Below, piece by piece: positions 1 through 64,000 of a DNA stretch of 64,000 bases (positions within the stretch are counted from its first letter, which is position 1; each line of letters opens with the position of its first letter). The stretch is taken from assembly GCA_964549305.1 (NCBI GenBank), contig CAZJVM010000004.1, forward strand, positions 6,738-70,737. Direction: 5' to 3'. The position numbers were made by a program, and so were the translations under genes. A model generated the notes under the pieces. It searched no databases. It worked only from the letters and a program-made list of their open reading frames with translations, and had not been told where the DNA came from. The DNA is from an uncultured bacterium. Lineage in GTDB: Bacteria; Schekmanbacteria; GWA2-38-11; J061.

Positions 1-2
1 TT

Positions 3-608
3 GTAATAGACTCTGTCGCCGCTCTTGTTCCGCGTGCCGAGATTGAAGGTGAAATGGGCGACAGCCATATGGGGCTTCAGGCACGCCTTATGTCGCAGGC
101 ATTGAGAAAGCTTACAGGTATCGTCAGCAAATCAAGTACGGCGGTAATCTTCATAAATCAGATAAGACAAAAAATCGGCGTGATGTTCGGCAACCCGGAA
201 ACCACAACAGGAGGAAATGCGTTGAAATTTTATTCTTCCGTGCGCCTCGATATTAGAAGAATCGGAGCAATAAAAGACGGACAACAGATAATTGGAAACA
301 GGACAAGGGTCAAAGTGGTTAAAAACAAGCTCTCTCCACCTTTCAGGGAAACCGAATTTGATATCGTCTACGGCGAGGGGATATCAAGAGAAGGCGAAAT
401 ACTGGATAAAGCATCGGACATAGAAATAATCGAAAAGACCGGCGCATGGTATTCCTATGGCGGTGAAAAGATAGGACAGGGAAGAGAAAATTCAAAATTA
501 TTTCTTAAGGAAAATCCCGATATCTTTTCCAAAATACTTGATGAAGTAATGGAAAAAACAGGAACTGGGAAAAAAAAGCCGAAAGCTGAAGAAGAAAAAG
601 TCAAATAG
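3..608 (+). CDS. recA: Recombinase RecA (5'-truncated by window edge)
   Basis: Frame is open from nt 3 ([38 protein letters not shown]...[36 protein letters not shown]), which are RecA signatures. Confidence 0.99.
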
Positions 609-609
609 T

Positions 610-1389
610 TTAGTCTATTATTCTTAACGCGAATTCCGAAACCCAGCCTTTCCTTCCGTCGGCAAGCTCTATCTTAATCCATTTGCCGTTTTTGGAAAGC
701 GCCTTAACCGTACTTCCTTCGTGAAGTTTGAAAAGAGTAGCAGACTTCAGGTCGTTGCCTGACCTTACATCCGTTTCGTCATCTACAAATACCGCTTTTG
801 TTTCCAGATTCTCATCGCTCCAGACGGAATAAAAGGAAGCGGAAGAAAAAATAAAAATGAGAAGAAAGGCGACAATGGAAAGATTGATTATTCTTTTGCG
901 AAAAAAAATCCTCAAAGAAATAAAAATCCAAAACACAATGAATGAAATCAGAAAAAATATCCATGAATCGTACAAGTTCATATATTTTGGAATAATAAGC
1001 AATTCTCTAAGAGTGATGCCCTCCTTTACATCTATTTTGTCAACAATCCTTTCCCGCGCATAGCGGAGATTTTCGAGCACAGCGCTGTCACGGGGAGAAA
1101 GAATTCTTGCCTTCTCATAGTAAAGAATAGCGTAACCGGTTTTTCCGATTCTAAAATATGAATTCCCGATATTGTAAAAAAGACCGGAGCTTTTTATTCC
1201 CGCTTTTACGATTTTCAGATAATTATTCAGCGCAAGGTCATAACTGCCTTCCGCGTAATATTTATTCGCTTCCACAAAAAGATTCACACTGTCTTCGTTA
1301 ATATTTTCCGAATATGCCACAAGGGGAAGGGACAACAACACTTTAAATAAAAGAATAACAATTAAATATTTTATATAATCCCTTTTCAT
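610..1389 (-). CDS. batE: BatE-like TPR + C-terminal SH3b protein
   Basis: Signal peptide, TPR (ANKYY...FYNIGNSYFRIGKTGYAILYYEKA), TM pair, SH3-like VRSG...KLHEG...WIKIELADGRKGWV; last gene of the bat operon. Confidence 0.85.
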   Translation of the reverse strand: MKRDYIKYLIVILLFKVLLSLPLVAYSENINEDSVNLFVEANKYYAEGSYDLALNNYLKIVKAGIKSSGLFYNIGNSYFRIGKTGYAILYYEKARILSPRDSAVLENLRYARERIVDKIDVKEGITLRELLIIPKYMNLYDSWIFFLISFIVFWIFISLRIFFRKRIINLSIVAFLLIFIFSSASFYSVWSDENLETKAVFVDDETDVRSGNDLKSATLFKLHEGSTVKALSKNGKWIKIELADGRKGWVSEFALRIID

Positions 1390-3191
1390 AATTTTTTATC
1401 AATCGCCTTTATGATAGAATAAATCTTGCCTGTGGCACTCCTCACATCTTCTGCCGGCAGATTTCCGTTGCTAAAACTCAATAATTCTATTTTTTTCAGA
1501 TTACAGGTAAACTCCACTATATCTTCCTCAAGGGCATCACTTTGGGAAAGAATACTTTCCATATCTTTCAATGTAAGCGCTTCGCCCTTTACATTCAGTT
1601 TGTCTCCGAAGTAAGTTTTGATACCTTTCAGAAGCATCGCAGATAATGCCGTACCATCCTTTGACGAATTTGACTTTATTTTTTTTAAATTCGCCGAGAG
1701 ATTCTTCATCGCGTTGGCGCGCCTGTATTTCTCACTTTCCTTCTCATCCTTTTTTATTCTGAAGGATAAATAAAAAAGTATTAGGAAAAACAGCGGAGGC
1801 ACAGATAGCAATCCCCATATAATATTTGTTTCAGGCAAAGACGGAGAGGTTTTCAAAGATTCAAGAGAAAGTTTTACGGGAAGAATATCTTCGGAAAGTT
1901 GCTTCACGCTTTGCTTGAATACGACTTTTTTATCCTTTACCCCCTCATCACTAACTTTTTCTGCCGATTCCACTACGCTTATATTGAACGATTTCGAACG
2001 CAATGTTTCATATCTTTTCTTTGAAGGGTTTAAAAAGACTATGCTTGCCGGAGGGATTTTTACTTTTCCCGTCTTCAGAGGAAAAATGATTTTCTTAAAA
2101 ATTTTCTCGCCTGAGAATACGTTACCGTCCTTATAGAGTTTTACAACGGGAAATTCATCATAAATCTTACAGTCCCTGATTTTCGGAAAATCAGGTTCTC
2201 CGATGTCATTTATATTTCCTTTACCGCTCACGGTGATTATAACCGAAGTCGTCTCACCTCTTTTTACCGTAGGCTTTGAAACTTCAACCTTAACGGAGTA
2301 ATCCCCCACAAGATTTTTGAAATTCGGAGGCATTGTTTCTTCGGGCAGTTTAACCACCTTCACGGAAACTATATCCGAAGAGAATGTTCGCCTTTCAAGA
2401 TTCTCAGTTTTATAGAAGGGTGAAATATCGGAAACATCGCCGAATGTTTTATCATTCACAGGCACATCGCAGATTATCTTCGACGGAGAAATCACGAAAT
2501 TACCCGTCTTCAAAGGGAAAAGCGCAAGTTTTTTTTCGTGAACATAATAATCCGTCTTTCCGACCTTTTCCTTATAGTCAAGCTCAGGTTCGATGGATTC
2601 GACTACAAAACCTTCAAAAACCGGACTGTCAAGTGTTTCATTCTCCACATTCACCCTGCGGTAAAATTTTAATGTGTAGATTATTTCCTGATTAATATAG
2701 GCTTCAACAGGCTCAATCGACGCCGTAACGAATACGGGCACTACCTTTCCATCATCTTCTTCCTTCTCATCAGTCACTTTTACCGTAAAGGGCTCAGTTT
2801 TCAAATTTTCCCCTCCGACCTTGACAATCGCCGAAGGAATTTCAAATATACCCGGTTTTTCGGCTATGAGGGAATAAACATAGTATCTCTCCCAGGCCAC
2901 CGAACCATCAATAAAAATCGGAGACGGATTCGATGCTCCGCTGAATTCAATGTTGATAAAAGGTATTGTTTTAAATATTGGAAGAATGACATCCTTATCT
3001 GACCTTACCGTAACAATCAGACGCGTTTCGTTGTTAACAACGACATTTTCATCTTCAATGTATGCCTTTACGGTAGAATTGATGTTATTGGCTTTTGCCG
3101 TAAAAGCAAAAATAGCAATAAAAAGAAAAATGAGAAACATTCTTTTGTAAACTATACGCATTTTACCAGTCTTTCTCAGGACCTTCTTCAA
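1386..3191 (-). CDS. batD: BatD family protein
   Basis: Repeated beta-rich BatD-like domains (YINQEIIYTLKF, GKGNINDIGEPDFP) and a C-terminal TM; operon context. Confidence 0.85.
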   Translation of the reverse strand: MKKVLRKTGKMRIVYKRMFLIFLFIAIFAFTAKANNINSTVKAYIEDENVVVNNETRLIVTVRSDKDVILPIFKTIPFINIEFSGASNPSPIFIDGSVAWERYYVYSLIAEKPGIFEIPSAIVKVGGENLKTEPFTVKVTDEKEEDDGKVVPVFVTASIEPVEAYINQEIIYTLKFYRRVNVENETLDSPVFEGFVVESIEPELDYKEKVGKTDYYVHEKKLALFPLKTGNFVISPSKIICDVPVNDKTFGDVSDISPFYKTENLERRTFSSDIVSVKVVKLPEETMPPNFKNLVGDYSVKVEVSKPTVKRGETTSVIITVSGKGNINDIGEPDFPKIRDCKIYDEFPVVKLYKDGNVFSGEKIFKKIIFPLKTGKVKIPPASIVFLNPSKKRYETLRSKSFNISVVESAEKVSDEGVKDKKVVFKQSVKQLSEDILPVKLSLESLKTSPSLPETNIIWGLLSVPPLFFLILFYLSFRIKKDEKESEKYRRANAMKNLSANLKKIKSNSSKDGTALSAMLLKGIKTYFGDKLNVKGEALTLKDMESILSQSDALEEDIVEFTCNLKKIELLSFSNGNLPAEDVRSATGKIYSIIKAIDKKL

Positions 3192-4896
3192 ATTCCTGAT
3201 AAACGGAATGTAATTGCCTGGTTAATACTCTTTTTTTGTTGTCAAGGATACTGTCGAGAAACAATTCGGCTTCTCTGGTGGAAATACCTTTTTTCAATTT
3301 TGCCCATTCTTCAACACTTTTTTCATCATCGAGACCGCGCTCCTTTTTGCGCGTTTTCTCCTCATATTCAGAGTATTCATTTCGCGTTTTGCCTGCGTTT
3401 TCTTCTCCACGTTTATTTTCTGAAGCACCGGAAGATTCCTCTCTCTGCCCGATGTTTTCATTTAAACGCATAATTATTCTTTCAACGGCGCTTAAATTAT
3501 ATGTGGCATCATAATCGTTCTTATCTATTTTTAAAGCTTCCCTGTAGTAATTTAATGAATCGAGCAGTTTTCGCTCTTTAAAGTAAACATTGCCGAGATT
3601 GTACAGACATTTCTCGATGAGGGTTTTGTCATATGTTTTTCTTATTATATCCCTGTAGAATCGTTCCGCTTCCACAAAATGTCCCTGTTTATAATAGCAA
3701 TTGGCAAGATTATATTTAATATAAAGATTTTCAGGGTTTTCAACCTGGCATTCCAACAAAATCCGTGATGCTTCTTCATATTTTGCCGTATCATAGAACT
3801 CCAAAGCCTTCAGGATGTTTTCGGAAACATTTTTTTCGCCGCAGTTTCCCGCAGACGGAAAAATTAAAAAACATATAAGCAGGATTAAAGCATTCCTGTT
3901 TTGCGTCAAAAAATTTATAAAATATTCAAGATAATATTCAATCAGGAGAAGTATGAGCGCGGGGATAAGAATCCATCTGTAACGCTCATTCCAAACACGC
4001 ACTTTAGATACAAAATATTTATTAATGTAATCCTCCTTTCTAATCTCTCCGGCATAAAACTTACCCATTTCAAAACCATCGGAATCCGGCACTCGCATAA
4101 CTCCCCCCGTCGTTTCAGAAATAATCTTCAATAATTCCGGCCTCATCCGGGTAACTACGGCGTCTCCGTTTTTATTTTTCTTAAAACTATTGTCCGAAAG
4201 AGGAATAAGTGCGCCTTTCTCCTTTCCTATTCCAATAGCGCAGACTTTAATTCCGTATTTGGAAATATTTCCCGCAACAGCAGGGGCATTTTCCGAATGA
4301 TCTTCTCCGTCACTAAATATGAGAATGGTTTTATTATGAGTATTATCAGTATCAAAGGAATTTGAGGCCTTCAAAAGCAGATTTTCCACAGAAGTGCCTA
4401 CCGATGAAACCATATCCATATCAATATCGTTAACATATGACCTTATGGAGGAATAATCGGAAGTCAGGGGGCAAACGAGATAGGCGTTTCTTGCAAAAAC
4501 TATGAGGCCTACTCTGTCTCCCGAAAGCACATCGAGAAAATCGGAAATCTGCCTTTTCGCATATCCAAGACGGTTGGGAAAGACATCTTCGGCAAGCATA
4601 CTTGAGGACATATCAAGGGCAATTATGACATCCGAATCAATATTCTCGCGGTCAATCCATCTGAATCCGAATTGAGGTCTTGCAAGGGCAACCACAACTA
4701 AAACAAGTATCGTTAAAATCAAAGCAATTCTGATTCGGTATAATTTTCCGAATTCTCCCGGAATCAAAGTGCGTGAAAAAGGACCGTAAAATGTTTCAAG
4801 CTTCTTCATTCTGTCCCTCAACGAATAAACCAAAAACGCAAACACAAAAGGGATAAGGAGAAGAAGCCAAAAATATTTTGCCGTAAAAAATCTCAT
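3163..4896 (-). CDS. batB: VWA domain + TPR protein (BatB-BatC fusion)
   Basis: MIDAS motif DMSSSM, DRVGLIVFA, FSDGEDH, followed by a TM, TPRs (YNLGNVYF) and a charged tail ending in KDW. Confidence 0.85.
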   Translation of the reverse strand: MRFFTAKYFWLLLLIPFVFAFLVYSLRDRMKKLETFYGPFSRTLIPGEFGKLYRIRIALILTILVLVVVALARPQFGFRWIDRENIDSDVIIALDMSSSMLAEDVFPNRLGYAKRQISDFLDVLSGDRVGLIVFARNAYLVCPLTSDYSSIRSYVNDIDMDMVSSVGTSVENLLLKASNSFDTDNTHNKTILIFSDGEDHSENAPAVAGNISKYGIKVCAIGIGKEKGALIPLSDNSFKKNKNGDAVVTRMRPELLKIISETTGGVMRVPDSDGFEMGKFYAGEIRKEDYINKYFVSKVRVWNERYRWILIPALILLLIEYYLEYFINFLTQNRNALILLICFLIFPSAGNCGEKNVSENILKALEFYDTAKYEEASRILLECQVENPENLYIKYNLANCYYKQGHFVEAERFYRDIIRKTYDKTLIEKCLYNLGNVYFKERKLLDSLNYYREALKIDKNDYDATYNLSAVERIIMRLNENIGQREESSGASENKRGEENAGKTRNEYSEYEEKTRKKERGLDDEKSVEEWAKLKKGISTREAELFLDSILDNKKRVLTRQLHSVYQEFEEGPEKDW

Positions 4897-4905
4897 ATAT
4901 TCTAC

Positions 4906-5907
4906 CTATGGAACAGTTTTGAAAAAAGTGTTCATTAAAATCACCTCTGCAATGAGAAGAATAAAAGCGATAAAGAGGAAATAGTTAAAAATATCCCTGC
5001 CGTTAAAAAAAAGTTTTACCTTTGTTTTCACTCTTTCAATGGAGTTGATTTCCTGAAAAATGTCTGACAATACGGAAGTCTTACCTGCGTTAAAGTAGCG
5101 CCCCCCAGTAAAACCCGCAATTTTCCTCAATGTCTCCTCATCGAGGTCAACCTCACCGTAAGCTAAAGTTTTACCGTGAGCATTATCTACGAGAAAGGGC
5201 ACTTTATCTCTGTCACCCACCCCTATGGTATAAACCTTTATTCCGTAAAGCGAAGCGATTTCCGCTGCCATAGAAGGAGTTGCTCTGCCGAAATTATTTC
5301 TCCCGTCGGTGAGGAGAATAATTATCTTTGATTTTCCCGGAATAGACTGAAGTTTCTTGACGCATAGGGCAATTGCCGTGCCGATTGCCGTGGCATCTCC
5401 CGCGATACCTACTTCCAGCTTTTCGAGATAATAGAGAAGCATTCCGTAATCGATTGTCAAAGGGCACTGCGAAAAAGCATCTTCACCGAAAACCACCATC
5501 CCGATTCTGTCGCCCTCCCTCTGCTCCACAAAGTCTCTTACCACTCTTTTAATCGCTTCAAGCCTCGTGACATTGCCCCCCCCTATACTGAAGTCCATTG
5601 CATTCATGCTTCTCGACGTATCGATGGCAAGCATTATATCAATACCCTCCGTCTCCACCCTTTTAGCATATCTCCCCATCTGAGGACCTGATAACGCAAG
5701 GCAGACAAAGAAGATTACAAGCGATCTTAAAAATAATTTCATTCCTCCCGGAGTGATTCTTTCGGGTTGCCATAAATCTTTGATCGCCTGTATCGATGAA
5801 AAAAGCATTCCCCGCTTCTCCTCGTCACGCCTGTAGATAAAATACATCAGGGGAATGATAATCAAAAGAAGAAGGAAAAACGGTTTCACGAATCTCAGGC
5901 TAGGCAA
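4906..5907 (-). CDS. batA: BatA VWA-domain protein
   Basis: N-terminal BatA TM, MIDAS DTSRSM, DRIGMVVFG, TAIGTAI, LLTDGRNN. Confidence 0.9.
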   Translation of the reverse strand: MPSLRFVKPFFLLLLIIIPLMYFIYRRDEEKRGMLFSSIQAIKDLWQPERITPGGMKLFLRSLVIFFVCLALSGPQMGRYAKRVETEGIDIMLAIDTSRSMNAMDFSIGGGNVTRLEAIKRVVRDFVEQREGDRIGMVVFGEDAFSQCPLTIDYGMLLYYLEKLEVGIAGDATAIGTAIALCVKKLQSIPGKSKIIILLTDGRNNFGRATPSMAAEIASLYGIKVYTIGVGDRDKVPFLVDNAHGKTLAYGEVDLDEETLRKIAGFTGGRYFNAGKTSVLSDIFQEINSIERVKTKVKLFFNGRDIFNYFLFIAFILLIAEVILMNTFFKTVP

Positions 5908-6910
5908 TTAAATTCTCCAAGTTTATCTCTCTCGAATTATTAATAAAAGAAAGGAAATATTCCTCAATCCTCTGCGACCAATTATCATCGATGCTTACGG
6001 ATGTGAATTTTATCACCTCCATCAATGAAATAAGGTCTTCCGCCCTCTGAAAATCCTTTTCATCTATTTCATTAATCTGCCTGAGTTTTGTTATTATTTC
6101 CGAGGAAGTCATCTGCAAAGGCTCTATATTCCATCTTTCAATAATGTAATCTTTGAGAATAGCGGAAACTTCAGAACAAAACTCTTTTGTGCTTAATCCC
6201 TTCTCTACTGAATTTTTTTTAACTTCCGAATATTTTTCAAGTGCTGTTTTGTGCGGAAGAATAAGTTTTTCGTCCTCAAACCAATCATCTTTTTTTCTAA
6301 GCCTGAGAAAATAGACGAGCACGGAAATTGCCAGAATTAAAATCATAGAAGCAACCCCCGCAAACAATTTGACTTTGCTTTTCTTTATGCCTTTATAGGG
6401 CTTTTTAATATCCCTGATTTCTTCCGCGATCAAAAACTTATCATCTTCGTTAAAGACCTGAAGATAAACCGATGGGGTGTTTATTAATTTATTTTGCCCC
6501 TCTTCTGTGTATATAATCTCAAAACCCGGAATAATAAATACTCCCTCGGTATCGGTTTGGAAATCATACCATTTGTTTTTTTCTATTATGCCTTCACGGG
6601 ACGATTGGACATATTCCCCCGACTCAATTAATTGAAATTCTTCCGGGAATCCCGCAAAATCGGATACTTCGGCAACTACATTGTCAGGATAACGGACATT
6701 CAGCGTAAGGCGTGCTTTTTCCGAAGCGAATATCTGCGTCTTGCTGAGATAACTTTCCGCATATACTTCTTCGCTTATTGACGGTTTTACGCTCCCCGAA
6801 GGAAATTTAACTTCGCTCTCACAACCAAAGAGTAAAATTACAGACAAGAGCATAAGGGGGAAAGTCAGTTTCTCTTTAATATTATTCAAAAACTTCATAA
6901 GAAATGTCAT
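5900..6910 (-). CDS. DUF4381/BatD-like membrane-anchored protein of the bat operon
   Basis: Lipobox-like LLFGC, beta-rich domain, internal TM, helical C-terminus (SAILKDYI..RWNIEPLQMTSSEI); lies between DUF58 and batA. Confidence 0.65.
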   Translation of the reverse strand: MTFLMKFLNNIKEKLTFPLMLLSVILLFGCESEVKFPSGSVKPSISEEVYAESYLSKTQIFASEKARLTLNVRYPDNVVAEVSDFAGFPEEFQLIESGEYVQSSREGIIEKNKWYDFQTDTEGVFIIPGFEIIYTEEGQNKLINTPSVYLQVFNEDDKFLIAEEIRDIKKPYKGIKKSKVKLFAGVASMILILAISVLVYFLRLRKKDDWFEDEKLILPHKTALEKYSEVKKNSVEKGLSTKEFCSEVSAILKDYIIERWNIEPLQMTSSEIITKLRQINEIDEKDFQRAEDLISLMEVIKFTSVSIDDNWSQRIEEYFLSFINNSREINLENLIA

Positions 6911-6920
6911 TGGAGTATAT

Positions 6921-7796
6921 CTATCTTTTTTTTTCTTTTGCCTTGAAATACTTCATAATGGGATAGATGTAAGGTTCGTCTGTCCATACTTCAATATGGT
7001 CAATATTATTTTTTGCCAGCAACTGAATTTTTTCCCTGTAAATCCTTTCTGTACTCAATTTAAAATTGCGGCGGAATTCTTTGTTTGAAGTGTTTACGGT
7101 AACAATTTCCCCCGATTCGGCATCTTCAAAGCTTGCAAAATCTATGTCCGGAATTTCCATTTCCCTTTTATCCCTTACCGATACGCAAATAAGGTCATGC
7201 TTCTTACCGCTCAACTTCAATGTCTTCTCAAAATCCTCGGAGATGAAATCAGAAATCAGGAAACAGATAGTCTTTCTTTTTAGCGTTTGATTTAAAAATA
7301 CAAGGGCATTGTTTATGTCGGTCCCACGCCTTTGCGGATTGAAATGCAGGACTTCTCTTATTATTCGCCATACATTTGTTCTTCCCTTTTTCGGCGGAAT
7401 AAAAAGTTCAACTTTCTCAGTAAAAATGAGCAAGCCCACTCTGTCATTGCTTTTTACGGCAAGCCAGGCGAAAAGAGCGGCAATCTCCGCGGCGGCATCG
7501 CGTTTTAACTGAAGCGAACTTCCGAAATTAGCGGAACCGGAAAGATCAACGGCAATTACTATTCTGAGTTCTCTTTCCTCTCTGAACTCCTTTATATGCG
7601 TCTGTCCTATGCGTGCGGTAACATTCCAGTCAATAAGCCGTATATCATCGCCGGGTATATACTCCCTGACCTGCGTAAACTCTATCCCTCTGCCATGGAA
7701 CGCTGACCTGTAGCGTCCCGATATGACTGAGTCGACTGTTTTTCTCGCTTTAAACTGAATTCTGTTTATTTTCCGCAGTATCTCTTTATCAATCAA
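6921..7796 (-). CDS. DUF58 family protein
   Basis: GRGIEFTQVREYIPGDDIRLIDWNVTAR, VDLSGS, ISDF. Confidence 0.95.
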   Translation of the reverse strand: MIDKEILRKINRIQFKARKTVDSVISGRYRSAFHGRGIEFTQVREYIPGDDIRLIDWNVTARIGQTHIKEFREERELRIVIAVDLSGSANFGSSLQLKRDAAAEIAALFAWLAVKSNDRVGLLIFTEKVELFIPPKKGRTNVWRIIREVLHFNPQRRGTDINNALVFLNQTLKRKTICFLISDFISEDFEKTLKLSGKKHDLICVSVRDKREMEIPDIDFASFEDAESGEIVTVNTSNKEFRRNFKLSTERIYREKIQLLAKNNIDHIEVWTDEPYIYPIMKYFKAKEKKR

Positions 7797-7809
7797 TTAC
7801 CACTCTCCT

Positions 7810-8796
7810 TTAGGGGACGTTAACCCTTTCGAGAATGCGCTTAACTATGTCGTCGCTTGTGAAGTCTTCGGCTTCCGCCTCATAGGAAAGAATGATTCTG
7901 TGGCGCAGTACATCAGGACAGACCGCCTTGACATCATCGGGAATCACATATCCCCTTCCCTCAAGGAAAGCATTGGCCCGCGCGCAATTCATTAGATAAA
8001 TGGATGCCCGCGGTGATGCTCCATACATGATAAAGTCTTTAATATTCCCCCCGTAGGGTGCCGGGTTGCGTGTGGCAAAAACGATATTTAGAATGTAGTC
8101 ATAGATTTTTTCATCGATATAAATATCTTCCACGAGCTGTTTAAGTTCTTCTATCTCTTCGGCGCCTGCCTTTTTTTCAGGTGTGTAATCATTCCTTTGA
8201 ATTGTATCTTTAATAATTTTCTTCTCCTCCTCCTGAGTGGGGTAGGTAATCTTCAGTTTCATAATAAACCTGTCAATCTGCGCCTCGGGGAGAGGATATG
8301 TCCCTTCCTGCTCGATTGGATTTTGCGTTGCAAGCACGATGAAAGGTTTCTGCAAGATGAATGTTTCATCTCCTATAGTAACCTGATTTTCCTGCATCGC
8401 CTCAAGAAGCGCGCTCTGAACTTTAGCAGGCGCGCGATTAATTTCATCGGCAAGAAGTATGTTCGTGAATATAGGCCCCTTCCTCACTGAAAACTCTCCC
8501 TTATTCTGATGGAAAATCTGAGTCCCTATGAGGTCTGCCGGAAGAAGGTCGGGAGTGAATTGAATTCTTTTAAAATTAAAATCCAGGCACTGTGAAAAAA
8601 TCTTAACCATAGTTGTTTTGGCAAGTCCGGGGACCCCTTCAATGAGAAGATGTCCACTACATAAAAGGGCAATCAGCGTTCTGTCCACCATATACTGCTG
8701 GCCTATTATAACCTTTCCGACCTCCTCCCTGATTGAAGCAAGAATTCCCTGCTTATCCTCAACTTTTTTGTTAATGGCTGAAACATCTATATCCAT
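7810..8796 (-). CDS. moxR: MoxR-family AAA+ ATPase
   Basis: Walker A GVPGLAKT, RIQFTPDLLPADL, Walker B LLADEINRA, ATQNPIEQEGTYPLPEAQIDRF. Confidence 0.97.
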   Translation of the reverse strand: MDIDVSAINKKVEDKQGILASIREEVGKVIIGQQYMVDRTLIALLCSGHLLIEGVPGLAKTTMVKIFSQCLDFNFKRIQFTPDLLPADLIGTQIFHQNKGEFSVRKGPIFTNILLADEINRAPAKVQSALLEAMQENQVTIGDETFILQKPFIVLATQNPIEQEGTYPLPEAQIDRFIMKLKITYPTQEEEKKIIKDTIQRNDYTPEKKAGAEEIEELKQLVEDIYIDEKIYDYILNIVFATRNPAPYGGNIKDFIMYGASPRASIYLMNCARANAFLEGRGYVIPDDVKAVCPDVLRHRIILSYEAEAEDFTSDDIVKRILERVNVP

Positions 8797-8970
8797 TTTC
8801 CGCTCCTGCTTAATATTAATAATTTTTTATTTTCCACGTCATTTTATTTGAAAAGTTATGAATTGATTTTCTGATATTATCAAATTTTATAATCTTATGA
8901 CAATTATATTGGAAGTTTTAAAAATTTTGAATGAGGATTGTTATAAAATGTCTTGATGACGATTACAGAT

Positions 8971-9001
8971 AAAAAAAGCGGAAGGCATTTGCCTTCCGCT
9001 T
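8971..9001 (-). terminator. Intrinsic terminator after groEL
   Basis: Stem AAGCGGAAGGCA (8976-8987) / TGCCTTCCGCTT (8990-9001); the A7 at 8971-8977 gives a U-tract on the minus strand. Confidence 0.9.
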
Positions 9002-9035
9002 ACTTTACAGATTTTTTTCCAACTTAAACTTCGGG

Positions 9036-10679
<1,644 letters not shown>

Positions 10680-10719
10680 TTACATTCACCTCCTGTTAGA
10701 GCTGTGTTATCTTAAAATT

Positions 10720-11010
10720 TCATTTTTCAAGAATGCAGAGAACATCGTCTTCTCTCATTATGATATATTCTTCACCTTCGATTTTAATTTCATTGCCGGC
10801 ATATTTGCTGAAAAGAATTTTGTCACCTTCCTTAACATCAAGAGGCACTGTTTTGCCGTCTTCAAGCAATTTGCCTTTACCGACGTAGATGACTTTGCCT
10901 TCCTGCGGTTTCTCCTTTGCCGCATCAGGAATTATAATTCCTCCTTTTGTTTTCTGTTCTTCTTCAAGACGCTGTACTATGATTCTGTCATGTAACGGGC
11001 GAATTTTCAT
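10720..11010 (-). CDS. groS: Co-chaperonin GroES
   Basis: [12 protein letters not shown]...[18 protein letters not shown]. Confidence 0.99.
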
Positions 11011-11082
11011 TTTCCCCTCCTTTCTAAAAGTTAAAAAATCACATAAGGTTTAAAATGAGTAACCCGCTTTGAATGGCGGGAG

Positions 11083-11109
11083 TTAGCACTCACCTTTATT
11101 GAGTGCTAA
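11083..11109. promoter_or_regulatory. CIRCE element (HrcA operator) upstream of groES
   Basis: Exact TTAGCACTC-N9-GAGTGCTAA, about 70 nt upstream of the groES start. Confidence 0.97.
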
Positions 11110-11380
11110 TAATATAAATAATTCTATAAAAAATTCAAATGCCAACAGAGCTTAATATAATGATATATTAGTTATTATTTGATTATTTATGGATATATTA
11201 ATATCATATCTTTAATTTACTCAATATATCTCAATATTATTATTTCACATGTTCATGTTTTTTTCAACTCAGATAATAGTTGTTTTTATATGTTTTAAAA
11301 AAAGAAAAAATCAGGTATATTTCTTAAAAAGCTGTCAGTAATTTGCGTTGTCTGCAGAATTTTTTATTTGGAGAGGAAAA

Positions 11381-11659
11381 ATGTTTGGTGGCATTGGTTT
11401 TTCCGAGATTTTGATAATATTGGTTATAGCATTGATTGTTATAGGTCCTAAAAGACTTCCCGAAGTGGCAAAAACAATGGGAAAAGGACTTGCCGAGTTT
11501 AAAAGGGCAATGGAAGACATAAAAAATACGGTCAATGAAGAGGTTAAGGAAGATGCCGGCTTCATTAAAGATGAAATCGAAGATATGAAAAAAATAACTG
11601 ACCTTTCCGATAAAGATTTGGAAAATCCCGGCAAAAAAGATGACAAATCAGATAAGTAG
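11381..11659 (+). CDS. tatB: Twin-arginine translocase TatB/TatA subunit (TatB-like)
   Basis: MFGGIGFSEILIILVIALIVIGPKRLPE, then an amphipathic helix; RBS GGAGAGG before ATG 11381. The IGP hinge favours TatB over TatA. Confidence 0.8.
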   Translation: MFGGIGFSEILIILVIALIVIGPKRLPEVAKTMGKGLAEFKRAMEDIKNTVNEEVKEDAGFIKDEIEDMKKITDLSDKDLENPGKKDDKSDK

Positions 11660-11678
11660 CAAATCCGGCGAAAGGGAA

Positions 11679-12377
11679 ATGACCTTTCTTCAGCATCTTG
11701 AAGAACTCAGAAAGCGGCTCATACATGTCATTTTGTATATAATTGTCGGTTTCACGGGATGCTACGGTTTTTCAAAGACACTGTTCAATATCGTAATCAC
11801 TCCGTTAAGCTCGGTTCTCAACGCGGACCAAAAACTCGTTTTTACAAGCCCGACACAACCTTTCATCGTTTATTTAAAAATAAGCGCCATAATGGGAGCA
11901 TTTTTTGCGTTCCCCTTTATCTTTTATGAAATATGGAGATTTGTCGCCCCGGGGCTTTATAAAAAAGAAAAGGTGTACGGTATAGTTTTTCTGATTTTTT
12001 CCTGTATTTTTTTTATAGGAGGATCTTCATTCGCATATTTTCTTCTTCTGCCCTACTGCTTTAAATTTCTACTGAGCTACGGCGGTGATTTCATTCCCAT
12101 GCTCACGATTAAAGAAGCTCTATCTACAGTGGCAACACTGCTTTTTGCTTTCGGAATTTCCTTTGAGCTTCCGGTTTTCATTGTAATAATAGCCAAGGTT
12201 GGGTTAATCTCAATTGAATCGTTGAAGAAGGGAAGACCTTATGTAATACTAATATTATTCGCTCTCGCGGCAATGATCACTCCTCCTGATATAATATCAC
12301 AGATAGCCCTTGCAATACCTATGTACATTCTATATGAATTTAGTATTATACTGGTAAGGTTTCTAGTTAAAAAATAA
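11679..12377 (+). CDS. tatC: Twin-arginine translocase TatC
   Basis: MTFLQHLEELRKRL, YEIWRFVAPGLY, AFGISFELP, ITPPD. Start is 11679 (alternative 11640). Confidence 0.97.
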   Translation: MTFLQHLEELRKRLIHVILYIIVGFTGCYGFSKTLFNIVITPLSSVLNADQKLVFTSPTQPFIVYLKISAIMGAFFAFPFIFYEIWRFVAPGLYKKEKVYGIVFLIFSCIFFIGGSSFAYFLLLPYCFKFLLSYGGDFIPMLTIKEALSTVATLLFAFGISFELPVFIVIIAKVGLISIESLKKGRPYVILILFALAAMITPPDIISQIALAIPMYILYEFSIILVRFLVKK

Positions 12378-12398
12378 CTGTTTCCGAAAGAACAAAAA

Positions 12399-14258
12399 AT
12401 GAAATATCGCGTAATTATAACTATTCTGATATCAGTAGTTTCATTATTATGTTCCTGCTCAACAGCAAAGAAAGAGATACCGGCAAGCAAAGAAACGCCT
12501 GTCCTGAAGGAAAATACCGTTTATAGTTTTCTGCTCTCTGAAATTTTCTATACCAACGGAGATTACAAAGAATCTATAAATTCATTGACCGAAGCTTTAA
12601 AGAGCGACCCTCTTTCATCATACCTGAACTCAAAACTCGCATATCTTTACGTTGAAACGGGAAACATTGAAAAAGCGGGGGAAAAAGCCGATGAAGCATT
12701 TACTAAATACACAGACTCCATTAGCGTCCTTTACAACATTGGGGAAGTATATTCACGGATAAACCGCGTATCGCAAGCTGAAGAAGTATACAAAAGAATT
12801 ATCCAGCTGAAACCGGATGAAGTTCGCGCTTATATGATTCTCAGTCTTCTTTATAACAGCGTAAATCAAACCGAAAAAATGGAGGCAATTTATCAAAAAC
12901 TCATCAAGACAAAACCTTCCATAGGTTATTACTATCTCGGAATCATACAGGCAGAGCAGAAAAAATACGAAGAGGCAATGACATCTTTCAGAAAATCGAT
13001 AGAAATCAATCCCTACTTCGAATCCGCTTTTTATAATCTCGTAAAGACTTATTCCGTTCTCAATTACGGCAACGAATCTGAAAGCTTTTATAAAGATCTT
13101 TTAAAAATAAATCCCGAAAGTCTTGCCGCGCAAAAATCTCTTGCACTCTTCTATGTAGGAAATAAAGAATATGACAAGGGACTCAGAATCCTTCTTCAAC
13201 TTGAATACAAACTTCCCCAAGATCCTTCCGTTTCATCAAATATCGGACTGATTTACCTGAATAAGAAAGAGTTTGAAACATCGGTAAAATACTTTAAAAA
13301 CGCGCTTCTCATAAACCCTTTCGACAACGCGACAAGAATCAATCTCATAACATCCCTTGAAGCTCTGAAGAGATTTGAAGAGGCTCTTTCAGAGGTGAAA
13401 AACATACTCGAAGCAAATCCAAGATTTGTAGTGGCGCTTCTGCACGAGAGCTTGATTTACGGAGAATTAGAAAAACACGACCTTGCAATTCAATCTGCTG
13501 AAAAAGCTCTCGCTGCCGATTCGGGAAATCCCAATATACTCTTCTATCTCGGGCGCGCTCAGTTTGACGGGGACAAATATAGAGAAGCTATCGAAACCTT
13601 TAAAACCGTCCTGAAAACCGATCCCGAAAATGCAGAGTATCATTTTTATCTCGCCTCTTCATATGATAAATTGAAAAATTATGAAGAGACGGTTAAGGAA
13701 CTTCACAAGGCAATTGAATTTGATGAAAACTTTGCTTCCGCGTATAATTATCTGGGATATCTTTTTGCCGACAAGGGAATCAACCTTGACGAAGCCAAGT
13801 CGCTTATTGAAAAAGCTTTGGATATAGAACCGGAAAACGGATATTATCTCGATAGCCTCGGTTGGGTTTACTACAGAAAAGGCAATTATGAAAAAGCCCT
13901 TTCCCTAATACAAAAAGCAATTGAAATAACTCCCGATGACTCCGTGATTGCCGAACATCTCGGCGATATATATCTTGCGAAGGGAAAAACCAATGAAGCT
14001 ATTTCAGTATGGGAAAAGAGGTTAAAAGTTGATCCGAAAAATGCGCAAATCAGGAAAAAACTTCTCGAGATAAAATCAAAAACCAGAAAATATATCGTAA
14101 AAGAAGGCGACACGCTTTCATCCATTGCCGCAAAACCGGATGTGTTAAATGACGCCGGTAAATGGAAAGAGCTTTACGATTTCAACAGTGAAATTATTAC
14201 CAATCCCGATTCCCTGTCCCCAGGTCTCGAGCTTATGATACCGGGAAATTCTTCCTGA
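12399..14258 (+). CDS. TPR-repeat lipoprotein with C-terminal LysM domain
   Basis: Lipobox-like LLCSC, many TPRs (YNYLGYLFAD, YLDSLGWVYY, EHLGDIY), C-terminal YIVKEGDTLSSIA...W..LYDFN...I.NPD.L.PG.EL.IP. Confidence 0.85.
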   Translation: MKYRVIITILISVVSLLCSCSTAKKEIPASKETPVLKENTVYSFLLSEIFYTNGDYKESINSLTEALKSDPLSSYLNSKLAYLYVETGNIEKAGEKADEAFTKYTDSISVLYNIGEVYSRINRVSQAEEVYKRIIQLKPDEVRAYMILSLLYNSVNQTEKMEAIYQKLIKTKPSIGYYYLGIIQAEQKKYEEAMTSFRKSIEINPYFESAFYNLVKTYSVLNYGNESESFYKDLLKINPESLAAQKSLALFYVGNKEYDKGLRILLQLEYKLPQDPSVSSNIGLIYLNKKEFETSVKYFKNALLINPFDNATRINLITSLEALKRFEEALSEVKNILEANPRFVVALLHESLIYGELEKHDLAIQSAEKALAADSGNPNILFYLGRAQFDGDKYREAIETFKTVLKTDPENAEYHFYLASSYDKLKNYEETVKELHKAIEFDENFASAYNYLGYLFADKGINLDEAKSLIEKALDIEPENGYYLDSLGWVYYRKGNYEKALSLIQKAIEITPDDSVIAEHLGDIYLAKGKTNEAISVWEKRLKVDPKNAQIRKKLLEIKSKTRKYIVKEGDTLSSIAAKPDVLNDAGKWKELYDFNSEIITNPDSLSPGLELMIPGNSS

Positions 14259-15456
14259 ACTTTTTATTTTTAGTTACCGATTCCACTTCATCAATTAATG
14301 TATGAATGGGAATATCCTTCTTTTTTGCCAGCTTTTTCACGCTCTCGTATTCGGGAGATACTTTAATAATATCTTTTCCCGTGATGCCAACCTTCACGTC
14401 TACTTTTCCGTATTTGGTCGAAACGGATACAATCTTCCTTTCAAGAGTAATCCTTCCCGCTTCATAAAAGCGCACACCGAATGTGGTAGTTTCCCTTAGC
14501 AATATATCGGCAAGTGAATCAAGCTTTTCCCTTTCACATATGAGAGAAATCTTTATTGCCGGACGGCTTTTTTTCATCATAACCGCAGTAAACCACACAT
14601 CGAGAGCGCCTTCTGAAAAAAGCTTTTCCATTACATACTCAAAACTTTGAGGGTCTTGGTCATCTATGTTGGTTTCAATAACCATTACCTCGCCGGACAA
14701 AAATACATTTTCGTCGCTTTCGCCGGTATCCATTATTACCGCTCTCAGCACATTTGCCCTCTCCCGTGCATCTTTCGAACCGGCGCCGTATCCCGCAGAT
14801 ATGACTTTACCGGAAGGCATACTTCCGTATCCGCCGCATAACACCTTCAGAAGCGCCGCACCTGTAGGTGTAGTCAATTCACCGGCATCGTAAGTCCCGT
14901 AAGTCGGTATCCCTTTTAGAATTTCCAATGTGGCAGGCGCCGGTACGGGATAAACACCGTGTGAAATTTTAATTGTCCCTCCGCCTAAATTAACAGGAGA
15001 AGATATGACATTATCAATACCTAAAAATTGAAGCCCCGCGACTGCGGCGGTAATATCCACAATAGAATCAATTGCTCCGATTTCATGAAAATGAACTTCA
15101 TTTATTTCTTTTCCGTGAATTTTCGCTTCCGCCCCGGCAACTGCGGTAAAAATATCCATACACAGGGAAACCGTTTTCCCGGGCAATTTCGATTTTGCGT
15201 AAATCTTTTTTATATCACTCAGAGTTCTGTATTTTTTCCCTTTGACTTTCTCTCTTACATTGAAATTAACCGAAGAGATTCCGCGTCTCATTACGCGCCT
15301 GGACGAAAGCGCAGTTTCCCCCGGAATAACCTTTTCAATTTCGGAGCGAACCTTTCCTATTCCAAATCCAAGGTCAATCAGCGCCGCGCAAAACATATCA
15401 CCGCTTATTCCCGAAAAACATTGCAGATATAAAGTTTTATCAGGTTTTTTCATCAA
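14233..15456 (-). CDS. larC: LarC family nickel-insertion protein
   Basis: FSGISGDMF, VHFHEIGAIDSIVDI, PVPAPATLEIL, ELTTPTGAALL, ETNIDD, MKKSRP, ETTTFGVR. Confidence 0.93.
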   Translation of the reverse strand: MMKKPDKTLYLQCFSGISGDMFCAALIDLGFGIGKVRSEIEKVIPGETALSSRRVMRRGISSVNFNVREKVKGKKYRTLSDIKKIYAKSKLPGKTVSLCMDIFTAVAGAEAKIHGKEINEVHFHEIGAIDSIVDITAAVAGLQFLGIDNVISSPVNLGGGTIKISHGVYPVPAPATLEILKGIPTYGTYDAGELTTPTGAALLKVLCGGYGSMPSGKVISAGYGAGSKDARERANVLRAVIMDTGESDENVFLSGEVMVIETNIDDQDPQSFEYVMEKLFSEGALDVWFTAVMMKKSRPAIKISLICEREKLDSLADILLRETTTFGVRFYEAGRITLERKIVSVSTKYGKVDVKVGITGKDIIKVSPEYESVKKLAKKKDIPIHTLIDEVESVTKNKKFRKNFPVS

Positions 15457-15475
15457 TATCCTCTTTATAAGGCGA

Positions 15476-16795
15476 TCAATCTCTGAAAAGATTAAAAAGA
15501 AGTCCCGTCAAAAGTTTGGGATAAAAAAATGTGGATTTTTGCGGCATCCTCAATCCCTTACCCGCCACAGACTTCACAGCTTCCACAGGCGTTGAATTCA
15601 TAAGAAATGCCGCCTGATAATCTCCATTTTTCAACAGTCTTATCGCCCTGTCCCAATCCTTGATATATTTCACATTACTCTGATTTCTCAAACTTTCCTC
15701 GTCAATTCCAAGAAAGGTTTCAAGGATTACCTTATGCAGTATTGAAACATCAAGATTTTTCAGCTCTTCCGGAAAAGACGATTCAAAGTACTTGTCAATT
15801 TCCTTGTGGCTTTTCAGCGTAAGGATATATGCATTGCCCGATTCTCTGAAAACTGCCGCAAAGGATAACTGTTTTTTGCCCACTTCTTCAAGATTGCCGG
15901 ACAGCTCTTTTTCCCATCCTTCGCAATCTGCGGGAACGATATCAAAAGCGCTTTTAATTTTTTCCAAAAACCCGTCTTCTTCAAAACCATTAACACTGTG
16001 CACAAGCCTATGAATTGGAAGCACGGCAAGGCCTTCATTATGAGTATTCACGAACATCATCATCACATAGTTATAGGGCTCATCTCCTGTGTGATTGGGG
16101 TTTTTCTCCTTCATTTCATTCATATAGTTCACTGCCGTTTCATAGCGATGGTGTCCGTCTGCAATAAAGAGCTTTTTATCGGACATCTCTTTTTTGATCC
16201 CCTTCAGAACATGGGGAGAAGTAATCTGCCAGAGACAGTTTTTGATACCGTTTTCATCTACAAAATCGAAGACAGGCGCTTCCGGTTTCCCCGATGCCAG
16301 AAGCTCGTCAACCTTCTTTTCGCTGTCTGAAAAAAGTGAAAAAACCTGACATAAATTACCACCGCAGGCGCGCATTAACCTCAATCTGTCTTCCTTGGGT
16401 TTGGAAAGCGTATTCTCGTGCGGAAAAATATTTTCTTTTCCCGGTTCTTCCAAAGCCACAAGTCCGATAAAACCGCTTCTGTTCATTACCGTGCCGTCTG
16501 CAAGAGTAAATTCCTGTTCGTATAAATAAATCGAATCCTCATCGTGTCTTTTAATGACCCCTTCATTAATCCAGTCGTTTAGAAAAGCCGATGCCCTCGT
16601 GTATCTGTTATCAGCATCATTATCGCCTTCAAAAATCTTCCCCAGTACCAGGCGCACTACATTATGCTCTTCATTGGCATATAAAGTCTCCTGCGACTCA
16701 TCGTTAATCACATCATAGGGAGGTGCCACTACCTTTGCGATATCAACAACTTTTCCATCATAGTAAAAACCTCTAAATGCCTTGATTTCAGTCAT
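15476..16795 (-). CDS. DUF1015 family protein
   Basis: IKAFRG, APPYDVI, IFPHENTL, IADGHHRYETA, MPQKSTFFYPKL. Start inferred at 16795, overlapping the upstream stop. Confidence 0.92.
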   Translation of the reverse strand: MTEIKAFRGFYYDGKVVDIAKVVAPPYDVINDESQETLYANEEHNVVRLVLGKIFEGDNDADNRYTRASAFLNDWINEGVIKRHDEDSIYLYEQEFTLADGTVMNRSGFIGLVALEEPGKENIFPHENTLSKPKEDRLRLMRACGGNLCQVFSLFSDSEKKVDELLASGKPEAPVFDFVDENGIKNCLWQITSPHVLKGIKKEMSDKKLFIADGHHRYETAVNYMNEMKEKNPNHTGDEPYNYVMMMFVNTHNEGLAVLPIHRLVHSVNGFEEDGFLEKIKSAFDIVPADCEGWEKELSGNLEEVGKKQLSFAAVFRESGNAYILTLKSHKEIDKYFESSFPEELKNLDVSILHKVILETFLGIDEESLRNQSNVKYIKDWDRAIRLLKNGDYQAAFLMNSTPVEAVKSVAGKGLRMPQKSTFFYPKLLTGLLFNLFRD

Positions 16796-18566
16796 TTTCT
16801 TCGTTCTCCGGTTTGAACTCCATAAATTGTCCTCCAAATACTTTTATAAAAAAAGGTTGTTTTTCTATTTTTCCGTTTCCATACATTGAAAAAAAACCCG
16901 AAACTCCTTCATAATCTCTGATTCTTGAAAGCTTTTTTCTTAAATCTTTGCGCCCTCTTACCCTTTTTTTAAGTTCTTTTAGAATCAACATATATGAATC
17001 ATATCCCGTTGCCCCATACACATTCGGAGTGGCATCATATAACTGTCTGTATCTGGTTATAAAATCCTGTCTTTCCGCGTTATCACCCCACACAGAAAAA
17101 GAATCGGTAAAAACCGCGCCTTCTATTTCAGCTTTTTCAAGGACTATCTCGAGGAGTCTTTGGGGATTACCGCGAGGGTCGTATTTTCCCGAATCCCATC
17201 CGTTGCTTCCGTAAATCTGAAATCCTCCCATATCGTTATATGGAAGCTGGGGAATTATAAATCCCGCTTTGTCAAAATCGCAAGGCAAATAAATTGTATC
17301 AATAACACCTCCGCTTTCAAGATAAGAATACAGCTTCTTTACATAAGGTGAAAAATCAGTTGTTGCCGAAGGGTATGTAATATCGATTTTCACTTTGCTT
17401 CCGATTTCCTCTATTTTCTTCGTAAAAAGCTCAGAAAGTTTTTGGCCGTAAAAATCATCGCCGTGCAAAATCGCGATATCCTCCGCAAGACCGTCTTTTA
17501 CGGCAAACTCCGCAATGGCAGCAGCTTCAGCTTCGGGCAAAAGGCAGTTTCTGAAAACGTAAGGTGACAACCCCTCGATATAATCAGCGTCTGCCGTGGG
17601 AGAAATTAAGGGAAGGTCGTATTTATCGGCGAGAGGCGAGCATGCCTTCACGCAGGCACTTCTCAAAGGGCCTATCACAGCAACTACACTTACATTGTTT
17701 GCAAGCTCTTCAAAAGCAGCTGATGCATTTTCGGGAATGCCCGCCGAATCCTTGAAAATTAGCTCTGTCTGCTGATATCCTTCCATTTCCGAGCGAATAA
17801 TCTGCGCTGTTATTATTCCGTTTCTAACATATTCGCCGAAGTCTGACAGTTTTCCCGAAAGAGGCAGAATACATCCTATTGCCGTAACCGTCCCCTTCTT
17901 CTGCCTTTCTCTAATGATTTCCCTTAATTCGTCTGCCCTCTTTCTGCCGGGAAAGGCATCATTATATCTTTCAAAGGTTTTTCTGCTTCCCGCGATATCT
18001 CCGCTTAAAGCTTTCTGCTTTACGAGATTGTAAAGCGCTTCTTCGGCAAAAACGGTCCCTTCATACCTTTCCGCTATCCCCTTTAACTCCCCTTCGTTGA
18101 GTTTCTCCGAAATAACGCCTATTGTTTTCCCTTTGATTTTTTCCTGATATCTCTTTTCATAAAAATCAAGAGACCTTATATACTTTTCCACGGCTTTCAA
18201 ATTTTCATCGCCTGAAAGATAAATATCCCCAAGAATCTCGAACTTCCTGCCCGCAATAAAGCTTTCGGCTTCCGATTCTCTTATTTTTTCGGCAAATGCC
18301 CGGGACTTGGTGAAGTTACTCCGTTCTAAATATTCCTCGGCAATGACAATGGTAAGCCTGTCTATTCTTTTGTCACCGGGTTTGGCGGATTTGAGTCTTG
18401 CAAGATAAGATTCTGCTTCTTCGAATTGCCCTTTTCGTGCGGCATCTATGCCTTTGGAGTAGTAAGTGCGCTCTTTGACCGGTATTATTTTACAGGAATC
18501 GAGCATAATTAACGCGGCAAAAAGAGTAAAAACAATCCCTGTTATTTTAAATAATTGTTTTTTCAT
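16788..18566 (-). CDS. LpoA/LppC-like lipoprotein (TPR + periplasmic binding protein type 1 domain)
   Basis: Lipobox LDSC, helical repeats, then IGCILPLSG...VIGPL...YVFRN...GYDS...GVSGFFSM. Confidence 0.8.
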   Translation of the reverse strand: MKKQLFKITGIVFTLFAALIMLDSCKIIPVKERTYYSKGIDAARKGQFEEAESYLARLKSAKPGDKRIDRLTIVIAEEYLERSNFTKSRAFAEKIRESEAESFIAGRKFEILGDIYLSGDENLKAVEKYIRSLDFYEKRYQEKIKGKTIGVISEKLNEGELKGIAERYEGTVFAEEALYNLVKQKALSGDIAGSRKTFERYNDAFPGRKRADELREIIRERQKKGTVTAIGCILPLSGKLSDFGEYVRNGIITAQIIRSEMEGYQQTELIFKDSAGIPENASAAFEELANNVSVVAVIGPLRSACVKACSPLADKYDLPLISPTADADYIEGLSPYVFRNCLLPEAEAAAIAEFAVKDGLAEDIAILHGDDFYGQKLSELFTKKIEEIGSKVKIDITYPSATTDFSPYVKKLYSYLESGGVIDTIYLPCDFDKAGFIIPQLPYNDMGGFQIYGSNGWDSGKYDPRGNPQRLLEIVLEKAEIEGAVFTDSFSVWGDNAERQDFITRYRQLYDATPNVYGATGYDSYMLILKELKKRVRGRKDLRKKLSRIRDYEGVSGFFSMYGNGKIEKQPFFIKVFGGQFMEFKPENEEND

Positions 18567-18607
18567 AAGATTCCTCATTACATCTGAAGGATTTTAATGA
18601 GAGGTGA

Positions 18608-18637
18608 TTAATACTTCAGAAAAACGCCTATTGTCAA
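18608..18637 (-). promoter_or_regulatory. Putative sigma70 promoter for the LpoA-like/DUF1015/larC operon
   Basis: Minus strand TTGACA-N18-TATTAA, about 40 nt upstream of ATG 18566. Confidence 0.5.
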
Positions 18638-18931
18638 TAAAGAATGCGTATTTCGGTCAGGAGAAGACTGCGCGCCTCCGGAAGTGCCCGGAAAATCCGT
18701 TGAATTTGTAGTACCTGCCACATATGTAAAACCGTCTGATGAAACGGCTATACAGGAAGCCTTGTCTTTCCTGCTTTCTCCGAAGTATGAAAAATAAGCA
18801 ACGGCAGGGTCGCCTGTAAGGGAAGATAATTTGCCATAAGGAACAACATTAAAAGCGTAACCGGGAAACAACAGCATCAATGAAAAAAATGCTATAAAAA
18901 GAAAAAATTTTGTCCACCACTGCTTTTTTTG
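18608..18931 (-). pseudogene. Remnant of a secreted SBBP (beta-propeller repeat) protein
   Basis: Signal-peptide-like KKQWWTKFFLFIAFFSLMLLFPGYA preceded by in-frame TAA (18932-18934), then one SBBP-like repeat (YFSYFGESRKDKASCIAVSSDGFTYVAGTTNSTDFP) and an abrupt end. Confidence 0.6.
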
Positions 18932-19107
18932 TTAAAATTAGTTGACGCCGCCGAGGGGGAAAAAATAGAAAAACAAACTGTTGTTGTCAACATTAAATAT
19001 CTTTACGCAGAAGTAAATTCTCTTGCCTTTTGAAAAGACTGTATGATAGTTTGATGCAAATTTTTGATGGTTATCTCTCTATTATACGAAACCTTTAAGA
19101 CACAGAG

Positions 19108-19671
19108 ATGAAGATAGCAAAAGACATTGAAATACTCGATGCCCACGGCCTTAAAAGAACCATCACCAGAATTACTCACCAAATCCTCGAAAACAGCAAA
19201 GGCGCAAAAGAGCTTGCAATAATCGGAATGCGTACCAGAGGAGTGTTCATTGCCGAAAGAATAGTAAAGTTAATCAAAAAAAATGAAAAAATCGATGTGC
19301 CTCTCGGCATCATAGATACGACCTTTTACAGAGACGATATCGGGCTTAAAGGCCCAAATTTCGAAATAAAGAAAACTGAAATCGATTTTCCCCTTGAGGG
19401 CAAAACCATCGTTCTTGTCGATGATGTCCTCTACACGGGAAGGACAGTAAGGTCCGCTCTCGATGCAATAATGGACATAGGACGTCCCGCGTGCATCAGG
19501 CTTGCCGTATTGATCGACAGGGGAAACAGGGAATTGCCCATAGAAGCAAACTTTATAGGATGCTTCGTCCCCACTACGAGGGATGAAAGCATACAGGTAA
19601 AACTCAAGGAAACTGATAAAAAAGACAAAGTACTGCTCTGCAGAAACGAAACATATGGCAAGAATAAATAA
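19108..19671 (+). CDS. pyrR: PyrR pyrimidine regulator / uracil phosphoribosyltransferase
   Basis: RITHQILE, IGMRTRG, TFYRDD, VLVDDVLYTGRT, IDRGNRELPI. Confidence 0.96.
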   Translation: MKIAKDIEILDAHGLKRTITRITHQILENSKGAKELAIIGMRTRGVFIAERIVKLIKKNEKIDVPLGIIDTTFYRDDIGLKGPNFEIKKTEIDFPLEGKTIVLVDDVLYTGRTVRSALDAIMDIGRPACIRLAVLIDRGNRELPIEANFIGCFVPTTRDESIQVKLKETDKKDKVLLCRNETYGKNK

Positions 19672-20602
19672 AAGAAAGCATTTTCTCGGGATAAAGGAAC
19701 TTACCAAAAAGGATATTGAAACAGTCCTTCAAACCGCAGAAGCACTAAAGGAAGTTTCGAAAAGAGACATAAAAAAAGTTCCGGCACTGAGGGGCAGAAC
19801 GATAATAAATCTCTTTTATGAACCAAGCACGAGAACAAGGACATCATTCGAACTTGCCGCAAAAAGACTGAGCGCGGACTACCTAAGTATTTCAGTTGCC
19901 ACCAGCAGTGTCCTCAAGGGCGAAACCCTGAAAGACACGGCAAAAAATATACAGGCAATGAACCCCGATATTATAATCATCAGACATCCTCATTCAGGCG
20001 CGCCGAGAATGCTTACCGAGTGTATAGACGCATCGGTGATAAATGCCGGAGACGGATGGCATGAGCATCCCTCACAAGCGCTTCTTGACCTTTTTACAAT
20101 TAGAGAAAAGAAAAAAAGAATAGAAGGTCTGAATGTTGCCATGGTTGGGGATATTACACACAGCAGAGTTGCAAGGTCGGATATATACGCGTTGACAAAG
20201 ATGGGGGCGAAGGTCACTCTTTCGGGCCCTCCCACATTAATTCCCGTGGAAGCGGAAAAACTCGGAGTGAAAGTTTGTTACGATTTTGAGAAGGTTTTGG
20301 AAAATGCCGATGTCATAATTATGCTTAGAATACAGCTTGAAAGAATAAAAGAAAATCTTTTCCCTTCTCACAGGGAATACGCGAAATTCTTCGGGCTTGA
20401 CCTCTTGAAAATGAAAAAAGCCAAAAAAGACGCTCTCATAATGCATCCCGGTCCCGTTAACAGGGGAATCGAACTTGCCCCTGAAGTTGCCGATTCTACC
20501 TATTCCGTAATTCTCGACCAGGTAACCAACGGAATCGCGGTAAGGATGGCAATGCTTTATCTGCTTCTCGGAGGAAAGGAAGAAGGTGGACTTACTAATT
20601 AA
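19655..20602 (+). CDS. pyrB: Aspartate carbamoyltransferase
   Basis: FYEPSTRTRTSF, NAGDGWHEHPSQAL, HSRVARS, MHPGPVNRG. Confidence 0.98.
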   Translation: MARINKRKHFLGIKELTKKDIETVLQTAEALKEVSKRDIKKVPALRGRTIINLFYEPSTRTRTSFELAAKRLSADYLSISVATSSVLKGETLKDTAKNIQAMNPDIIIIRHPHSGAPRMLTECIDASVINAGDGWHEHPSQALLDLFTIREKKKRIEGLNVAMVGDITHSRVARSDIYALTKMGAKVTLSGPPTLIPVEAEKLGVKVCYDFEKVLENADVIIMLRIQLERIKENLFPSHREYAKFFGLDLLKMKKAKKDALIMHPGPVNRGIELAPEVADSTYSVILDQVTNGIAVRMAMLYLLLGGKEEGGLTN

Positions 20603-21881
20603 AGACGGGAAGGTAATAGACCCTTCAATTAAAACAGACGCTAAAAGGGATATTCTCGTCTCCGCGGGAAAAATCAAAAAAATCTCCGATAAAATCAATT
20701 CTAAAAAAAGCGGAAAATCCTGTCGCGTTATCGATGCCCGGGGGCATTTGGTCGTACCGGGATTGATTGATATGCATACTCATTTAAGGGAACCGGGAAG
20801 AGAAGACGAGGAAACGATTGAAACAGCGTCAAACGCCGCTGTTTGGGGCGGATTTACATCAATAGTCGCAATGCCGAACACCGATCCCGTTAACGACAAC
20901 CGTTCAACTACGGAATTCATAATTAAAAAAGGCCGTGACATCGCTCTTGCGAATATATTCGCCATGGGGGCAATAACTAAATCGATGGAAGGCAGACAAC
21001 TGAGTGATATTGGCGAAATGGCTGAAGCGGGATGCATAGGATTCACGGAAGACGGAAAATCCGTAATGAATTCCCGAACTTTAAGACGGGCAATGGAATA
21101 TATGAAAATGTTCCATCTTCCCGCAATGTCACATTGTGAAGACCAAACTCTTTCAAATGAAGGGGTTATGCACGAAGGTTTTATGTCAACTGAGCTTGGC
21201 CTGGCGGGAATTCCCCGTGAAGCAGAGGAAATAATAGCGTCAAGAGATATCGCTCTTGCTAAAATGACAGGAGTGAACCTTCATATAACCCACGTAAGTT
21301 CGGCAGGGACAGTGGAAATAATCCGTCAGGCGAAGAAGAAAGGAATTAATGTTACCGCGGACGCGACTCCTCATCACTTCACGCTTTCAGACGACAGACT
21401 TAAAACATACAATACCAACCTCAAGATGAATCCTCCTCTTCGCACGAAAAAGGATATAAAGGCACTTATAAGGGGGTTCAAAGACGGAACTATAGACGCA
21501 ATCGCAACCGACCACGCGCCTCATCATTCAGCCGAAAAGGATGTGGAGTTCAACATTGCGCCTTTCGGAATTTTAGGGCTTCAAACCGCTCTTCCTCTTG
21601 CCCTGAAATTATATTATTCAAAAAAGCTTTCCCTAAACAGAGTGATAGAATTAATGACCTCATCACCTGCAAAAATTCTCAAATTAACCGGCAAAGGATC
21701 TCTTCGGGAAGGAAACGACGCGGATATAACGATTATTGACCCGAGTTTGGAGTACACCTTCAATAAAAGTGACATACAATCCCTCAGTCATAATTCACCG
21801 TTTATAGGATGGTCATTAAAGGGCAGGGCAGTGACCACGATTGTTGCCGGCAAAATAGCATACCGCCATCCGAAATGCTGA
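20586..21881 (+). CDS. pyrC: Dihydroorotase (type I, long form)
   Basis: PGLIDMHTHLREPG, MPNTDP, KMNPPLR, IATDHAPH. Confidence 0.97.
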   Translation: MDLLIKDGKVIDPSIKTDAKRDILVSAGKIKKISDKINSKKSGKSCRVIDARGHLVVPGLIDMHTHLREPGREDEETIETASNAAVWGGFTSIVAMPNTDPVNDNRSTTEFIIKKGRDIALANIFAMGAITKSMEGRQLSDIGEMAEAGCIGFTEDGKSVMNSRTLRRAMEYMKMFHLPAMSHCEDQTLSNEGVMHEGFMSTELGLAGIPREAEEIIASRDIALAKMTGVNLHITHVSSAGTVEIIRQAKKKGINVTADATPHHFTLSDDRLKTYNTNLKMNPPLRTKKDIKALIRGFKDGTIDAIATDHAPHHSAEKDVEFNIAPFGILGLQTALPLALKLYYSKKLSLNRVIELMTSSPAKILKLTGKGSLREGNDADITIIDPSLEYTFNKSDIQSLSHNSPFIGWSLKGRAVTTIVAGKIAYRHPKC

Positions 21882-22678
21882 TTCCCATTATATTAAATAA
21901 AAAAATTTCTTCCGATACTTTTATAGCATCCCTTGACTACAGAAGTTTGCCTGCCACGAATATTATTCCGGGACAATTTTATATGATGGGAATTCCGGGC
22001 CATTGCGAACTTGTTTTGAGAAGACCCTTCAGTGTCTGTGATTTTGACGGAAAAACCCTTAAAATTGCCTACAAAGTAGTCGGCAAAGGCACATCGGTTC
22101 TTTCAACACTTAAAAAGGGCAGTACCGTTGACCTCCTCGGACCTTTCGGCAACGGATTTCAGTACGACAGAGCGGAAGAGAAAGCGATATTCGTCGCGGG
22201 AGGAATAGGAATCGCACCATTTCTTTATTTTGCGAAAAAACTCTTAAAAGAATCTAAAGGGAGAAAGTCCTTAACTCTCTTGTATGGTGGGAGAACCGTA
22301 ACTGACCTTTCCTTTAAAAAATATTTTAATAAACTTACCGATGAAACAATCATTTCAACTGAGGACGGAAGCGAAGGAGACAAAGGATTTGTAACCGATG
22401 TTCTTGAGAAAAAATTAAAAATACTGTTAAAGAATAAAAAGAGCGATGTCAAAATGTATGCAAGCGGACCAAGGGCGATGCTCAAAAAGATTGATGGTAT
22501 TTCAAGGCAACACATGATTCCATGCCAGTTGTCCGCCGAAACGATAATGGGATGCGGATACGGAATTTGTCTGGGATGTGTTTTGGAAAAGAACAAGAAT
22601 AGGCAAAAGAAAGAAAAGAAGCATACCCTTGTCTGCAAAGACGGTCCCGTATTTCAAAGCGGTGAAATAGATTGGTAA
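21875..22678 (+). CDS. pyrK: Dihydroorotate dehydrogenase electron-transfer subunit
   Basis: PGQF, LRRPFS, GPFGNGF, AGGIGIAP, [2Fe-2S] motif MGCGYGICLGC...VCKDGPVF. Start inferred at 21875. Confidence 0.93.
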   Translation: MLIPIILNKKISSDTFIASLDYRSLPATNIIPGQFYMMGIPGHCELVLRRPFSVCDFDGKTLKIAYKVVGKGTSVLSTLKKGSTVDLLGPFGNGFQYDRAEEKAIFVAGGIGIAPFLYFAKKLLKESKGRKSLTLLYGGRTVTDLSFKKYFNKLTDETIISTEDGSEGDKGFVTDVLEKKLKILLKNKKSDVKMYASGPRAMLKKIDGISRQHMIPCQLSAETIMGCGYGICLGCVLEKNKNRQKKEKKHTLVCKDGPVFQSGEIDW

Positions 22679-23628
22679 AATCAAAAAATAAAAAAAAACG
22701 CTCTGTTACTGAAAAATCCGTAAATCTTTCCGTCTCAGTTGCGGGAATAAAATTCAGTAATCCCGTTATCCTCGCCTCAGGCACTTGCGGATACGGAAAG
22801 GAAATTTCTGAATTTATAGATCTTAATGAAATAGGAGGAATCACCACAAAAGGGCTTTCCTTAAAACCGAGAGACGGCAATTCTCCGCCGAGAATTTACG
22901 AAACGTCTTCAGGTGTGCTGAATTCAATAGGGCTTGAAAACGTAGGCGTCGAAAAATTCATTTCCGATTACCTTCCATTTCTGAATACCTTTAAAACCAA
23001 TGTTATCGCGAATATTTTCGGAAATTCCATTGACGAATACAGAGAGATTGCCAAAATCATTTCTTCACAAAAGGGAATTTCCGCAATCGAAATAAACGCG
23101 TCCTGTCCCAATGTCAAAAAAGGAGGGCTCGAATTCGGGAAAACCGCTTTGGGCGCGGGACATCTCGTCGAAAAAGTAAAGGCGGTTTCCAAAATCCCCG
23201 TAATAATGAAACTTTCCCCCAATGTTTCCGATATCGGCGAAATTGCAAAAGCTTCGCAATCGGCAGGCGCCGACGCGCTCTCGCTCATAAACACTCTTGT
23301 GGGAATGTCAATTAATGCGAAAACAAAAAAACCACGCCTGTCAACGGTTACGGGGGGTCTTTCCGGGCCTGCCATAAAACCCGTCGCACTTGCAATGGTA
23401 TGGAAAGTGAAAAATGCGGTTAAAATACCCTTGGTCGGAATGGGCGGAATAATGGACGGCAGTGATGCCGTTGAATTCCTCGTTGCAGGCGCGTCAGCGG
23501 TTGCAATAGGCACCGCAAGCATGGTCAACCCCTATTCGGCAATAGAGATTATCGAAGGAATAAAGAATTTTTGTTCAAATAACGATATTCGTTCCGTATC
23601 TAAATTGACAGGCAGTTTAAAGACATGA
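22672..23628 (+). CDS. pyrD: Dihydroorotate dehydrogenase family 1B catalytic subunit
   Basis: NPVILASGT, EINASCPNV, KLSPNV, LINTL, GGLSGPAIKP. Confidence 0.97.
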   Translation: MVKSKNKKKRSVTEKSVNLSVSVAGIKFSNPVILASGTCGYGKEISEFIDLNEIGGITTKGLSLKPRDGNSPPRIYETSSGVLNSIGLENVGVEKFISDYLPFLNTFKTNVIANIFGNSIDEYREIAKIISSQKGISAIEINASCPNVKKGGLEFGKTALGAGHLVEKVKAVSKIPVIMKLSPNVSDIGEIAKASQSAGADALSLINTLVGMSINAKTKKPRLSTVTGGLSGPAIKPVALAMVWKVKNAVKIPLVGMGGIMDGSDAVEFLVAGASAVAIGTASMVNPYSAIEIIEGIKNFCSNNDIRSVSKLTGSLKT

Positions 23629-24140
23629 AAATTTCCTCGAGAATTCTTGAATTATCTGTCATCATTTCGGTTCTCATATGCGATCAGATAACAAAGCTGA
23701 TAGTTCAGAAATATATGTTTCCGTCACAAAGCTTTGACATAATCAAAGGGTATTTCAACATTACATATGTTCTTAACAAAGGCGCCGCATTTGGAATTCT
23801 TTCGAATCTCAGCCCATCGGTGAGAAAACCCTTTTTCATAACAATCAGCTTGTTGGCGCTGGGGCTGATTATATACCTTCTCTTCGATACTGACAAAAAA
23901 GAGAAACTATTGAGGATATCCTACGGAATGATTCTTTCCGGTGCATTGGGAAATCTTATTGACCGTATTTTTTTGGGAGAAGTAAGGGATTTTCTCGATT
24001 TTTACTGGAAATCATACCATTGGCCCGCTTTCAATATTGCGGATTCCGCGATTTGCGTAGGCACGGGAATTCTCGTAATAGGCATTTTCTTCTCGGAAAA
24101 AACGGCTGAAAATGACAGCGGAAAAGCTGAATCCCGCTGA
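23625..24140 (+). CDS. lspA: Lipoprotein signal peptidase II
   Basis: DQITK, NKGAAFG, GALGNLIDRI, VRDFLDF, WPAFNIADSAI. Confidence 0.98.
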   Translation: MKISSRILELSVIISVLICDQITKLIVQKYMFPSQSFDIIKGYFNITYVLNKGAAFGILSNLSPSVRKPFFITISLLALGLIIYLLFDTDKKEKLLRISYGMILSGALGNLIDRIFLGEVRDFLDFYWKSYHWPAFNIADSAICVGTGILVIGIFFSEKTAENDSGKAESR

Positions 24141-24256
24141 GCAAAATTCTGATAAAGCATTATTTTAAAAAAATTGCTTGAATTCGTAACAAAATTACTG
24201 CAAATGCTCTTCTTTAAACAGAGAAGAAAAAATCCCAGAAACTCGGAGACAAGGTT

Positions 24257-27200
24257 TTGCCAAAACGTACAGATATTCATAAAATTCTCTTAATCGGCTC
24301 AGGCCCCATTGTCATAGGACAGGCATGTGAATTCGACTATTCCGGCACGCAGGCCTGTAAGGCACTGAAGGAGGAAGGTTACCAGACAGTACTTGTAAAC
24401 AGTAATCCCGCAACAATAATGACAGACCCCGAAATGTCGGACTCCACCTACATTGAACCTCTTGAGGCGGAAACACTTGAAAAAATAATCGCGAAAGAAA
24501 GTCCTGACGCGCTGCTGCCTACCATAGGAGGCCAGACAGGACTCAATATTTCCGTAGAGCTTCACAAAAAAGGCATCCTCGACAAATACGGCGTTGAGAT
24601 GATTGGCGCAAATATCGACGCAATAGAAAAAGCTGAGGACAGAAACCTTTTTAAAAAGGCGATTACGAATATCGGACTGAACATACCACCAAGCGGATAT
24701 GTTACATCGGAGAAAGAAGCGCAGGAGGTCATAAAGGAGATAGGTTTCCCAGCTATAATCAGGCCCTCTTTCACATTGGGAGGCACCGGAGGAAACATTG
24801 CCTATAACCGGGAAGAGTTCAGAGAGTATGTCAACTGGGGACTTTCCGCGAGTCCTTTCAGCCAGATTCTCATAGAAAAATCCCTCATCGGATGGAAAGA
24901 ATTCGAATTGGAAGTAATGAGAGATTCCAGAGACAATGTGGTAATTATATGCACTATAGAAAACTTTGACCCTATGGGAGTCCACACGGGCGACAGCATT
25001 ACCGTTGCGCCGGCACAAACTCTTACGGATAAGGAATATCAGATTCTGCGGAACGCTTCGATTGACATCATAAGGGAAATCGGAGTGGATACCGGCGGAT
25101 CAAACATACAGTTTGCCGTAAACCCGGAAAACGGAGAAATGTTCGTAATTGAAATGAATCCGAGGGTTTCAAGGTCATCGGCGCTCGCTTCGAAAGCTAC
25201 CGGTTTCCCTATTGCTAAAATTGCCGCGAAACTTGCAATAGGTCTGACACTCGATGAAATTCCCAATGACATAACAAAAATGACACCTGCGTCATTCGAA
25301 CCCACTATAGATTACTGCGTAGTAAAGTTCCCGCGCTTTACATTCGAAAAATTTCCCAAGGCCGACCAAACTCTTACGACTCAGATGAAATCCGTAGGGG
25401 AAGTAATGACGATAGGACGGACATTCAAGGAATCCCTGCAAAAAGCAATCCGCTCTCTTGAAATTGAAATTAAAACACTGGAAATCTACAAAGAGGCAAA
25501 ACAACTTACCGATGAATTCATAAAAGAGAAGCTCAAAGTGCCAAACTGGCAGAGGGTTTGGTTTATCGGAGAAGCTATCAGAAGAAAAATTCCGATTAAG
25601 GAAATTTATGATATTTCAGGCATAGACCCTTGGTTTTTAAATAATATACGGGAAATTTCGGAATATGAAACTATGATTCTGGAAAAAATTCCCGCGGAAA
25701 AAGAAAATGCTCGAAAATTGAAGCAGGCAAACCCAACCGATAATGACAGAGGCAGTGACCTTGCAATGATGATAAGAAGAGGGAAAGAACTAGGTTTCTC
25801 GGACGATTTTTTTAGCAAAAAACTCGATATGAGTGAAATCGACTTCAGGGCATTGAGAAAAAAACTTTCCATTGAAGCCGTTTTCAAAATGGTTGATACC
25901 TGCGCTGCGGAATTTGAAGCATTCACTCCCTATCTTTATTCCACTTATGAAAGCGAATGCGAAGCAAATCCGTCGCAGAGGAGGAAAATCGTAATCCTTG
26001 GAGGCGGACCGAACAGAATCGGTCAGGGAATCGAATTTGACTACTGCTGCGTGCATGCGGCAATGGCTTTAAAGAAAGACGGCTTCGAAACAATTATGGT
26101 TAACTGCAATCCCGAAACGGTAAGCACCGATTATGACACTTCGGACAGACTCTATTTCGAACCTCTCACATATGAAGAAGTTATGAATATCGTTGAAAAA
26201 GAAAAACCGGAGGGAGTCATTGTACAGTTTGGGGGACAGACTCCTTTAAAGCTTTCGAAAATTCTCAAGGAGAGCGGAGTCAACATTCTGGGGACCTCTC
26301 CCGAATCCATCGACCTTGCCGAAGACAGGGAAAAGTTCAAAGATGTTATTGCCGAATTAAATTTTCTCCAGCCTCCAAACGGCATTGCAACATCCCTGGA
26401 ATCTGCCGTAAAGGAAGCCGAAAAGATCGGTTATCCGGTACTGCTTCGCCCTTCGTATGTCCTTGGAGGCAGGGCAATGGAAATAGTATATGACAAAGAG
26501 GGATTGGAAAGATATATGAAGTTTGCCCTTCGCGTCTCTCCCGAGCACCCCATTCTCATAGACAAATTTCTTATCGATGCCATTGAAATAGATGTGGACG
26601 CAATATGCGACGGGAAACTCTGCGTCATTGCGGGAGTGATGGAGCATATAGAAGAAGCGGGAATTCACTCCGGTGACAGCGCGTGCTCACTGCCTCCATA
26701 TTCCCTGAAAAAAGAAATCATAGAAGAGATAAAAAATCAGACAAGAAGAATGGCATTCAAGCTTAATGTGAAAGGACTTATAAATATACAGTTCGCCATT
26801 AAAAACGAAGAAATATTTTTACTTGAAGTCAATCCCCGCGCTTCAAGGACAATACCTTTTGTAAGCAAAACAGTAGGTCTCCCCTTCGCAAAAATAGCGG
26901 CAAGAGTAATGGCAGGAAAAACTCTTTCAGAGCTTGGCATTGAATCAGAGGCAAGCATAAACCATATCGCTGTGAAAGAAGCGGTTTTCCCGTTCATAAA
27001 GTTTCCCGGTGTAGACACTATTTTAGGCCCCGAAATGAAATCTACGGGAGAAGTAATGGGAATCGACTCAGATTTCGGAAGAGCGTTTTATAAATCTCAG
27101 ATTGCCGCGGGGACAAAACTTCCCAAGGAAGGGAATGTATTTATAAGCGTTAAAGACGAGGATAAGGGGTTTGCGATTTCATTGGCAAAAAAGCTTGATG

Positions 27201-27532
27201 ATATGGGTTTTCACATAATGGCAACAAAAGGAACTCATGAAATATTTAGAATAAAAGGCATCGAATCAACATTTGTTAAAAAAGTTCAGGAAGGAAGACC
27301 GCATATTGTCGATGTTCTGAAAGACGGTAAAATTAACCTTGTAATAAATACCACATCGGGGAAACAGTCTGTGGAGGATTCCTTTTCCTTGCGAAGGACA
27401 ACTCTTGTAAAAAATATTCCTTACTGTACGACTATGGCAGGTGCAACTGCGGCAGTAAGGGGAATTGAATCACTGCTAAAAGGAAATCTAGCTGTAACAT
27501 CGCTTCAGGAATATTATAAAAGTGACAAATAA
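24257..27532 (+). CDS. carB: Carbamoyl-phosphate synthase large subunit
   Basis: [29 protein letters not shown], duplicated ATP-grasp domains, C-terminal MGS domain; TTG start. Confidence 0.99.
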
Positions 27533-27563
27533 AGTCACTTTTTATGACCTTTAGTGTCACTTT
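27518..27563. promoter_or_regulatory. Tandem TGAC-N7-GTCA palindromes: candidate PilR-type enhancer (UAS)
   Basis: AAAAGTGAC-N7-GTCACTTTT (27518-27542) and TGAC-N7-GTCA (27545-27559), 22 bp apart, about 105-145 bp upstream of a sigma54 promoter. Confidence 0.6.
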
Positions 27564-27611
27564 TTTACTATTCATTTTTATATTTTTCTTCTTCTTCTAT
27601 TTCTTTCCCGT

Positions 27612-27624
27612 TAACATACTGATT
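27612..27624 (-). promoter_or_regulatory. IHF site
   Basis: Minus strand AATCAG-TATG-TTA matches WATCAR-N4-TTR and lies between the UAS and the -24/-12 promoter. Confidence 0.55.
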
Positions 27625-27663
27625 AATAGCTTTTTTTAAAATAATCTTAATTTTTTTTCTTTA

Positions 27664-27679
27664 TGGCACGATAGTTGCA
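27664..27679 (+). promoter_or_regulatory. Sigma54 (-24/-12) promoter of pilA
   Basis: TGGCAC-GATAG-TTGCA, exact consensus spacing, 39 nt before the pilA ATG. Confidence 0.92.
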
Positions 27680-27718
27680 TATCTACTTACAAACGAACAA
27701 TTGAAAGGAGGTGCAGTT

Positions 27719-28168
27719 ATGTTTAGAAGAATCAAGGAAAGAAAAGGTTTTACACTCATTGAGCTGATGATTGTTGTTGCAATTATCGGTATTCTCGCCG
27801 CAATAGCCATCCCGAACTTTCTGAAGTTTCAGGCAAAAGCGAAACAGTCTGAAGCAAAGAACAACCTTTCTGCGATATTTACATCACAGATTAGCTATTT
27901 TGGTGAGAACAATGCATTCGGATCAACTTTTCCAGCTTTAAACTTTAGCCCTGAAGGTTCGACAAGATATGAATATTTCTTGGCGTCAGGTGAAACAACG
28001 GGGTCCATATCCGGTGAAACAATGCCTGCAAATGTTGCAGTCGCGACAAATGCCTTTACGGCAGGCGCATCTGGAAACATTGACACGGAAACCACATACA
28101 AAGACGTTTGGGAGATTAATGACGCGAAGAATCTCACAAACACGACAAATGACGTTTCACAAGATTAA
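27719..28168 (+). CDS. pilA: Type IVa major pilin
   Basis: RBS AAAGGAGGT; class III signal KG|[22 protein letters not shown] with E5; mature length 139 aa; own terminator. Confidence 0.95.
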
Positions 28169-28184
28169 CATTTAGAAATGTTGT

Positions 28185-28219
28185 AAAGGGAGGATATGAA
28201 AAATATCCTCCCTTTTTTT
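28185..28219 (+). terminator. Intrinsic terminator after pilA
   Basis: AAAGGGAGGATAT-GAAAA-ATATCCTCCCTTT followed by a T-tract. Confidence 0.9.
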
Positions 28220-28235
28220 ATTTAAATAAAAATTT

Positions 28236-30164
28236 GTGGAAAATACAGACAGAAAGATAATTTCCATTCCTTTTGCATTACTTTCAATCATTATTATCAT
28301 CACTCCTCTGTTTGCAGGCGGGTCAACATACTTACCCGTAGCGCTTGTGAGAATTCTTACCTTTACGACATTTGCGGCAATGCTGTTTCGGAAGTACAAA
28401 GAAAAAGAAAAAAAGATTGTAAATATATCTTTTGAAGGAATTCTCCTCTTTGCCCTTATTTCATTGCCTTTAATATATACATTTTACAATACCGCTTGCT
28501 TTTATGATTCTCTTCAATGGAGTATCAGCGTCCTGACTTTTTTCTCTCTTTTCTGTGTCTCGTCCTATTGCTTAAAAAACTGGAATAACCGCAACCTGAT
28601 AATAATAATGTTAATAATAATTTCCTCTGCGGAAGCACTGGCAGGAATCATCCAATTTTTCTTTTTAAGTATGCTGCGGGCAAAAGGGACCTTTTACAAC
28701 CCTAACCATTACGGACTTTTTCTCGCTGTATGTTCTGTAATAATAATTTCAAATCTTCTGTTTGCTGAAAAGAAAAGCGACAGAAATTATTCGAAACTTA
28801 TCCTTGTTGCCGCTCTTATATTAAACATTTCCGGAATTCTTTTTTCCGCGTCAAAGGGCGTATCTTTAAGCTTTCTTCTGGTACTTCTCATTATGCTGTT
28901 TTACCGCTTCAAGGTAAGAGGATTGATAGTGTTTCTCGTCATTATCACCACCATTGTCATCATTCCCAATCCGCTTTCCCATAGGGTAGAAATTGCCCTC
29001 AACTACGACATCTTCGGGCTGAGCCGCATTAACATATGGCAAAGCGCATTGGAAATGTTCAGGGACAATCCCCCGGGAATAGGACCCGCAATGTTTAAGT
29101 ACTATTTCTACCGATATAATTTTCCAGTAAATGAAGGGATTGCAATCTTTGGAAATCACGCCAAAACAGCGCATAACGAATATCTTCAGTTTATGGTTGA
29201 ATCGGGAATACCCGGTGTCATCCTTGCTGCAGCGCTTTTTTTAATCTTTTCCCTAAGATTGTTTCAAAGAATTAAGAAGGAAAAGAATGCTTTCCTGAAG
29301 AATGATTTCGCGGCATTCTTTTTCGCGGCATTACTTATTATGTTTCATTCTGTAACAGATTCCTCTCTTCACGACTATACTTCTGCCATTATGTTATCTC
29401 TCTTTGGTGGTTTAATATGGCCTGTCGAAGACAAAAAAAACTATATTGCATCTTTTCAGATTTCACGTTTTTTTGCCCCCATTATGCTCATACCGTCAAT
29501 AGTTGTAATCGCTCTATGCTCTTTCCTTTTTGCGGGCCAATATTATTCCGATTTGGGAGTGAGGCAAAACAGACTGGCGGATTATGAATCAGCGGAAAAA
29601 AATTTAAAAAGGTCGGTTTCTCTAATCCCCTTTTCTCCCTCGAGCTTTAACGCATTGGCAAATGTAAAAATTAACAGGTTTATTGAATCGGGAAAGTTTG
29701 AAGATCTTCAATCCGCTTTTTTATATGAATCGAATGCAATGGCATTAAACCCGATGAATCCTTATTATCCCTTTTACTGCGGGAAAATAATGAAAACGAT
29801 TTTTTTTGAAACTAAGAATCCCCTTTATCTTGAAAAATCACTATTTTTTTTGGAAAAAGCTCAGAGCATTAATCCCTATAATCCTTTTTACAAACTTGAA
29901 ACAGCATCGGTTTATCTAATTGCGCAGAGAAATGAAAAAGCCGTCAAAACGCTTGAAAACACCTTAAAAATTGAACCTCTCTTCCTTCCTGCAAGTGAAA
30001 TGCTTTACAATTTATATGAAGACGAAAGAAAAGCTGATATAATTAACAAGATATCGTGGCAAATGAAAAAATTGGAAGCAAAAAAGAAACAACTGAAAAA
30101 TCTCACACCTTATGAAAGACTTTTTTTTAAAATTTCTCCGAAAATAAAAAAGAAGATAAAATAA
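28236..30164 (+). CDS. O-antigen ligase / O-oligosaccharyltransferase-like (Wzy_C) membrane protein with C-terminal TPRs
   Basis: About 12 TMs, RAKGTFYNPNHYG, SASKG, RINIWQSALEMFRDNP.GIG, AHNEYLQFMVESGIPG, TPR tail. Confidence 0.85.
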   Translation: MENTDRKIISIPFALLSIIIIITPLFAGGSTYLPVALVRILTFTTFAAMLFRKYKEKEKKIVNISFEGILLFALISLPLIYTFYNTACFYDSLQWSISVLTFFSLFCVSSYCLKNWNNRNLIIIMLIIISSAEALAGIIQFFFLSMLRAKGTFYNPNHYGLFLAVCSVIIISNLLFAEKKSDRNYSKLILVAALILNISGILFSASKGVSLSFLLVLLIMLFYRFKVRGLIVFLVIITTIVIIPNPLSHRVEIALNYDIFGLSRINIWQSALEMFRDNPPGIGPAMFKYYFYRYNFPVNEGIAIFGNHAKTAHNEYLQFMVESGIPGVILAAALFLIFSLRLFQRIKKEKNAFLKNDFAAFFFAALLIMFHSVTDSSLHDYTSAIMLSLFGGLIWPVEDKKNYIASFQISRFFAPIMLIPSIVVIALCSFLFAGQYYSDLGVRQNRLADYESAEKNLKRSVSLIPFSPSSFNALANVKINRFIESGKFEDLQSAFLYESNAMALNPMNPYYPFYCGKIMKTIFFETKNPLYLEKSLFFLEKAQSINPYNPFYKLETASVYLIAQRNEKAVKTLENTLKIEPLFLPASEMLYNLYEDERKADIINKISWQMKKLEAKKKQLKNLTPYERLFFKISPKIKKKIK

Positions 30165-31036
30165 TGTCCCTGCTCAAAAACAAAAGACTGTTAACCGCAA
30201 TTTTAATTATCATCATTTTTCCTGTAATTTATCTGACTCAATTCAGAATTGACGGTTACAAATCCGATTTTCAAAAAATCGAAGACTTTGCTTTCACTCC
30301 TCCCGCAAAAATACTGACGGCAGTTTCTTTAAACCAAAAAGCCATTATAGCGGATATTCTTTGGCTTAAAGTAATTCAATATATAGGGGAAAAACAACAA
30401 TCCGAAAAAGGTTGGAAATGGTTTTACCATAACATAAATGTAATAACGGACATTGATCCTGATTTCTCCATTGCCTATCAGTTTTCCGGGCTTATTTTTT
30501 CCATCTTCGGCAACCGAATCGATGAAAGCATTTCAATTCTTAAAAAAGGCGTAAAAAATAACCCCGATAACTGGTATCTCTATTTTCTGTTAGGATATAA
30601 CTATTTTTACGAATTAAAGGATTACCAGAAAGCCGCTTTTTATATTGAGCGCGCGTCATTTATCAAGGGTTCTCCAGCGTTTTTAAAATTTTTCACCACA
30701 CGCCTTTACAGCAGCGCGGGCAGTCCCGAAAACGGAATAATTTTTACGGAAAGCCTTCTCAATAAAACTACAAATGAAGATATGAGGGAAAAACTTCTTA
30801 ACCGGTTGAAGATACTCTATATTGAAAGAGACCTCAATGTTCTCAATTATAAAATATCGGAATATGAAAAAAAATATGGCACACCCCCGTCTTCATTGGG
30901 CGACATCGTGAAAAGAGGACTTCTAAACGCTATTCCCGAAGACCCTTTCGGAAAAAAATACTTCCTTGACAGAGAAACCGGAAAGACAAAATCCTTATCG
31001 GTTAAAGAAACGTTGAAAGTTTTTCGCAGGCACTAA
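30164..31036 (+). CDS. Pilus-locus accessory protein (N-terminal TM, TPR-like helices, GspG-like C-terminal motif)
   Basis: ADILWLKVIQY, DPDFSIAYQFSG, ILKKGVKNNPDNW; tail YGTPPSSLGDIVKRGLLNAIPEDPFGKKY. Start overlaps the upstream stop (TAATG). Confidence 0.6.
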   Translation: MSLLKNKRLLTAILIIIIFPVIYLTQFRIDGYKSDFQKIEDFAFTPPAKILTAVSLNQKAIIADILWLKVIQYIGEKQQSEKGWKWFYHNINVITDIDPDFSIAYQFSGLIFSIFGNRIDESISILKKGVKNNPDNWYLYFLLGYNYFYELKDYQKAAFYIERASFIKGSPAFLKFFTTRLYSSAGSPENGIIFTESLLNKTTNEDMREKLLNRLKILYIERDLNVLNYKISEYEKKYGTPPSSLGDIVKRGLLNAIPEDPFGKKYFLDRETGKTKSLSVKETLKVFRRH

Positions 31037-31044
31037 AAGCAGAA

Positions 31045-32523
31045 TCAGGATTTTTTCACGAAGAGCTTTTTGGGGAGAATTGCTTTTACAAATATAAAGA
31101 ACATCTCTCTGAACATTATTTCCCCCCACGTTGAATAAACAAAGGGTCCCGTAAAGACATAAATCAGTTTGCTAATCGCAACCGCCTTCTTCCTGATGAG
31201 ATAATCAAAAAAAGGCCTTAAAAAAGGAATTTTGTTGTAGGCAGGTGTAAGATTTCTCATCGTTTCCGCAAAAGGTTTATCGTCAATGTTTATAAGTGAT
31301 GAACCGTGTGTTGTCCCAAGTCCTTCATTTACTCTTTCCATTGTTTCATTGTCGATATAACCGTTTTTCAAGCCGTATTCACACGCTTCAGTTTCGGGAT
31401 AGGGAAAAAATATCGACGCGTTCACTCCATCGCATTTTATCTTTTTCAAAAAATCGAGAGTATCGGACATTTGTTCGCGATTTTCCCCAACCATTCCGTA
31501 TATTACATTTACAAAAAGCTTTATTCCGCTTTCCCTGACCATCTTTACAGTTTCGAGAATCTTCTCCCTGTTAACATTTTTCTTCATTATTTTGTTCCGC
31601 ACAAAATCATTTCCCGAATCGAGCCCGTAAATCACACATTCACACGATGCATCCTTCATAGTTTTAAGCACTTTCGGGTTAACCGTCGATGGATGGACCT
31701 GACACAGAAAAGGAGCATTTATTTTACGGGCATATTCATCGCAAAAAACCGTAACCCAATCGTGGTTGAGAGTGAAAATATCATCAGCGAAAAACACCTT
31801 TTTGATACGGTAACGCTCATTAAAATAAATCAGTTCATCCATTACATTTTTAATGCTTCTTCTTCGCAGATGTTTCTCGCTTATACCGTATATTCTTTCC
31901 ATCTGATTGTTAAAACAGAAGGTACACCTGTAAGGGCATCCTCTGCCCGAAAGCACCGTAAGTATACCGGCAAAGGTATAGGGATAAAAAAGGTCTCTGT
32001 CGGGAAAAGGAATCGAATCTAAGTCTGTAATCAGCGGTCTGAGAGGGTTTTTTACTATTTCTCCGTCTTTTTTCATCCACAGATTTGGCACATTGGAATA
32101 ATCCTCTCCCTTCTCAATTTTATCGATAACTTCAATAAACCCCTCTTCGCCCTCGCCAATATATATCATATCTATATCGGGGTTTTTCAAAACATGCTCG
32201 GGAACGCTCGTTGGATGAATCCCGCCCATAATAACGGGTATGTCAAAGTTTTTCTTAACAAGTGATGCCATCTTCTTCGCGTAAGGGTACATAGGGGTAA
32301 CGCACGACAACGCGACAACATCGGGATTGATAATGCGGATTTGATTGATGAGTTTCTCGTTATTTTTTTCCCCTTTCAGGGATTCGAGGTTGTAAAACCC
32401 CATATAACTGTCGAAACCGGAGTTGAAAATGAGCTCAACCTCATGCCCCTTTTTTTTGAGGGTGCTCGAGAGGTATTGAATACCCAAACTTTCCTGTTCT
32501 TTGTAGAAAAATAATATCTTCAT
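31045..32523 (-). CDS. Cobalamin-binding (class B) radical SAM protein
   Basis: B12-binding N-terminus (SLGIQYLSS, GGIHPT, GEGE), GRGCPYRCTFC, DDIFT. Start inferred at 32523. Confidence 0.9.
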   Translation of the reverse strand: MKILFFYKEQESLGIQYLSSTLKKKGHEVELIFNSGFDSYMGFYNLESLKGEKNNEKLINQIRIINPDVVALSCVTPMYPYAKKMASLVKKNFDIPVIMGGIHPTSVPEHVLKNPDIDMIYIGEGEEGFIEVIDKIEKGEDYSNVPNLWMKKDGEIVKNPLRPLITDLDSIPFPDRDLFYPYTFAGILTVLSGRGCPYRCTFCFNNQMERIYGISEKHLRRRSIKNVMDELIYFNERYRIKKVFFADDIFTLNHDWVTVFCDEYARKINAPFLCQVHPSTVNPKVLKTMKDASCECVIYGLDSGNDFVRNKIMKKNVNREKILETVKMVRESGIKLFVNVIYGMVGENREQMSDTLDFLKKIKCDGVNASIFFPYPETEACEYGLKNGYIDNETMERVNEGLGTTHGSSLINIDDKPFAETMRNLTPAYNKIPFLRPFFDYLIRKKAVAISKLIYVFTGPFVYSTWGEIMFREMFFIFVKAILPKKLFVKKS

Positions 32524-32708
32524 AAATAAAAAAGTTTTTTGCAGATAAATCTCTACAACATTCGGCAAAACTTTACAAAAAAAAGATATTTAATAAAAAC
32601 ATTTCAAATTACCATGCCTGCAATAACTAATGTGAAATTATGAATTTTAACAATGCGTTATATTGAATCACCTAATTATTTAACATTTTTTTTCTGCCTT
32701 CTCCCGCC

Positions 32709-32733
32709 TAAACTTTTGTTTGACAAAAGTTTA
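32709..32733. promoter_or_regulatory. Perfect 11-3-11 inverted repeat (candidate operator)
   Basis: TAAACTTTTGT-TTG-ACAAAAGTTTA overlapping a TTGACA hexamer, 84 nt upstream of the oxidoreductase cluster. Confidence 0.5.
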
Positions 32734-32816
32734 AAATTCGGACAAAAGGTTATCTGTGTTCGAAAAAGAATTTTCCTGCCTTGACGCAGAATACATAAAT
32801 CTTTAAACAGTTTGAA

Positions 32817-33428
32817 ATGGAAAAGAAATTAAGTTATCCCGAAATCGAGTTTGAAGAAAGATTAAAGAGACTCAAACAAAAACAAAGGACAAAACTTCCT
32901 CATCAGATTGAACTCGAGACCACATCCAGGGTAAACCGAAGCGCACGCAAAAGCATTGGTGATTTGCCTATTTCCCTTGATTCTCTTACAAAAAGAAAAG
33001 ACGAGGCAACCGACAAAAAAATCCCCGCGGACCTCTTTAACTTGCAGATTATTTATGATGAAGCGACTGACAGTATCAAAATCGAAGGTCCTTCCGGTTC
33101 TCCCCTCATAGACGATAACACCTGCCTCATAGAGTTGACAAAAAATCTCGTCAGTTTTTCACAGTCGGAATCCTGCGGCGAATGCACTTTTTGCAGAATC
33201 GGCACAAAAAGAATGACGGAAATTCTCGAACGCATATGCTCGGGACAGGGCAACCCCGAAGACATTGAAACGCTGAAGGACCTTGCGGAAAAGATAAGGA
33301 CCACAAGTCTTTGCGAAGTAGGGAAAAACGCCTCAAATCCCGTAATAACAACAATCGAGCATTGCGGCGAAGACTATGATGAGCATATCAGGTCGCATAA
33401 GTGCAAAGCGGGAAAGTGTAATTTATAA
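32817..33428 (+). CDS. NuoF/HydB-type NADH_4Fe-4S domain protein lacking the FMN/NADH-binding core
   Basis: ESCGECTFCRIGT...SLCEVGKNASNPV...HIRSHKCKAGKC; the N-terminal ~90 aa are unrecognisable. Confidence 0.8.
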   Translation: MEKKLSYPEIEFEERLKRLKQKQRTKLPHQIELETTSRVNRSARKSIGDLPISLDSLTKRKDEATDKKIPADLFNLQIIYDEATDSIKIEGPSGSPLIDDNTCLIELTKNLVSFSQSESCGECTFCRIGTKRMTEILERICSGQGNPEDIETLKDLAEKIRTTSLCEVGKNASNPVITTIEHCGEDYDEHIRSHKCKAGKCNL

Positions 33429-33432
33429 AAAT

Positions 33433-35532
33433 ATGAAGAAGATTAAAATCACCATAGACGGAAAACGAATCGATGCCTCCGAGGGTCAGACTATCCTTTC
33501 GGCGGCAAAATCAAAGGATATTTTCATCCCCACATTCTGTCACCTTGACGACCTTAAACCCGAATCGTTCTGTTTTATATGCGTAGTGGATATCGAAGGT
33601 GAAGAAGACCTTCTTCCCGCCTGCTCGACTGAAGTCGAAGAAGGCATGGTAATAAGCACGACGAGTGAGAGAGTCCTCGAAGCGAGGCGCACCTGTGTGG
33701 AATTGCTTCTCTCCGACCATATGGGCGACTGCCTTGGACCCTGCATGATTGCATGCCCGGCGGGAATTGACATTCCCGGCTTTATAAAATATCTCGCCAT
33801 AGGCGAAACAAGAAAAGCGCTCGAACTAATTAAAAGGAATATGCCCTTCCCTTCCATTTTGGGAAGAGTCTGCAATAAACCCTGTGAAGATGCCTGCAGA
33901 AGACAGCTTGTGGAAGAAGAGCTCTCCATATGCCATCTGAAGCGGTTTGCCGCAGATACAATATCGGAATCGGATGAAGAATATATTCCCAGGCGTGCTC
34001 CCTCTACGGGGAAAAAGGTCGCCATTGCAGGAGCAGGCCCAACGGGACTTTCAACGGCTTATTACCTTCAGATTCTCGGACACGAATGCACTCTCTTTGA
34101 AGCCAACAAAAAACCGGGCGGAATGTTTCAATATGGAATACCCGCATATCGCCTGCCACGAAATGTTCTTGACAGGGAAATTGCAGTAATAAAAAAACTC
34201 GGCGCAAAGATTAAGTGCAATGTTTCTATTGGGGACGATATTCCCGCTGACTCCCTGCGGGACGAATATGATGCGGTCCTCATAGCAACGGGCGCACAGC
34301 TTCCCATTAAATTGTCAGTGGAAGGCGAAGACGCAAAGGGGGTAATCGCAGGCATTGATTTTCTTAAAGATGAAAGCTCCGGTAACGGAAAAGCCAAATT
34401 CGATAACAAAAAAGTGATAGTCGTCGGAGGAGGAGACGTTGCAATGGATGCTGCAAGAGTCGCCGTAAGAAAGGGAGCAAAGTCAGTTGATTTATACTGC
34501 CTTGAAAAAAGAGATGAAATGCCGGCAAGCGAAAAGGAAATAAAAGAGGCAGAGGAAGAAGGAATTGTTTTTCACGACAGATTAGGGATAAAATCCATCA
34601 GTTCCGAAAAAGGAAAAGTTGAAGGAATCGTATTTAAGAAATGTACATCGGTTTTTGATGACAGAGGAGCTTTCAATCCATCATATGATGAAAAGGACAC
34701 CTCTACCGCACAATGCGACATTCTCATTACGGCAATAGGACAGAAACCCGATGAAATTACCGGCAGTGACATAGATAAAACCCGAAGAGGAACCATAATA
34801 ATAAAGGGACACACCCACGAAACCTCCGTGGGTGGAGTTTTCGCGGGTGGAGACTGCGTAACCGGCCCGGGACTTGCCGTTGATGCCGTTGCCGCGGGAA
34901 GGCATTGCGCTGTAGCTATTGACCAGCTTTTAATGGGGGTCAACCTCATCGGCGAAGAACCCCCATACAGCGGTTCATACGGAGAACTTGACGAAGTGCC
35001 TCCCGAAACCGTTGAAGGCGAAGAAAGAGAACCCCGCGTACCTATTTCTTCTGCAGATGCAAAATCAAGAGTAAAATCATTTGATGAAATAGAGGAAAAT
35101 TACACTCCCGAAATGGCTCAGAAAGAGGCGCTCAGATGCCTTGAGTGCGGTTGCAGGGAATCGAGAGAATGCAAACTCAGAAGCTACGCCATCGAGTTTG
35201 ACGCCGACGAAGAAAAGTTCAAAGGCGAAACCAAGGAATATGAACTTGATGAATCTCACCCTGATTTAATTTATGAATCCCATAAATGTATTCAATGCAG
35301 AACCTGTGTAAGAACTACCGAAAAAATACTGGGAGAGTCGGCGATGAGAATCGTAGGGCGCGGATTTACGGCAAGAGTAAAGCCCGCTGAAGGAGGAAAG
35401 CTTGAACTTCTTAAAGGGAAAGAGCTTCACATAATAGCGGACAACTGCCCCGTGGGCGCGCTAAGGTTGAGAAACAAACCGGTTCAGTCCCTTGACCCGG
35501 AATTTAAAAGGAACGACGAGGAACGATGCTGA
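33433..35532 (+). CDS. [2Fe-2S] + GltD-like FAD/NAD(P)H oxidoreductase + C-terminal Fe-S domains
   Basis: NuoG/HydA-like N-terminus (IPTFCH...CFICVV...PAC), GltD motifs (CMIACPAG, LGRVCNKPCE, GAGPTG, GGGDVAMD, FAGGD), CLECGC...C, CIQCRTC...CPVGAL. Start inferred at 33433. Confidence 0.85.
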   Translation: MKKIKITIDGKRIDASEGQTILSAAKSKDIFIPTFCHLDDLKPESFCFICVVDIEGEEDLLPACSTEVEEGMVISTTSERVLEARRTCVELLLSDHMGDCLGPCMIACPAGIDIPGFIKYLAIGETRKALELIKRNMPFPSILGRVCNKPCEDACRRQLVEEELSICHLKRFAADTISESDEEYIPRRAPSTGKKVAIAGAGPTGLSTAYYLQILGHECTLFEANKKPGGMFQYGIPAYRLPRNVLDREIAVIKKLGAKIKCNVSIGDDIPADSLRDEYDAVLIATGAQLPIKLSVEGEDAKGVIAGIDFLKDESSGNGKAKFDNKKVIVVGGGDVAMDAARVAVRKGAKSVDLYCLEKRDEMPASEKEIKEAEEEGIVFHDRLGIKSISSEKGKVEGIVFKKCTSVFDDRGAFNPSYDEKDTSTAQCDILITAIGQKPDEITGSDIDKTRRGTIIIKGHTHETSVGGVFAGGDCVTGPGLAVDAVAAGRHCAVAIDQLLMGVNLIGEEPPYSGSYGELDEVPPETVEGEEREPRVPISSADAKSRVKSFDEIEENYTPEMAQKEALRCLECGCRESRECKLRSYAIEFDADEEKFKGETKEYELDESHPDLIYESHKCIQCRTCVRTTEKILGESAMRIVGRGFTARVKPAEGGKLELLKGKELHIIADNCPVGALRLRNKPVQSLDPEFKRNDEERC

Positions 35533-36038
35533 AGGATTTTAACAAAAAATTCGAAGACTATCTTAATGCCGACGGTGAACTTCAGCGAAGGCTAAAAGGA
35601 TTCAAGACCTTCTCCGGTATGCCTGACGGACATTACCGGAGGGCGCGGGAAGAAGGCGAAAAAGCCATTGCGCGCGCCGTAAGATGCTATCCCTACGGCG
35701 GGAAAAGTCTTATAGGAAATAACAATGATATTATCGGTATCGATATAAATGACAGCGATGAAAATATGTTGATTTCACTTGTTAACGGGAAGTTCAGCGT
35801 AAAAAAAAGCAATTGGCAAAAAACCTTTCTCTCAATCAGTCTTCCGCTTGAAAAATTTAAAAAAGCTATTCTTGGCAGATACCGTTGGATATGGCTTTTA
35901 GGGCTTGATGACGTAGAGGTTTCCTACTGCGAAGAACTTCCGCATTCCGATTGGATTACCATTCTTGAAATCCTCGTAGCAATGCAGGAATTACCCGAAT
36001 TCGACAACACGCTAATCGAAAAAGTAGAAGGTTTTTAG
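35526..36038 (+). CDS. Hypothetical protein with an SCP2 (sterol-carrier)-like segment
   Basis: IGIDINDSDENMLISLVNGKFSVKKSNWQKTFLSISLPLEKFKKAILG follows the SCP2 beta-beta-beta-helix pattern (by eye). Confidence 0.45.
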   Translation: MLKDFNKKFEDYLNADGELQRRLKGFKTFSGMPDGHYRRAREEGEKAIARAVRCYPYGGKSLIGNNNDIIGIDINDSDENMLISLVNGKFSVKKSNWQKTFLSISLPLEKFKKAILGRYRWIWLLGLDDVEVSYCEELPHSDWITILEILVAMQELPEFDNTLIEKVEGF

Positions 36039-36056
36039 GACAAAGGGAGAACAAAT

Positions 36057-37478
36057 TTGGACATAGTAATCGGACAACTTAACTCGATACTCGGCAAGGA
36101 TAACGTAATCACCGATCCGAATGAGCTTTCCGCATATTCAGACGGAAATCTCACTTTTATTCCTCCCCGTTCTCCGATTTTTGCCGTAAGACCCTCGAAT
36201 TCCGAAGAAATAAGAGAAATACTCAAGGTCGCCGCTTTAAACAAGATACCCGTAACTCCTTCGAGCTCCGCAGGGTCGGGACACGGAGGTTCCATTCCTG
36301 CGGTACCCGGCATTACAATTGACCTCAGACGTATGAAGAATATCGAACTTATCGACACATCGAGCAGAAACGCGATTATAGAACCGGGAGTCACCTTTTC
36401 CGAACTTCAGGAGAAAGCGCATGAACAGGGACTGAGAGTATTGACACCCGTTGAAATAACCGCCGGTTCATCGGTCCTTTCCACATATCTTGATATGGTG
36501 CCGCTTTTTTCATGGCCAAGATACGGAACGGAATCAATTCTCACAATGGAAACGCTCATTCCAAACGGCGAACTGATAAAAACAGGTATAGCGGCAATTC
36601 CCGTAATAGACAAACCCTATTTCCCCTTTGGCACAAACCCCTCTTACATCAACAAAATATGGTTCGGCGCTCAGGGGACTCTGGGCATTGCGACCAAAGC
36701 AGTGATAAAACTTAAAACACTTCACAAAACGGTTAAAACTCTCTTCATTCCCGTCAATAGTTTCGAAGAGTCCTTCCCCGTCTTGAAGGAGTTAAAGAGA
36801 TTCGGTTATGCTGTTGAATTTTTCCTTGCAAACCCCACATATCTTGCCGGAATGATTGCAGATGACGAACAGGAACTTTCCGAAATAGCCAAAACTCTGC
36901 CTCCTGTAACTGCCGTCATAGTACTTCGCGGTGAAGAGGAAGAGGTTGAATATCAGAGAGAGGACATCGCCGAGCTTTGCGCAAAATTCAAACTTGATTG
37001 TCTTGAAGAGCTTTCGGGAGTGGAAAATGCCGCTTCTAAAATACTCGATGAAATCGAAAATCCTGGCGGATATGAAAAGAGAAAAAGCTTCAAGGGAGGT
37101 TACTGCGTCATTCCTTTTATCTGTATGCTTCCGCAAATTCCAATGTTCAGACGTGTTTTGGGACAAATGACTCAGGCATTCAAGTATAATTCCGCCGATA
37201 TCGGAGAACTTTTCATACCTGTTGAACCTGCTCGCGGGCATTTTCAGTACAGTTTCCGCTATAATCCCGAAAATCCTCAGGAGATGATGATAACAAAAAA
37301 ACTTTTTGAGGTACTGAGCGGAGCGCTCATAAAAATGGGCGGATTTTTTTCGAGACCCTACGGAAACTGGGCGGAATTGGTCTATGGGAAAGCAGGTGCC
37401 TATAAAACAATGTTAAGAAATATCAAGGAAACAATTGACCCTGAAAATATAATGAATCCCGGAAGGTTAAATTTGTAG
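36057..37478 (+). CDS. FAD-binding oxidoreductase (FAD_binding_4, VAO/PCMH/GlcD superfamily)
   Basis: ITIDLRRMKNI, IIEPGVTF, GAQGTLGIATK, IDPENIMNPG. Confidence 0.88.
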   Translation: MDIVIGQLNSILGKDNVITDPNELSAYSDGNLTFIPPRSPIFAVRPSNSEEIREILKVAALNKIPVTPSSSAGSGHGGSIPAVPGITIDLRRMKNIELIDTSSRNAIIEPGVTFSELQEKAHEQGLRVLTPVEITAGSSVLSTYLDMVPLFSWPRYGTESILTMETLIPNGELIKTGIAAIPVIDKPYFPFGTNPSYINKIWFGAQGTLGIATKAVIKLKTLHKTVKTLFIPVNSFEESFPVLKELKRFGYAVEFFLANPTYLAGMIADDEQELSEIAKTLPPVTAVIVLRGEEEEVEYQREDIAELCAKFKLDCLEELSGVENAASKILDEIENPGGYEKRKSFKGGYCVIPFICMLPQIPMFRRVLGQMTQAFKYNSADIGELFIPVEPARGHFQYSFRYNPENPQEMMITKKLFEVLSGALIKMGGFFSRPYGNWAELVYGKAGAYKTMLRNIKETIDPENIMNPGRLNL

Positions 37479-37488
37479 GAAACAGAAT

Positions 37489-38688
37489 ATGACTGAAGAA
37501 TATTGCTACCCATTTACAAGAAAAAAACTCAGCGATTATTACGAAATGCTGTGGCGCTGCGCAAAGTGCGGTTATTGCCGCAATGTTTTCCCTTCTGATA
37601 CCGAAGACGAAAGATTCGCAAGGCAATGCCCACCGGGCGAAAGATTCAGATTTGAGGCGTACTACGCATCAGGACGTAACGAGATAACCAGAAAAATGAT
37701 TGAAGGCAAGCAGAGTCTCACTCCTCGCCTCAGGCACATCCTCTACACGTGCACAACCTGTAATGCCTGCGAAGAATGGTGCGAAGTGACACAGGGCTTG
37801 AATACCTTAAAGATAATCAATGCCGTTAGAAAATATTTTGTCGAGCACGGTGGTGAACTTTTGCCTGGCCACGAAAAAATCATCAAAGGCATCAGGCGAA
37901 ACCATAACCGCCTCAACAGAAATAACAGGGACAGGCGCGGATGGCTTGAAGATGCGGCATCCGAAAAAACTGAACAAGCCGATGTCGCCTATTTCGTAGG
38001 TTGCAGGTCATCGTTCAGAAGAACTGAAATAGCAAACAACGCCTACGAGCTTTTGACGAAAAAACTCGGTATCGGCATAACCTTTCTCGAGGACGAAAGA
38101 TGCTGCGGAAGGCCATTGCTTGAAATAGGGGCGGAAAAGGACGCTTTTAAACTCATGTCCCACAATCTTGAAGAAATAAAAAAAACCGGCGTAAAAACTG
38201 TCCTCTTTACCTGCGCCGAATGTTTCTCTCTCTTCAACGACCTCGAACGCTACGGCTTTGAAAAAGATTTTGAAACAATTCATATAAGCGAATATCTTGC
38301 AAGAGTGATAAAAGAAAAAGGTGTTTCCTTCAATGAAATGCCAAAAAAAGTAACATTTCACGACCCCTGCTATCTCGGAAGACATCAGGGCATTTATGAA
38401 GACCCGAGAAACGTAATCGCTTCCATTCCGGGCACCGAGCTTGTGGAAATGCCGAGAAACCGCAAAAATGCCTGGTGCTGCGGCGCGGGAGGCGTGGTGA
38501 AGGAAGCATATCTCGATTACTCTCATTGGATTGCCGCGGAAAGATTCGAGGAGGTCAAAAAAACCGAAGCACAAATGCTTATTACTTCCTGTCCCGGGTG
38601 CAAAGAAAGCTTATGGGGACAGGCTAAAGTCAATAATGTCGAAATCTTTGACCTTGCTGAACTTATAAACAAACAGATTAAGGGTTGA
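37489..38688 (+). CDS. (Fe-S)-binding CCG-domain protein (GlcF/HdrD-like)
   Basis: CAKCGYC..CP, CTTCNAC..WC, YFVGC, RCCG, TCAEC, HDPCYLG, WCCGAGG, SCPGC. Confidence 0.9.
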   Translation: MTEEYCYPFTRKKLSDYYEMLWRCAKCGYCRNVFPSDTEDERFARQCPPGERFRFEAYYASGRNEITRKMIEGKQSLTPRLRHILYTCTTCNACEEWCEVTQGLNTLKIINAVRKYFVEHGGELLPGHEKIIKGIRRNHNRLNRNNRDRRGWLEDAASEKTEQADVAYFVGCRSSFRRTEIANNAYELLTKKLGIGITFLEDERCCGRPLLEIGAEKDAFKLMSHNLEEIKKTGVKTVLFTCAECFSLFNDLERYGFEKDFETIHISEYLARVIKEKGVSFNEMPKKVTFHDPCYLGRHQGIYEDPRNVIASIPGTELVEMPRNRKNAWCCGAGGVVKEAYLDYSHWIAAERFEEVKKTEAQMLITSCPGCKESLWGQAKVNNVEIFDLAELINKQIKG

Positions 38689-38691
38689 TAA

Positions 38692-40185
38692 ATGGAAGAG
38701 TTTACAAAGGAAAACAGCCGGATTCTCTTTGAGCTGGCCAATATAGTGGGAAACGAGTGGGTGTCAAACGAACCGGAAATAATCTATGCCCATTCAAGAG
38801 ACGTCAATATGTATCCTGACAACCTGTCTTCCGTTTTGAGACCGCCTCATTATGTGGTGCTTCCGGCAAATTCGGAAGAAGTCCAGAAAATAGTAAGCAT
38901 AGCAAAAAACCACAAGATACCCATAACGGTCCAGACAACGGGACTGAACATTGCCGGAGTTTGCGTCCCTCCAAAGGGCGGCATTCTTATGGATATGAAA
39001 CGACTGGACAAGATTTTGGAAATAGACGAAGTAAATTGCACGGCTACCATACAACCTTACGTAACCATAGCTCGCCTTTCCTGCGAACTTCAAAAGAGAA
39101 AAATGTTCCTTCCTGTTCCGGGCAACCCCTCAACGGCAAGCGTTATTTCAAACATACTAGTAGGTCTCGGACTGAAAGTCACTAACCGTGTCGGAAGGCA
39201 GGAACAGGGAATCGTAGGGTTTAAAATGGTGCTTCCTGACGGAAGTTTCTTCAAGGTCGGTTCGGGCGCGGACCCCTTCATACCGAAAGATTTCTGGCCT
39301 CACGGACCGGGGCCCGACCTTCAGCTCTTTCCTGTACATTCCATAGGAACAACAGGAATAGTAACGGAAATGACTATTAAATGCTGGCTTCGCGGAGAAA
39401 AATACAAAGAACTCTGGGTGTCCTATGAAGATATAGACAATGCTGGGAAAGCTTTTGCGGAGCTTGCAAAAAAAGAAATCTGCAAGGGAATAAATCTTTA
39501 CGGTGGAAATAAATATACTTCTTACGCCACAGACACCCGTGAAGCAATGGAAAGGATGATAAGGGCAAACCCGGAATTTCAGCTTGTCCTGTCAATGGAA
39601 GGCACGCAAAGAAGAATTGATTATGAAGAAAAAGTTGTAAGACAGACGGCTGAAAAAACCGGAGGAATAATAATCACTGACAAATTCAAACCTTACGAAA
39701 GCTTCGAAGAATCTCACTTAGGAATGTCAGGAAGTTTTTATTCCGACTATTCAATGAAGTACTGGGGTTCAAGGGGTGCAAACTGGGTTGCAGCAGGTTT
39801 CCCGTCTCCTGAAAGAGTTGCTGATATGTACAAGGCATATTGTCAGGCGATAATGGACGACCCCGAATATTCAGACCCGGATTTCGGCAACGGTGAATAC
39901 TGGCGTTCGATTATCGCCTATCCCTATGAAGGAGGACATTATTTCTTTAACGAACACGGAATAGACAGCCATCCCGGAGACCCTAAATGGCAGGAAGTTG
40001 TCAAACGAATAGGTTCTGCAATACCCCGTTACGGAGCACAGCGAGGTCTGCTGATAATGGGATTTAACCGCGCACCGAGGGAAGGCCTGCCACGCGTCAC
40101 CGGTCCCTATTATGATGTCGCAAAGGGAATTAACAGCAAGCTTGACCCTGGGGGAATAATGCAGCCAGGATTCGTATTTCCTTAA
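38692..40185 (+). CDS. Second FAD-binding oxidoreductase (FAD_binding_4)
   Basis: GGILMDMKRLDKILEID, IQPYVT, GTTGIVT, LDPGGIMQPG. Confidence 0.88.
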   Translation: MEEFTKENSRILFELANIVGNEWVSNEPEIIYAHSRDVNMYPDNLSSVLRPPHYVVLPANSEEVQKIVSIAKNHKIPITVQTTGLNIAGVCVPPKGGILMDMKRLDKILEIDEVNCTATIQPYVTIARLSCELQKRKMFLPVPGNPSTASVISNILVGLGLKVTNRVGRQEQGIVGFKMVLPDGSFFKVGSGADPFIPKDFWPHGPGPDLQLFPVHSIGTTGIVTEMTIKCWLRGEKYKELWVSYEDIDNAGKAFAELAKKEICKGINLYGGNKYTSYATDTREAMERMIRANPEFQLVLSMEGTQRRIDYEEKVVRQTAEKTGGIIITDKFKPYESFEESHLGMSGSFYSDYSMKYWGSRGANWVAAGFPSPERVADMYKAYCQAIMDDPEYSDPDFGNGEYWRSIIAYPYEGGHYFFNEHGIDSHPGDPKWQEVVKRIGSAIPRYGAQRGLLIMGFNRAPREGLPRVTGPYYDVAKGINSKLDPGGIMQPGFVFP

Positions 40186-40207
40186 CATAAAAAAAGAGAG
40201 GATAAAA

Positions 40208-40972
40208 ATGAGATTTGATCATGTTATTGTCAGACTGACTACTATCACAGGACCTGAATGGCTTATGGCTTACGCTCTTGTTGACCTGAATGATGATGTT
40301 GATATTGACGAATTCAGATTTAAAATGCCTGACCTTCTTGATTACCACCATGAAACAGAAAAGTATTTAGGTGGTGTCCCGGGAGATCTTTTCCTTGGAT
40401 TTTTTGCCCACGGACAAACCCATCTGTTTGATGAAATAAGCAAAATTAAATCCTGGAAGGAGATTAAGCAGGTTAAAGAATGGGCAATCGTCAACTTTCC
40501 AACCACAAAGGTGAAGCTTTCAAAGCTTGACTGGAAAATTGTTAAAAGCCTTCGTACCGGCGCAGAAAAAACCCCGGAAACAATTGCAAAAGAGCTTGGT
40601 GAAAATCCTGAAATAGTGGCGAAACAGCTCGACTATATAAAAAATATTCCTCTAACTTTCCACATTGAACCTCCCAACAACAACAACTGGACATTTACGG
40701 AAATACACGTTGACTTCAAGGGAACGACTTTCAAGGAGAAGATGGAAGAACTTTCCAAAATAGGAAAACCCTTCGGCGCAACAGGCAGTAATAGCCAGGG
40801 TGCCTTAATGGTTCAGCCTGAAACAGTGGAAGAACTGAAAACAATGATAAAGAAGATTTCAGACATTCCCGGTGTGCGCGTGACCGATTATGCCTTCTGC
40901 GAAGATATGATATGGAAACAACCCTGGCTCGATAAATTCATAGATGAACAGATTGAGCAGGCAGAAGGTTAA
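40208..40972 (+). CDS. Lrp/AsnC-like regulator with a central wHTH
   Basis: Internal LSKLDWKIVKSLRTGAEKTPETIAKELGENPEIVAKQL matches the AsnC HTH pattern and is flanked by ferredoxin-like domains. Confidence 0.55.
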   Translation: MRFDHVIVRLTTITGPEWLMAYALVDLNDDVDIDEFRFKMPDLLDYHHETEKYLGGVPGDLFLGFFAHGQTHLFDEISKIKSWKEIKQVKEWAIVNFPTTKVKLSKLDWKIVKSLRTGAEKTPETIAKELGENPEIVAKQLDYIKNIPLTFHIEPPNNNNWTFTEIHVDFKGTTFKEKMEELSKIGKPFGATGSNSQGALMVQPETVEELKTMIKKISDIPGVRVTDYAFCEDMIWKQPWLDKFIDEQIEQAEG

Positions 40973-41057
40973 CTAAACAATCTTGTCAGATTATTTTTTT
41001 CTATATCCTCGTCACTAATAGTTTTTTGCATTCAACCTGTAAAATGAAAGGATTTTT

Positions 41058-42344
41058 ATGGCTGAAACAGCAAAGAAGAAGTTCATGGGAGTGGAAATCC
41101 CGGAAGGCCTGAAAAAAGCCAATTTTCTTGCTCTTTTTCTGGGTACGACACTTGGAGGACTAGTTACAAACTCTATTAACGCAATTCAGCACAGTTATTT
41201 GAAAGATTTTCTAAAAGTACCTCAGGAATCCTTCGGCACTGTAAGCGGTACATTAATGACTGTAGGAGAAATCGCGGCAATTATCTTCCTTTTTCTCTTT
41301 GGTGTAATCGCAGACAAGATAGGAAGAAAAACCGTTATTACAATCGGATATATTGGCGCGACATTTGCCTACCTCTTCTTTTTTCACAGCGTAGATATTG
41401 CCAATATGTTAGGCATAAACCCTCTGCCTTTAGCTTATGCAGGAAGATTTCTGATTGTTGCAACTGTTGCAGCCATCTGGGGCACATACATCATAGTCGC
41501 CGCAGACTATACAGATGAAGCAAACCGAGCAAAGGGTATGGGATTGAACGGTATATTCACGGGATTCGGTATGCTTCTGGCAATGGGAGTTTTTGCTTCT
41601 CTTCCAAATCAAATCGGCACAAGAAACACATTTTATTTTGTTGCCTGCCTTTCAGTTGCCTCACTTATTTATGCCCGCATAGCACTTGTTGACCGATTTA
41701 CCGCAGAAGAGAAGAAACCCGGCGATACGGGACAGGTTAGAAAAATAATCGATGCTCTTAAAAACTCTCCGCCCCTTGTAATGTGTTACGCGGCAAGATT
41801 TTTCGTAATGTCGGCGGTTATCACCGTAGGTACATTCATTTTTGTATGGGCAGTTAACGAAGCGCCCAACCTTGGCGTAAAACCGGAAGCGGCACAGATG
41901 AAAGTGGGAATGTTTATCGGGATATCAGGCCTTGTTGCATTTATAGGTTTTCCCGTATTTGCCATAATGTGTGACAAACTCGGAAGATACGTTACTTTAT
42001 CAATATCTCTCGGTCTTGCCGGAATATCACTAATCAGTTTCGGATTGATAGATAATCCGATTTCCTGGCCAATTCTTTTATGTATGATGGTTTTCTTCTT
42101 CAGTCAGGCGGGAATGCTTCTTTCATCGCAGACCCTCGCATCTGACCTTGCGCCAAAGGAAGTAATGGGAACGGTTCTCGGCGGATTAAATACCGTTGGA
42201 CAGATCGGCGCCGCTGTTTTTTTCTCAGTTGACGGCATTGCAATGGATAAGATAAGCCCTCAAGCTCCCTACGTAATAATGGGTGTTTGCTGTATCCTTA
42301 TGATAATCTGGGTCATGGGAATAGGCGTCAAAGTTAAAAAATAG
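41058..42344 (+). CDS. MFS transporter
   Basis: 12 TMs; motif A GVIADKIGRK and its repeat DKLGRY. Confidence 0.93.
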   Translation: MAETAKKKFMGVEIPEGLKKANFLALFLGTTLGGLVTNSINAIQHSYLKDFLKVPQESFGTVSGTLMTVGEIAAIIFLFLFGVIADKIGRKTVITIGYIGATFAYLFFFHSVDIANMLGINPLPLAYAGRFLIVATVAAIWGTYIIVAADYTDEANRAKGMGLNGIFTGFGMLLAMGVFASLPNQIGTRNTFYFVACLSVASLIYARIALVDRFTAEEKKPGDTGQVRKIIDALKNSPPLVMCYAARFFVMSAVITVGTFIFVWAVNEAPNLGVKPEAAQMKVGMFIGISGLVAFIGFPVFAIMCDKLGRYVTLSISLGLAGISLISFGLIDNPISWPILLCMMVFFFSQAGMLLSSQTLASDLAPKEVMGTVLGGLNTVGQIGAAVFFSVDGIAMDKISPQAPYVIMGVCCILMIIWVMGIGVKVKK

Positions 42345-42370
42345 ATACTTTCATATCAGTATTTTGAATA

Positions 42371-42405
42371 AAAAAAGAGGTGAGAATTTTTCTCACCTCT
42401 TTTTA
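42371..42405. terminator. Bidirectional intrinsic terminator between MFS and fprA
   Basis: AAAAAGAGGTGAGAA-TTT-TTCTCACCTCTTTTT. Confidence 0.9.
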
Positions 42406-42422
42406 CTTTTCTTCGGACTTTT

Positions 42423-43610
42423 TTACTGCTGTTTTATTCTGCAGGCAAGAATCTTTCCGATCTCCTCGAGCTTTTCAAAATCGCCGTTTAACGGAGGGCC
42501 GTTAACCTCACAGCTTCCCACAACTTCAACCTTCGCAAGCTCAAGGAGTTTAGTTACTTCCTTAACGGAACATCCGCCCCATCCGTAGGAACCCACAACA
42601 GCGGAATATTTAAGGGGAGGCCTGAATGCCCGAACAAGGCTTGCCGCATACAACGCGAGAGGATGGATACCGGCCATAACCGTAGGTGAACCGATTACAA
42701 TCGCTCTTGAATCGACAAGATCTTTTGCCACATCACCCGAGTCCGTCGCGGTAAGATTGTACATACTCACTTCAATACCTTCGGACAAGAGCTTTTCTGC
42801 CACCGCCTTAGCCATCTTCTCAGTAGACCCCCACATACTTACATAAGCAATAATGGCTTTCTCATCGGTTTCTCCGGCAGTCCATTTTTTATAAACAGAG
42901 ATAATTTTGTCAGGGTTTCTGTAAACCGGACCATGGCTTGGGGCAATCATGGATACTTCCATTCCTTCGAGTTTATCCATCGCCTTCTTTCCAAGGGCCC
43001 TGAAGGGCATCATTATTTCACCATAATATTTTTGTGCGCCGCTTACTATATCTTTTACATCAGTATCAAAAACTCCCTTTGCAAAGTGGCTTCCGAAAAA
43101 GTCACAGGGAAAGAGAATTTTGTCTTCAACCAGATAAGTGAACATCGTTTCAGGCCAGTGAAGCCAGGGAGCATCTATAAATTTCAGGGTCTTGCCGCCA
43201 AGGTCAATGGTCTCGCCTTCCTTTACCTTGATAATTCTGTCTGCAGGAGCATTATGCATAACCTCCGCCATTTTTGCTCCCTTCTCGGAAGTAACGAGCT
43301 TCGTTTTGCCGCTCATCTCCAATACATAGGGAATTGCTCCTGCATGGTCCGGTTCGGCGTGATTCATTACGATATAATCTATCTCTCCGTCACCGAGAAG
43401 CTGTTTTATCTTTCCGCCCAGTTCATCCTGAAAACAGGGTTTGATTGTCTCTATCAAAGCTGTCTTTTCGCTGCCCTTAACGATATACGAATTATAGCTT
43501 GTGCCATAGGGAGTAGGAATCAAAGCGTCAAAAAGCTTTAGGTCCCAATCCCTTGAGCCAACTGCATACACACCTTCCGAAATCTCAGGAATAGAATAGT
43601 TTTTCATCAT
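42423..43610 (-). CDS. fprA: Flavodiiron protein (FprA/NorV family)
   Basis: GTSYNSY, NHAEPDH, WLHWPE, CDFFGSH, PSHG, flavodoxin domain (YVSMWGST, IGSPT, GSYGWG). Confidence 0.95.
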   Translation of the reverse strand: MMKNYSIPEISEGVYAVGSRDWDLKLFDALIPTPYGTSYNSYIVKGSEKTALIETIKPCFQDELGGKIKQLLGDGEIDYIVMNHAEPDHAGAIPYVLEMSGKTKLVTSEKGAKMAEVMHNAPADRIIKVKEGETIDLGGKTLKFIDAPWLHWPETMFTYLVEDKILFPCDFFGSHFAKGVFDTDVKDIVSGAQKYYGEIMMPFRALGKKAMDKLEGMEVSMIAPSHGPVYRNPDKIISVYKKWTAGETDEKAIIAYVSMWGSTEKMAKAVAEKLLSEGIEVSMYNLTATDSGDVAKDLVDSRAIVIGSPTVMAGIHPLALYAASLVRAFRPPLKYSAVVGSYGWGGCSVKEVTKLLELAKVEVVGSCEVNGPPLNGDFEKLEEIGKILACRIKQQ

Positions 43611-43640
43611 TTCTCACCTCTGTTATTTAACGATAAATCT

Positions 43641-43657
43641 TATTGGAATTTCCAATA
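43641..43657. promoter_or_regulatory. Perfect 8-1-8 palindrome at the fprA transcription-start region (candidate operator)
   Basis: TATTGGAA-T-TTCCAATA, directly downstream of a minus-strand TTGACT-N18-CATAAG promoter (43658-43687). Confidence 0.5.
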
Positions 43658-43699
43658 CTTATGAACAATAAAAATTTAAAAAGTCAAGGCAAAGCTCAC

Positions 43700-43730
43700 T
43701 TTATACAGGAGTTTTTTAGTCCTGTATAAA
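43700..43730. promoter_or_regulatory. Perfect 11-9-11 inverted repeat between the divergent fprA and porin-tup promoters
   Basis: TTTATACAGGA-N9-TCCTGTATAAA. Confidence 0.45.
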
Positions 43731-43780
43731 TATAAAAACGAGACATTTCTAATTTGCCTTTACAAATTTTAAAAAAAAGT

Positions 43781-43809
43781 TTGACATTTCTGAGCCATTT
43801 ATGTAAATG
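43781..43809 (+). promoter_or_regulatory. Putative sigma70 promoter of the riboswitch/porin/tup transcript
   Basis: TTGACA-N17-TAAATG, about 20 nt upstream of the aptamer. Confidence 0.5.
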
Positions 43810-43830
43810 CCACGGAGAAACTGTAAACAA

Positions 43831-43925
43831 CTCCGAATTCAGTTACCTAATGTGCAGTTGCACGATGGTGCGGAATCGATAGGGTTATGCCGGAAACAGC
43901 ATAGCCTCCCGTATTTGGAAAGGAG
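43831..43925 (+). ncRNA. Moco-family riboswitch, P3-less (tungsten-cofactor-associated) variant
   Basis: CTCCGA..., CCTAA...ATGGTGC, AGGG, P4 GGTTATGC-CGGAAACA-GCATAGCC, TCCCGTATTTGGAAAGGAG 3' signature; CTCC/GGAG closes P1; lies upstream of tupABC. Confidence 0.88.
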
Positions 43926-43949
43926 AAAAAATATGTTTTTTCACATTAG

Positions 43950-43990
43950 AAGCCGGTAAACTGCTAAACAGATTGCCGGCTTTTCTTTTT
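43950..43990 (+). terminator. Leader intrinsic terminator (riboswitch expression platform)
   Basis: AAGCCGGTAA (43950-43959) / TTGCCGGCTT (43973-43982) followed by TTCTTTTTT, 100 nt before the porin ATG. Confidence 0.8.
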
Positions 43991-44089
43991 TAAGTCCTGC
44001 CGTACAAAAAATAATAAACTCACTTTCTGTTATTTCAGTTTTAATTTTAAAACTTACAAACCATTTAATGTAAATGAGGAGGACCGTTT

Positions 44090-45577
44090 ATGAAAAGATA
44101 TTTCAAGGCAGTTTTGTTATCAGCAGTATTCATTATATTATCGCCATTTTCATCATTTGCAGGGCAGAGCAGTCAGATAGAAGAACTCAAACAGCAGATG
44201 GAATCACTTAAACAGGAATATGAAGATAAATTCCAGCTTCTGCTTAACAAAATTGATGAGCTTAAATCCCAGCAGGAAGCAAAAGATAATGAAAACAGAG
44301 AAAGAATTAAAAAAGAAGTTGAAAATATAAAAGCTGTTGCCGTGCAGAAAGATGAGGAAAGAAAAAAAGAAATCACAGATCTCAAAACTGCGCTTGAAGA
44401 ACAAAAGAAAAAATCACTGCTTGCCGGCTTTGACGGAAAACACTTTACCCTTGGAAGTGCAGACGGCAACTTCAAACTTAATCTCGGCGGATATATGCAG
44501 ACGGATTACCGCTACTATGAAGGCGGAGAAGACGCAAATAATAAAAACACCTTTGATGTAAGAAGAGCAAGACTTACTGCAAGCGGCAATATGTCTAAAA
44601 ACATAAAGTACAAACTTCAGGCGGATTTCTCCGACGAGGTTGACGAGCTTCGCGATGCTTATGTAGATTTAAACTACACTCCTTTAGCTGTCGTACGTGC
44701 AGGTCAGTTCAAAGTACCTTTTGGCTATGAGCAGGTAACATCTTCGACTACATTTGACTTTATAGAGCGTTCCGTTGCAGGCAATTTCATCGCCTCAACA
44801 TCAAGAGATATAGGAGTAATGGTATTCGGTTCAGTCCTTGATAAACGCATTAATTACTACCTCGGAGCGTTTAACGGAACAGGTGAGAACATGACAGATG
44901 ACAACGACAGCCTTACTTTCATAGGAAGACTTCTCTTTTCTCCATTTGCGGATAATGAAGATTCCGTACTTCAGGGCCTGACATTCGGCGGTTCATTCTC
45001 CGGCGGAGACAGAGAAGCACACAGTTCAAGATCAATTACTCTTGCAGCATTAAATAAAATATCCAACACTGTAACCGTCAACGGACAGCGCACGAGAGCA
45101 GCAGCCGAAGCAAGATACTTCAACGGACCTTTTTCCCTTAAAGGCGAGTATTACTACCAGAGAGAGGAAAGAAACAACATTGGTGGCACTGATTTCGAAG
45201 ATCTCATCACGCAGGGTTTTTACGGCATAGCAACATACGTTCTTACAGGTGAAAAGAAGGTCGACAACGCAAATATCGTTCCTACGCACAACTTCAACCC
45301 TTCAACAGGCGAATGGGGCGCATTCGAGCTTGCGACAAGATACTCCTATTTTGACCTTGATAAAGCAAGCGGCACGGACCCTGTGCTTACAGATGAAAAT
45401 ATTGCGGCAAATACAGTTCAGGGCGTCACATTCGCGCTTAACTGGTATTTCAACAAATACCTGAAGCTTATGGCTGATTATTCCTTCTTCGATTTTGACA
45501 GGCAGGAGAACCTCTCACATCCTTCAATCGGAGACTCGACAAATCAGTTTTCCGCGCGCCTTCAGGTTAAGTTTTAA
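44090..45577 (+). CDS. OprO/OprP-family anion-selective porin with N-terminal coiled coil
   Basis: Signal peptide, ~85 aa heptad region, GGYMQTDY, FDVRRARL, GQFKVPFGYE, FIERS, RDIG, GAFELATRYS, LNWY, C-terminal Phe (RLQVKF). Confidence 0.85.
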   Translation: MKRYFKAVLLSAVFIILSPFSSFAGQSSQIEELKQQMESLKQEYEDKFQLLLNKIDELKSQQEAKDNENRERIKKEVENIKAVAVQKDEERKKEITDLKTALEEQKKKSLLAGFDGKHFTLGSADGNFKLNLGGYMQTDYRYYEGGEDANNKNTFDVRRARLTASGNMSKNIKYKLQADFSDEVDELRDAYVDLNYTPLAVVRAGQFKVPFGYEQVTSSTTFDFIERSVAGNFIASTSRDIGVMVFGSVLDKRINYYLGAFNGTGENMTDDNDSLTFIGRLLFSPFADNEDSVLQGLTFGGSFSGGDREAHSSRSITLAALNKISNTVTVNGQRTRAAAEARYFNGPFSLKGEYYYQREERNNIGGTDFEDLITQGFYGIATYVLTGEKKVDNANIVPTHNFNPSTGEWGAFELATRYSYFDLDKASGTDPVLTDENIAANTVQGVTFALNWYFNKYLKLMADYSFFDFDRQENLSHPSIGDSTNQFSARLQVKF

Positions 45578-45608
45578 ACAAACTTAAAATTAAATAAGGA
45601 AAATACAA

Positions 45609-46439
45609 ATGAAAATAAGATATAGATTTAATATCTTTTCAATTACTGTAATATTCGTTTTTGCTTTCGCTCTGCTATTTACTGCGCAGGTCAAGGCGGA
45701 AACAAGACTTAAAATGAGCACCACGACAAGCACTGAAAACTCAGGGCTGCTCTCTGTCCTTATCCCCCCCTTCGAAAAGGATAACGGTATTAAAGTGGAT
45801 GTAATTGCCGTCGGGACAGGAGCAGCTTTGAAGCTTGGAGAAAACGGAGATGTAGATGTCGTCTTTGTCCATTCACGCCCTGATGAAGATAAATTTGTCA
45901 GCGACGGGTTCGGAGTTTACCGTAAGGACGTTATGCACAATGATTTTGTAGTATTAGGTCCAAAAAAAGACCCTGCCGGGGTAAAGGGTTCGGTTTCAGC
46001 CTCAGAAGCTTTCAAAAAAATCTCTGAAACAGCATCACCATTTGTCTCAAGGGGCGACAATTCAGGCACCCACAAGAAGGAATTAATTGTATGGAAAAGT
46101 GCCGGAATTGACCCGAAAGGCAAATGGTATATAGAGGCAGGTCAGGGAATGGGTGCCGTTCTTCAGATAGCAGATGAAAAGCAGGGCTACACACTTTCAG
46201 ACAGAGGAACGTATCTTGCCTACAAGGATAAAATAGATATCTCAATAGTTTTTGAAGGAGATAAGGCATTATTCAATCCTTACGGGATTATTGCAGTTAA
46301 CCCTGAAAAACATCCGCATACTAAGTTTGAACTTGCAAAAAAACTGGTTGATTTTATAACCGGTCCCAAGGGTCAGAAAATTATAAAAGATTTTAAAATT
46401 AACGGCGAACAGCTTTTTTATCCCGATGCTGTTAAATAA
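45609..46439 (+). CDS. tupA: Tungstate ABC transporter substrate-binding protein
   Basis: TupA signature TTTSTENSGLL, GTGAAL, MHNDFV, SRGDNSGTH, YTLSDRGTY. Confidence 0.95.
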   Translation: MKIRYRFNIFSITVIFVFAFALLFTAQVKAETRLKMSTTTSTENSGLLSVLIPPFEKDNGIKVDVIAVGTGAALKLGENGDVDVVFVHSRPDEDKFVSDGFGVYRKDVMHNDFVVLGPKKDPAGVKGSVSASEAFKKISETASPFVSRGDNSGTHKKELIVWKSAGIDPKGKWYIEAGQGMGAVLQIADEKQGYTLSDRGTYLAYKDKIDISIVFEGDKALFNPYGIIAVNPEKHPHTKFELAKKLVDFITGPKGQKIIKDFKINGEQLFYPDAVK

Positions 46440-46474
46440 GGAATTAAACCGGTTCTTCAAAAAAATGAGCAGAG

Positions 46475-47170
46475 ATGGGTTACTTTACAAAAACGCTTTA
46501 TTCAGCTTTAAAGCTGATTTTTGAACTTGATAGTGAAACATATATTATAGTCTGGACATCACTGAAAGTATCCGTCTCTGCCACTTTTTTATCTTCACTC
46601 ATAGGTATTCCTGCCGGTCTTTTTATCTCTCTTAAACGCTTCAGAGGAAAGCAGTTCATTCATCTTCTTTTAAATACTCTGATGGCTCTTCCTACTGTTG
46701 TTGTAGGGCTTTTCTTTTATGCCCTTTTGAGCAGGCAGGGTCTTTTGGGAAATTTCGGATTTCTGTATTCGCAGGCAGGCATCATAATCGGCGAAACATT
46801 TCTCGCACTTCCCATAATTGCAAACTACACGGTTTCCGCTGTATCAGGCGCTGACTCGCGCCTTCTTACAACCTGCAAATCTCTTGGCGCAACAGCAACT
46901 CAGCAGGCAATGTTATTTTTAAAAGAAGCAAGATTTGCAATCGTTGCGGCTGTTGTCGCAGGATTTGGGCGGGTAATCGCCGAGGTTGGAGTAGCAATGA
47001 TGCTTGGAGGAAACATAAGGGGATTCACAAGGACAATGACAACTGCAATCGCCCTTCAAACAAGCAAGGGAGAATTTGAACTCGGGCTTGCTCTCGGAAT
47101 TATGCTTCTCTCAACTGCATTTGCCGTCAATATCTTTTTATTCTTTTTTCAGAGAAATAAAAATGAGTGA
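46475..47170 (+). CDS. tupB: Tungstate ABC transporter permease
   Basis: LMALPTVVVGL, GFGRVIAEVG..MMLGGNIRGFTRTMTTAIAL. Confidence 0.95.
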   Translation: MGYFTKTLYSALKLIFELDSETYIIVWTSLKVSVSATFLSSLIGIPAGLFISLKRFRGKQFIHLLLNTLMALPTVVVGLFFYALLSRQGLLGNFGFLYSQAGIIIGETFLALPIIANYTVSAVSGADSRLLTTCKSLGATATQQAMLFLKEARFAIVAAVVAGFGRVIAEVGVAMMLGGNIRGFTRTMTTAIALQTSKGEFELGLALGIMLLSTAFAVNIFLFFFQRNKNE

Positions 47171-48158
47171 TATCTACATATTAAAAAATATCATCTGCAA
47201 GTACGGTGAGGAGGTTGTACTAAATATTCCGGCCCTTAAAATTGCGGAAGGAAAAATTACGGCAATCGTTGGCGCAAACGGTTCGGGGAAAACAACGCTT
47301 TTGCGACTCCTGTCCTTTCTTGATTTCCCCTTGTCAGGTGATATTCTGTTTAAAGGAGAAAAGGCGGAAAAAGAGAATGTATTCGCGTTGAGACGGCGGA
47401 TTGGACTCCTCCCGCAAAATCCCTATCTTTTTCATTCAACAGTACTTTCCAATGTTGAAACGGGATTGAAGATAAGAGGCATCCCCTCTGCGGAAAGAAG
47501 AAAGCTTGCCGAAGATTCTCTGAAAAAAATCGGACTTTCAGGATTTGAAAAAAGAATGGCTCATAAGCTTTCGGGCGGTGAGGGACAGAGAGTCGCCCTT
47601 GCGAGAACGATTTGCACAAACCCCGAAGTGCTGATTCTCGATGAACCGTCAACTTATATGGACAGAAATAATATTATACGTACTGAAAAACTCATCGATG
47701 AGTATAACAGGAAGGAAGGCAAAACAGTGGTATTCACCACACAGGATTTACACCGCGCGCAGGCAACGGCAGACATAGTACTTACTCTTTTCAGAGGTAA
47801 TCTCATCACCGCGTCTCTTGCAAATCTCTTCCACGGTAAAATCACAAATAACGGAACAACCTTTGATACGGGAAGGGCAAAAATTGAAATCACCTCACCC
47901 AAAGGGGATGAAGGACATCTCAGTATTGACCCCGCAAACATTGTAATATCAACAGAATCTCTCACATCAAGTATGAGAAATTCCTTAAGGGGGAGAATCA
48001 TCGCAGTAATCGAAGAGAGCGGAAAAGTAAGAATTGAAGTTGAAGCAGGAGAAAAGTTCCACGCTTATATTACCAAGAAATCTCTCACTCTCCTTAATCT
48101 TCATATCGGTGATGAAGCGTGGATATCATTCAAGTCAACAGCAGTTGAGGTTTTTTGA
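47163..48158 (+). CDS. tupC: Tungstate ABC transporter ATPase with C-terminal TOBE domain
   Basis: GANGSGKTT, LSGGEGQRV, ILDEP, SSMRNSLRGRI...ITKKS...L.L..G...FKS. Start 47163 overlaps the tupB stop. Confidence 0.92.
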   Translation: MSDIYILKNIICKYGEEVVLNIPALKIAEGKITAIVGANGSGKTTLLRLLSFLDFPLSGDILFKGEKAEKENVFALRRRIGLLPQNPYLFHSTVLSNVETGLKIRGIPSAERRKLAEDSLKKIGLSGFEKRMAHKLSGGEGQRVALARTICTNPEVLILDEPSTYMDRNNIIRTEKLIDEYNRKEGKTVVFTTQDLHRAQATADIVLTLFRGNLITASLANLFHGKITNNGTTFDTGRAKIEITSPKGDEGHLSIDPANIVISTESLTSSMRNSLRGRIIAVIEESGKVRIEVEAGEKFHAYITKKSLTLLNLHIGDEAWISFKSTAVEVF

Positions 48159-48188
48159 GTATTTCCTTAAAACTCCTGCGATATTTTT

Positions 48189-48893
48189 TCAATCCCTGCC
48201 TTTAATACAGGATCTGTATCCTAAATAAATCAGTATAATTCCCGTAAACTCAGTAATGTAGAGCATCTCAGTATATCCGAAGCGTGTAAATGTTCCGCCT
48301 ATACCCGGCAGAAAACTTCCTATGGCAATCTCCACATTGCCTAAAAACCTGCTGAAGTGAAGTTCGTTTTTTCTGTACCGCCACGCAGATAATACAGCGC
48401 CTCCCACAAGCAGTACCATCGCGTAGATGTTTATCCAGGGGCTGAAAAGACGCACCCAACTCCAGACAATAACCGCGCTGTTTAACCTGTTTGGCTCTAC
48501 AAGCTCGTAATTAATGGGCGACATTGTAAGAAATAGGGAAGAAATGATGATATAGGGAACAATTATTCCCGTAAGAATATGAGCCGTTCTCCTTTTAAGT
48601 AGAAAATACGCCGTACCCTGCGCAAGAGGCGCACCACCTAAAAACGCTCCCACTATATACCAGCTTTTAAAAAGCGGCTCATTCCAGCCAAAAAGAGTGA
48701 CTGACGATTCCGTGAGAGTTCCGAGTCCGAAGGTCAAAATTCCCAGCGACCACCAGAACAGATGAAGGCCTCCTTTTCTCAAATATCTCTTAAAAACTAT
48801 GCCTGTAAAAATAAACGAAATTATTGTGGACAATATGGGAATATACGACGCGAGCTCTCTCAATTTTTCATCCTCCTCTTGATTGTTTATCAC
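48189..48893 (-). CDS. Hypothetical polytopic membrane protein (~7 TM)
   Basis: Seven hydrophobic segments and no soluble domain. Confidence 0.75.
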   Translation of the reverse strand: MINNQEEDEKLRELASYIPILSTIISFIFTGIVFKRYLRKGGLHLFWWSLGILTFGLGTLTESSVTLFGWNEPLFKSWYIVGAFLGGAPLAQGTAYFLLKRRTAHILTGIIVPYIIISSLFLTMSPINYELVEPNRLNSAVIVWSWVRLFSPWINIYAMVLLVGGAVLSAWRYRKNELHFSRFLGNVEIAIGSFLPGIGGTFTRFGYTEMLYITEFTGIILIYLGYRSCIKGRD

Positions 48894-49013
48894 TGTTATT
48901 AATCAGCATCGGACGTATTGAACATATATTTAATTTGTTCAGCTTGCTCTTAGAATGGAATCAGGCAGGAAAGTCAAGAAAATAAAAAAACCGGAAAAAC
49001 TATTTCCGGGGAA

Positions 49014-49042
49014 TTGACTATGAAAAGACAAGCATTTATAAT
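49014..49042 (+). promoter_or_regulatory. Near-consensus sigma70 promoter
   Basis: TTGACT-N17-TATAAT, 43 nt before ATG 49086. Confidence 0.8.
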
Positions 49043-49085
49043 TATTTGTAAGCAATCAATACTTTAAGAGATAGAGGATTTTAAA

Positions 49086-49436
49086 ATGAAAAAAAAATTG
49101 TCCGATAAACTTTTCATATTCATCATTACCTGCCTTCTCCTGTTTTTTTCCGCGCTTCCTTTAAGGGCAGAAACATTCTCTGATTACGGGACATGGGGAA
49201 AGACCGGTCTCGTCACGGCAAGTGCCGTAACATCGTTGATTTATTCTCCTTTGAAACTTACTTATGCTTTTCTGGGAGGTATCACAAGCGGAATGGTGCT
49301 TGCCTTTACGGGAGGAAATGCTACGGAAAGCGCCTCGAGAATCGCAAGCCAGGCATCTACGGGAGACTGGTATGTACCGCCCGATGTTTTTCTCGGAAGC
49401 GAATATCTTGATTTTGTAGGCCCCGACGATAAATAG
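49086..49436 (+). CDS. Small exported hypothetical protein
   Basis: Signal peptide ending PLRA, Gly/Ala-rich hydrophobic helices, dedicated promoter. Confidence 0.75.
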   Translation: MKKKLSDKLFIFIITCLLLFFSALPLRAETFSDYGTWGKTGLVTASAVTSLIYSPLKLTYAFLGGITSGMVLAFTGGNATESASRIASQASTGDWYVPPDVFLGSEYLDFVGPDDK

Positions 49437-49520
49437 AAAGCTCACAGGAAAAGCTTCAGCACGGGACTTTTCTCAAGCTGTGGCGCATATTGCCTTATGC
49501 GCTTCAAAAATTATTTTGCC

Positions 49521-49549
49521 TTGCAAACATAATCTAAAGAATTTATAAG
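49521..49549 (+). promoter_or_regulatory. Putative sigma70 promoter of gspN-like gene
   Basis: TTGCAA-N17-TATAAG. Confidence 0.45.
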
Positions 49550-49566
49550 CAATCCCAAAAAAATCA

Positions 49567-50478
49567 ATGGACATAGTAAAGACAATTAAAAGCAATTTTT
49601 TTAAGATTATTTCTTACGGTCTTTTCGGACTGTTGTGTTTTTTCACGTTTTTTTTCATCAGATTTCCCTTTGACCTTTTAGTTAAAAACACCATCTCGGC
49701 TCTTGAAAGAGAATACAACCTTGATATTTCCGTAAAAGAATCAGGATATTCTTTCCCTTCAGGAATAAAATTAACGGGTCTTGACATTCGGGATTATGAA
49801 GGAAAATCTTTCAGCTATGAAATTGAAAAACTAAAAATCAAATACCCTCTCTCATCCATTTTTTTCATCAGGGAAGGATTTGATTTCGATGCAACCGCTT
49901 TTGACGGTGAGATATATGGCTCAATCGAATTTGACGAGGATACTATCTTTCTTGACATAAAAACTTCCGAGGACATTAACCTCCAAAAAACGTTTCCGGA
50001 AGTAACGAAAAAGGGATTTTCATTGGCGGGAATGGCTAAAATAAATCTGGAAGGCGATGTAAGTGAAGAAGATATAAAAACATTTAACGGTTCTGGTAGA
50101 GTTGAAATCAGCAAAGGCACCATAAACAATATTTCGCCTCTGCTTCCCGTTATTCCCGTTGAAAAGGCCATTTTTGAATTTGAATCATCGAGAGGAAGAA
50201 ATTCCTTTAAAAAAATAGATATTAAAGGCGAAGGTGTTGCAATTAAAGGTCAGGGCAATCTTGATATAAGGAAAAAAATCGAAGATACATCCATAAAACT
50301 CAAGCTTTTCGGCGAATACGATCCTTCAACGGAAACAGGTAAGGCAATTTCACTTCTCGGATTGAAGGGCAAAAAAAATATTCCCATCGAGTTAAGCGGA
50401 CCCCTTCTAAAACCAACGCTAAAAATAGAAGGTAAATCCTTCTGGAATATGCGTTCACGTCAAAGAAAGAGAAGATAA
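49567..50478 (+). CDS. gspN: Type II secretion system protein N-like (deltaproteobacterial type)
   Basis: N-terminal TM ending FFFIRFPFD followed by a beta-rich AsmA/GspN-like domain, ending in L.GPL..P. Confidence 0.6.
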   Translation: MDIVKTIKSNFFKIISYGLFGLLCFFTFFFIRFPFDLLVKNTISALEREYNLDISVKESGYSFPSGIKLTGLDIRDYEGKSFSYEIEKLKIKYPLSSIFFIREGFDFDATAFDGEIYGSIEFDEDTIFLDIKTSEDINLQKTFPEVTKKGFSLAGMAKINLEGDVSEEDIKTFNGSGRVEISKGTINNISPLLPVIPVEKAIFEFESSRGRNSFKKIDIKGEGVAIKGQGNLDIRKKIEDTSIKLKLFGEYDPSTETGKAISLLGLKGKKNIPIELSGPLLKPTLKIEGKSFWNMRSRQRKRR

Positions 50479-50494
50479 AAGATATCCCCGGAAA

Positions 50495-53224
50495 TCAAAG
50501 CTTTTTCGAATATCTCGTAAGGAGCAGAGAGTTGCTTACAACCGAAACCGATGAAAACGCCATTGCAAGTGCACACCACTGAGGCGGCAATGTGATAGGA
50601 TAAAAAATGCCTGCGGCAATCGGAATACCGAGAGCATTGTAAAAAAGAGCCCAGAAAAAATTCTGCTTAATCTTTGTAAGCGTTTTCTTGCCAAGCTTTA
50701 TCGCCCTATAAACATCAAAAAGGTCGTTTTTCACAAGGACTACTTCTCCCGTCTCCTTCGCTACATCTGTCCCCGACCCTATGGCAATTCCTATATTCGC
50801 CTGTGCAAGCGCGGGAGCATCATTTATTCCGTCACCCACCATCCCCACATAGAACCCTTCGGACTGATATTTTTTTACGGCAGTGATTTTATCTTCCGGC
50901 AAAACTTCCGCCTCAAAAGAATCTATGCCCACGCTTTCCGCTACGATTGAAGCGATTTTTCTGTTGTCACCGGAAATCATACAGGTCTTGATTCCCAAAG
51001 AATGGAGACTCTCTATCGATTCTTTCGCGTTCTCCTTAACGACATCGGATATTCCGAAAACTCCCGCGGCTTTTCCGTCTTCAGCCACATATACGAGAGT
51101 ATTGCCCCGCGCCTGCAGATTTTCCGCATCTGACGCAACGGGAGTTATGTCAACATCGTTTTCTTCCAGAAAAGCCCGCTTTCCCACAAGTATTTTAGAG
51201 TCCCTGATTTTACACCTTACGCCCTTACCGCTTTCTTCCCTGAAAGAGCTTGCGGCAAGAATATCGCTGTTTTTTTCTTTTCCGAAGTCCACTATCGCGT
51301 CTGCGAGAGGATGAGTTGACAGTTTCTCGGCGCTCACTGCCTTTTTCAGCAATTCTTCACCTTCTATTCCCGGGGCAACACAGTATTCGGTAACCTTCGG
51401 CTCGCCTTTCGTAAGAGTGCCTGTCTTGTCAAATATCACCATCCCAAGCTTTGATATATTTTCAAGTATGCTTGCCTTTTTAAACAATATTCCCCTGTTA
51501 AGCCCTATCCCGCTGCCAACCATAATGGCAGTGGGGGTTGCAAGTCCCAACGCGCATGGGCAGGCAATTACAAGAACGGAAATCATAATTGTAAAGGCAA
51601 AAATAAAGGGCATTCCTTTTACAAGGTACCATATGCAGAAACTAATAATGGAAATTGTGACAACAGTGGGCACAAAATAGTTTGACACGGTGTCGGCAAA
51701 GCGCTGTATGGGCGCTTTATCCGCCTGCGCTTCCTGCACCATACTGATTATTTGCGAAAGCACGGTATCCCTGCCTATCTTTGTGGTCTTTATTTTAAGA
51801 TGCCCTGATTTATTTATGGTAGCGCCCGTAACATTGTCGCCTGTCTGTTTCTCCACGGGTATCGACTCTCCCGATATCATAGATTCATCCACGCTTGACG
51901 CGCCTTCCAGAATTTCTCCGTCAACAGGAATTTTTTCACCCGGTTTTACAACGACAATGTCACCTACCTTCACATAGGACGCGGGCATTTCCTTTTCTTC
52001 TCCGTCAACAATAACTACCGCCCTGTCTGCCTGCAATTCAAGAAGTTTCTTCAGAGCCTGTCCCGCCTTGCCCTTTGCGCGAGCTTCCATCATTTTCCCC
52101 AGAAGAATGAAAGTTAAAAGTTCGGGAGCAACCTCGAACATAAGGTGATGCATAGCACCTCCGGAACCGGAAGCCATTTCACCGGACATTCCTTCCATTC
52201 CCGTACCTATAAAGAAGAGAATCATCACACTGTAAAAATACGACGCGCTGATTCCAAGTGAAACAAGAACATCCATATTCGTGGCTTTATTTTTTAAAGA
52301 ATAATACGCGCCTCGGTAAAAGGGAAATCCCCCCGTAACCTGAACCGCCGTAGCGATTGCAAAGAGAATGTAATCCTGAATGCCTCCAAAGGGGCGAAAA
52401 TCTATGCCAAGCTGAGGCAGATGAACAAGAAGCGCGACTGGGATTGTAAGAAAAGCCGTAAGAAGAAACGCTCTTTTTTCCTTATCAGCGGTACTCTTAT
52501 CTTCACTTTCCTCACCTTCTTCAATGGCGGTATATCCCGCGTTTTTAACAAGACTGAAAATATCCGCCGGGTTAATTTCGCGGGGGTCATATTCCACAAC
52601 GCCCTCTTCCATGGGAAAATTCACGGATACATTCTTTATTCCCTGAGCTTTTGCAACGACCTTTTCGATTGTTTTTGAGCAATTGACACAACTCATACCC
52701 TCAATTTTAAAGCGTATATTTTCGGCATCGCCGGAGTATAGGGAGCGCGCTTCATAACCGAGGTCTTTAATCTTTGCGATAATCTCCTCTTTCCCGAGAG
52801 TTTCGAGGTGTTCCACTGTCAAGGTTTCAAGGGGAAAATTCACCACTGCCCTGCTTACCGCATCAACTTTGTTCAAACCTCTTTCGATTGTGCCCGCGCA
52901 ATTCACGCAGGACATTCCGCCTATTTTAAAAGATGAAGTTGCGGTTTCTCCTCTCTGTTTTTCCTCGTCATCATCTGTAAAATTGTCTTCTCCGGGCGCG
53001 TCACCTGCCGGCGTTTCTCCTGCATTATATCCCTCATTGACGATTGCCTCTCTCATTTTAACTTCATCCACAAGACTGTCGTCATAGGAAACACGGGCAA
53101 GTTCCTCTTCAAGGGAAACTTCCGCGCCGAGAACTCCTTCGAGTTTACTCAACGCTTTCGTCACAGCCCGTACGCAATGCTCACAGGACATACCTCCAAC
53201 CTTTATCCGGCAAGTTTTTTCCAT
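50495..53224 (-). CDS. copA: Cu(I)-translocating P1B-1 ATPase with three N-terminal HMA domains
   Basis: GMSCEHC, GMSCVNC x2, [32 protein letters not shown] and MAFSS Cu(I) ligands. Confidence 0.97.
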
Positions 53225-53304
53225 AATTTCACCTTAAAAGAAAATTTAACGGCACAATCAAAGAAGCAAAGGAAAGTTATAATTGACTGCTTCGCAACAA
53301 AGAG

Positions 53305-53517
53305 CTATTTCGCTGATGCTTCATATCCCGCTTCGACAATCGCTCCTACTATATTGTCAATACTGTCAACTGCAGGGTCATAGGAAAATGTCGCTTCCTT
53401 TGCATCGAGGTCAACATTGATATCGCCTGCGCTCGCAAATCCCTCTATTGCCTTCTTTACGTGCTTAACGCACATCTGACAAGTCATTCCGGTTACTGCA
53501 AGTTTTCCCTCTGACAT
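53305..53517 (-). CDS. copZ: Copper chaperone
   Basis: GMTCQMC...AGY, 70 aa HMA. Confidence 0.92.
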   Translation of the reverse strand: MSEGKLAVTGMTCQMCVKHVKKAIEGFASAGDINVDLDAKEATFSYDPAVDSIDNIVGAIVEAGYEASAK

Positions 53518-53579
53518 AATCCTTCTCCTTTTTTAAAGTAATTAAACAATCCCTTCCCTGCATTTTCCGCAAGGGCTTC

Positions 53580-53849
53580 CTATTTTTTAAACTTGAAAAA
53601 AATATTCATTAACTCCTCAATCTTTTCCTTCTCTCTTCCGTCCCGTATTGCATCGGTAACACAGGTTTCAACGTGTTTTTTAAGGACAATTTTTGCCACA
53701 TTCGACAGCGCCGAAGTTGCCGCGGAAATTTGAGTCAATATATCTATGCAATATTGCTTTTCATCAACCATTTTGCTGATGCCTCTCACCTGCCCTTCGA
53801 TTTTCTTCAGTCTCGCAATGGCTTTATTTTTGGAAATTTCATCAAGCAT
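53580..53849 (-). CDS. csoR: Copper-sensing repressor CsoR
   Basis: RLKKIEGQVRGI..MV...YC.DIL.QISA...H...C. Confidence 0.93.
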   Translation of the reverse strand: MLDEISKNKAIARLKKIEGQVRGISKMVDEKQYCIDILTQISAATSALSNVAKIVLKKHVETCVTDAIRDGREKEKIEELMNIFFKFKK

Positions 53850-53866
53850 TTTAGCTCCTTGTTACC

Positions 53867-53883
53867 ATACCCTGGTAGGGTAT
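53867..53883. promoter_or_regulatory. CsoR operator
   Basis: ATACCCT-GGT-AGGGTAT palindrome overlapping the -10 of a minus-strand TTGACA-N17-TATACC promoter (53879-53907). Confidence 0.88.
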
Positions 53884-54081
53884 AATTCTTTTTATCTTAA
53901 TTGTCAAGGTGATAAACATGCTAAAATCTTAAATAAATATGGATTATTTCATCTGAAAAAGATATAAAGCATTAAACCTTAACCTGAAAGAAGGCAATAC
54001 AGACTGAAGCGGTTATAACTTTTTTTTCTGAAACTGTCTTTCCTAATTTAAATTCATTTAGAACTGAGCAATGAGTAACTT

Positions 54082-55494
54082 ATGAAAAAATACAAATCCA
54101 TACTCTGTATATATCCATACAAAAAAGAACTCTCCTCCACAGGTTTTATGCCTCCTTTGGGGCTTGAAAGCATAGCCACTTCAATAAAGGACCTTTGCGA
54201 GGAAATAAACATTATTGATCTTCGCTTCGAAAAAAAAGGGGTTGATTTTTATCTGTCAAAAAAGCCCGATGCCGTTTTAATAAGCGTTAACTGGTATTAT
54301 GAAAAAAACAGCACAAAAAAAATAATACGTTCTATTCCCCCTGAAACCTTTACCATCGTAGGCGGGAGGGAGGCTACGCAAAATGCCGATAAATTTCTCA
54401 CTGACTGCCCCAACATCGATATTATAGTTAAAGGGGAAGGTGAACAAACAATCAGAGAAATTCTCCTGAATAAACCGCTGAATGAAATCAAAGGAATAAG
54501 CTATCGAAACGGCAAATCAATTGTAAACAATCCGCTGAGAAATATTTCAGAATTGAACCACTTCTACGATATTGACAGAAATCTGAGAAACTATAATTAC
54601 ACATTCATAATCGACGGCCTAAACCTCGGACACACTGTTGACGGCATCTTTTCATCACGCGGTTGTCCTTACAACTGCAAATTTTGCTCATTCAATTTTA
54701 CTCCCACGGGTGAAAAAATAAAATGGAGAGGAAGAAAACCTGAGGACGTGGTTGAAGAAATCAAAGAAATTAAATCAAAGACAATAATATTCCTCGATGA
54801 AAACTTTACCCACGATACCAAAAGAGTTGAAAGCATATGCGATCTCATAATTGAAAATAAAATTAAAAAACTTTTCGTTGCCAATGCGAGAATTGAAATT
54901 TCAAAAAATCCGGAAGTTTTGTCTAAAATGCACAAAGCAGGTTTCAGAATACTTACTCTTGGTATCGAATCATCACAGGATCACGTGCTAAAAAACCTCA
55001 GAAAAGGGTTCAACAGAAAGCAGTTGGAAGACGCATTCAAAGTGTTTGCAAAATTCAAGATACTAACTCACGGATACTTCATTATAGGAAACCCCGGAGA
55101 AACAAAAGAGGAAATGCTTGATATTGGCGTTTTTTCGAAAAAAATCGGACTTTACTCCATAGGGGTAAGCAACCTGAGATGCGCTTCGACAACTCCTCTC
55201 TATTCGGAAATAATGAACCTTGACGGATACCATATTGATAAAAAAGAAAGAGTTTATTCGGAAAAGTATTCCGTTAAGGACATTAAAAAAATCAGAAAAT
55301 CTATTTATAAAATTTTCTATACCCCTTCAACTTTCAGAAAAATCTTTCTTTTCTTCGTAGGAAATAATTTGCTTACACCAAAACTCTTTTTTAATATTGC
55401 CAAATCTTCAGGTACGGCATTTGGACGATATTTACGAAAAAGAAATAGGAAAAAAGAGAAACAATTGCGAAAAGCTCAGGCAAATTACAATTGA
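54082..55494 (+). CDS. Cobalamin-binding (class B) radical SAM protein
   Basis: PPLGLESIA, VGGREAT, GEGE, SRGCPYNCKFC, DENFT, LGIES, GYFIIGNPGET. Confidence 0.9.
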   Translation: MKKYKSILCIYPYKKELSSTGFMPPLGLESIATSIKDLCEEINIIDLRFEKKGVDFYLSKKPDAVLISVNWYYEKNSTKKIIRSIPPETFTIVGGREATQNADKFLTDCPNIDIIVKGEGEQTIREILLNKPLNEIKGISYRNGKSIVNNPLRNISELNHFYDIDRNLRNYNYTFIIDGLNLGHTVDGIFSSRGCPYNCKFCSFNFTPTGEKIKWRGRKPEDVVEEIKEIKSKTIIFLDENFTHDTKRVESICDLIIENKIKKLFVANARIEISKNPEVLSKMHKAGFRILTLGIESSQDHVLKNLRKGFNRKQLEDAFKVFAKFKILTHGYFIIGNPGETKEEMLDIGVFSKKIGLYSIGVSNLRCASTTPLYSEIMNLDGYHIDKKERVYSEKYSVKDIKKIRKSIYKIFYTPSTFRKIFLFFVGNNLLTPKLFFNIAKSSGTAFGRYLRKRNRKKEKQLRKAQANYN

Positions 55495-55655
55495 TTCTCC
55501 GCTTTTCACATTTCTGACAGTCTCTAAAAAACATCGCATAATTTTTTTATTCTGCTTTACAAATCAAATCTTGTTATATAGAGAATTCATACTTTCTTTA
55601 CAAAAATAATCTAAATAATTTCAAAAAAAGTTACATAAAAAAGGAGGCAGCAGTT

Positions 55656-57278
55656 ATGCAAAAATTCTTTGAAAAAAAAGATTTAAAGAGCATCGCGGTT
55701 TTCACGGGTACGATACTTTTATCAATCCTTTGCATTATCCCTGTCGTAAAAGCCGAAGTGGAAAGTGCCGAAATGTCATTCTCCGGACAGGGCAAAAAAG
55801 TGGATCTTTCCCTGAAGCAGGCGATTGAAATGGCAGTGGAGCGAAATCTCGATGTAATGTTTGAGCGTGTCAATCCACTCATAAAACAGCAGGATATAAG
55901 AAACGAAAAATCTAGATTCGACCCAAGCTATTATCTTAAATCAAACTTTGAAAAAACAATCAAACCTACCGGAACCGACCTTGCAGGTACTCCTACGGCA
56001 GTAAACAAAAATTTTAGATGGGATACGGGATTTAAGGGCGAAATAGCAACAGGCACGGATTACAGTCTCGATTTTACAAATATCAGGCAAAAAACGAACT
56101 CCAGCTTTACAAACCTCAATCCAAGTTACACCTCAGAAATCAAACTAAACATAACTCAACCTTTGCTGAAAGATTTCGGACTGTCCGTAAATAAAACGAA
56201 TATTGTAATTGCAAACAATAACAGAACAAAATCCGTTCACAAGTTGAAAGATTCAATAATCAGGGTTGTTTCCGATGTGGAAGAAACATATTGGGATCTT
56301 GTTTACAGCCGGAATGACTTGAGAGTTAAGGAACTTTCACTCAAACGCGCCGACGACTTTCTTGAAAGGACACAGAAACAGGTTGATGTGGGAACCCTTG
56401 CTCCTATAGATATCGTTCAGGCCGAGGCTGAAGTAGCAGCAAGAAAGGAAGGCGTTATCGTTGCGGAAACAAACATAAGGAATGCTGAAGACCGGCTTAA
56501 ACAGCTTATAAACATTGTCGATGCGGAGGGTTGGGATGTCCAAATCATACCTCTTGACAAACCGCAGTTTAAGGCAATTCCTATAGACCTCAATGTGACA
56601 ATCCAAACCGCTCTTTCCAAAAGACCGGACATTAGTCAGGCAAAAATTAGTCTCGAAAACAGCATTATCTCCAAGAAGTTCGCCAAAAATCAGCTTCTCC
56701 CCACTCTTAATTTCGTGGGCTCTTTCGCAATTAACGGATTGAGCGGACAAAAAAGGCCTTCGAGTTTCGGCGCACAGGACCCTACTGTTGTCTTTGACCG
56801 CTCTGACAATCCGCTGGGCGAAAGTTATGAAGAAACACTCCAGAGAATAGGTACAGGAAATTATTACAGTTGGCTTGTGGGAATAGAACTTGACATACCC
56901 CTGGGAAACAGGGCAGCAAAAAGCAGATATGTAAAAAGCTCTCTTGAAAACGAACAGGCGGTCATCAACCTTAACAATACACGGCAAAAAGCTATCGTAG
57001 ACATAAGGACGGCAGTGAGAAATGTCCAGACAAATATCAAGCGAATAAACACCACCACAAAAGCTTCTGAGCTTGCCCGGGAAAAACTCGAAGCAGAGGA
57101 AAAGAAGTATGAAGTCGGAATGTCAACTGCGCACGATGTCCTCGAGTTTCAGGAAGATGTTGCAACTGCTGAAAGCAATAAACTGAAAGCGATAATTGAC
57201 TACAATAAGTCACTTGTCTCTCTAGATAAGGCAAGCGGCACAACACTTGAAAGCAATCAGCTCGTTTTTCAGGAATAA
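55656..57278 (+). CDS. TolC-family outer membrane efflux protein
   Basis: LSLKQAIEMAVERN, QPLLKDFG, YWDL, two OEP repeats, EEKKYEVG. Confidence 0.9.
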   Translation: MQKFFEKKDLKSIAVFTGTILLSILCIIPVVKAEVESAEMSFSGQGKKVDLSLKQAIEMAVERNLDVMFERVNPLIKQQDIRNEKSRFDPSYYLKSNFEKTIKPTGTDLAGTPTAVNKNFRWDTGFKGEIATGTDYSLDFTNIRQKTNSSFTNLNPSYTSEIKLNITQPLLKDFGLSVNKTNIVIANNNRTKSVHKLKDSIIRVVSDVEETYWDLVYSRNDLRVKELSLKRADDFLERTQKQVDVGTLAPIDIVQAEAEVAARKEGVIVAETNIRNAEDRLKQLINIVDAEGWDVQIIPLDKPQFKAIPIDLNVTIQTALSKRPDISQAKISLENSIISKKFAKNQLLPTLNFVGSFAINGLSGQKRPSSFGAQDPTVVFDRSDNPLGESYEETLQRIGTGNYYSWLVGIELDIPLGNRAAKSRYVKSSLENEQAVINLNNTRQKAIVDIRTAVRNVQTNIKRINTTTKASELAREKLEAEEKKYEVGMSTAHDVLEFQEDVATAESNKLKAIIDYNKSLVSLDKASGTTLESNQLVFQE

Positions 57279-57387
57279 GAAAGTTTTTAAGCAGAAGAAA
57301 TTTCAGGATTAATTTAGATTAGAGGCTTTTTCTGCTCATTGCTTTTATCCCTCTTCTGTGATTATATAGCTTCAAGCATAAAAATTT

Positions 57388-57435
57388 GTTCAAAACATGA
57401 ACTATATTTTTAAAAATGTTCATATTTTGAACATT
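57388..57435. promoter_or_regulatory. Tandem GTTCA-N5-TGAAC palindromes: candidate NtrC-like enhancer for glnA
   Basis: GTTCA-AAACA-TGAAC (57388-57402) and AATGTTCA-TATTT-TGAACATT (57415-57435), 30 bp apart, upstream of the -24/-12 promoter. Confidence 0.6.
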
Positions 57436-57495
57436 ATATTAAAAGCACACTATATAATCTTCTGCGAATTCAATGACTTATAAATTATCACTTCT

Positions 57496-57511
57496 TGGCA
57501 TATTTATTGCA
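57496..57511 (+). promoter_or_regulatory. Sigma54 (-24/-12) promoter of glnA
   Basis: TGGCAT-ATTTA-TTGCA with correct GG-N10-GC spacing. Confidence 0.88.
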
Positions 57512-57575
57512 TAAGTATTGAATGTTTTTGTTGAGAAAAGAAAAAGCCGTTTAATCAATTGTAAGGAGATAAACA

Positions 57576-58988
57576 ATGAGTCCAAAAAAAGTAGTGGATA
57601 TTATCAAGGAAAAAAATATCCAAATGATAGATTTGCGTTTTATGGATTTTCCCGGCGTATGGCAGCACTTTTCAGTACCTGTTTCGGAGTTTGACGAAAG
57701 CAGTTTTGAAGATGGTTTCGGTTTTGACGGTTCAAGCATAAGAGGATGGCAACCAATCAATGCCAGTGATATGCTCGTTATTCCCGATCCCTCAACAGCG
57801 ATGATAGACCCTATTCTCCAACATCCCACACTTGTCCTTATCTGCAATATAGTTGACCCCATAACTAAGGAAAAATATTCGAGAGATCCGAGAAATATAG
57901 CTCAAAAAGCCGAAAGCTATCTTAAATCCACACAGATAGGTGACACTGCATATTTCGGTCCGGAAGCGGAATTTTTCATTCTCGACGATGTAAGGTTTGA
58001 CCAGAATGAACATCAGGGATTTTACTACCTCGATTCCTCTGAAGGCAGATGGAATAGCGGAAAAGAGGAAAATCCGAACCTCGGTTACAAACCGCGCTAC
58101 AAGGAAGGCTATTTCCCCGTACCGCCAACGGACAGCCAACAGGATTTAAGAACCGAAATCGTGCTTGAAATGCAGAAAGTGGGATTGCAAATAGAATGTC
58201 AGCACCACGAAGTTGCAACTTCCGGCCAGGCGGAAATAGATATGAAATACAACACCCTTACAAAAATCGCCGACGATCTGATGTGGTACAAATATGTAGC
58301 GAAGAATGTTGCAAGAAAGCACAACAAAACAGTTACATTTATGCCGAAACCAGTTTTTCGGGACAATGGTTCGGGAATGCATACCCATATTTCCATATGG
58401 AAGGACGGCGAACCTCTTTTTGCCGGAAATGAATACGGCGGAATGAGTGAAATGGCAATGTACTTCTTAGGCGGCATTATAAAACACGCGTCTTCGCTTT
58501 GTGCTTTCGTGGCACCTACGACAAATTCTTACAAGCGCCTTGTCCCCGGTTATGAGGCACCAGTGAATCTGGCGTATTCAAGCCGTAACAGAAGCGCAAG
58601 CCTGAGAATTCCAATGTATTCGCCAAGCCCCAAAGCAAAAAGAGTGGAAGTACGTTTCCCTGATCCCTCTTGCAACGGATATCTGGCTTTTTCGGCTCTT
58701 CTGATGGCCGGTCTTGACGGCGTAGAGAACAAAATGCATCCCGGCGACCCTCTTGATAAGGACATTTACGAGCTTGAACCCGAAGAACTTGCAGGCGTTC
58801 CCTCAGTGCCTTCTTCACTTGAAGAAGCAATCAACGCGCTTGAAGAGGACAATGAATATCTTCTCAAAGGAGATGTCTTCACTCAGGATGCAATTGACAA
58901 GTGGATTGAATATAAAAGAGTAAACGAAGTTGATGCGCTGAGATTAAGACCTCATCCTTATGAATTTGCTCTTTACTTTGACATTTAA
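57576..58988 (+). CDS. glnA: Glutamine synthetase type I
   Basis: [50 protein letters not shown]; Tyr in DIYEL at the adenylylation position. Confidence 0.99.
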
Positions 58989-59048
58989 TTACGTTAAAAG
59001 ATATTCCATATTTCTGTGGATGTTTCATTAACAACATTCAGGCAATCA

Positions 59049-59084
59049 AAAACTAGCTCATCCTCCAAGAGATGAGCTAGTTTT
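59049..59084 (+). terminator. Intrinsic terminator after glnA
   Basis: AAAACTAGCTCATC-CTCCAAGA-GATGAGCTAGTTTT. Confidence 0.85.
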
Positions 59085-59226
59085 GTCCGCGGTATCGTTG
59101 ACTGCCGTCAGGTGTATTAAAGCATTTTCTACCATTGCAACCACCTTGTACACGCTTGACAACTGTCATTTTTTAATTTACCAATTACTGGGGTATTTTA
59201 ACTATTTTTTAACGGGAAGGACATCT

Positions 59227-60594
59227 ATGTCTTTAAATGCAGTATTTTGGGGATGCCAGATACCGGCAAGATATCCTTTTATAGAAAAGTCTCTGAGAAG
59301 AGTATTCGAAGAGCTTGAAATTTCTCTAATGGATATCGACGGTTTTACCTGTTGTCCCGAAAAGGCACTGGTGCATAATATGAGCGAAGATGTCTGGTAC
59401 CTCACTGCGGCAAGAAATCTCGCCGTTGCTAGGGAAGGCGCGGGTAGCAAACCCCTCACTCTTATTCAGGCGTGTAATGGTTGTTTCAGCACACTGAAAA
59501 CCGTTAAGGAAAATCTTGACCACGATTTAAAGGTTAAAGAAAAGGTCAACAAGGGGCTTGCTAAGGTTAATCTTGAATATAAGGGCGGCGTGGAAGTCAA
59601 ACATATCGTTGAGTTTCTGCACGATGTAATAGGTGCTGATACGATTAAACATAAAGTTAAAACCGCGCTAAACGGTATGAAAATTGCCGTGCATCCCGGA
59701 TGCCATATGACAAGACCTTCTTCCTCCATAGATTTTGACGACCCCCTTGTACCGAAGAAATTTGACCAGCTGATTAAAGTGCTGGGAGCGACAAACGTAA
59801 ACTATCCGAGCAAAATGCTCTGTTGCGGCGGCGAACTTACAAACATAGGAAATATGGATGAAGGAATTGCCGTAACGCGCCAGAAACTTCTCGAAACGAA
59901 GGGCCTTAAAGTTGATGCAATAGCCGTTGCCTGCCCCAACTGTTTCAAGCAGTTTGACAACCAGCAGTTTATGATGCAGAGAAACGGAGAAGAATTCCAG
60001 ATACCGGTTTTCTATATCTCGGAATTAGTGGGATTGGCGCTCGGAATTCAGCCAAAGGAGTTGGGAATCGAGGGACACCGCATAAAGACTGACAGTTTTT
60101 TTTCAAGACTGAGCGAAGAAGCGGAAAAAGCCGGCAAAGTGGAAGAACATTTTGACCTTGAAGCGCTCAGAAAGTGTTATGAATGCCGCGCCTGTATGGA
60201 TGACTGCCCGTCGGTGAAACTCCTCGACAAATACGACCCAATCACAATAATGGAAAAAGTGCTCGACGGAAAAATCGAAGAAGCAGTGGAAGACCAGGCC
60301 GTTTGGGAATGTCTCGAATGTCATACGTGCAGTGAATTATGTCCGCAGGGTTTCGGTATGGAAAAGGTATTTACCACATTGAAGCATCTTGCGGGGGAAA
60401 AAGGCAACAGACCAGCGGCAGTCAAAAAAGGGCTTGATATGTTTTCAAAAACAAGCAAAATCGGTGAACCTTCAGTTGCTCAGCGAAAAAAATTTAATCT
60501 TCCCGAGCCTTCTTCAAGCGGATTTGCTCAGTGGAAGGAGATGATAGAATCAATGGAATCTGAAGCCCCAGAGCAAGGAGAGGAAAATACGTAA
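59227..60594 (+). CDS. HdrB-like (two CCG domains) fused to HdrC-like 2x[4Fe-4S] domain
   Basis: WGCQIPARYP, TCCP, ACNGC, HPGCH, LCCGG, ACPNC; then CYECRAC..DCP and WECLECHTCSELCPQG. RBS GGAAGGA before ATG 59227. Confidence 0.9.
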   Translation: MSLNAVFWGCQIPARYPFIEKSLRRVFEELEISLMDIDGFTCCPEKALVHNMSEDVWYLTAARNLAVAREGAGSKPLTLIQACNGCFSTLKTVKENLDHDLKVKEKVNKGLAKVNLEYKGGVEVKHIVEFLHDVIGADTIKHKVKTALNGMKIAVHPGCHMTRPSSSIDFDDPLVPKKFDQLIKVLGATNVNYPSKMLCCGGELTNIGNMDEGIAVTRQKLLETKGLKVDAIAVACPNCFKQFDNQQFMMQRNGEEFQIPVFYISELVGLALGIQPKELGIEGHRIKTDSFFSRLSEEAEKAGKVEEHFDLEALRKCYECRACMDDCPSVKLLDKYDPITIMEKVLDGKIEEAVEDQAVWECLECHTCSELCPQGFGMEKVFTTLKHLAGEKGNRPAAVKKGLDMFSKTSKIGEPSVAQRKKFNLPEPSSSGFAQWKEMIESMESEAPEQGEENT

Positions 60595-61691
60595 TGAACC
60601 ATAACTACCAGAAAGACATATCGGGATGCGGTTTATCAGGGCTTATAAGTCGTTCGAAAAAAAGAATTCCCGGAGAAGTCATAATTAATTCTATTTGCCC
60701 TATGAGAGACAGGGGTAACGGTCTTGGCTCGGGTTTTGCCGCATATGGAATTTACCCTGATTATGCCGATTATTACGCGCTTCATATTATGTTTGACCAC
60801 GAAACGGCAAAAGAACTTGCCGAGGAATTTATCGAGTCAAATTACGAAATCGCCAAACAGGAAAGAATTCCCCACAAGCCCACTGAAAACATTATTTACC
60901 ATCCAATCTTATTCAGATATTTCGTAAAACCGAAGGAAAACAGGCCCGATGCCCAGTTTGCCGAGCTTGGAGACGATGATTTCGTAGTAAGAAGCGTTAT
61001 GAATATCAACTCGACCATCGAAGGCGCATACGTCTTTTCAAGCGGCAAGAATATGGGCGCATTCAAGGGAGTGGGATTTCCCTCTGAAATCGCGGAATTC
61101 TATATGCTCGAAGAATATTCCGGATATATATGGACTGCACATAACCGATTCCCCACAAACACACCCGGATGGTGGGGAGGGGCACACCCTTTCACTCTTC
61201 TTGACTGGTCAATAGTGCACAACGGAGAAATATCCTCTTACGGTATAAACAAAAGATATCTTGAAATGTTCGGGTACAGTTGTACCCTTTTGACTGACAC
61301 TGAGGTCGTAGCCTATCTTTTCGACCTGATGATAAGAAAACACGGATTGAGCTACGATATTGCCTGCAAAGCGCTTGCATCACCTTTTTGGAAGGATATC
61401 GATGATTTGCCGGAGGATGAAAAAGAAGCGATGACATGGCTGAGAATGGTCTATGGAAGCGCACTTCTAAACGGCCCCTTTTCCATTCTTTTCGGGCACA
61501 GTAACGGCCTCATCGGCTTGAGTGACAGGATTAAACTGAGACCTCTTGTCTGTGCCGAAAATGAGGATATCGTATATATGGCTTCGGAGGAGTCTGCTAT
61601 AAGGGAAATTTGCCCCAAACCTGAAAGGGTTTGGTACCCCCGGGCAGGAGAACCAGTAATTGTTAATTTGAATAATACAGAGACCAATTAA
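60594..61691 (+). CDS. Glutamate synthase, glutamine amidotransferase (Ntn) subunit, split archaeal type
   Basis: SGCG near the N-terminus, RGNGLGSGFA, AHNRFPTNT, HPF, VHNGEISS, TDTEV, DRIKLRP, ASEES. Confidence 0.9.
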   Translation: MNHNYQKDISGCGLSGLISRSKKRIPGEVIINSICPMRDRGNGLGSGFAAYGIYPDYADYYALHIMFDHETAKELAEEFIESNYEIAKQERIPHKPTENIIYHPILFRYFVKPKENRPDAQFAELGDDDFVVRSVMNINSTIEGAYVFSSGKNMGAFKGVGFPSEIAEFYMLEEYSGYIWTAHNRFPTNTPGWWGGAHPFTLLDWSIVHNGEISSYGINKRYLEMFGYSCTLLTDTEVVAYLFDLMIRKHGLSYDIACKALASPFWKDIDDLPEDEKEAMTWLRMVYGSALLNGPFSILFGHSNGLIGLSDRIKLRPLVCAENEDIVYMASEESAIREICPKPERVWYPRAGEPVIVNLNNTETN

Positions 61692-63197
61692 ATGAGAAAA
61701 AGCTATCTTATCCCGGAATTTAAAGTTGAAATAGATCATACCAGATGCAGAAGATGCAAACGATGCATTATGAACTGCAGTTATGAGGCATTGAGCTTCA
61801 GTGACAGGGTGGTTGCAGACCATTTTAAATGCGTTGCCTGTCACAGGTGCGTTGTTTTCTGTCCGGAAAATGTAATCACAGTGAGAGAAAATCCCTTGGA
61901 TTTCAAAAGCAGTTACAACTGGACAAACAGGCATCGCCTCGACATCTGGAAACAGGCGGAAACAGGCGGAATTCCCCTTACGGGAATGGGAAACGATCTC
62001 CCCTATCAAATTCTGTGGGACCATATGGTTCTCGATGCCTGTCAGGTAACAAACCCGTCCATCGACCCTCTGAGAGAACCGATGGAATTACGGACATATC
62101 TGGGGAAAAAACCTGACTTTCTGGATTTCGAAAAAGACAATAAAGGTAAAATCAAGCTAAAGGATACGATGCCCAAAAACATAAAGCTTGAAATGCCCTT
62201 AGTCTTCTCGCCAATGTCTTACGGTTCGATTAGTCTCAACACCCATAAGGCAATGGCAATGACCGCAAAGGAGATGGGCATCGTAATGCACACCGGCGAA
62301 GGGGGACTTCACAAGGATTTATACGATTACAGCGATTACACCATAGTTCAGTGCGCCTCAGGACGTTTCGGAGTACACTCCGAATATCTCAAAATGGGAA
62401 TTGCCGTAGACATTAAAATCGGACAGGGCGCGAAACCGGGTATCGGCGGACACCTTCCCGGCGAGAAAGTGGGACTTGACATATCAAAAACACGTATGAT
62501 ACCTATTGGCACAGATGCATTGTCGCCTGCGCCCCATCACGACATTTACTCAATCGAAGATTTGCGGCAGTTGATATATGCAATCAAGGAAGCAACCGAT
62601 TACAAACCGGTATCAGTCAAGATTGCCACCGTTCATAATGTCGCCGCTATCGTAAGCGGCATAGTGCGTGCCGGCGCAGATATTGTTTATCTTGACGGCT
62701 TCAGGGGAGGAACGGGAGCATCACCTAAAATAATCCGCGACCACGTGGGCATACCTCTGGAATTAGCGCTTGCCGCCGTTGACGACAGATTGAGGCAGGA
62801 AGGCATCAGAAACCACGCATCGATTATTGCGGCAGGAAGCATAAGGTCAAGCGCGGATGCAGTAAAGGCAATTGCACTTGGAGCAGATGCCGTGGCAATA
62901 GGCACAGCGGCACTTGTTGCCGTGGGATGCCGTGTATGCCAAACTTGCCATATGGGAAAATGTGCCTGGGGAATAGCGACTCAGCGCCCTGAATTGGCAA
63001 GGAGGCTTGATCCTGAAATTGCGGCAGAGAGACTTATGAATATGCTTCGCGCCTGGAATCTGGAAATAAAAGAGGTGCTCGGAAGTCTCGGACTCAATGC
63101 AATAGAATCACTCAGAGGAAGCAGGGAAAGGTTGAGAGGCATAGGCCTCGATGCTCAGACTCTTGATATTTTGGGCATAAAACCGGCAGGCAAATAG
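61692..63197 (+). CDS. Glutamate synthase FMN-binding subunit with N-terminal ferredoxin domain, split archaeal type
   Basis: CRRCKRC, CVACHRC; MSYGSIS, TGEGG, QCASGRFG, IKIGQGAKPGIGGHLPGEKV, SPAPHHDIYSIED, CRVCQTCHMGKC. Confidence 0.95.
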   Translation: MRKSYLIPEFKVEIDHTRCRRCKRCIMNCSYEALSFSDRVVADHFKCVACHRCVVFCPENVITVRENPLDFKSSYNWTNRHRLDIWKQAETGGIPLTGMGNDLPYQILWDHMVLDACQVTNPSIDPLREPMELRTYLGKKPDFLDFEKDNKGKIKLKDTMPKNIKLEMPLVFSPMSYGSISLNTHKAMAMTAKEMGIVMHTGEGGLHKDLYDYSDYTIVQCASGRFGVHSEYLKMGIAVDIKIGQGAKPGIGGHLPGEKVGLDISKTRMIPIGTDALSPAPHHDIYSIEDLRQLIYAIKEATDYKPVSVKIATVHNVAAIVSGIVRAGADIVYLDGFRGGTGASPKIIRDHVGIPLELALAAVDDRLRQEGIRNHASIIAAGSIRSSADAVKAIALGADAVAIGTAALVAVGCRVCQTCHMGKCAWGIATQRPELARRLDPEIAAERLMNMLRAWNLEIKEVLGSLGLNAIESLRGSRERLRGIGLDAQTLDILGIKPAGK

Positions 63198-63219
63198 GTT
63201 GGGAAAAGAGGTACTTGGA

Positions 63220-64000
63220 ATGGATATTAATACAATCGTAGACAGGGAAAATAAAACTCCTGGTAACGGAAAAGGTAAAATGACAAACTCTGAAAAAATA
63301 GTGATAGATGCCAAAGGGGTTTATTACAGAGAGCTTAACGAGCAAATCCGCGACGCTATTCTTAACAGGGGAGTCAGGGAAGTAGAGCTCAATAATGTAA
63401 ACGGTCAGCGTTACATAGGCGACGGAATTAAAGCCAAAGCCACAATTATTATAAACGGAGTGCCGGGAAACGACCTCGGGGCATTTATGAACGGACTTAC
63501 AATTTTAGTTAACGACAATGCTCAGGATGCCGTAGGCAACACAATGAATACTGGAAAAATAGTCATTAACGGCCATTCAAGCGATGTAATCGGTTACGGG
63601 ATGAGAGGCGGTAAAATTTTTATCAAGGGAGACGTGGGATACAGAGTTGGTATTCATATGAAAGAATACAAGACGACTGTTCCTTATATAATCTGCGGCG
63701 GAAGAGCGGGAGATTTCCTCGGAGAATATATGGCAGGCGGAATTCTTGCAGTACTCGGACTCGATGAAGATGACCCTCGCCCCTTAACGGGAGATTATCT
63801 CGGCACAGGAATGCACGGGGGGATAATATACGTGCGCGGCAAAGTCAATGAAAAGACTCTTGGCAAAGAAGTGGGAATCGTCGATTTTACTGACAAAGAC
63901 TTTGATCAGCTTGGCAAAGCCCTGAAAGAATATGCCGAAGACCTCAATCTTGACTTTGATAAAATTATGTCAAAACCATTCACTAAAATAATACCCACCA
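63220..64000 (+). CDS. Glutamate synthase GXGXG-domain subunit (3'-truncated by window edge)
   Basis: Not in the ORF track because it has no stop. Manual translation gives MDINT...NGQRYIGDG...GVPGNDLGAFMNG...AQDAVGNTMNTG...GYGMRGG...GDFLGEYMAGG...GTGMHGG. Confidence 0.92.
   Translation, partial: MDINTIVDRENKTPGNGKGKMTNSEKIVIDAKGVYYRELNEQIRDAILNRGVREVELNNVNGQRYIGDGIKAKATIIINGVPGNDLGAFMNGLTILVNDNAQDAVGNTMNTGKIVINGHSSDVIGYGMRGGKIFIKGDVGYRVGIHMKEYKTTVPYIICGGRAGDFLGEYMAGGILAVLGLDEDDPRPLTGDYLGTGMHGGIIYVRGKVNEKTLGKEVGIVDFTDKDFDQLGKALKEYAEDLNLDFDKIMSKPFTKIIPT

Follow-up and report, generated by a model that had tools for sequence, protein, structure and literature searches.

What does the row of flavoprotein and iron-sulfur genes in the middle of this 64,000-nucleotide window encode, and in which direction would its electrons flow? 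The initial annotation saw a heteromeric catabolic dehydrogenase for an imported lipid-like or aromatic compound. Our reading, which we give about an even chance of being right as a whole, is that one operon encodes a six-protein soluble oxidoreductase that would use NADPH to reduce a hydrophobic compound.

A probable eight-gene operon

Our results indicate that eight genes at 32817-42344 form a single operon (Table 1). The six genes described initially are all present on the plus strand, with the coordinates and order given then, and are tightly spaced (gaps of 18, 10, 3, 22, and 85 nt, in order, from the SCP2-like gene to the MFS gene). The module does not, however, start at 35526; the two upstream genes (32817-35532), which had been overlooked, belong to the unit. 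The 718-aa gene overlaps the SCP2-like gene by 7 nt, and the start codon of its product is probably M20 (nt 33433), in which case 4 nt separate it from the 203-aa gene. A scan of 32300-43900 found one strong terminator, the hairpin that ends the eight-gene row, and no strong internal terminator between the operon genes. This hairpin is common to the operon and a convergent flavodiiron gene.

Table 1. Features of the operon
Feature	Position	Strand	Product	Domain matches or structure
NuoF-C-type iron-sulfur gene	32817-33428	+	203 aa	Pfam NADH_4Fe-4S, 3.8e-29
StnC/NfnA(Bfu)-like gene	33376-35532	+	718 aa	Pfam Fer2_4, Fer4_20, Pyr_redox_2, Fer4_Nqo3
SCP2-like gene	35526-36038	+	170 aa	No above-threshold Pfam match
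FAD-A gene	36057-37478	+	473 aa	Pfam FAD_binding_4 and weak FAD-oxidase_C tail
CCG Fe-S gene	37489-38688	+	399 aa	Pfam Fer4_8 and two CCG domains
FAD-B gene	38692-40185	+	497 aa	Full-length FAD_binding_4, 7.9e-26
254-aa gene	40208-40972	+	254 aa	No Pfam match
MFS gene	41058-42344	+	428 aa	Pfam MFS_1, 1.6e-42
Hairpin terminator	42372-42404	+		15-bp stem, then T-run

Among related loci that extend far enough to show it, the row of NuoF-C-type, StnC-like, SCP2-like, FAD-A, CCG, and FAD-B genes is kept in L001, L007, L008, L103, L106, L110, L113, and G003, each with the 203-aa gene upstream, and in a 9255-nt contig. The flavoprotein/CCG/flavoprotein triad itself occurs widely among anaerobic bacteria and archaea, three times in this genome; conservation of the cluster, which the initial annotation had made a check of its proposal, is borne out across both groups. 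The MFS and 254-aa genes are lineage-specific partners and stand outside the universal core.

The 254-aa family is rare and co-distributed with the operon. Its gene is found beside the operon on the 9255-nt contig as well as in G003, G004, and L124; in L125 it adjoins a row of NuoE, NuoF, NuoG-like, and GGR-like genes. Pfam and PDB searches with the 254-aa protein gave no match, and only 1 of its 27 homologues contains PF13404 (HTH_AsnC). The regulator named initially is a possible one, of AsnC-type HTH class, which would control the operon. The MFS gene follows the 254-aa gene in G003 and G004 and is a partner in this candidate phylum only; in L005 and L010, the triad has different MFS genes in its vicinity. 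The MFS protein, whose best NCBIfam match is MamH (226 bits versus a cut-off of 300), would import the substrate.

A predicted catalytic core that resembles GlcDEF but lacks its metal site

Six of the eight genes would encode the soluble multi-subunit oxidoreductase, with a catalytic core predicted to be a GlcDEF-like heterotrimer of FAD-A, FAD-B, and an HdrD/GlcF-like subunit, the two flavoproteins being anciently diverged members of the VAO/PCMH fold. The 399-aa protein is the HdrD/GlcF-like iron-sulfur subunit. It contains two ferredoxin-type CxxCxxC..C motifs and two HdrB-type CCG motifs (Cx32CCx35CxxC at residues 172-245 and Cx35CCx36CxxC at residues 294-371), all complete, and would carry two ferredoxin-type clusters beside the two CCG (non-cubane cluster) sites. 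Its best NCBIfam match, TfrB (191 bits), is under the cut-off, its best solved relative is 9ojn_A (1.3e-29), its HdrB matches are weak, and its identity to GlcF is 20%.

FAD-A is a VAO/PCMH-fold flavoprotein and the GlcD-position subunit, with a PCMH-like SSGxN flavin loop, a conserved SRPYG motif, and PDB matches limited to the FAD domain. The AF2 model of FAD-B, of moderate confidence (pLDDT 68), displays a complete two-domain VAO fold, with Foldseek TM values of 0.65-0.70 to mLDHD, vanillyl-alcohol dehydrogenase, EUGO, and PCMH. The four motifs quoted initially are present: PSSSAGSGHGG (68-78) and GGFFSRPYG (428-436) in FAD-A, and VQTTGLNIAG (80-89) and GLLIMGFNR (452-460) in FAD-B. When both proteins are aligned by MAFFT to E. 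coli GlcD plus six GlcD-like proteins, GGFFSRPYG and GLLIMGFNR fall exactly on GG(S/T)I(S/T)GEHG, the position proposed. The His/His/Glu ligands (GHAGDGNxH, GEHG) are invariant in the GlcD-like proteins, but FAD-A and FAD-B lack the site; GHAGDGNxH is absent from both, and FAD-B retains one His (H416).

An ordinary, merely divergent glycolate, D-lactate, or D-2-hydroxyacid dehydrogenase of the GlcDEF/Dld-II type would share the identical three-subunit architecture, and GlcD (TIGR00387) is the top NCBIfam match of both flavoproteins, with mLDHD among the best Foldseek matches of FAD-B. We nevertheless find this most improbable. Besides the absence of the ligands from both proteins, TIGR00387 gives them only 71 and 101 bits, far from its cut-off of 568, identities to GlcD, GlcE, and GlcF are 20-25% (22% between FAD-A and E. 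coli GlcD), FAD-B is full-length whereas GlcE has only 350 aa, and neither the SCP2 subunit nor the NADPH wire has a counterpart in glc operons. The FAD-A clade (35 sequences, SH-aLRT 100) and the FAD-B clade (support 95) lie apart from E. coli GlcD/GlcE. The HMM scores, missing ligands, and separate clades bear out the initial view that the enzyme lies outside the standard GlcDEF and lactate dehydrogenases. The trees of the two flavoproteins divide in parallel, as expected for partners of long standing. One of the two may be non-catalytic, as was suggested initially; FAD-B, for its part, is the best-conserved subunit (70-75% identity to orthologues versus 57-59% for FAD-A), with its full-length FAD_binding_4 match and complete modelled fold.

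A clade-specific putative subunit with an SCP2 fold

The 170-aa protein was initially called SCP2-like, and its predicted structure agrees: the top Foldseek PDB matches of the AF2 model (pLDDT 83.8) are all SCP2 proteins, including UbiJ-SCP2 6h6o (5e-5), 2cx7, and an alkylsulfatase C-terminal domain. Pfam SCP2 matches 10 of the 29 members of the family (best 1.5e-5), although the protein itself is under the gathering threshold (16.2 versus 21.3 bits). The family is rare, with 29 representative clusters among 1.84 billion proteins. Residues ~27-60 of the 170-aa protein form an insertion, a loop that is very conserved (GFKTFSGxPDGHYxRAR...RAVRCYPFGG). Its gene is invariably immediately upstream of FAD-A, in subclade i alone, which includes archaea. 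The SCP2-like gene marks one subclade only. Its product most likely serves to bind an apolar substrate and present it.

The upstream genes encode a putative NADPH-to-iron-sulfur wire

The 203-aa protein corresponds to the [4Fe-4S] domain at the C-terminus of NuoF/StnB-type subunits and has no FMN/NADH domain; its best PDB matches span residues 391-524 of 9bov_B, 8oh5_B (StnB), and 9n5u_B, and it has a CxxCxxC at residue 120. The 718-aa protein is a predicted StnC/NfnA(Bfu)-like NADPH-binding flavoprotein, with a NuoG-type [2Fe-2S] domain, a GltD FAD/NADPH core with two [4Fe-4S], and NuoG-type clusters, in this order, and without an FdhF-like C-terminal domain. Its residues 20-703 align with chain residues 1-677 of 9bov_A (557 bits), 8oh5_C (StnC; 510 bits), and 9n5u_A (503 bits), so that the two proteins match partner chains within the same three entries. 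For StnABC, a domain map of StnC and a linear NADPH-to-B1 pathway have been described (PMC10482914). On sequence grounds, the pair is a truncated StnB/StnC, the NADPH-to-iron-sulfur wire of Stn/NfnABC without the bifurcating FMN site. It retains the NADPH-FAD site and, in a linear chain, the clusters C7-C6-C5-C4-C3-B1, but has lost the FMN/NADH bifurcation site and FdhF-like domain, and would therefore pass electrons one at a time between NADP(H) and the CCG subunit with its flavin partners.

This NADPH-linked wire had been missed. Given its presence, catabolic dehydrogenation is just one of the two directions that the enzyme could take; the non-GlcDEF enzyme part of the initial proposal stands. 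The module is dispensable: G004, of the same family, has the SCP2-like gene, triad, 254-aa gene, and MFS gene without it and has no orthologue of it anywhere in its genome, and it was not found at the archaeal loci.

Descent of the module from bifurcating Stn/NfnABC enzymes raises the possibility of an electron-bifurcating or -confurcating complex, in which one of three flavins would divide electron pairs, with a hydrophobic substrate as the high-potential partner, NADPH as the medium-potential one, and ferredoxin as the other recipient. There are three flavins and many clusters, L125 pairs NuoE, a full-length NuoF, and a NuoG-like protein with a GGR-like flavoprotein, and flavin-based bifurcation (FBEB) was proposed for a related benzene-culture triad (PMC13416013). 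The bifurcating parts of Stn (the StnB FMN/NADH domain and StnA) are missing, however, the FAD of StnC was shown to be non-bifurcating (PMC10482914), and the operon has no ferredoxin gene, which together make such a complex unlikely.

Gene neighbourhoods bear on substrate and direction

An envelope module of the RND/DUF1302/DUF1329 type (BNR/MMPL/DUF1302/DUF1329/PTE) adjoins the operon in four independent relatives (L001, L007, L009, and L113) and is absent from this genome. Downstream in L001, L007, and L113 come GGR-family flavoproteins together with a NuoG-like Fe-S protein, and in L113 an AOR as well. The triad also has neighbours of the aldehyde dehydrogenase, ADH, and AOR kinds in L005, L008, L010, and L113. 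The module, GGR-like reductases, and aldehyde oxidoreductases beside relatives suggest a hydrophobic substrate. With the SCP2-like subunit and the envelope module (including BNR) as its basis, such a substrate is plausible and probably greasy; this part of the initial proposal is supported, while the class that it named, lipid or aromatic, is inferred.

In the preferred reading, the enzyme would use NADPH to reduce a compound that is hydrophobic and probably unsaturated (an isoprenoid, a lipid, or an aromatic). The NADPH-type donor, the reductase neighbours, and the uphill reduction of NADP+ favour this direction. Dehydrogenation of a C-H bond or an alcohol runs thermodynamically uphill when it must reduce NADP+, and NADP+ is a poor acceptor for such oxidations (about -320 mV versus about -200 mV or higher). 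The reverse, with an alcohol-type substrate oxidised and NADP+ as acceptor, is nearly as likely, and the aldehyde dehydrogenase, ADH, and AOR neighbours equally fit an oxidative, aldehyde-forming reaction.

A full oxidative catabolic scheme, near the initial annotation, is possible but somewhat doubtful. A VAO-type flavin would take hydride from a hydrophobic compound that has been imported, be it an alcohol, an ether, or an alkyl-aromatic; electrons would travel by way of the CCG subunit and Stn-type wire to NADP+, with ferredoxin as the acceptor where a lineage has no wire; and an aldehyde product would be removed by AOR or aldehyde dehydrogenase. This agrees with those neighbours, with the MFS and putative regulator layout typical of catabolic operons, with the 11 AOR genes of this genome and its tungstate uptake operon 2 kb downstream, and with most VAO/PCMH and GlcDEF enzymes being dehydrogenases (PMC13101534). 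It accords less well with the poor acceptor, with the GGR-like reductases at orthologous loci, and with an operon that has no cytochrome, quinone-binding, or membrane subunit.

Comparison with known systems

The enzyme is a distant cousin of the suspected anaerobic benzene-attacking enzyme, likened by published architecture, not sequence identity. Two papers of 2026 (PMC13416013, PMC13101534) report that triads of the same architecture exceed all other proteins in abundance in anaerobic benzene degraders: the heterotrimeric flavoprotein BzS1_12970/80/90 (Musat et al. 2026, PMC13416013) and the 'Magic' proteins #24-26 of Ca. Anaerobenzenivorax ORM2a (WAC08368-70; Toth et al. 2026, PMC13101534). 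Like the operon, they occur in strict anaerobes in the order FAD oxidoreductase/CCG Fe-S/FAD oxidoreductase, the first flavoprotein with a PCMH-type FAD domain and FAD-oxidase_C tail and the second with the FAD domain only (Pfam), have about 20-25% identity to GlcDEF, and are linked to an RND/porin envelope cluster. Unlike it, they have CoA ligase, MaoC dehydratase, and CoA transferase neighbours, a larger second flavoprotein (65.8 kDa), and no reported SCP2-like subunit or StnB/StnC-derived NADPH module.

This likeness raises the question of a hydrocarbon-activating enzyme like that proposed for the benzene triads, which would couple an unactivated aromatic ring to a co-substrate by radical- or flavin-mediated chemistry. 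The shared gene order and remote GlcDEF likeness (PMC13101534, PMC13416013) speak for it, as does the porin/RND 'Nanopod' cluster co-expressed in ORM2a, given the envelope module in four relatives. We consider it very unlikely, because no CoA ligase, MaoC, or CoA-transferase genes flank the operon, neither paper mentions an SCP2 or NADPH module, Musat et al. assign 23-42% homologues in non-benzene degraders likely 'other metabolic functions' (PMC13416013), and the role of the benzene proteins is itself a proposal.

E. coli GlcDEF also combines two VAO-family flavoproteins with an Fe-S subunit (Fer4_8, two CCG domains), but its order is D-E-F, whereas here it is D-F-E-like, and its partner is the quinone pool, whereas the operon enzyme is predicted to be soluble and NADPH-wired, with an extra SCP2 subunit and a full two-domain FAD-B. 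In StnABC/NfnABC (Bfu-type; 8oh5, 9n5u, 9bov; PMC10482914), StnC 1-677 ([2Fe-2S], GltD core, C3-C7) corresponds to the 718-aa protein and the B1-cluster domain of StnB to the 203-aa protein; the operon lacks the FMN/NADH domain, StnA, and the FdhF-like tetramerisation domain, and its pair, rather than making up a transhydrogenase, is encoded ahead of a flavoenzyme that would convert a substrate. The best sequence matches of the FAD-A FAD domain are p-cresol methylhydroxylase and the VAO/EUGO 4-phenol oxidoreductases (8s7r, 1dii), with which it shares the SSGxN-type flavin loop and an Arg (of SRPYG) at the VAO R504 position; it differs in having no conserved His/Tyr for covalent FAD, a Ser in place of the Tyr before this Arg, no cytochrome subunit, and a cap domain without detectable sequence similarity. 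Finally, UbiJ/UbiT (ubiquinone biosynthesis), Thermus thermophilus SCP2, and the alkylsulfatase C-terminal domain have the alpha/beta SCP2 fold predicted for the 170-aa protein, which here would be an accessory part of an enzyme system for apolar molecules; the 170-aa protein is only 7-17% identical to these carriers, has a 35-residue highly conserved insert (residues 27-60), and, unlike them, is partnered with VAO-type flavoproteins.

Extent and conservation of the operon

The initial annotation described six genes at 35526-42344, and all six are present there on the plus strand in the ORF listing and in the Pfam and NCBIfam scans. The borders that it drew were wrong, since the two genes immediately upstream are members too, as indicated by their tight spacing, the kept gene order, and a sole strong terminator after the MFS gene. 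The earlier finding is real and conserved, and the unit is larger than described.

Features of the eight-gene operon and its surroundings in the window
Feature	Coordinates	Strand	Length	Matches or remarks
B12-binding radical-SAM gene	31045-32568	-		Not a member of the operon
NuoF-C (upstream gene 1)	32817-33428	+	203 aa	NADH_4Fe-4S
StnC-like/GltD-like protein (upstream gene 2)	33376/33433-35532	+	718/699 aa	
SCP2-like protein	35526-36038	+	170 aa	No significant Pfam match
FAD-A, first flavoprotein	36057-37478	+	473 aa	FAD_binding_4, weak FAD-oxidase_C tail (Pfam)
CCG subunit, Fe-S protein	37489-38688	+	399 aa	Fer4_8 and two CCG domains (Pfam)
FAD-B, second flavoprotein	38692-40185	+	497 aa	Full FAD_binding_4 (Pfam)
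254-aa protein	40208-40972	+	254 aa	No Pfam or NCBIfam match
MFS transporter	41058-42344	+		Pfam/NCBIfam scans
Hairpin	42372-42404			15 bp
Tungstate uptake operon	44090-48158			Riboswitch controlled

Along the row, the genes are separated by 4, -7, 18, 10, 3, 22, and 85 nt. The 718-aa ORF begins inside the preceding gene and shares 53 nt with it (33376-33433). Alignments with all of its solved relatives begin only at residue 20, which makes the ATG at 33433, 4 nt past the upstream stop, the probable true start. The hairpin just past the MFS gene is the only strong terminator within 32300-43900. The order NuoF-C, GltD-like, SCP-like, FAD-A, CCG, FAD-B is kept wherever the DNA is long enough, both in 17 metagenome loci found by a search with the family of the 170-aa protein and in the related loci L001, L007, and L008. 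In the window, the neighbors of the flavoprotein/CCG/flavoprotein triad are NuoF-C, the StnC-like, SCP2-like, and 254-aa proteins, the MFS transporter, and a flavodiiron protein.

The radical-SAM gene, which lies between a pilus-locus gene and the operon, was considered as a further member and rejected; it runs antiparallel to the operon, and a genome of the same genus (G003) lacks it at that position, which suggests recent gain or loss. Its best match is HpnJ (155 bits, below the cut-off). Among curated families, the MFS transporter comes closest to MamH, a transporter of magnetosomes (226 bits; cut-off, 300), and no other magnetosome gene was seen within the window. The 254-aa protein belongs to a rare family (27 homologs, one with an AsnC-type HTH) and found no match in a PDB sequence search. 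Its members accompany the operon at L124, on a 9255-nt contig, in G003, and in the same-family genome G004, and they also accompany a row of NuoE/NuoF/NuoG-like and geranylgeranyl reductase (GGR)-like genes at locus L125. The latter row (L125 1776-8762, Myxococcota MAG contig Ga0392394_0000349) encodes a ferredoxin, a NuoE-like protein, a full-length NuoF, a NuoG-like [2Fe-2S]/ferredoxin protein, a GGR-like flavoprotein, and the 254-aa homolog, and resembles a bifurcating module of the Bfu type (HydBC-like) joined to a GGR-like reductase.

The source genome of the window (G000; 2.94 Mb in 169 contigs) harbors three triads. The two others, at C16:43254-47686 (L099 9254-13686) and on C69 (L100 3-8486, minus strand), are 27-43% identical to the window copy. 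Genes for a ferredoxin and a 568-aa GltD-like protein lie in front of the C69 triad, as do, in place of the SCP2-like gene, those for two paralogous proteins that bear Cys residues (185 and 188 aa, no Pfam match); the family HMM rejected these small proteins as SCP2-like. Three of the five species genomes of the candidate phylum carry the SCP-like gene, all in the family of the window. G003 keeps the whole row through the MFS gene, the flavodiiron protein, and a porin. G004 keeps the row from the SCP-like gene through FAD-A, CCG, FAD-B, and the 254-aa gene to MFS, and no ortholog of the NADPH module (NuoF-C and the GltD-like protein) was found anywhere in its genome. Tandem duplicated triads occur at L013 5461-13872 (a Desulfobacterium MAG from the phenanthrene-degrading TRIP culture) and L017 5042-13950 (a Thermodesulfobacteriota MAG). 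A profile search with the FAD-A alignment, whose pattern DPxNIMNPG is generic for GlcD-like proteins, gave about 11 true family members among the 80 loci listed; close orthologs were drawn from a search for encoding contigs and from the metagenome scan. The FAD-A family as a whole numbers more than 300 members.

The flavoproteins and the CCG subunit

In agreement with the initial annotation, the two flavoproteins do not constitute a standard GlcDEF or lactate dehydrogenase, because they score far below the cut-off of the GlcD HMM, lack the metal motifs, and form separate clades. The four motifs quoted in support of that proposal are present (GGFFSRPYG and PSSSAGSGHGG at residues 428-436 and 68-78 of FAD-A; GLLIMGFNR and VQTTGLNIAG at residues 452-460 and 80-89 of FAD-B). 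GGFFSRPYG and GLLIMGFNR align exactly on GG(S/T)I(S/T)GEHG of Escherichia coli GlcD and six GlcD-like proteins. In these seven proteins the His/His/Glu metal motifs (GHAGDGNxH ... GEHG) are invariant, and FAD-A has neither. The other metal motif of D-2-hydroxyacid dehydrogenases, GHAGDGNxH, is likewise missing from the pair apart from one His, which survives in FAD-B only. Against the GlcD equivalog TIGR00387 (cut-off, 567.9 bits) FAD-A and FAD-B score 71 and 101 bits; the corresponding values for NF008408 (cut-off, 897) are 42 and 73 bits. The two share 24% identity, and each is 20-25% identical to GlcD/GlcE. Matches to solved structures (E, ~1e-20) include LctD and D-LDH along with PCMH and vanillyl-alcohol dehydrogenase, and cover the FAD domain only. 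We consider it scarcely credible that the pair is an ordinary 2-hydroxyacid dehydrogenase.

In a maximum-likelihood tree of 67 sequences, FAD-A-like and FAD-B-like proteins form clades with SH-aLRT values of 100 and 95, both apart from E. coli GlcD/GlcE and generic GlcD-like proteins (98). Each clade divides into two subclades, and the division is parallel in the two clades. The window falls in subclade i together with L001, L007, the Ignisphaera locus L005, L009, L010, L012, and L017; subclade ii holds the two other triad copies of G000, Asgard loci, the Desulfobacterium TRIP locus, Hadesarchaea, and Acidobacteriota.

FAD-B is the most conserved subunit (70-75% identity to orthologs, versus 57-59% for FAD-A). 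Its model (pLDDT 68) shows a full VAO fold with both domains, for which Foldseek gives a tie between D-lactate dehydrogenase-like and vanillyl-alcohol-oxidase-like folds (TM 0.65-0.70 to mLDHD, vanillyl-alcohol dehydrogenase, EUGO, and PCMH). One flavoprotein may be a non-catalytic, GlcE-like partner, as suggested earlier; the conservation of FAD-B and its complete modeled fold are neutral on this point. In a comparison with the Tyr-Tyr-Arg phenolate site of PCMH/VAO 4-phenol oxidoreductases, FAD-A has a conserved Arg (R433, in SRPYG) with Ser in place of the preceding Tyr, and its cap domain is unalignable by sequence to solved members. The FAD-A family has no invariant His or Tyr for covalent flavin linkage.

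The CCG subunit shares with GlcF a ferredoxin domain and two CCG domains with all Cys motifs complete, namely, two CxxCxxC..C ferredoxin motifs and two HdrB-type motifs (Cx32CCx35CxxC and Cx35CCx36CxxC). It differs in reaching only 54 bits against the GlcF model NF008434 (cut-off, 333). Its best family matches, TfrB and LdhH, are both below the cut-off; its best solved relative is 9ojn_A, and matches to HdrB are weak.

A subunit with the SCP2 fold

The 170-aa protein has an SCP2 fold, as had been predicted. An AF2 model built on the family alignment (pLDDT 83.8) has the five-stranded sheet under helices and the likeness to SCP2 proteins that characterize PF02036, and its top 28 Foldseek matches in the PDB are all SCP2 domains (probability, 1.00), among them UbiJ-SCP2, Thermus SCP2, and the C-terminal domain of alkylsulfatases. 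At the level of sequence, the protein scores 16.2 bits against Pfam SCP2, below the gathering score of 21.3; 10 of the 29 family members match this model (best, 1.5e-5), and a PDB sequence search gave no match. The sole poorly modeled part, residues 27-60, carries the most conserved sequence of the family (GFKTFSGxPDGHYxRAR...RAVRCYPFGG), and this loop may be a docking element. The family is rare (29 representative clusters in 1.84 billion proteins), and its HMM matches only ORFs immediately upstream of FAD-A and only in subclade i. At L113 10615-11196, a PNPOx-like flavin-binding protein (193 aa) sits between the SCP2-like gene and FAD-A; G000 has about ten paralogs of it elsewhere.

An NADPH module related to Stn and NfnABC

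The 718-aa protein matches residues 1-677 of 9bov_A, 8oh5_C (StnC of Sporomusa ovata StnABC), and 9n5u_A (NfnA of NfnABC) with 503-557 bits, and for the 203-aa protein the matching stretch is residues ~391-524 of their partners, chains 9bov_B, 8oh5_B (StnB), and 9n5u_B. In StnC, residues 1-101 hold a [2Fe-2S] cluster, residues 102-565 form a GltD-type FAD/NADPH domain with two [4Fe-4S] clusters, and residues 683-1172 form an inactive FdhF-like domain; in StnABC, electrons take a linear path that starts at the FAD, passes C7-C6-C5-C4-C3 and then B1 of StnB, and continues to the bifurcating FMN (PMC10482914). The window pair keeps exactly the NADPH site and the cluster wire, including the B1 domain. 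In contrast to StnB, the 203-aa protein has NADH_4Fe-4S alone, without the FMN/NADH (Complex1_51K) bifurcating domain, and the 718-aa protein ends at the equivalent of StnC residue ~690, without the FdhF-like domain. No NuoE-like (StnA) gene was found in the operon in the ORF listing. With the site and wire kept and these parts lost, the pair is best interpreted, as far as sequence can tell, as connecting NADP(H) with iron-sulfur clusters without bifurcation. Electron bifurcation, the function of the Stn relatives, is improbable here, as the bifurcating parts of Stn are exactly those that have been lost.

Proposed mechanism and direction of electron flow

Based on the folds, cofactor motifs, conserved gene order, and parallel subunit phylogeny observed here, we propose that the six proteins from NuoF-C to FAD-B would form one soluble complex. 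The SCP2-like subunit would present an apolar substrate, and electrons would pass between NADP(H) and the flavoproteins by way of the StnC-type chain, the NuoF-C cluster, and the CCG-subunit clusters.

Gene context bears on the substrate and on the direction of this electron transfer. At L001, L007, and L113, the row is preceded by BNR/Ycf48-like, MMPL-type RND, DUF1302, DUF1329, and usually PTE-family genes, and downstream of it come genes for a NuoG-like [2Fe-2S]/ferredoxin protein and for one to three distant GGR-family flavoproteins; L113 additionally carries a 661-aa tungsten aldehyde oxidoreductase (AOR). L009 has the same envelope module downstream. In Pseudomonas, mutants in DUF1302/DUF1329 genes and in BNR and RND genes show phenotypes on fatty esters (bioRxiv 10.1101/2020.07.04.188060). 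G000 has no homolog of the RND/DUF1302/DUF1329/PTE module, and so this context holds only for the relatives. Archaeal loci carry aldehyde dehydrogenase together with either ADH and AOR or MFS and a canonical SCP2.

The co-located GGR-like reductases, the NADPH type of the module, and thermodynamics all favor NADPH-driven reduction, to which we give close to an even chance. The aldehyde-oxidizing enzymes in the neighborhood and the habits of the VAO family point instead to oxidation of an alcohol-type substrate, a possible but somewhat unlikely function. G000 itself encodes eleven AOR-family proteins and at least eight distant GGR-like proteins (loci include C25:33663-35438, C104:2746-4626, C5:36875-38695, and C4:2474-4336), and several of these genes adjoin each other or PNPOx-like genes. 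This abundance fits the tungstate uptake operon in the window.

Significance and comparison with triads of benzene-degrading cultures

Triads occur commonly among the anaerobic bacteria and archaea that live in sediments, and the operon described here is one subclade of a recently noticed GlcDEF-like kind of enzyme. What is new is the SCP2-fold subunit and the salvaged NADPH wire. The former narrows the substrate to something apolar, and the latter, as a defined NADPH input/output module, offers a simple spectrophotometric read-out for substrate screening. Together they make the flavin-based transformation of inert hydrophobic molecules by anaerobes directly testable in a recombinant system, and the main value of the operon is that it brings the chemistry of the triad family within experimental reach. 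It is also a clean case of modular evolution, with a wire cut from a bifurcating transhydrogenase and joined to a different enzyme. A speculative and, on the whole, unlikely possibility is that the SCP2-bearing subclade is an unrecognized class of O2-independent enzyme that transforms lipids or hydrocarbons, in which a dedicated SCP2 subunit hands an apolar substrate to a GlcDEF-like double flavoprotein driven by NADPH via the salvaged transhydrogenase wire. The substrate would then be an isoprenoid chain, an ether lipid, or an aromatic hydrocarbon, and the operon would encode an experimentally tractable sister of the enzyme suspected of anaerobic benzene activation, the solution of which would reveal how the whole triad family works.

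In a methanogenic benzene culture, the three proteins of highest abundance are #24-26 of "Ca. Anaerobenzenivorax" ORM2a, in which an Fe-S protein stands between two FAD-binding oxidoreductases; they were modeled as a GlcDEF-like heterotrimer with ≤23% identity to GlcDEF, and a porin/RND "Nanopod" cluster is co-expressed (Toth et al. 2026, PMC13101534). BzS1_12970/80/90 make up about one fifth of the proteome, and their 23-42% homologs in non-benzene degraders "likely serve other metabolic functions" (Musat et al. 2026, PMC13416013). A literature search for GlcD/GlcF with SCP2, or for VAO proteins with heterodisulfide reductase, returned nothing relevant. Judged by architecture from the published descriptions, both benzene triads resemble that of the window in the operon order FAD/CCG Fe-S/FAD and in the PCMH-type FAD domain of both flavoproteins. 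We regard benzene-type hydrocarbon activation by the window operon as very improbable. The benzene clusters are flanked by CoA ligase, MaoC, CoA-transferase, and beta-oxidation genes, whereas the window triad is without these neighbors. Conversely, an SCP2-type subunit and an NADPH module, both present in the window operon, go unmentioned in PMC13101534 and in PMC13416013.

Follow-up and report, generated by a model that had tools for sequence, protein, structure and literature searches.

An OprP-family porin gene heads a riboswitch-preceded tupABC operon in Candidatus Schekmanbacteria and is a candidate for outer-membrane passage of molybdate and tungstate

All enzymes that use molybdenum or tungsten rely on molybdate and tungstate, anions that are present at nanomolar concentrations or below. 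For phosphate, the porin OprP and the pst importer are members of one phosphate-starvation regulon. Reviews describe the entry of molybdate and tungstate across the outer membrane as unspecific diffusion through porins (PMC8264917). We found no description of a molybdate or tungstate porin in the openly searchable full-text literature, which agrees with a first-pass annotation of the locus studied here that was aware of no characterised porin of this kind. On the regulatory side, P3-less representatives of the molybdenum/tungsten cofactor (Moco/Tuco) riboswitch were found to go with the tungsten cofactor and with tup genes in the study that defined this class (Regulski et al. 2008, PMC2408646). 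The locus described here resembles those riboswitches in RNA family, P3-less class, terminator-type platform and the presence of tungstate transport genes, but its first controlled gene would be a porin, whereas that study does not mention a porin or any other outer-membrane gene.

The locus lies in a stretch of 64,000 nucleotides, which we analysed as a whole (the window). The order on the plus strand is riboswitch, terminator, porin, tupA, tupB, tupC (Table 1), and every element of this previously proposed arrangement was recovered. The genes are separated by 31 nt (porin-tupA), 35 nt (tupA-tupB) and -8 nt (tupB-tupC). The 31-nt gap is AT-rich and contains a ribosome-binding site and no hairpin, and neither an internal terminator nor a convincing promoter was found within the porin-tupABC unit. 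Horizontal transfer was considered and rejected, the GC content of the operon (0.39-0.44) being like that of its flanks.

Table 1 Features of the riboswitch-porin-tupABC locus, in window coordinates.
Feature	Coordinates	Strand	Basis and details
Promoter-like site (putative)	43782..43810	+	-35 TTGACA at 43782-43787, 17-nt spacer, weak -10 TAAATG; read from sequence
Moco/Tuco riboswitch aptamer, RF01055, P3-less variant	43819..43941	+	Rfam 75.3 bits (gathering score 36), E = 2e-16; model positions 1-135, full-length
Strong intrinsic terminator, putative expression platform	43952..43991	+	12-pair stem with one mismatch, loop CTAAA, then TTTTCTTTTTT
Ribosome-binding site GAGGAGG	44076..44082	+	7 nt 5' of porin ATG
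OprP/OprO-family porin, 495 aa	44090..45577	+	PF07396 profile, PDB matches, AlphaFold2 model
Porin parts			signal peptide about residues 1-24; charged helix 29-108; beta-barrel 110-494; C-terminal Phe
tupA, periplasmic tungstate/molybdate-binding protein	45609..46439	+	PF12849 E = 1e-50; TTTS at residues 38-41
tupB, ABC permease	46475..47170	+	PF00528; NCBIfam ABC_perm1 228 bits, above cut-off
tupC, ABC ATPase with C-terminal TOBE (Mo/W-binding) domain	47163..48158	+	ABC_tran E = 6e-32; TOBE E = 2e-10

The leader and gene order were conserved in three Candidatus Schekmanbacteria assemblies, with porin identities of 81-86%. The cmscan alignment shows the aptamer without the P3 columns; the P3 hairpin is therefore absent, which places the riboswitch in the P3-less class. 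The orthologous RF01055 matches scored 79.7 bits (L001) and 74.9 bits (L002). The riboswitch sits upstream of the interval (44090-48158) to which the first-pass annotation was attached. Immediately 3' of the aptamer, the stem GCCGGTAAACTG / CAGATTGCCGGC occupies positions 43952-43980 and TTTTCTTTTTT runs on to 43991. This hairpin is present in the minimum-free-energy fold of segment 43815-44000 (z = -3.8), and the stem and T-run are retained in both relatives although the sequence differs. Hairpin and T-run directly follow the aptamer, where they could act in ligand-dependent termination. The TTGACA hexamer is also kept in both related loci, and all three aligned leaders share GGAGG. The promoter-like site scored below the pass level of a consensus promoter scan; if it is used, the transcript would start just 5' of the aptamer.

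The first gene encodes a porin with the OprP/OprO fold that belongs to this family and keeps the basic residues conserved across it. The PF07396 (Porin_O_P) profile matched residues 131-495 over profile positions 2-370 of 370 (E = 1e-44, 153.6 bits versus a cut-off of 20.9), and a sequence search of the PDB returned OprP (2o4v, 4e-16) and OprO (2e-13). The top three Foldseek matches of the AlphaFold2 model (pLDDT 78.8) were 2o4v, 4rjw and 4rjx (E about 1e-27, best 2e-27; target TM-score 0.73-0.75), and general porins came next (E = 1e-15). The motifs DVRRARL, FIERS and RDIG and the terminal Phe (...VKF) noted in the first-pass annotation are all present in the translation. By analogy with the family, the protein is presumably a trimeric, anion-selective 16-strand barrel. 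Its best structural matches, OprP and OprO of Pseudomonas aeruginosa (2o4v, 4rjw), share PF07396 with it, and the place of OprP in one regulon with the pst importer parallels the encoding of the window porin with a high-affinity importer. However, identity to OprP/OprO is about 21-23%, the window porin has an extra 80-residue N-terminal helix, and OprP goes with PhoB control and pst whereas the window porin goes with a cofactor riboswitch and tupABC. The best NCBIfam match was ExtI (NF040900), likewise a PF07396-type porin in a non-phosphate oxyanion context, the Geobacter selenite/tellurite reduction operon. Because this match is weak and partial (40.9 bits versus a cut-off of 150, residues 113-291 only), the window porin is not an ExtI member; the ExtI operon is an electron conduit, whereas that of the window porin is an importer.

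The three downstream genes have the make-up of a TupABC importer: a TupA-type binding protein, a single permease and a TOBE-containing ATPase, all in one operon. The TTTS motif attributed to TupA was found, and the protein matched the solved Geobacter TupA (3lr1, E = 4e-106) and 5my5 (E = 2e-71); its score against the NCBIfam TupA equivalog model was 269 bits, under the strict cut-off of 400. The TupB product scored 199.5 bits with the NCBIfam TupB model, also under the equivalog cut-off, and the best NCBIfam matches of TupC were WtpC and TupC. The tupC start is most likely ATG 47163, with an 8-nt overlap with tupB, rather than TTG 47076, because the gene is called so in the relatives (a 331-aa gene in L002). 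Ten large ORFs of the window were tested for tungsten enzymes, and none proved to encode one.

We then compared the gene neighbourhoods of the closest porin relatives. Among 136 informative loci, which are best matches to the window porin and hence not a census of the family, 22 adjoin genes for TupA- or ModA-type binding proteins, 82 adjoin sulfate importers and 8 phosphate importers, 2 have modA 3-7 kb away, and 22 have none of these. The 22 TupA/ModA-adjacent loci fall in at least three well-supported separate clades. The linkage is thus not peculiar to the window genome: OprP-family porins adjoin tupA or modA in several independent lineages. The pairing with a riboswitch did not extend as far. 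RF01055 was seen with the porin in Schekmanbacteria only, no riboswitch came up when another 16 loci, Mo/W-linked or candidates, were scanned with Rfam, and the Mo/W-linked loci outside Schekmanbacteria have ModE-type regulators or none that was recognised.

In a neighbour-joining tree of the porins, in which the deep nodes are weak (bootstrap 25-38), bootstrap support is 100 for each of the Mo/W-linked clades A, B and C. Clade B contains porin-tupA-tupB-tupC loci from a Myxococcales MAG (L022), a Desulfurellales MAG (L017) and L120 as well as porin-modA-modB-modC loci (L104/L105), and the tup- and mod-linked porins are intermixed. The Methylomirabilota clusters of clade C contain a modE-type HTH gene, mop, a tupA-like gene, the porin, MOT1, modB, modC and moaC, and the sister of this clade consists of phosphate-linked paralogs. 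Further arrangements were modE-type HTH gene, porin, tupA (L171) and porin followed by modA (L019). TTTS is present in all TupA-type partners. The sulfate-linked porins form one coherent clade (bootstrap 99). In addition, one Methylomirabilota contig carries two porin paralogs with 48% identity, of which one belongs to a molybdate/tungstate cluster and the other precedes pstSCAB. As a whole, the porin family appears to comprise channels for various oxyanions, with genes that lie next to the matching ABC importer for sulfate, phosphate or molybdate/tungstate. The view of the window porin as a repurposed phosphate porin is too narrow; because the majority of its closest relatives go with sulfate importers, "oxyanion channels in general" is the better label.

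To compare the pore residues, we located the residues of the OprP binding site and ladder in a MAFFT alignment of 165 sequences. We take the OprP arginine ladder to be R34, R59, R60, R133, R218, R220, R226 and R242 and the central site to be K121/D94. OprP R59, R60, R133, S124, R186, R337 and K378 are conserved in the window porin, while K121 is replaced by Q215, R34 by Y135, R242 by N322, Y62 by R and Y114 by K. R218 and R220 fall in gaps, leaving the outer part of the arginine ladder without a counterpart; R226 aligns with R314 in a loop where the alignment is unreliable, and the D94 column holds R188 (MAFFT) or D193 (HMMER). These differences speak against a phosphate-selective OprP orthologue, which would have the full ladder and the K121/D94 site. 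Across 163 relatives, the conserved basic residues are R141, R158, R159, R161, K170, R203, K208, R227, R239, R280, R336, R417, K459 and R490, all common to sulfate-, phosphate- and Mo/W-linked members. No signature residue was common to the three Mo/W-linked clades, either at the OprP-binding-site columns or elsewhere. The residues by which the Mo/W clade of Methylomirabilota is told apart from its phosphate-linked sister are not common to clades A, B and C, and the segment aligned with OprP T123-W127 reads TSSTT in A, LSKRY in B and FSDNN in C. No residue code for W/Mo specificity could be derived from these clades, and a finely selective site is not evident in the sequences of the Mo/W-linked porins. 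The proposed selectivity for tungstate could not be upheld, since W/Mo selectivity is unreadable from sequence when the three clades share no residue signature.

On balance, we consider it probable that porin and tupABC form a single riboswitch-governed unit in which the porin is the outer-membrane entry channel for tungstate and molybdate, a substrate assigned by gene neighbourhood. The four genes would be transcribed together from a promoter just upstream of the P3-less riboswitch. With ample pterin cofactor of tungsten (or molybdenum), the aptamer would be occupied and the terminator would halt transcription before the porin; at low cofactor levels, read-through would allow joint production of the channel in the outer membrane and the ABC importer in the inner membrane. 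Tungstate and molybdate, both tetrahedral oxyanions, could then cross the outer membrane through the porin by facilitated diffusion and reach the high-affinity TupA, which would be useful at very low outside anion concentrations where a general porin is limiting. Discrimination between W and Mo by the channel is not expected.

Pfam and other database names read "phosphate-selective porin" for such proteins and OprP R59, R60 and R133 are kept, as they would be in an OprP orthologue, a plain phosphate porin whose gene adjoins tupABC by chance and has signals of its own such as Pho control. Such an identity is highly improbable, given that the riboswitch and terminator precede the porin and not tupA, that tupA is so close with no terminator between, that K121, R34 and the outer part of the arginine ladder are missing, and that the tup/mod linkage recurs in unrelated lineages. 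A Pho-box search with an E. coli-type consensus, which may not be that of this phylum, gave matches at chance level across the window and none in the leader. We give equally little credence to a mainly structural role, in which the long helix would anchor the outer membrane or set its spacing, like that of the stalked OmpM/SlpA porins, and the operon position is secondary. The window porin does share a long periplasmic helix before the beta-barrel with these proteins, and Veillonella OmpM1 (8byt) was among its structural matches (Foldseek rank 10), but far more weakly than OprP/OprO (E = 3e-14 versus 2e-27). OmpM/SlpA have an SLH domain, whereas a Pfam scan of the window porin detected no SLH or other peptidoglycan-binding domain; its helix follows right after the signal peptide, its heptads are only partial, and control by a cofactor riboswitch is unexpected for an envelope structural protein.

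The remaining alternatives concern selectivity. The porin might be an unselective small-anion channel for phosphate, sulfate, molybdate and tungstate alike, merely raising permeability when tupABC is needed. The identity of the conserved basic residues in sulfate-, phosphate- and Mo/W-linked members, the lack of a signature in the Mo/W clades and the mixing of tup- and mod-linked porins in clade B all argue for such a channel. We nevertheless regard it as rather unlikely: the two diverged paralogs kept on one Methylomirabilota contig, each beside a different importer, are hard to square with interchangeable channels, and the coherence of the sulfate-linked clade suggests partner-specific lineages. 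The most far-reaching view, in which the tup/mod-linked PF07396 porins are true molybdate/tungstate-specific channels with a site of their own and the family consists of substrate-matched sulfate, phosphate and Mo/W subtypes, each co-encoded with its ABC importer, can be put forward only tentatively; passage of trace oxyanions through the outer membrane would then be a regulated, specific step rather than passive leakage via general porins.

The window porin is a credible candidate for a dedicated outer-membrane route for molybdate and tungstate, because it heads a riboswitch-controlled operon and its relatives adjoin molybdate/tungstate importers in several unrelated bacteria. If this is true, a cofactor-regulated channel would supply a missing first step of the Mo/W uptake pathway, and the known substrate range of the OprP family would be widened. 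The sulfate-, phosphate- and Mo/W-linked paralogs would offer a natural set for learning how narrow channels separate similar tetrahedral anions. In environmental genomes, the label "phosphate-selective porin" probably stands on many genes that are associated with sulfate or Mo/W.

Finally, we examined the N-terminal helix, which had been described as a periplasmic coiled coil of about 85 aa. A long continuous helix is indeed predicted at residues 29-108 in the AlphaFold2 model, beginning about 5 residues past the signal peptide, but a clear heptad pattern is confined to its first 30 or so residues and the whole segment scores no better than shuffles. The suggested hand-off of the anion from this segment to TupA was rejected as unsupported, as the heptads are local and many family members have a charged N-terminal helix regardless of the transporter they are paired with, independent of Mo/W linkage. 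The median length of the helix is 35 aa in sulfate-linked members, and in another tup/mod-linked clade it is nearly absent (2-21 aa).

The porin is the first gene before tupA, tupB and tupC, behind a Moco/Tuco riboswitch. The first-pass annotation had given the order as riboswitch, terminator, porin, tupA (after 31 nt lacking a hairpin), tupB and tupC, and we found all of these elements on the + strand. The riboswitch was the sole Rfam family match across the 64 kb window, and its alignment spans the full model length with the P3 hairpin columns deleted, identifying it as P3-less. The terminator-like hairpin is present in the minimum-free-energy fold of 43815-44000 (z = -3.8 vs shuffles) and is followed by a spacer of about 100 nt that includes the porin ribosome-binding site. 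The porin-tupA gap is AT-rich and contains no hairpin. GC content is even across the region, and promoter and terminator scans returned site numbers not above those of shuffled sequence. The putative promoter would put the transcript start just 5' of the aptamer. The gene convergent with tupC starts 30 nt past it, and the position of the flavodiiron-type gene is kept in related Schekmanbacteria loci.

Positions of features in the window and, where a locus number is given, in loci encoding relatives of the porin
Feature	Position	Strand	Remarks
Putative promoter	TTGACA at 43782	+	weak -10; failed consensus promoter scan
Moco/Tuco riboswitch aptamer	43819-43941	+	Rfam 75.3 bits (gathering score 36), E = 2e-16
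Terminator-like hairpin	43952-43991	+	GCCGGTAAACTG-CTAAA-CAGATTGCCGGC, then TTTTCTTTTTT; lies nine bases 3' of aptamer
Porin ORF	44090-45577	+	495 aa; preceded by GAGGAGG
tupA	45609-46439	+	31-nt gap after porin
tupB	46475-47170	+	
tupC	start most likely ATG 47163	+	overlaps tupB by 8 nt; same start called in relatives
Hydrophobic membrane-like ORF	48189-48893	-	234 aa; convergent with tupC; no Pfam match
P-type ATPase	50495-53224	-	909 aa
FAD_binding_4, Fer4_8/CCG, FAD_binding_4 cluster	36057-40185	+	Pfam read on orthologues in L001-L003, not on window ORFs
MFS transporter	41058-42344		after the FAD_binding_4/Fer4_8 cluster
Flavodiiron-type protein	42423-43610	-	ODP metallo-beta-lactamase domain and flavodoxin; divergent from riboswitch leader
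Porin paralog, L014	7992-9395		
Porin paralog, L020	7866-9374		
MOT1-family gene, L004	4551-5711		PF16983; directly after porin
MOT1-family gene, L009	5350-6510		PF16983; directly after porin
Sulfate-linked locus, L053	7938-13064		
Sulfate-linked locus, L075	7914-13001		

The porin belongs to PF07396 (Porin_O_P; E = 1e-44, residues 131-495) and matches OprP (2o4v, 4e-16) and OprO (2e-13) in sequence. In an AlphaFold2 model built from 28 homologs (pLDDT 78.8), a signal peptide is followed by an unbroken helix at 29-108 and a beta-barrel at 110-494. In structure, too, OprP and OprO came out as the best matches (E about 1e-27, target TM-score 0.75), with general porins trailing by twelve orders of magnitude. 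The closest homologs are 86% and 81% identical, one of them from a Candidatus Schekmanbacteria MAG, which makes this the probable lineage of the window. As had been claimed, TupA carries the TTTS motif, and its match to the Geobacter sulfurreducens TupA structure 3lr1 has E = 4e-106; its score of 269 bits is below the strict NCBIfam TupA equivalog cut-off of 400. TupC combines an ABC ATPase domain with a TOBE domain.

The entire arrangement is common to three Schekmanbacteria assemblies. In the two other loci the riboswitch scores 79.7 and 74.9 bits. Across these leaders the -35 box is kept, as are a terminator stem and T-run despite sequence changes. Since these assemblies are close relatives, the real test of the linkage lies in distant relatives. 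We collected 174 loci for the best porin relatives from genome and metagenome collections, and classified neighbours by reference proteins whose own identity was verified against NCBIfam. In 136 loci, window included, the flank sufficed to judge neighbours (within 3 kb, same strand). The linkage is not unique to this genome: 22 of the 136 porins adjoin a TupA-type gene (19) or modA (3). A sulfate importer (sbp-cysTWA) was found beside 82, phosphate (pst) genes beside 8 and no recognised importer beside 22, while two further loci have modABC 3-7 kb off. The window order porin-tupA-tupB-tupC recurs in a Myxococcales MAG (L022), a Desulfurellales MAG (L017) and L120, and porin-modA-modB-modC in L104 and L105. 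L171 has a modE-type HTH gene, porin and tupA. A Methylomirabilota cluster (L004, L009, L013 and others) contains a modE-type HTH gene, mop, tupA-like, porin, MOT1, modB, modC and moaC. MOT1 is a molybdate transporter type known mainly from plants and algae; in L004 and L009 its gene occurs besides modB and modC. Every TupA-type partner carries the TTTS motif. The pairing of porin and riboswitch was found in Schekmanbacteria only: Rfam scans of 16 further Mo/W-linked or candidate porin loci gave no Moco riboswitch, and ModE-type regulators stand in its place in Methylomirabilota and L171.

The sulfate-linked porin genes (loci among L021-L170, such as L053, L075, L122 and L129) lie directly 5' of sbp-cysT-cysW-cysA in Acidobacteriota, Thermoanaerobaculia, Verrucomicrobiota and other MAGs. 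Apparently they are sulfate-associated channels, for which the name 'phosphate-selective' porin is probably wrong. The Methylomirabilota contig JACQQF010000062.1 holds two paralogous porins, 48% identical and ~9 kb apart (L014 and L020), one in a modE-mop-tupA-like Mo/W cluster and the other directly before pstS-pstC-pstA-pstB. The retention of two diverged paralogs, each by an importer of its own, speaks against interchangeable channels. The two are a natural pair for anion-specificity work.

A neighbour-joining tree (100 bootstraps) placed the Mo/W-linked porins in three separate clades, each with bootstrap 100: A (Schekmanbacteria), B (tup/mod-linked; L022, L017, L120, L104 and L105) and C (Methylomirabilota). 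Sulfate-linked porins form a single clade (bootstrap 99). Clade C is of separate origin on this tree; its sister clade (bootstrap 77, inside a node supported at 98) is phosphate-linked wherever the flank suffices. The deep nodes are weak (25-38), so clades A and B may share an origin.

Basic residues conserved in at least 85% of 163 environmental relatives (R141, R158, R159, R161, K170, R203, K208, R227, R239, R280, R336, R417, K459 and R490, window numbering) fit an anion channel; eight are also basic in OprP, including R59, R60 and R133. The OprP phosphate site is not retained: Q215 stands in place of K121 and Y135 in place of R34, and nothing in the porin corresponds to the outer arginines. 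Alignment comparison found no residue common to the three Mo/W clades yet absent from other porins, so any selectivity is predicted from gene context. The porin is not expected to discriminate tungstate from molybdate, since tup- and mod-linked porins are intermixed in clade B and the two anions are nearly equal in size.

A periplasmic coiled coil of ~85 aa had also been proposed to hand the anion to TupA. The long helix is predicted, with a middle rich in E, K and R; clear heptad periodicity is limited to about residues 30-58, and the pattern over the entire segment is not above shuffles. Pfam found no SLH domain in the porin. A charged stretch lacking proline and glycine commonly precedes the barrel in this family regardless of partner importer (median 35 aa in sulfate-linked and 29.5 aa in phosphate-linked porins, and 41-44 aa in clade C). 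Schekmanbacteria have the longest one (87-91 aa), and in the tup/mod clade B it is nearly missing (2-21 aa). This distribution lends the hand-off no support, and it is just as likely that the helix stabilises the trimer or spans the periplasm.

A review gives porin diffusion as the presumed route of molybdate across the outer membrane (PMC8264917). Regulski et al. connected P3-less Moco RNAs with the use of tungsten cofactor, and the controlled genes in their list include no porin (PMC2408646); the window riboswitch is of the same class, yet its first downstream gene is a porin. The porin and tupABC would share a single transcript, on which cofactor-dependent termination before the porin would act as an OFF switch, and the porin would be the physiological entry route for tungstate/molybdate. 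We consider a role in tungstate/molybdate uptake fairly probable and true selectivity for these anions doubtful. Our search of openly accessible full texts found no described Mo/W porin, in agreement with the first-pass annotation; what would be new here is a putatively specific porin of the OprP family with a new predicted substrate and putative riboswitch regulation.

Elsewhere in the window, the P-type ATPase has three N-terminal GMxCxxC metal-binding repeats with CPC and DKTGT motifs and, from its translation, looks like a copper/heavy-metal exporter. The FAD_binding_4/Fer4_8 cluster looks like a glycolate/lactate-oxidase-type complex, and its synteny with the MFS transporter is kept in related MAGs.

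Follow-up and report, generated by a model that had tools for sequence, protein, structure and literature searches.

The GltB-GltD and ferredoxin-dependent glutamate synthases (PDB 1EA0, 7MFM, 1OFD) share their catalytic domains and FMN chemistry with the enzyme encoded by the locus described here, and their GltB large chains match its synthase domain at 210-230 bits. The enzyme encoded within the window (the entire 64,000-nucleotide stretch of Schekmanbacteria DNA that was analysed) differs from them in being distributed over three polypeptides, in lacking GltD, and in possessing an extra 2x[4Fe-4S] domain. A split, 'archaeal-type' glutamate synthase has also been described (putatively F420-dependent; PMC3087415, PMC9012536), in which the amidotransferase, the FMN polypeptide (with its ferredoxin domain) and the GXGXG polypeptide are likewise separate, and in which electron entry is attributed to an additional subunit that varies; there that subunit is FrhB-like, and here it is a fusion of HdrB and HdrC (HdrBC). 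No purification of either the FrhB-type or the HdrBC-type split enzyme was reported in the literature examined.

The fusion itself resembles HdrB and HdrC of the methanogen CoB-CoM system (PDB 5ODC, 7BKB, 8RVU), in that two CCG motifs for non-cubane clusters are combined with two ferredoxin-type clusters, and in that Foldseek matched its HdrB fold to 8rwn_B (target TM-score 0.93, rmsd 1.9 A) and gave a target TM-score of 0.60 for its HdrC half. It differs from the methanogen proteins in its fused, B-then-C arrangement, in its bacterial host, in scoring below the NCBIfam equivalog cutoffs, and in the absence from the window of an HdrA or hydrogenase partner; its partner is instead a biosynthetic enzyme, and its electron flow is proposed to run in reverse, from a thiol to an acceptor. 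Proteins such as HdrD, DsrK, TfrB, GlcF, GlpC and LutA also join a ferredoxin-like dicluster to CCG domains, and (protein) disulfides are the substrates of DsrK and HdrD, but the whole group displays the opposite, C-then-B order and scores far lower against the window protein.

In sulfur oxidisers, the genes of an Hdr-like iron-sulfur module (sHdr) are associated with that of a lipoate-binding protein (PMC6067878, PMC10332631), as in some relatives of the present locus: lipoyl-LbpA works with the Hdr-like complexes, dedicated lipoate ligation or synthesis genes are present, and dihydrolipoyl dehydrogenase (E3) is the proposed NAD link (PMC6067878). That system comprises hdrC1B1A-hyp-hdrC2B2 and sulfur transferases rather than a single fused HdrBC accompanied by glutamate synthase (GOGAT) genes, its carrier is the GcvH-like LbpA rather than the 77-residue, E2-type lipoyl domain of Firmicutes GOGAT loci, and its function is dissimilatory sulfur oxidation, in which lipoate is the proposed recipient of electrons, whereas for HdrBC-GOGAT it is their proposed source. 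A further parallel exists in Culexarchaeia, where GcvH lies next to HdrB in an Ehe hydrogenase cluster and lipoyl on the GcvH-type protein was proposed as the HdrB disulfide substrate in organisms that lack CoM and CoB (PMC9723716); that proposal, which is likewise untested, is about energy metabolism and a membrane hydrogenase and does not involve glutamate synthase.

Organization and cofactor motifs of the four-gene cluster

The hdrBC gene (59227..60594; ATG at 59227, TAA at 60592-60594), which like its neighbours lies on the plus strand, encodes a putative electron-input subunit of 455 residues. Its stop codon overlaps the start of the glutamine amidotransferase gene (60594..61691) as TAATG at 60592-60596, and the stop of the latter abuts the start of the gene for the 501-residue FMN/synthase subunit (61692..63197) as TAA/ATG at 61689-61694. 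After a gap of 22 nucleotides, the gene for the GXGXG subunit (the GltB C-terminal domain; PF01493, 120 bits) begins with an ATG at 63220 (63281 being another possible start) and occupies 63220..64000, continuing past the window to an end seen in locus L001 at the window-equivalent position 64037. The preliminary description had reported the fusion with its clusters, both gene junctions, the GXGXG gene and an upstream glnA, and all were found in place.

The HdrB-like half of the fusion (residues 5-297, 59239..60117) is supported by phmmer, Foldseek and cysteine conservation, and the HdrC-like half (residues 311-426, 60157..60504), with its two CX2CX2CX3CP motifs, by Foldseek and a match to PDB 5odc_C (54 bits). 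Pfam placed two CCG domains (PF02754, 89 bits) ahead of a C-terminal 4Fe-4S dicluster domain (residues 314-376), and the NCBIfam models for HdrB (TIGR03288, residues 5-294, 259.6 bits, cutoff 345) and HdrC (TIGR03290, residues 315-441, 52.8 bits, cutoff 160) both matched below their equivalog cutoffs. The HdrB half aligned with PDB 8rvu_b (216 bits, E 9e-63, phmmer) and is 33-37% identical to methanogen HdrB; the AlphaFold2 model of the whole protein displayed a mean pLDDT of 91.2 and a pTM of 0.85. All 18 cluster cysteines were observed, namely two CX(n)CCX(n)CXXC motifs (C10, C42, C43, C83, C86 and C159, C199, C200, C236, C239) and two ferredoxin motifs (C317, C320, C323, C327 and C362, C365, C368, C372), and all are invariant across the 62 homologues compared. 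In relatives from the Thermodesulfobacteriota (L074, L081), the HdrC half is a separate gene that begins directly after hdrB.

The amidotransferase subunit is of the class II, Ntn type (PF00310, GATase_2), with Cys12-Gly13 following a short leader, and is 54-83% identical to the orthologues found beside hdrBC in related loci. The FMN subunit contains a Glu_synthase domain (PF01645, residues 106-468, 456 bits), is 63-85% identical across all hdrBC-linked loci, and matches Bacillus subtilis GltA (7mfm_G, residues 865-1176) at 230 bits. At its N-terminus, Fer4 family matches define a 2x[4Fe-4S] ferredoxin domain (residues 11-66, 61722..61889; C19/22/25/29 and C47/50/53/57), whose two CxxCxxCxxxC motifs recur in 64 of 70 full-length orthologues; HdrC likely docks here and hands its electrons to this domain. 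A further motif, C413-x2-C416-x2-C419-x4-C424 (62928..62963), aligns with the three-cysteine motif CVMMRACHLDTC of the same B. subtilis chain (7mfm_G) and adds a fourth cysteine to it. This four-cysteine form (CxxCxxCxxxxC) was found in every hdrBC-linked FMN subunit in which the motif region could be located (66/66). In the glutamate synthase literature, this three-cysteine position of GltA is described as the [3Fe-4S] site.

Conservation of the cluster and its lineage-specific companions

Orthologues of hdrBC (41-100% identity) were found at 83 distinct loci, 82 of which have one or more split-gltB genes no further than 7 kb away and on the same strand (all three in 67); the sole exception is cut off by a contig end. 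Because it recurs so consistently, this adjacency is far beyond chance. Ten or more bacterial lineages and several archaeal lineages are represented, the flanking genes differ, and the order within the cluster varies (H-GAT-FMN-GXG, GXG-H-GAT-FMN or GAT-FMN-GXG-H, where H denotes hdrBC and GAT the amidotransferase). In a tree including canonical HdrB, all of the GOGAT-linked HdrBC proteins fall within one clade, making a common substrate class plausible.

The possibility, initially left standing, that a gltD gene might follow beyond nt 64000 was not borne out: none was found in that DNA, where genes for a xanthine/CO-dehydrogenase-type FAD subunit and then a 2Fe-2S subunit are located (L001). 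Nor was gltD found beside the cluster in the loci inspected, and no GltD or FrhB-like electron-input gene lies within or adjacent to the core cluster of the window, of L001 or of those loci. A comparison of annotations alone suggests an apparent substitution: the order glnA-gltB-gltD-ilvH-hyp-mazF-hutI-cheY in Pelotomaculum thermopropionicum (PTH_0733-0740) resembles glnA-GAT-FMN-GXGXG-lpd-hdrBC-ACT-mazE-pemK-GATase-amidohydrolase-response regulator in L091, with hdrBC appearing to take the place of gltD.

Lipoate genes were observed within orthologous operons of two lineages, a finding new to the present analysis. The clusters of 11 Firmicute-type genome loci, and that of L091, include a gene for dihydrolipoyl dehydrogenase (the L057 representative scored 503.5 bits against TIGR01350, cutoff 408.8); wherever the whole locus was mapped (L009, L011, L012, L056, L062, L067, L073, L091), this gene falls between the GXGXG gene and hdrBC. 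A 77-residue lipoyl domain with an invariant Lys41 is encoded in or beside the cluster in nine such loci, and immediately precedes hdrBC wherever its position was mapped. L011 and L012 also contain lipA, and L012 additionally lipB; in L012 the genes run GAT-FMN-GXGXG-lpd-lipB-lipA-lipoyl carrier-hdrBC. Among archaea, lplA follows the GXGXG gene in seven closely related ANME-2c/Methanogaster loci (abutting its stop codon in at least four), an hdrC-hdrB-hdrA/mvhD set adjoins the cluster in 11 Methanosarcinales/ANME-2 loci, and in one Methanosarcinales locus (L023) that set is followed by a GcvH-like protein (PF01597, 109 bits).

No gene for a lipoyl carrier, GcvH, Lpd, LplA or HdrA was found anywhere in the 64-kb window, or within 10 kb of the cluster in loci from Schekmanbacteria, Nitrospinae, Nitrospirota, Hebobacteria and Sumerlaeota; Methanoperedens loci also lacked this set, save for distant LplA-like matches several kilobases away (L050, L058). 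Members of the free-standing lipoyl-protein family are also found where no GOGAT genes are nearby, with no Schekmanbacteria match among those named. The accessory genes track lineage, and could be lineage-specific add-ons.

A proposed route for electrons, and competing explanations

The four genes probably encode a single enzyme, a split glutamine:2-oxoglutarate amidotransferase in which HdrBC would be a fourth subunit, filling the role played elsewhere by GltD (NADPH) or an FrhB-like subunit (F420H2). In the proposed route, the HdrB half would oxidise a dithiol to a disulfide at a site flanked by its two non-cubane [4Fe-4S] clusters; electrons would then leave singly, passing via the pair of [4Fe-4S] clusters in the HdrC half to the pair in the ferredoxin domain of the FMN subunit, and thence by way of the four-cysteine cluster beside the flavin to FMN, which would reduce the 2-iminoglutarate made from 2-oxoglutarate and glutamine-derived ammonia. 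The dithiol would most likely be dihydrolipoamide borne by a small lipoyl protein. Dihydrolipoyl dehydrogenase would return that protein to its reduced state using NAD(P)H; in ANME-2 archaea an HdrABC/MvhD complex might do so instead. The lipoamide couple has an E0' of -290 mV (cited in PMC6067878), and we estimate that of the glutamine-driven 2-oxoglutarate/glutamate couple, which is far more positive, at about -70 mV.

This reading as a whole, of HdrBC as a dithiol-oxidising (likely lipoyl) electron-input subunit, is the one we favour, with moderate confidence. That HdrBC is a functional part of the window enzyme appears probable, and that a dithiol drives that enzyme is somewhat probable; that the dithiol is a lipoyl protein in the Schekmanbacteria source organism is a tentative inference only, since no carrier gene is linked to the operon there. 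Complex formation, the direction of electron flow and thiol oxidation are similarly inferred, all of the evidence being genomic. The preliminary description had suggested that HdrBC could supply GOGAT from a thiol/disulfide couple or from an HdrA-type complex encoded elsewhere, and the relatives lend support to both sources, through the intra-operon lipoate genes and the archaeal hdrA/mvhD sets respectively. The electron-input interpretation is supported, each refuting condition open to computation (loss of the adjacency in other genomes, a gltD following the cluster) having come out in its favour, with subunit association, thiol oxidation as a catalytic step and the nature of the donor in the source organism unproven. 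A full-text literature search found no description of an HdrBC-glutamate synthase link, consistent with the initial statement that no characterised example was known; the arrangement, which many anaerobes of both domains have in common, suggests that electrons for ammonium assimilation are supplied in a way not yet described and probably linked to lipoate.

CCG domains do not always perform thiol chemistry (GlcF, LutA and SdhE-type proteins being examples), and several CCG-domain proteins have no known disulfide activity. HdrBC might accordingly be a mere iron-sulfur wire, docking a soluble ferredoxin, flavodoxin or other redox protein and relaying electrons through its CCG clusters; thiol-carrier genes are absent near the cluster in most clades, and the ferredoxin domain of the FMN subunit could itself take electrons from ferredoxin. 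This explanation is unlikely but not negligible: the HdrB half retains all ten CCG cysteines and the fold of a genuine heterodisulfide reductase, and a pure wire leaves unexplained the lipoate enzymes and carriers inside the operon in two unrelated lineages.

A donor other than lipoate is doubtful. It might be CoM-SH plus CoB-SH in archaea, a DsrC-, thioredoxin- or low-molecular-weight-thiol-type donor in bacteria, or a bifurcating HdrA/MvhD module encoded elsewhere and acting directly; the 11 archaeal hdrA/mvhD neighbourhoods and the identity of the HdrB half to methanogen HdrB speak for such donors, and the CoM-S-S-CoB couple (about -140 mV) is thermodynamically feasible as one. Against them, lipoyl proteins are the only thiol carriers encoded inside any operon, hdrA is absent from the window and the Schekmanbacteria loci, and CoM/CoB synthesis is not expected in bacterial hosts (an expectation only).

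A regulatory function, in which HdrBC would sense thiol state and switch the synthase through a regulatory disulfide while ferredoxin supplied the catalytic electrons, is quite improbable. Iron-sulfur-dependent reduction of regulatory disulfides is known from ferredoxin:thioredoxin reductase, and nitrogen-regulated genes surround the operon; yet the stoichiometric, translationally coupled first-gene position of hdrBC and a linkage maintained in all but one locus suggest a structural subunit, the apparent replacement of gltD argues similarly, and an NADH-linked E3 with its carrier constitutes an electron supply chain rather than a sensor. Finally, some three-piece GltB-like enzymes have other functions (MgsABC), and divergent GltB-like paralogues occur in L002, L007 and L016, but the notion that the three genes form such a paralogous enzyme (N-methylglutamate-synthase-like, for example), with HdrBC serving an unknown reaction, is scarcely tenable given the conservation of the FMN subunit and its cluster motif, the Glu_synthase score, the recurrent linkage to nitrogen genes, and the requirement of GOGAT, unlike MgsABC, for redox input.

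Genes surrounding the cluster

A type I glutamine synthetase gene, glnA (57576..58988, plus strand; TIGR00653, 681.8 bits, cutoff 429; Pfam Gln-synt_N and Gln-synt_C), ends 238 nucleotides upstream of hdrBC. A terminator-like hairpin followed by TTTTG intervenes (59049..59084, plus strand; -21.9 kcal/mol for the RNA fold of 59040-59095), and so glnA is probably on its own transcript; the hairpin was absent from the output of a consensus terminator scan. The two genes share a locus in 21 of the 83 cases, and the nitrogen genes found near related clusters include glnA, PII, Amt and ANTAR regulators. Elsewhere in the window (37489-38688), a GlcF-type protein with the usual C-then-B order is encoded.

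The gene cluster and its fusion protein

A gene for a 455-aa protein in which an HdrB region precedes an HdrC region (hdrBC, 59227-60594, forward strand) is followed in the window, on the same strand, by genes for three subunits of a split glutamate synthase (GOGAT): an amidotransferase gene (60594-61691), whose ATG shares its A with the hdrBC TAA; an FMN-subunit gene (61692-63197), whose ATG abuts the amidotransferase stop; and a GXGXG-subunit gene, which starts at 63220, 22 nt past the FMN gene, and continues off the window. These reading frames and junctions proved to be exactly as reported in the preliminary description. The glnA gene (57576-58988, also forward), itself located just downstream of a TolC-like OEP gene (55656-57278), lies 238 nt upstream of hdrBC, and the gap contains a hairpin (-21.9 kcal/mol) followed by TTTTG, so that glnA probably has its own transcript and the four genes make up a separate, tightly coupled unit. 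A promoter and terminator scan returned sites no more numerous than in shuffled controls, and missed the glnA hairpin.

The possibility, also raised earlier, that a gltD-like gene might lie beyond nt 64000 was examined using a metagenome contig (L001) that encodes an identical HdrBC protein. There, the GXGXG gene ends at window-equivalent position 64037 and is followed by genes for a xanthine/CO-dehydrogenase-type FAD subunit (FAD_binding_5/CO_deh_flav_C) and then a 2Fe-2S subunit (Fer2); no gltD adjoins the cluster in that contig, or in two other loci inspected (L002 and L004). Two further Schekmanbacteria genomes carry the same four genes among wholly different neighbours.

Pfam and NCBIfam matches placed the HdrB region of the fusion at residues 5-294, with two CCG domains (PF02754, matching twice), and the HdrC region at residues 312-441, of which 312-426 align to HdrC chains. 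A pair of CX(n)CCX(n)CXXC motifs in HdrB ligates two non-cubane [4Fe-4S] clusters, and two such motifs, of the form CX(31-39)CCX(35-39)CXXC, are present in the fusion (C10/42/43/83/86 and C159/199/200/236/239), with all ten cysteines invariant among 62 homologues; the same holds for all eight cysteines of two CX2CX2CX3CP motifs (C317-C327 and C362-C372) in the HdrC region, which also has the C-terminal extension expected of HdrC. The protein, whose host is a candidate-phylum bacterium, scored below the cutoffs of the HdrB equivalog TIGR03288 (259.6 bits, cutoff 345.15), of NF041780 (124 bits, cutoff 450) and of the HdrC family TIGR03290 (52.8 bits, cutoff 160). Among solved structures, its N-terminal half resembled methanogen HdrB (216 bits) and its C-terminal part HdrC (54 bits). 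An AlphaFold2 model (pLDDT 91.2, pTM 0.85) matched the HdrB structures from the M. marburgensis, M. hungatei and M. thermolithotrophicus complexes (8rwn_B, 7bkb_B and 5odc_B) with target TM-scores of 0.92-0.93 and rmsd values of 1.9-2.0 Å, and matched HdrC with a target TM-score of about 0.6.

The B-then-C order is opposite to that of HdrD, GlcF and TfrB-type fusions. Two Thermodesulfobacteriota MAGs carry hdrB and hdrC as separate genes in the B-then-C order (L074:315-1643 and L081:9842-11389), the first with a TAA stop and the hdrC ATG immediately after it, the second with a TGA stop and the ATG three codons on; both stops fall within the linker of the fusion. Selenocysteine at these in-frame positions was ruled out, the codons being ordinary stops followed by a new ATG. 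That the halves are found apart in the same order argues that the window protein is a true fusion of HdrB and HdrC. Its closest homologues, in Candidatus Schekmanbacteria MAGs, share 82%, 71% and 61% identity, and public annotations name such proteins 'CoB-CoM heterodisulfide reductase subunit B' or '4Fe-4S dicluster domain-containing protein'. Most residues that are invariant in the GOGAT-linked clade are conserved in methanogen HdrB as well, so that the substrate cannot be discriminated by sequence alone.

The three reading frames that follow correspond to a class-II amidotransferase (PF00310), a synthase domain (PF01645, 456 bits) and a GXGXG domain (PF01493, 120 bits). The FMN subunit begins with a 2x[4Fe-4S] ferredoxin domain (Fer4 family matches, residues 11-66), whose motif pair is present in 64 of 70 orthologues, and aligns further on with residues 865-1176 of Bacillus subtilis GltA. 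Its cluster motif reads CxxCxxCxxxxC (window 62928-62963), as against CxxxxxCxxxxC in the B. subtilis protein: C413, C419 and C424 align with the three cluster-motif cysteines of the latter, and C416 is extra. Wherever the motif region could be located in an hdrBC-linked FMN subunit, 66 cases in all (L002-L086 and the window), it had four cysteines, and the fourth may point to a [4Fe-4S] cluster instead of the classical [3Fe-4S] cluster. Additional synthase-like genes were observed in two relatives. A Schekmanbacteria genome (GCA_016219965.1; L002:15901-21365, reverse strand) contains a second, divergent GltB-like cluster adjoining an MTHFR gene, comprising an 876-aa GATase and GXGXG fusion and two Glu_synthase-domain proteins with 27-33% identity to the window proteins, and a Nitrospinae locus (L007:9496-11088) contains an extra divergent Glu_synthase paralogue (530 aa, PF01645 65 bits) between its FMN and GXGXG genes.

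Linkage of hdrBC to split gltB across lineages

A scan of one genome per species identified at least 549 genomes with an HdrBC relative, of which the best 80 loci were examined; six more were added by looking up the window protein and two proteins closely related to it, and linkage was scored by tblastn with the window's own proteins. The preliminary description had proposed a survey of whether such fusions co-occur with split gltB, and this they do: within this sample (the best 80 of at least 549, plus look-ups), at least one gltB piece lies within 7 kb, always on the same strand, in 82 of 83 distinct loci, and all three pieces do so in 67 of the 83. The sole exception (L029) is a contig that ends 11 nt past the hdrBC match, and three further metagenome look-ups gave the same picture. 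The bacterial hosts comprise Schekmanbacteria, Nitrospinae, Nitrospirota, Clostridia/Peptococcaceae (including an isolate, Desulfotomaculum copahuensis), Thermacetogeniaceae, Actinomycetes, Thermodesulfobacteriota, Sumerlaeota and Hebobacteria, and the archaeal hosts comprise Methanoperedens, ANME-2, Methanogaster, Argoarchaeum and other Methanosarcinales. The genes stay linked even as their order is rearranged from one lineage to the next, a pattern that is the signature of a functional unit.

In a neighbour-joining tree, the GOGAT-linked HdrBC proteins formed one clade relative to canonical HdrB, with sub-clades that track taxonomy: Firmicutes (all linked to lpd, the gene for dihydrolipoyl dehydrogenase, or E3), Archaea (some linked to lplA or hdrA), Nitrospirota, and Schekmanbacteria with Nitrospinae. 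Among named genomes in the best 80 of at least 549, the nearest protein outside the Schekmanbacteria and Nitrospinae clade is that of D. copahuensis (53% identity), which is lpd-linked, as is the HdrBC of another locus, L091 (also 53%).

A comparison based on annotations only concerns the latter locus. The annotated order in Pelotomaculum thermopropionicum (PTH_0733-0740) is glnA-gltB-gltD-ilvH-hyp-mazF-hutI-cheY, and that in L091 (2406-15000) is glnA-GAT-FMN-GXGXG-lpd-hdrBC-ACT-mazE-pemK-GATase-amidohydrolase-response regulator, GAT denoting the amidotransferase gene. The parallel is a hint that HdrBC is functionally equivalent to GltD, and may represent non-orthologous displacement of the electron-input module. 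A Pelotomaculum transcriptome was considered as a source on hdrBC-gltB co-regulation and was rejected, since that organism possesses gltB-gltD instead; its use is limited to this possible displacement.

Lipoate genes in relatives of the cluster

Clustering of all neighbouring ORFs revealed no universally conserved fifth gene, and defined two lineage-specific neighbour sets, both of which point to lipoate. In the Firmicute-type set, a 453-471-aa flavoprotein is encoded within the cluster in 11 genome loci and in L091; all the fully mapped loci have its gene between those for the GXGXG subunit and HdrBC. One representative was scanned and proved to be a genuine dihydrolipoyl dehydrogenase (TIGR01350, 503.5 bits against a cutoff of 408.8). 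Nine loci also encode a 77-aa single lipoyl domain (PF00364, 76 bits), directly upstream of hdrBC where mapped, the best family matches of which are the E2 lipoyl domains of SucB and AceF, and in which K41 is invariant. A lipoyl synthase gene is present in L011 and L012 and an octanoyltransferase gene in L012, where the order is GAT-FMN-GXGXG-lpd-lipB-lipA-lipoyl carrier-hdrBC; in L067 it is ANTAR regulator-glnA-GXGXG-lpd-lipoyl carrier-hdrBC-GAT-FMN. The position of lipoate genes between GOGAT subunit genes in these loci indicates that they belong to the operon. Some lpd-linked Firmicute loci (L009 and L011) have no linked carrier, so that an unlinked carrier is normal.

In the second set, from ANME-2c and Methanogaster, a lipoate-protein ligase gene (PF21948 and PF10437) follows the GXGXG gene in seven closely related loci, and in at least four of these the two genes abut, GXGXG stop to ligase start. 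In a Methanosarcinales locus (L023), after the ligase gene come hdrC, hdrB, a fusion of hdrA with mvhD, and a gene for a GcvH-like protein (PF01597, 109 bits) that displays a lipoyl-lysine context.

Linkage to lipoyl carrier, E3, ligase or synthase genes is present in these two sets and absent in the window and its closest clade: tblastn and six-frame phmmer searches for Lpd, LplA, the Firmicute lipoyl domain and GcvH (the last with an E. coli query) came up empty for the window and for the Schekmanbacteria loci. When the 77-aa carrier served as a profile query, 586 matches were returned, none named Schekmanbacteria, a result that neither supports nor excludes a carrier there. The three stand-alone carrier contexts that were examined have lipA/lipB or lpd as neighbours and no GOGAT genes. 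Among them, a Hydrogenedentes locus (L087:7102-8240 and 11619-12275) encodes a 79-aa lipoyl protein beside lipA, with lipB approximately 3.4 kb downstream, and an Omnitrophica locus (L088:6021-8240) encodes a 79-aa lipoyl protein beside lpd and lipB, with no GOGAT nearby in either case; these sets look like a portable 'lipoyl shuttle', the clients of which are unidentified. With no accessory gene near the window's clade, and a lipoyl family that is broad, the donor in this organism remains an inference.

A proposed electron path and its alternatives

Two non-cubane clusters, two clusters each in HdrC and in the ferredoxin domain, and one four-cysteine cluster are indicated by their motifs; on this evidence of sequence they could, together with the FMN domain, form a continuous iron-sulfur route by which a thiol site is joined to the flavin. 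The gene cluster contains no other gene for redox input. The HdrB half would oxidise a dithiol; electrons would then pass through HdrC, the ferredoxin domain and the four-cysteine cluster to FMN, which is inferred to reduce 2-iminoglutarate formed with ammonia from the amidotransferase subunit. The likeliest dithiol would be a dihydrolipoyl-protein, presumed to be regenerated by E3 with NAD(P)H. The effective potential of glutamine-driven reductive amination is approximately -70 mV, by our own estimate from textbook values. Lipoamide, with an E0' of -290 mV (PMC6067878), is therefore negative enough to drive it. The scheme proposed for sulfur oxidisers, in which sHdr, the lipoyl protein LbpA and E3 act together (PMC6067878), follows the same logic in the reversed direction, and a suggestion that GcvH serves HdrB in Culexarchaeia (PMC9723716) is echoed by the mechanism described here.

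The earlier interpretation of HdrBC as an undescribed electron input for split GOGAT was supported and sharpened, with the donor in this organism left open. We tentatively suggest, at somewhat less than even odds, that the operon family encodes a lipoyl-protein-dependent GOGAT, in which lipoate is a mobile two-electron carrier from Lpd (or HdrABC) to HdrBC as the entry subunit. One alternative retains HdrBC as the point of entry and changes the donor: electrons may come from a different pair of thiols (CoM-SH/CoB-SH in archaea) or from an HdrA module. An hdrA gene adjoins the cluster only in 11 Methanosarcinales or ANME-2 loci (L010, L015, L018, L023, L025, L027, L031, L035, L045, L054 and L082), as part of an hdrC-hdrB-hdrA/mvhD set that lies upstream, downstream or divergently and encodes an HdrA of about 744-768 aa with an FlpD/MvhD domain; searches of the 64-kb window and of the Schekmanbacteria loci gave no HdrA homologue, the only similarity there being to ferredoxin domains. 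HdrBC may also be a mere iron-sulfur adaptor for ferredoxin, a reading that accommodates the ferredoxin domain of the FMN subunit and leaves the invariant CCG cysteines and the embedded lipoate genes to be explained. It may be, further, that the gltB-like genes do not encode a GOGAT: the formation of glutamate from glutamine and 2-oxoglutarate is itself inferred, and the genomic nitrogen context is supportive, glnA being present in the same locus in 21 of 83 cases and PII, Amt and ANTAR response regulators being recurrent, which favors a genuine role in ammonium assimilation. Finally, HdrBC may be regulatory.

Glutamate synthase is the main entry of ammonium into biomass, and genomes have for decades been known to encode its split 'archaeal-type' form. 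The cluster differs from each of the related systems that were considered: HdrABC-type complexes include hdrA (FAD-containing and bifurcating), which it lacks; NADPH-GOGAT (GltBD) has a GltD gene adjoining gltB, which is absent here; and the putative F420-dependent GOGAT has an FrhB-like F420-binding subunit, whereas no FrhB-type Pfam family matches the four proteins or their neighbours. The sHdr-LbpA system (hdrC1B1A-hyp-hdrC2B2 with lbpA and DsrE/TusA sulfur transferases, none of which is found in the window) shares with this family only the logic of Hdr plus lipoate, and that in the relatives alone. A 2021 review of iron-sulfur flavoenzymes still presented archaeal GltS solely in terms of open reading frames that encode its separate domains; Kaster et al. 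listed as unproven a form that depends on F420 and has an FrhB-like 'subunit 4', and Chadwick et al. noted that FrhB paralogues adjoin GltS genes in ANME. In the literature covered, F420 has been guessed as the electron donor of archaeal-type GltS and never shown. The earlier remark that no characterised example was known stands in so far as full-text literature searches revealed no link of HdrB/HdrC, CCG proteins or lipoate to glutamate synthase; subscription journals were mostly not covered, and a prior description is possible.

The conserved HdrBC, with lipoate genes embedded in two lineages, provides a concrete and biochemically testable hypothesis that covers many anaerobes, including Methanoperedens, ANME-2 methanotrophs, Nitrospirota, Peptococcaceae and several candidate phyla. 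Should it hold, it would (i) add a fourth class of GOGAT electron donor to NAD(P)H, ferredoxin and F420; (ii) constitute the first biosynthetic role for Hdr-type non-cubane clusters, extending Hdr chemistry beyond energy metabolism; (iii) offer a reason for the lipoate ligase genes of anaerobic methanotrophic archaea, and widen the role of lipoate beyond 2-oxoacid and glycine cleavage and sulfur oxidation; and (iv) correct the routine heterodisulfide reductase annotation, which can mislead metabolic reconstructions of uncultured organisms.

Several other features of the window were recorded. A second redox operon (32817-40185) encodes a NuoF-type 4Fe-4S fragment (32817-33428), a 718-aa protein with Fer2_4, Fer4_20, Pyr_redox_2 (GltD/NfnB-like) and Nqo3-like domains (33376-35532), a 399-aa GlcF-type protein in which a ferredoxin domain precedes two CCG domains (37489-38688) and two FAD_binding_4 proteins, and resembles a glycolate/lactate-dehydrogenase-type complex equipped with an NAD(P)H module. 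The window has no other GltD-like sequence than the domain encoded at 33376-35532, which lies 24 kb away from the GOGAT cluster. Also present are two B12-binding radical SAM genes (31045-32568, reverse; 54082-55494, forward) and a copper-resistance set (50495-53224, reverse; P-type ATPase, HMA chaperone and CsoR-type repressor, seen in L001). Glutamine-consuming genes tend to occur in the wider neighbourhood of the cluster: the window carries an aspartate/ornithine carbamoyltransferase gene and a carbamoyl-phosphate synthase large-chain gene (19655-27532), and in an ANME-2 locus (L026) a carbamoyl-phosphate synthase small-subunit-like gene, identified by eye without a family scan, lies upstream of PII-Amt-glnA-hdrBC.
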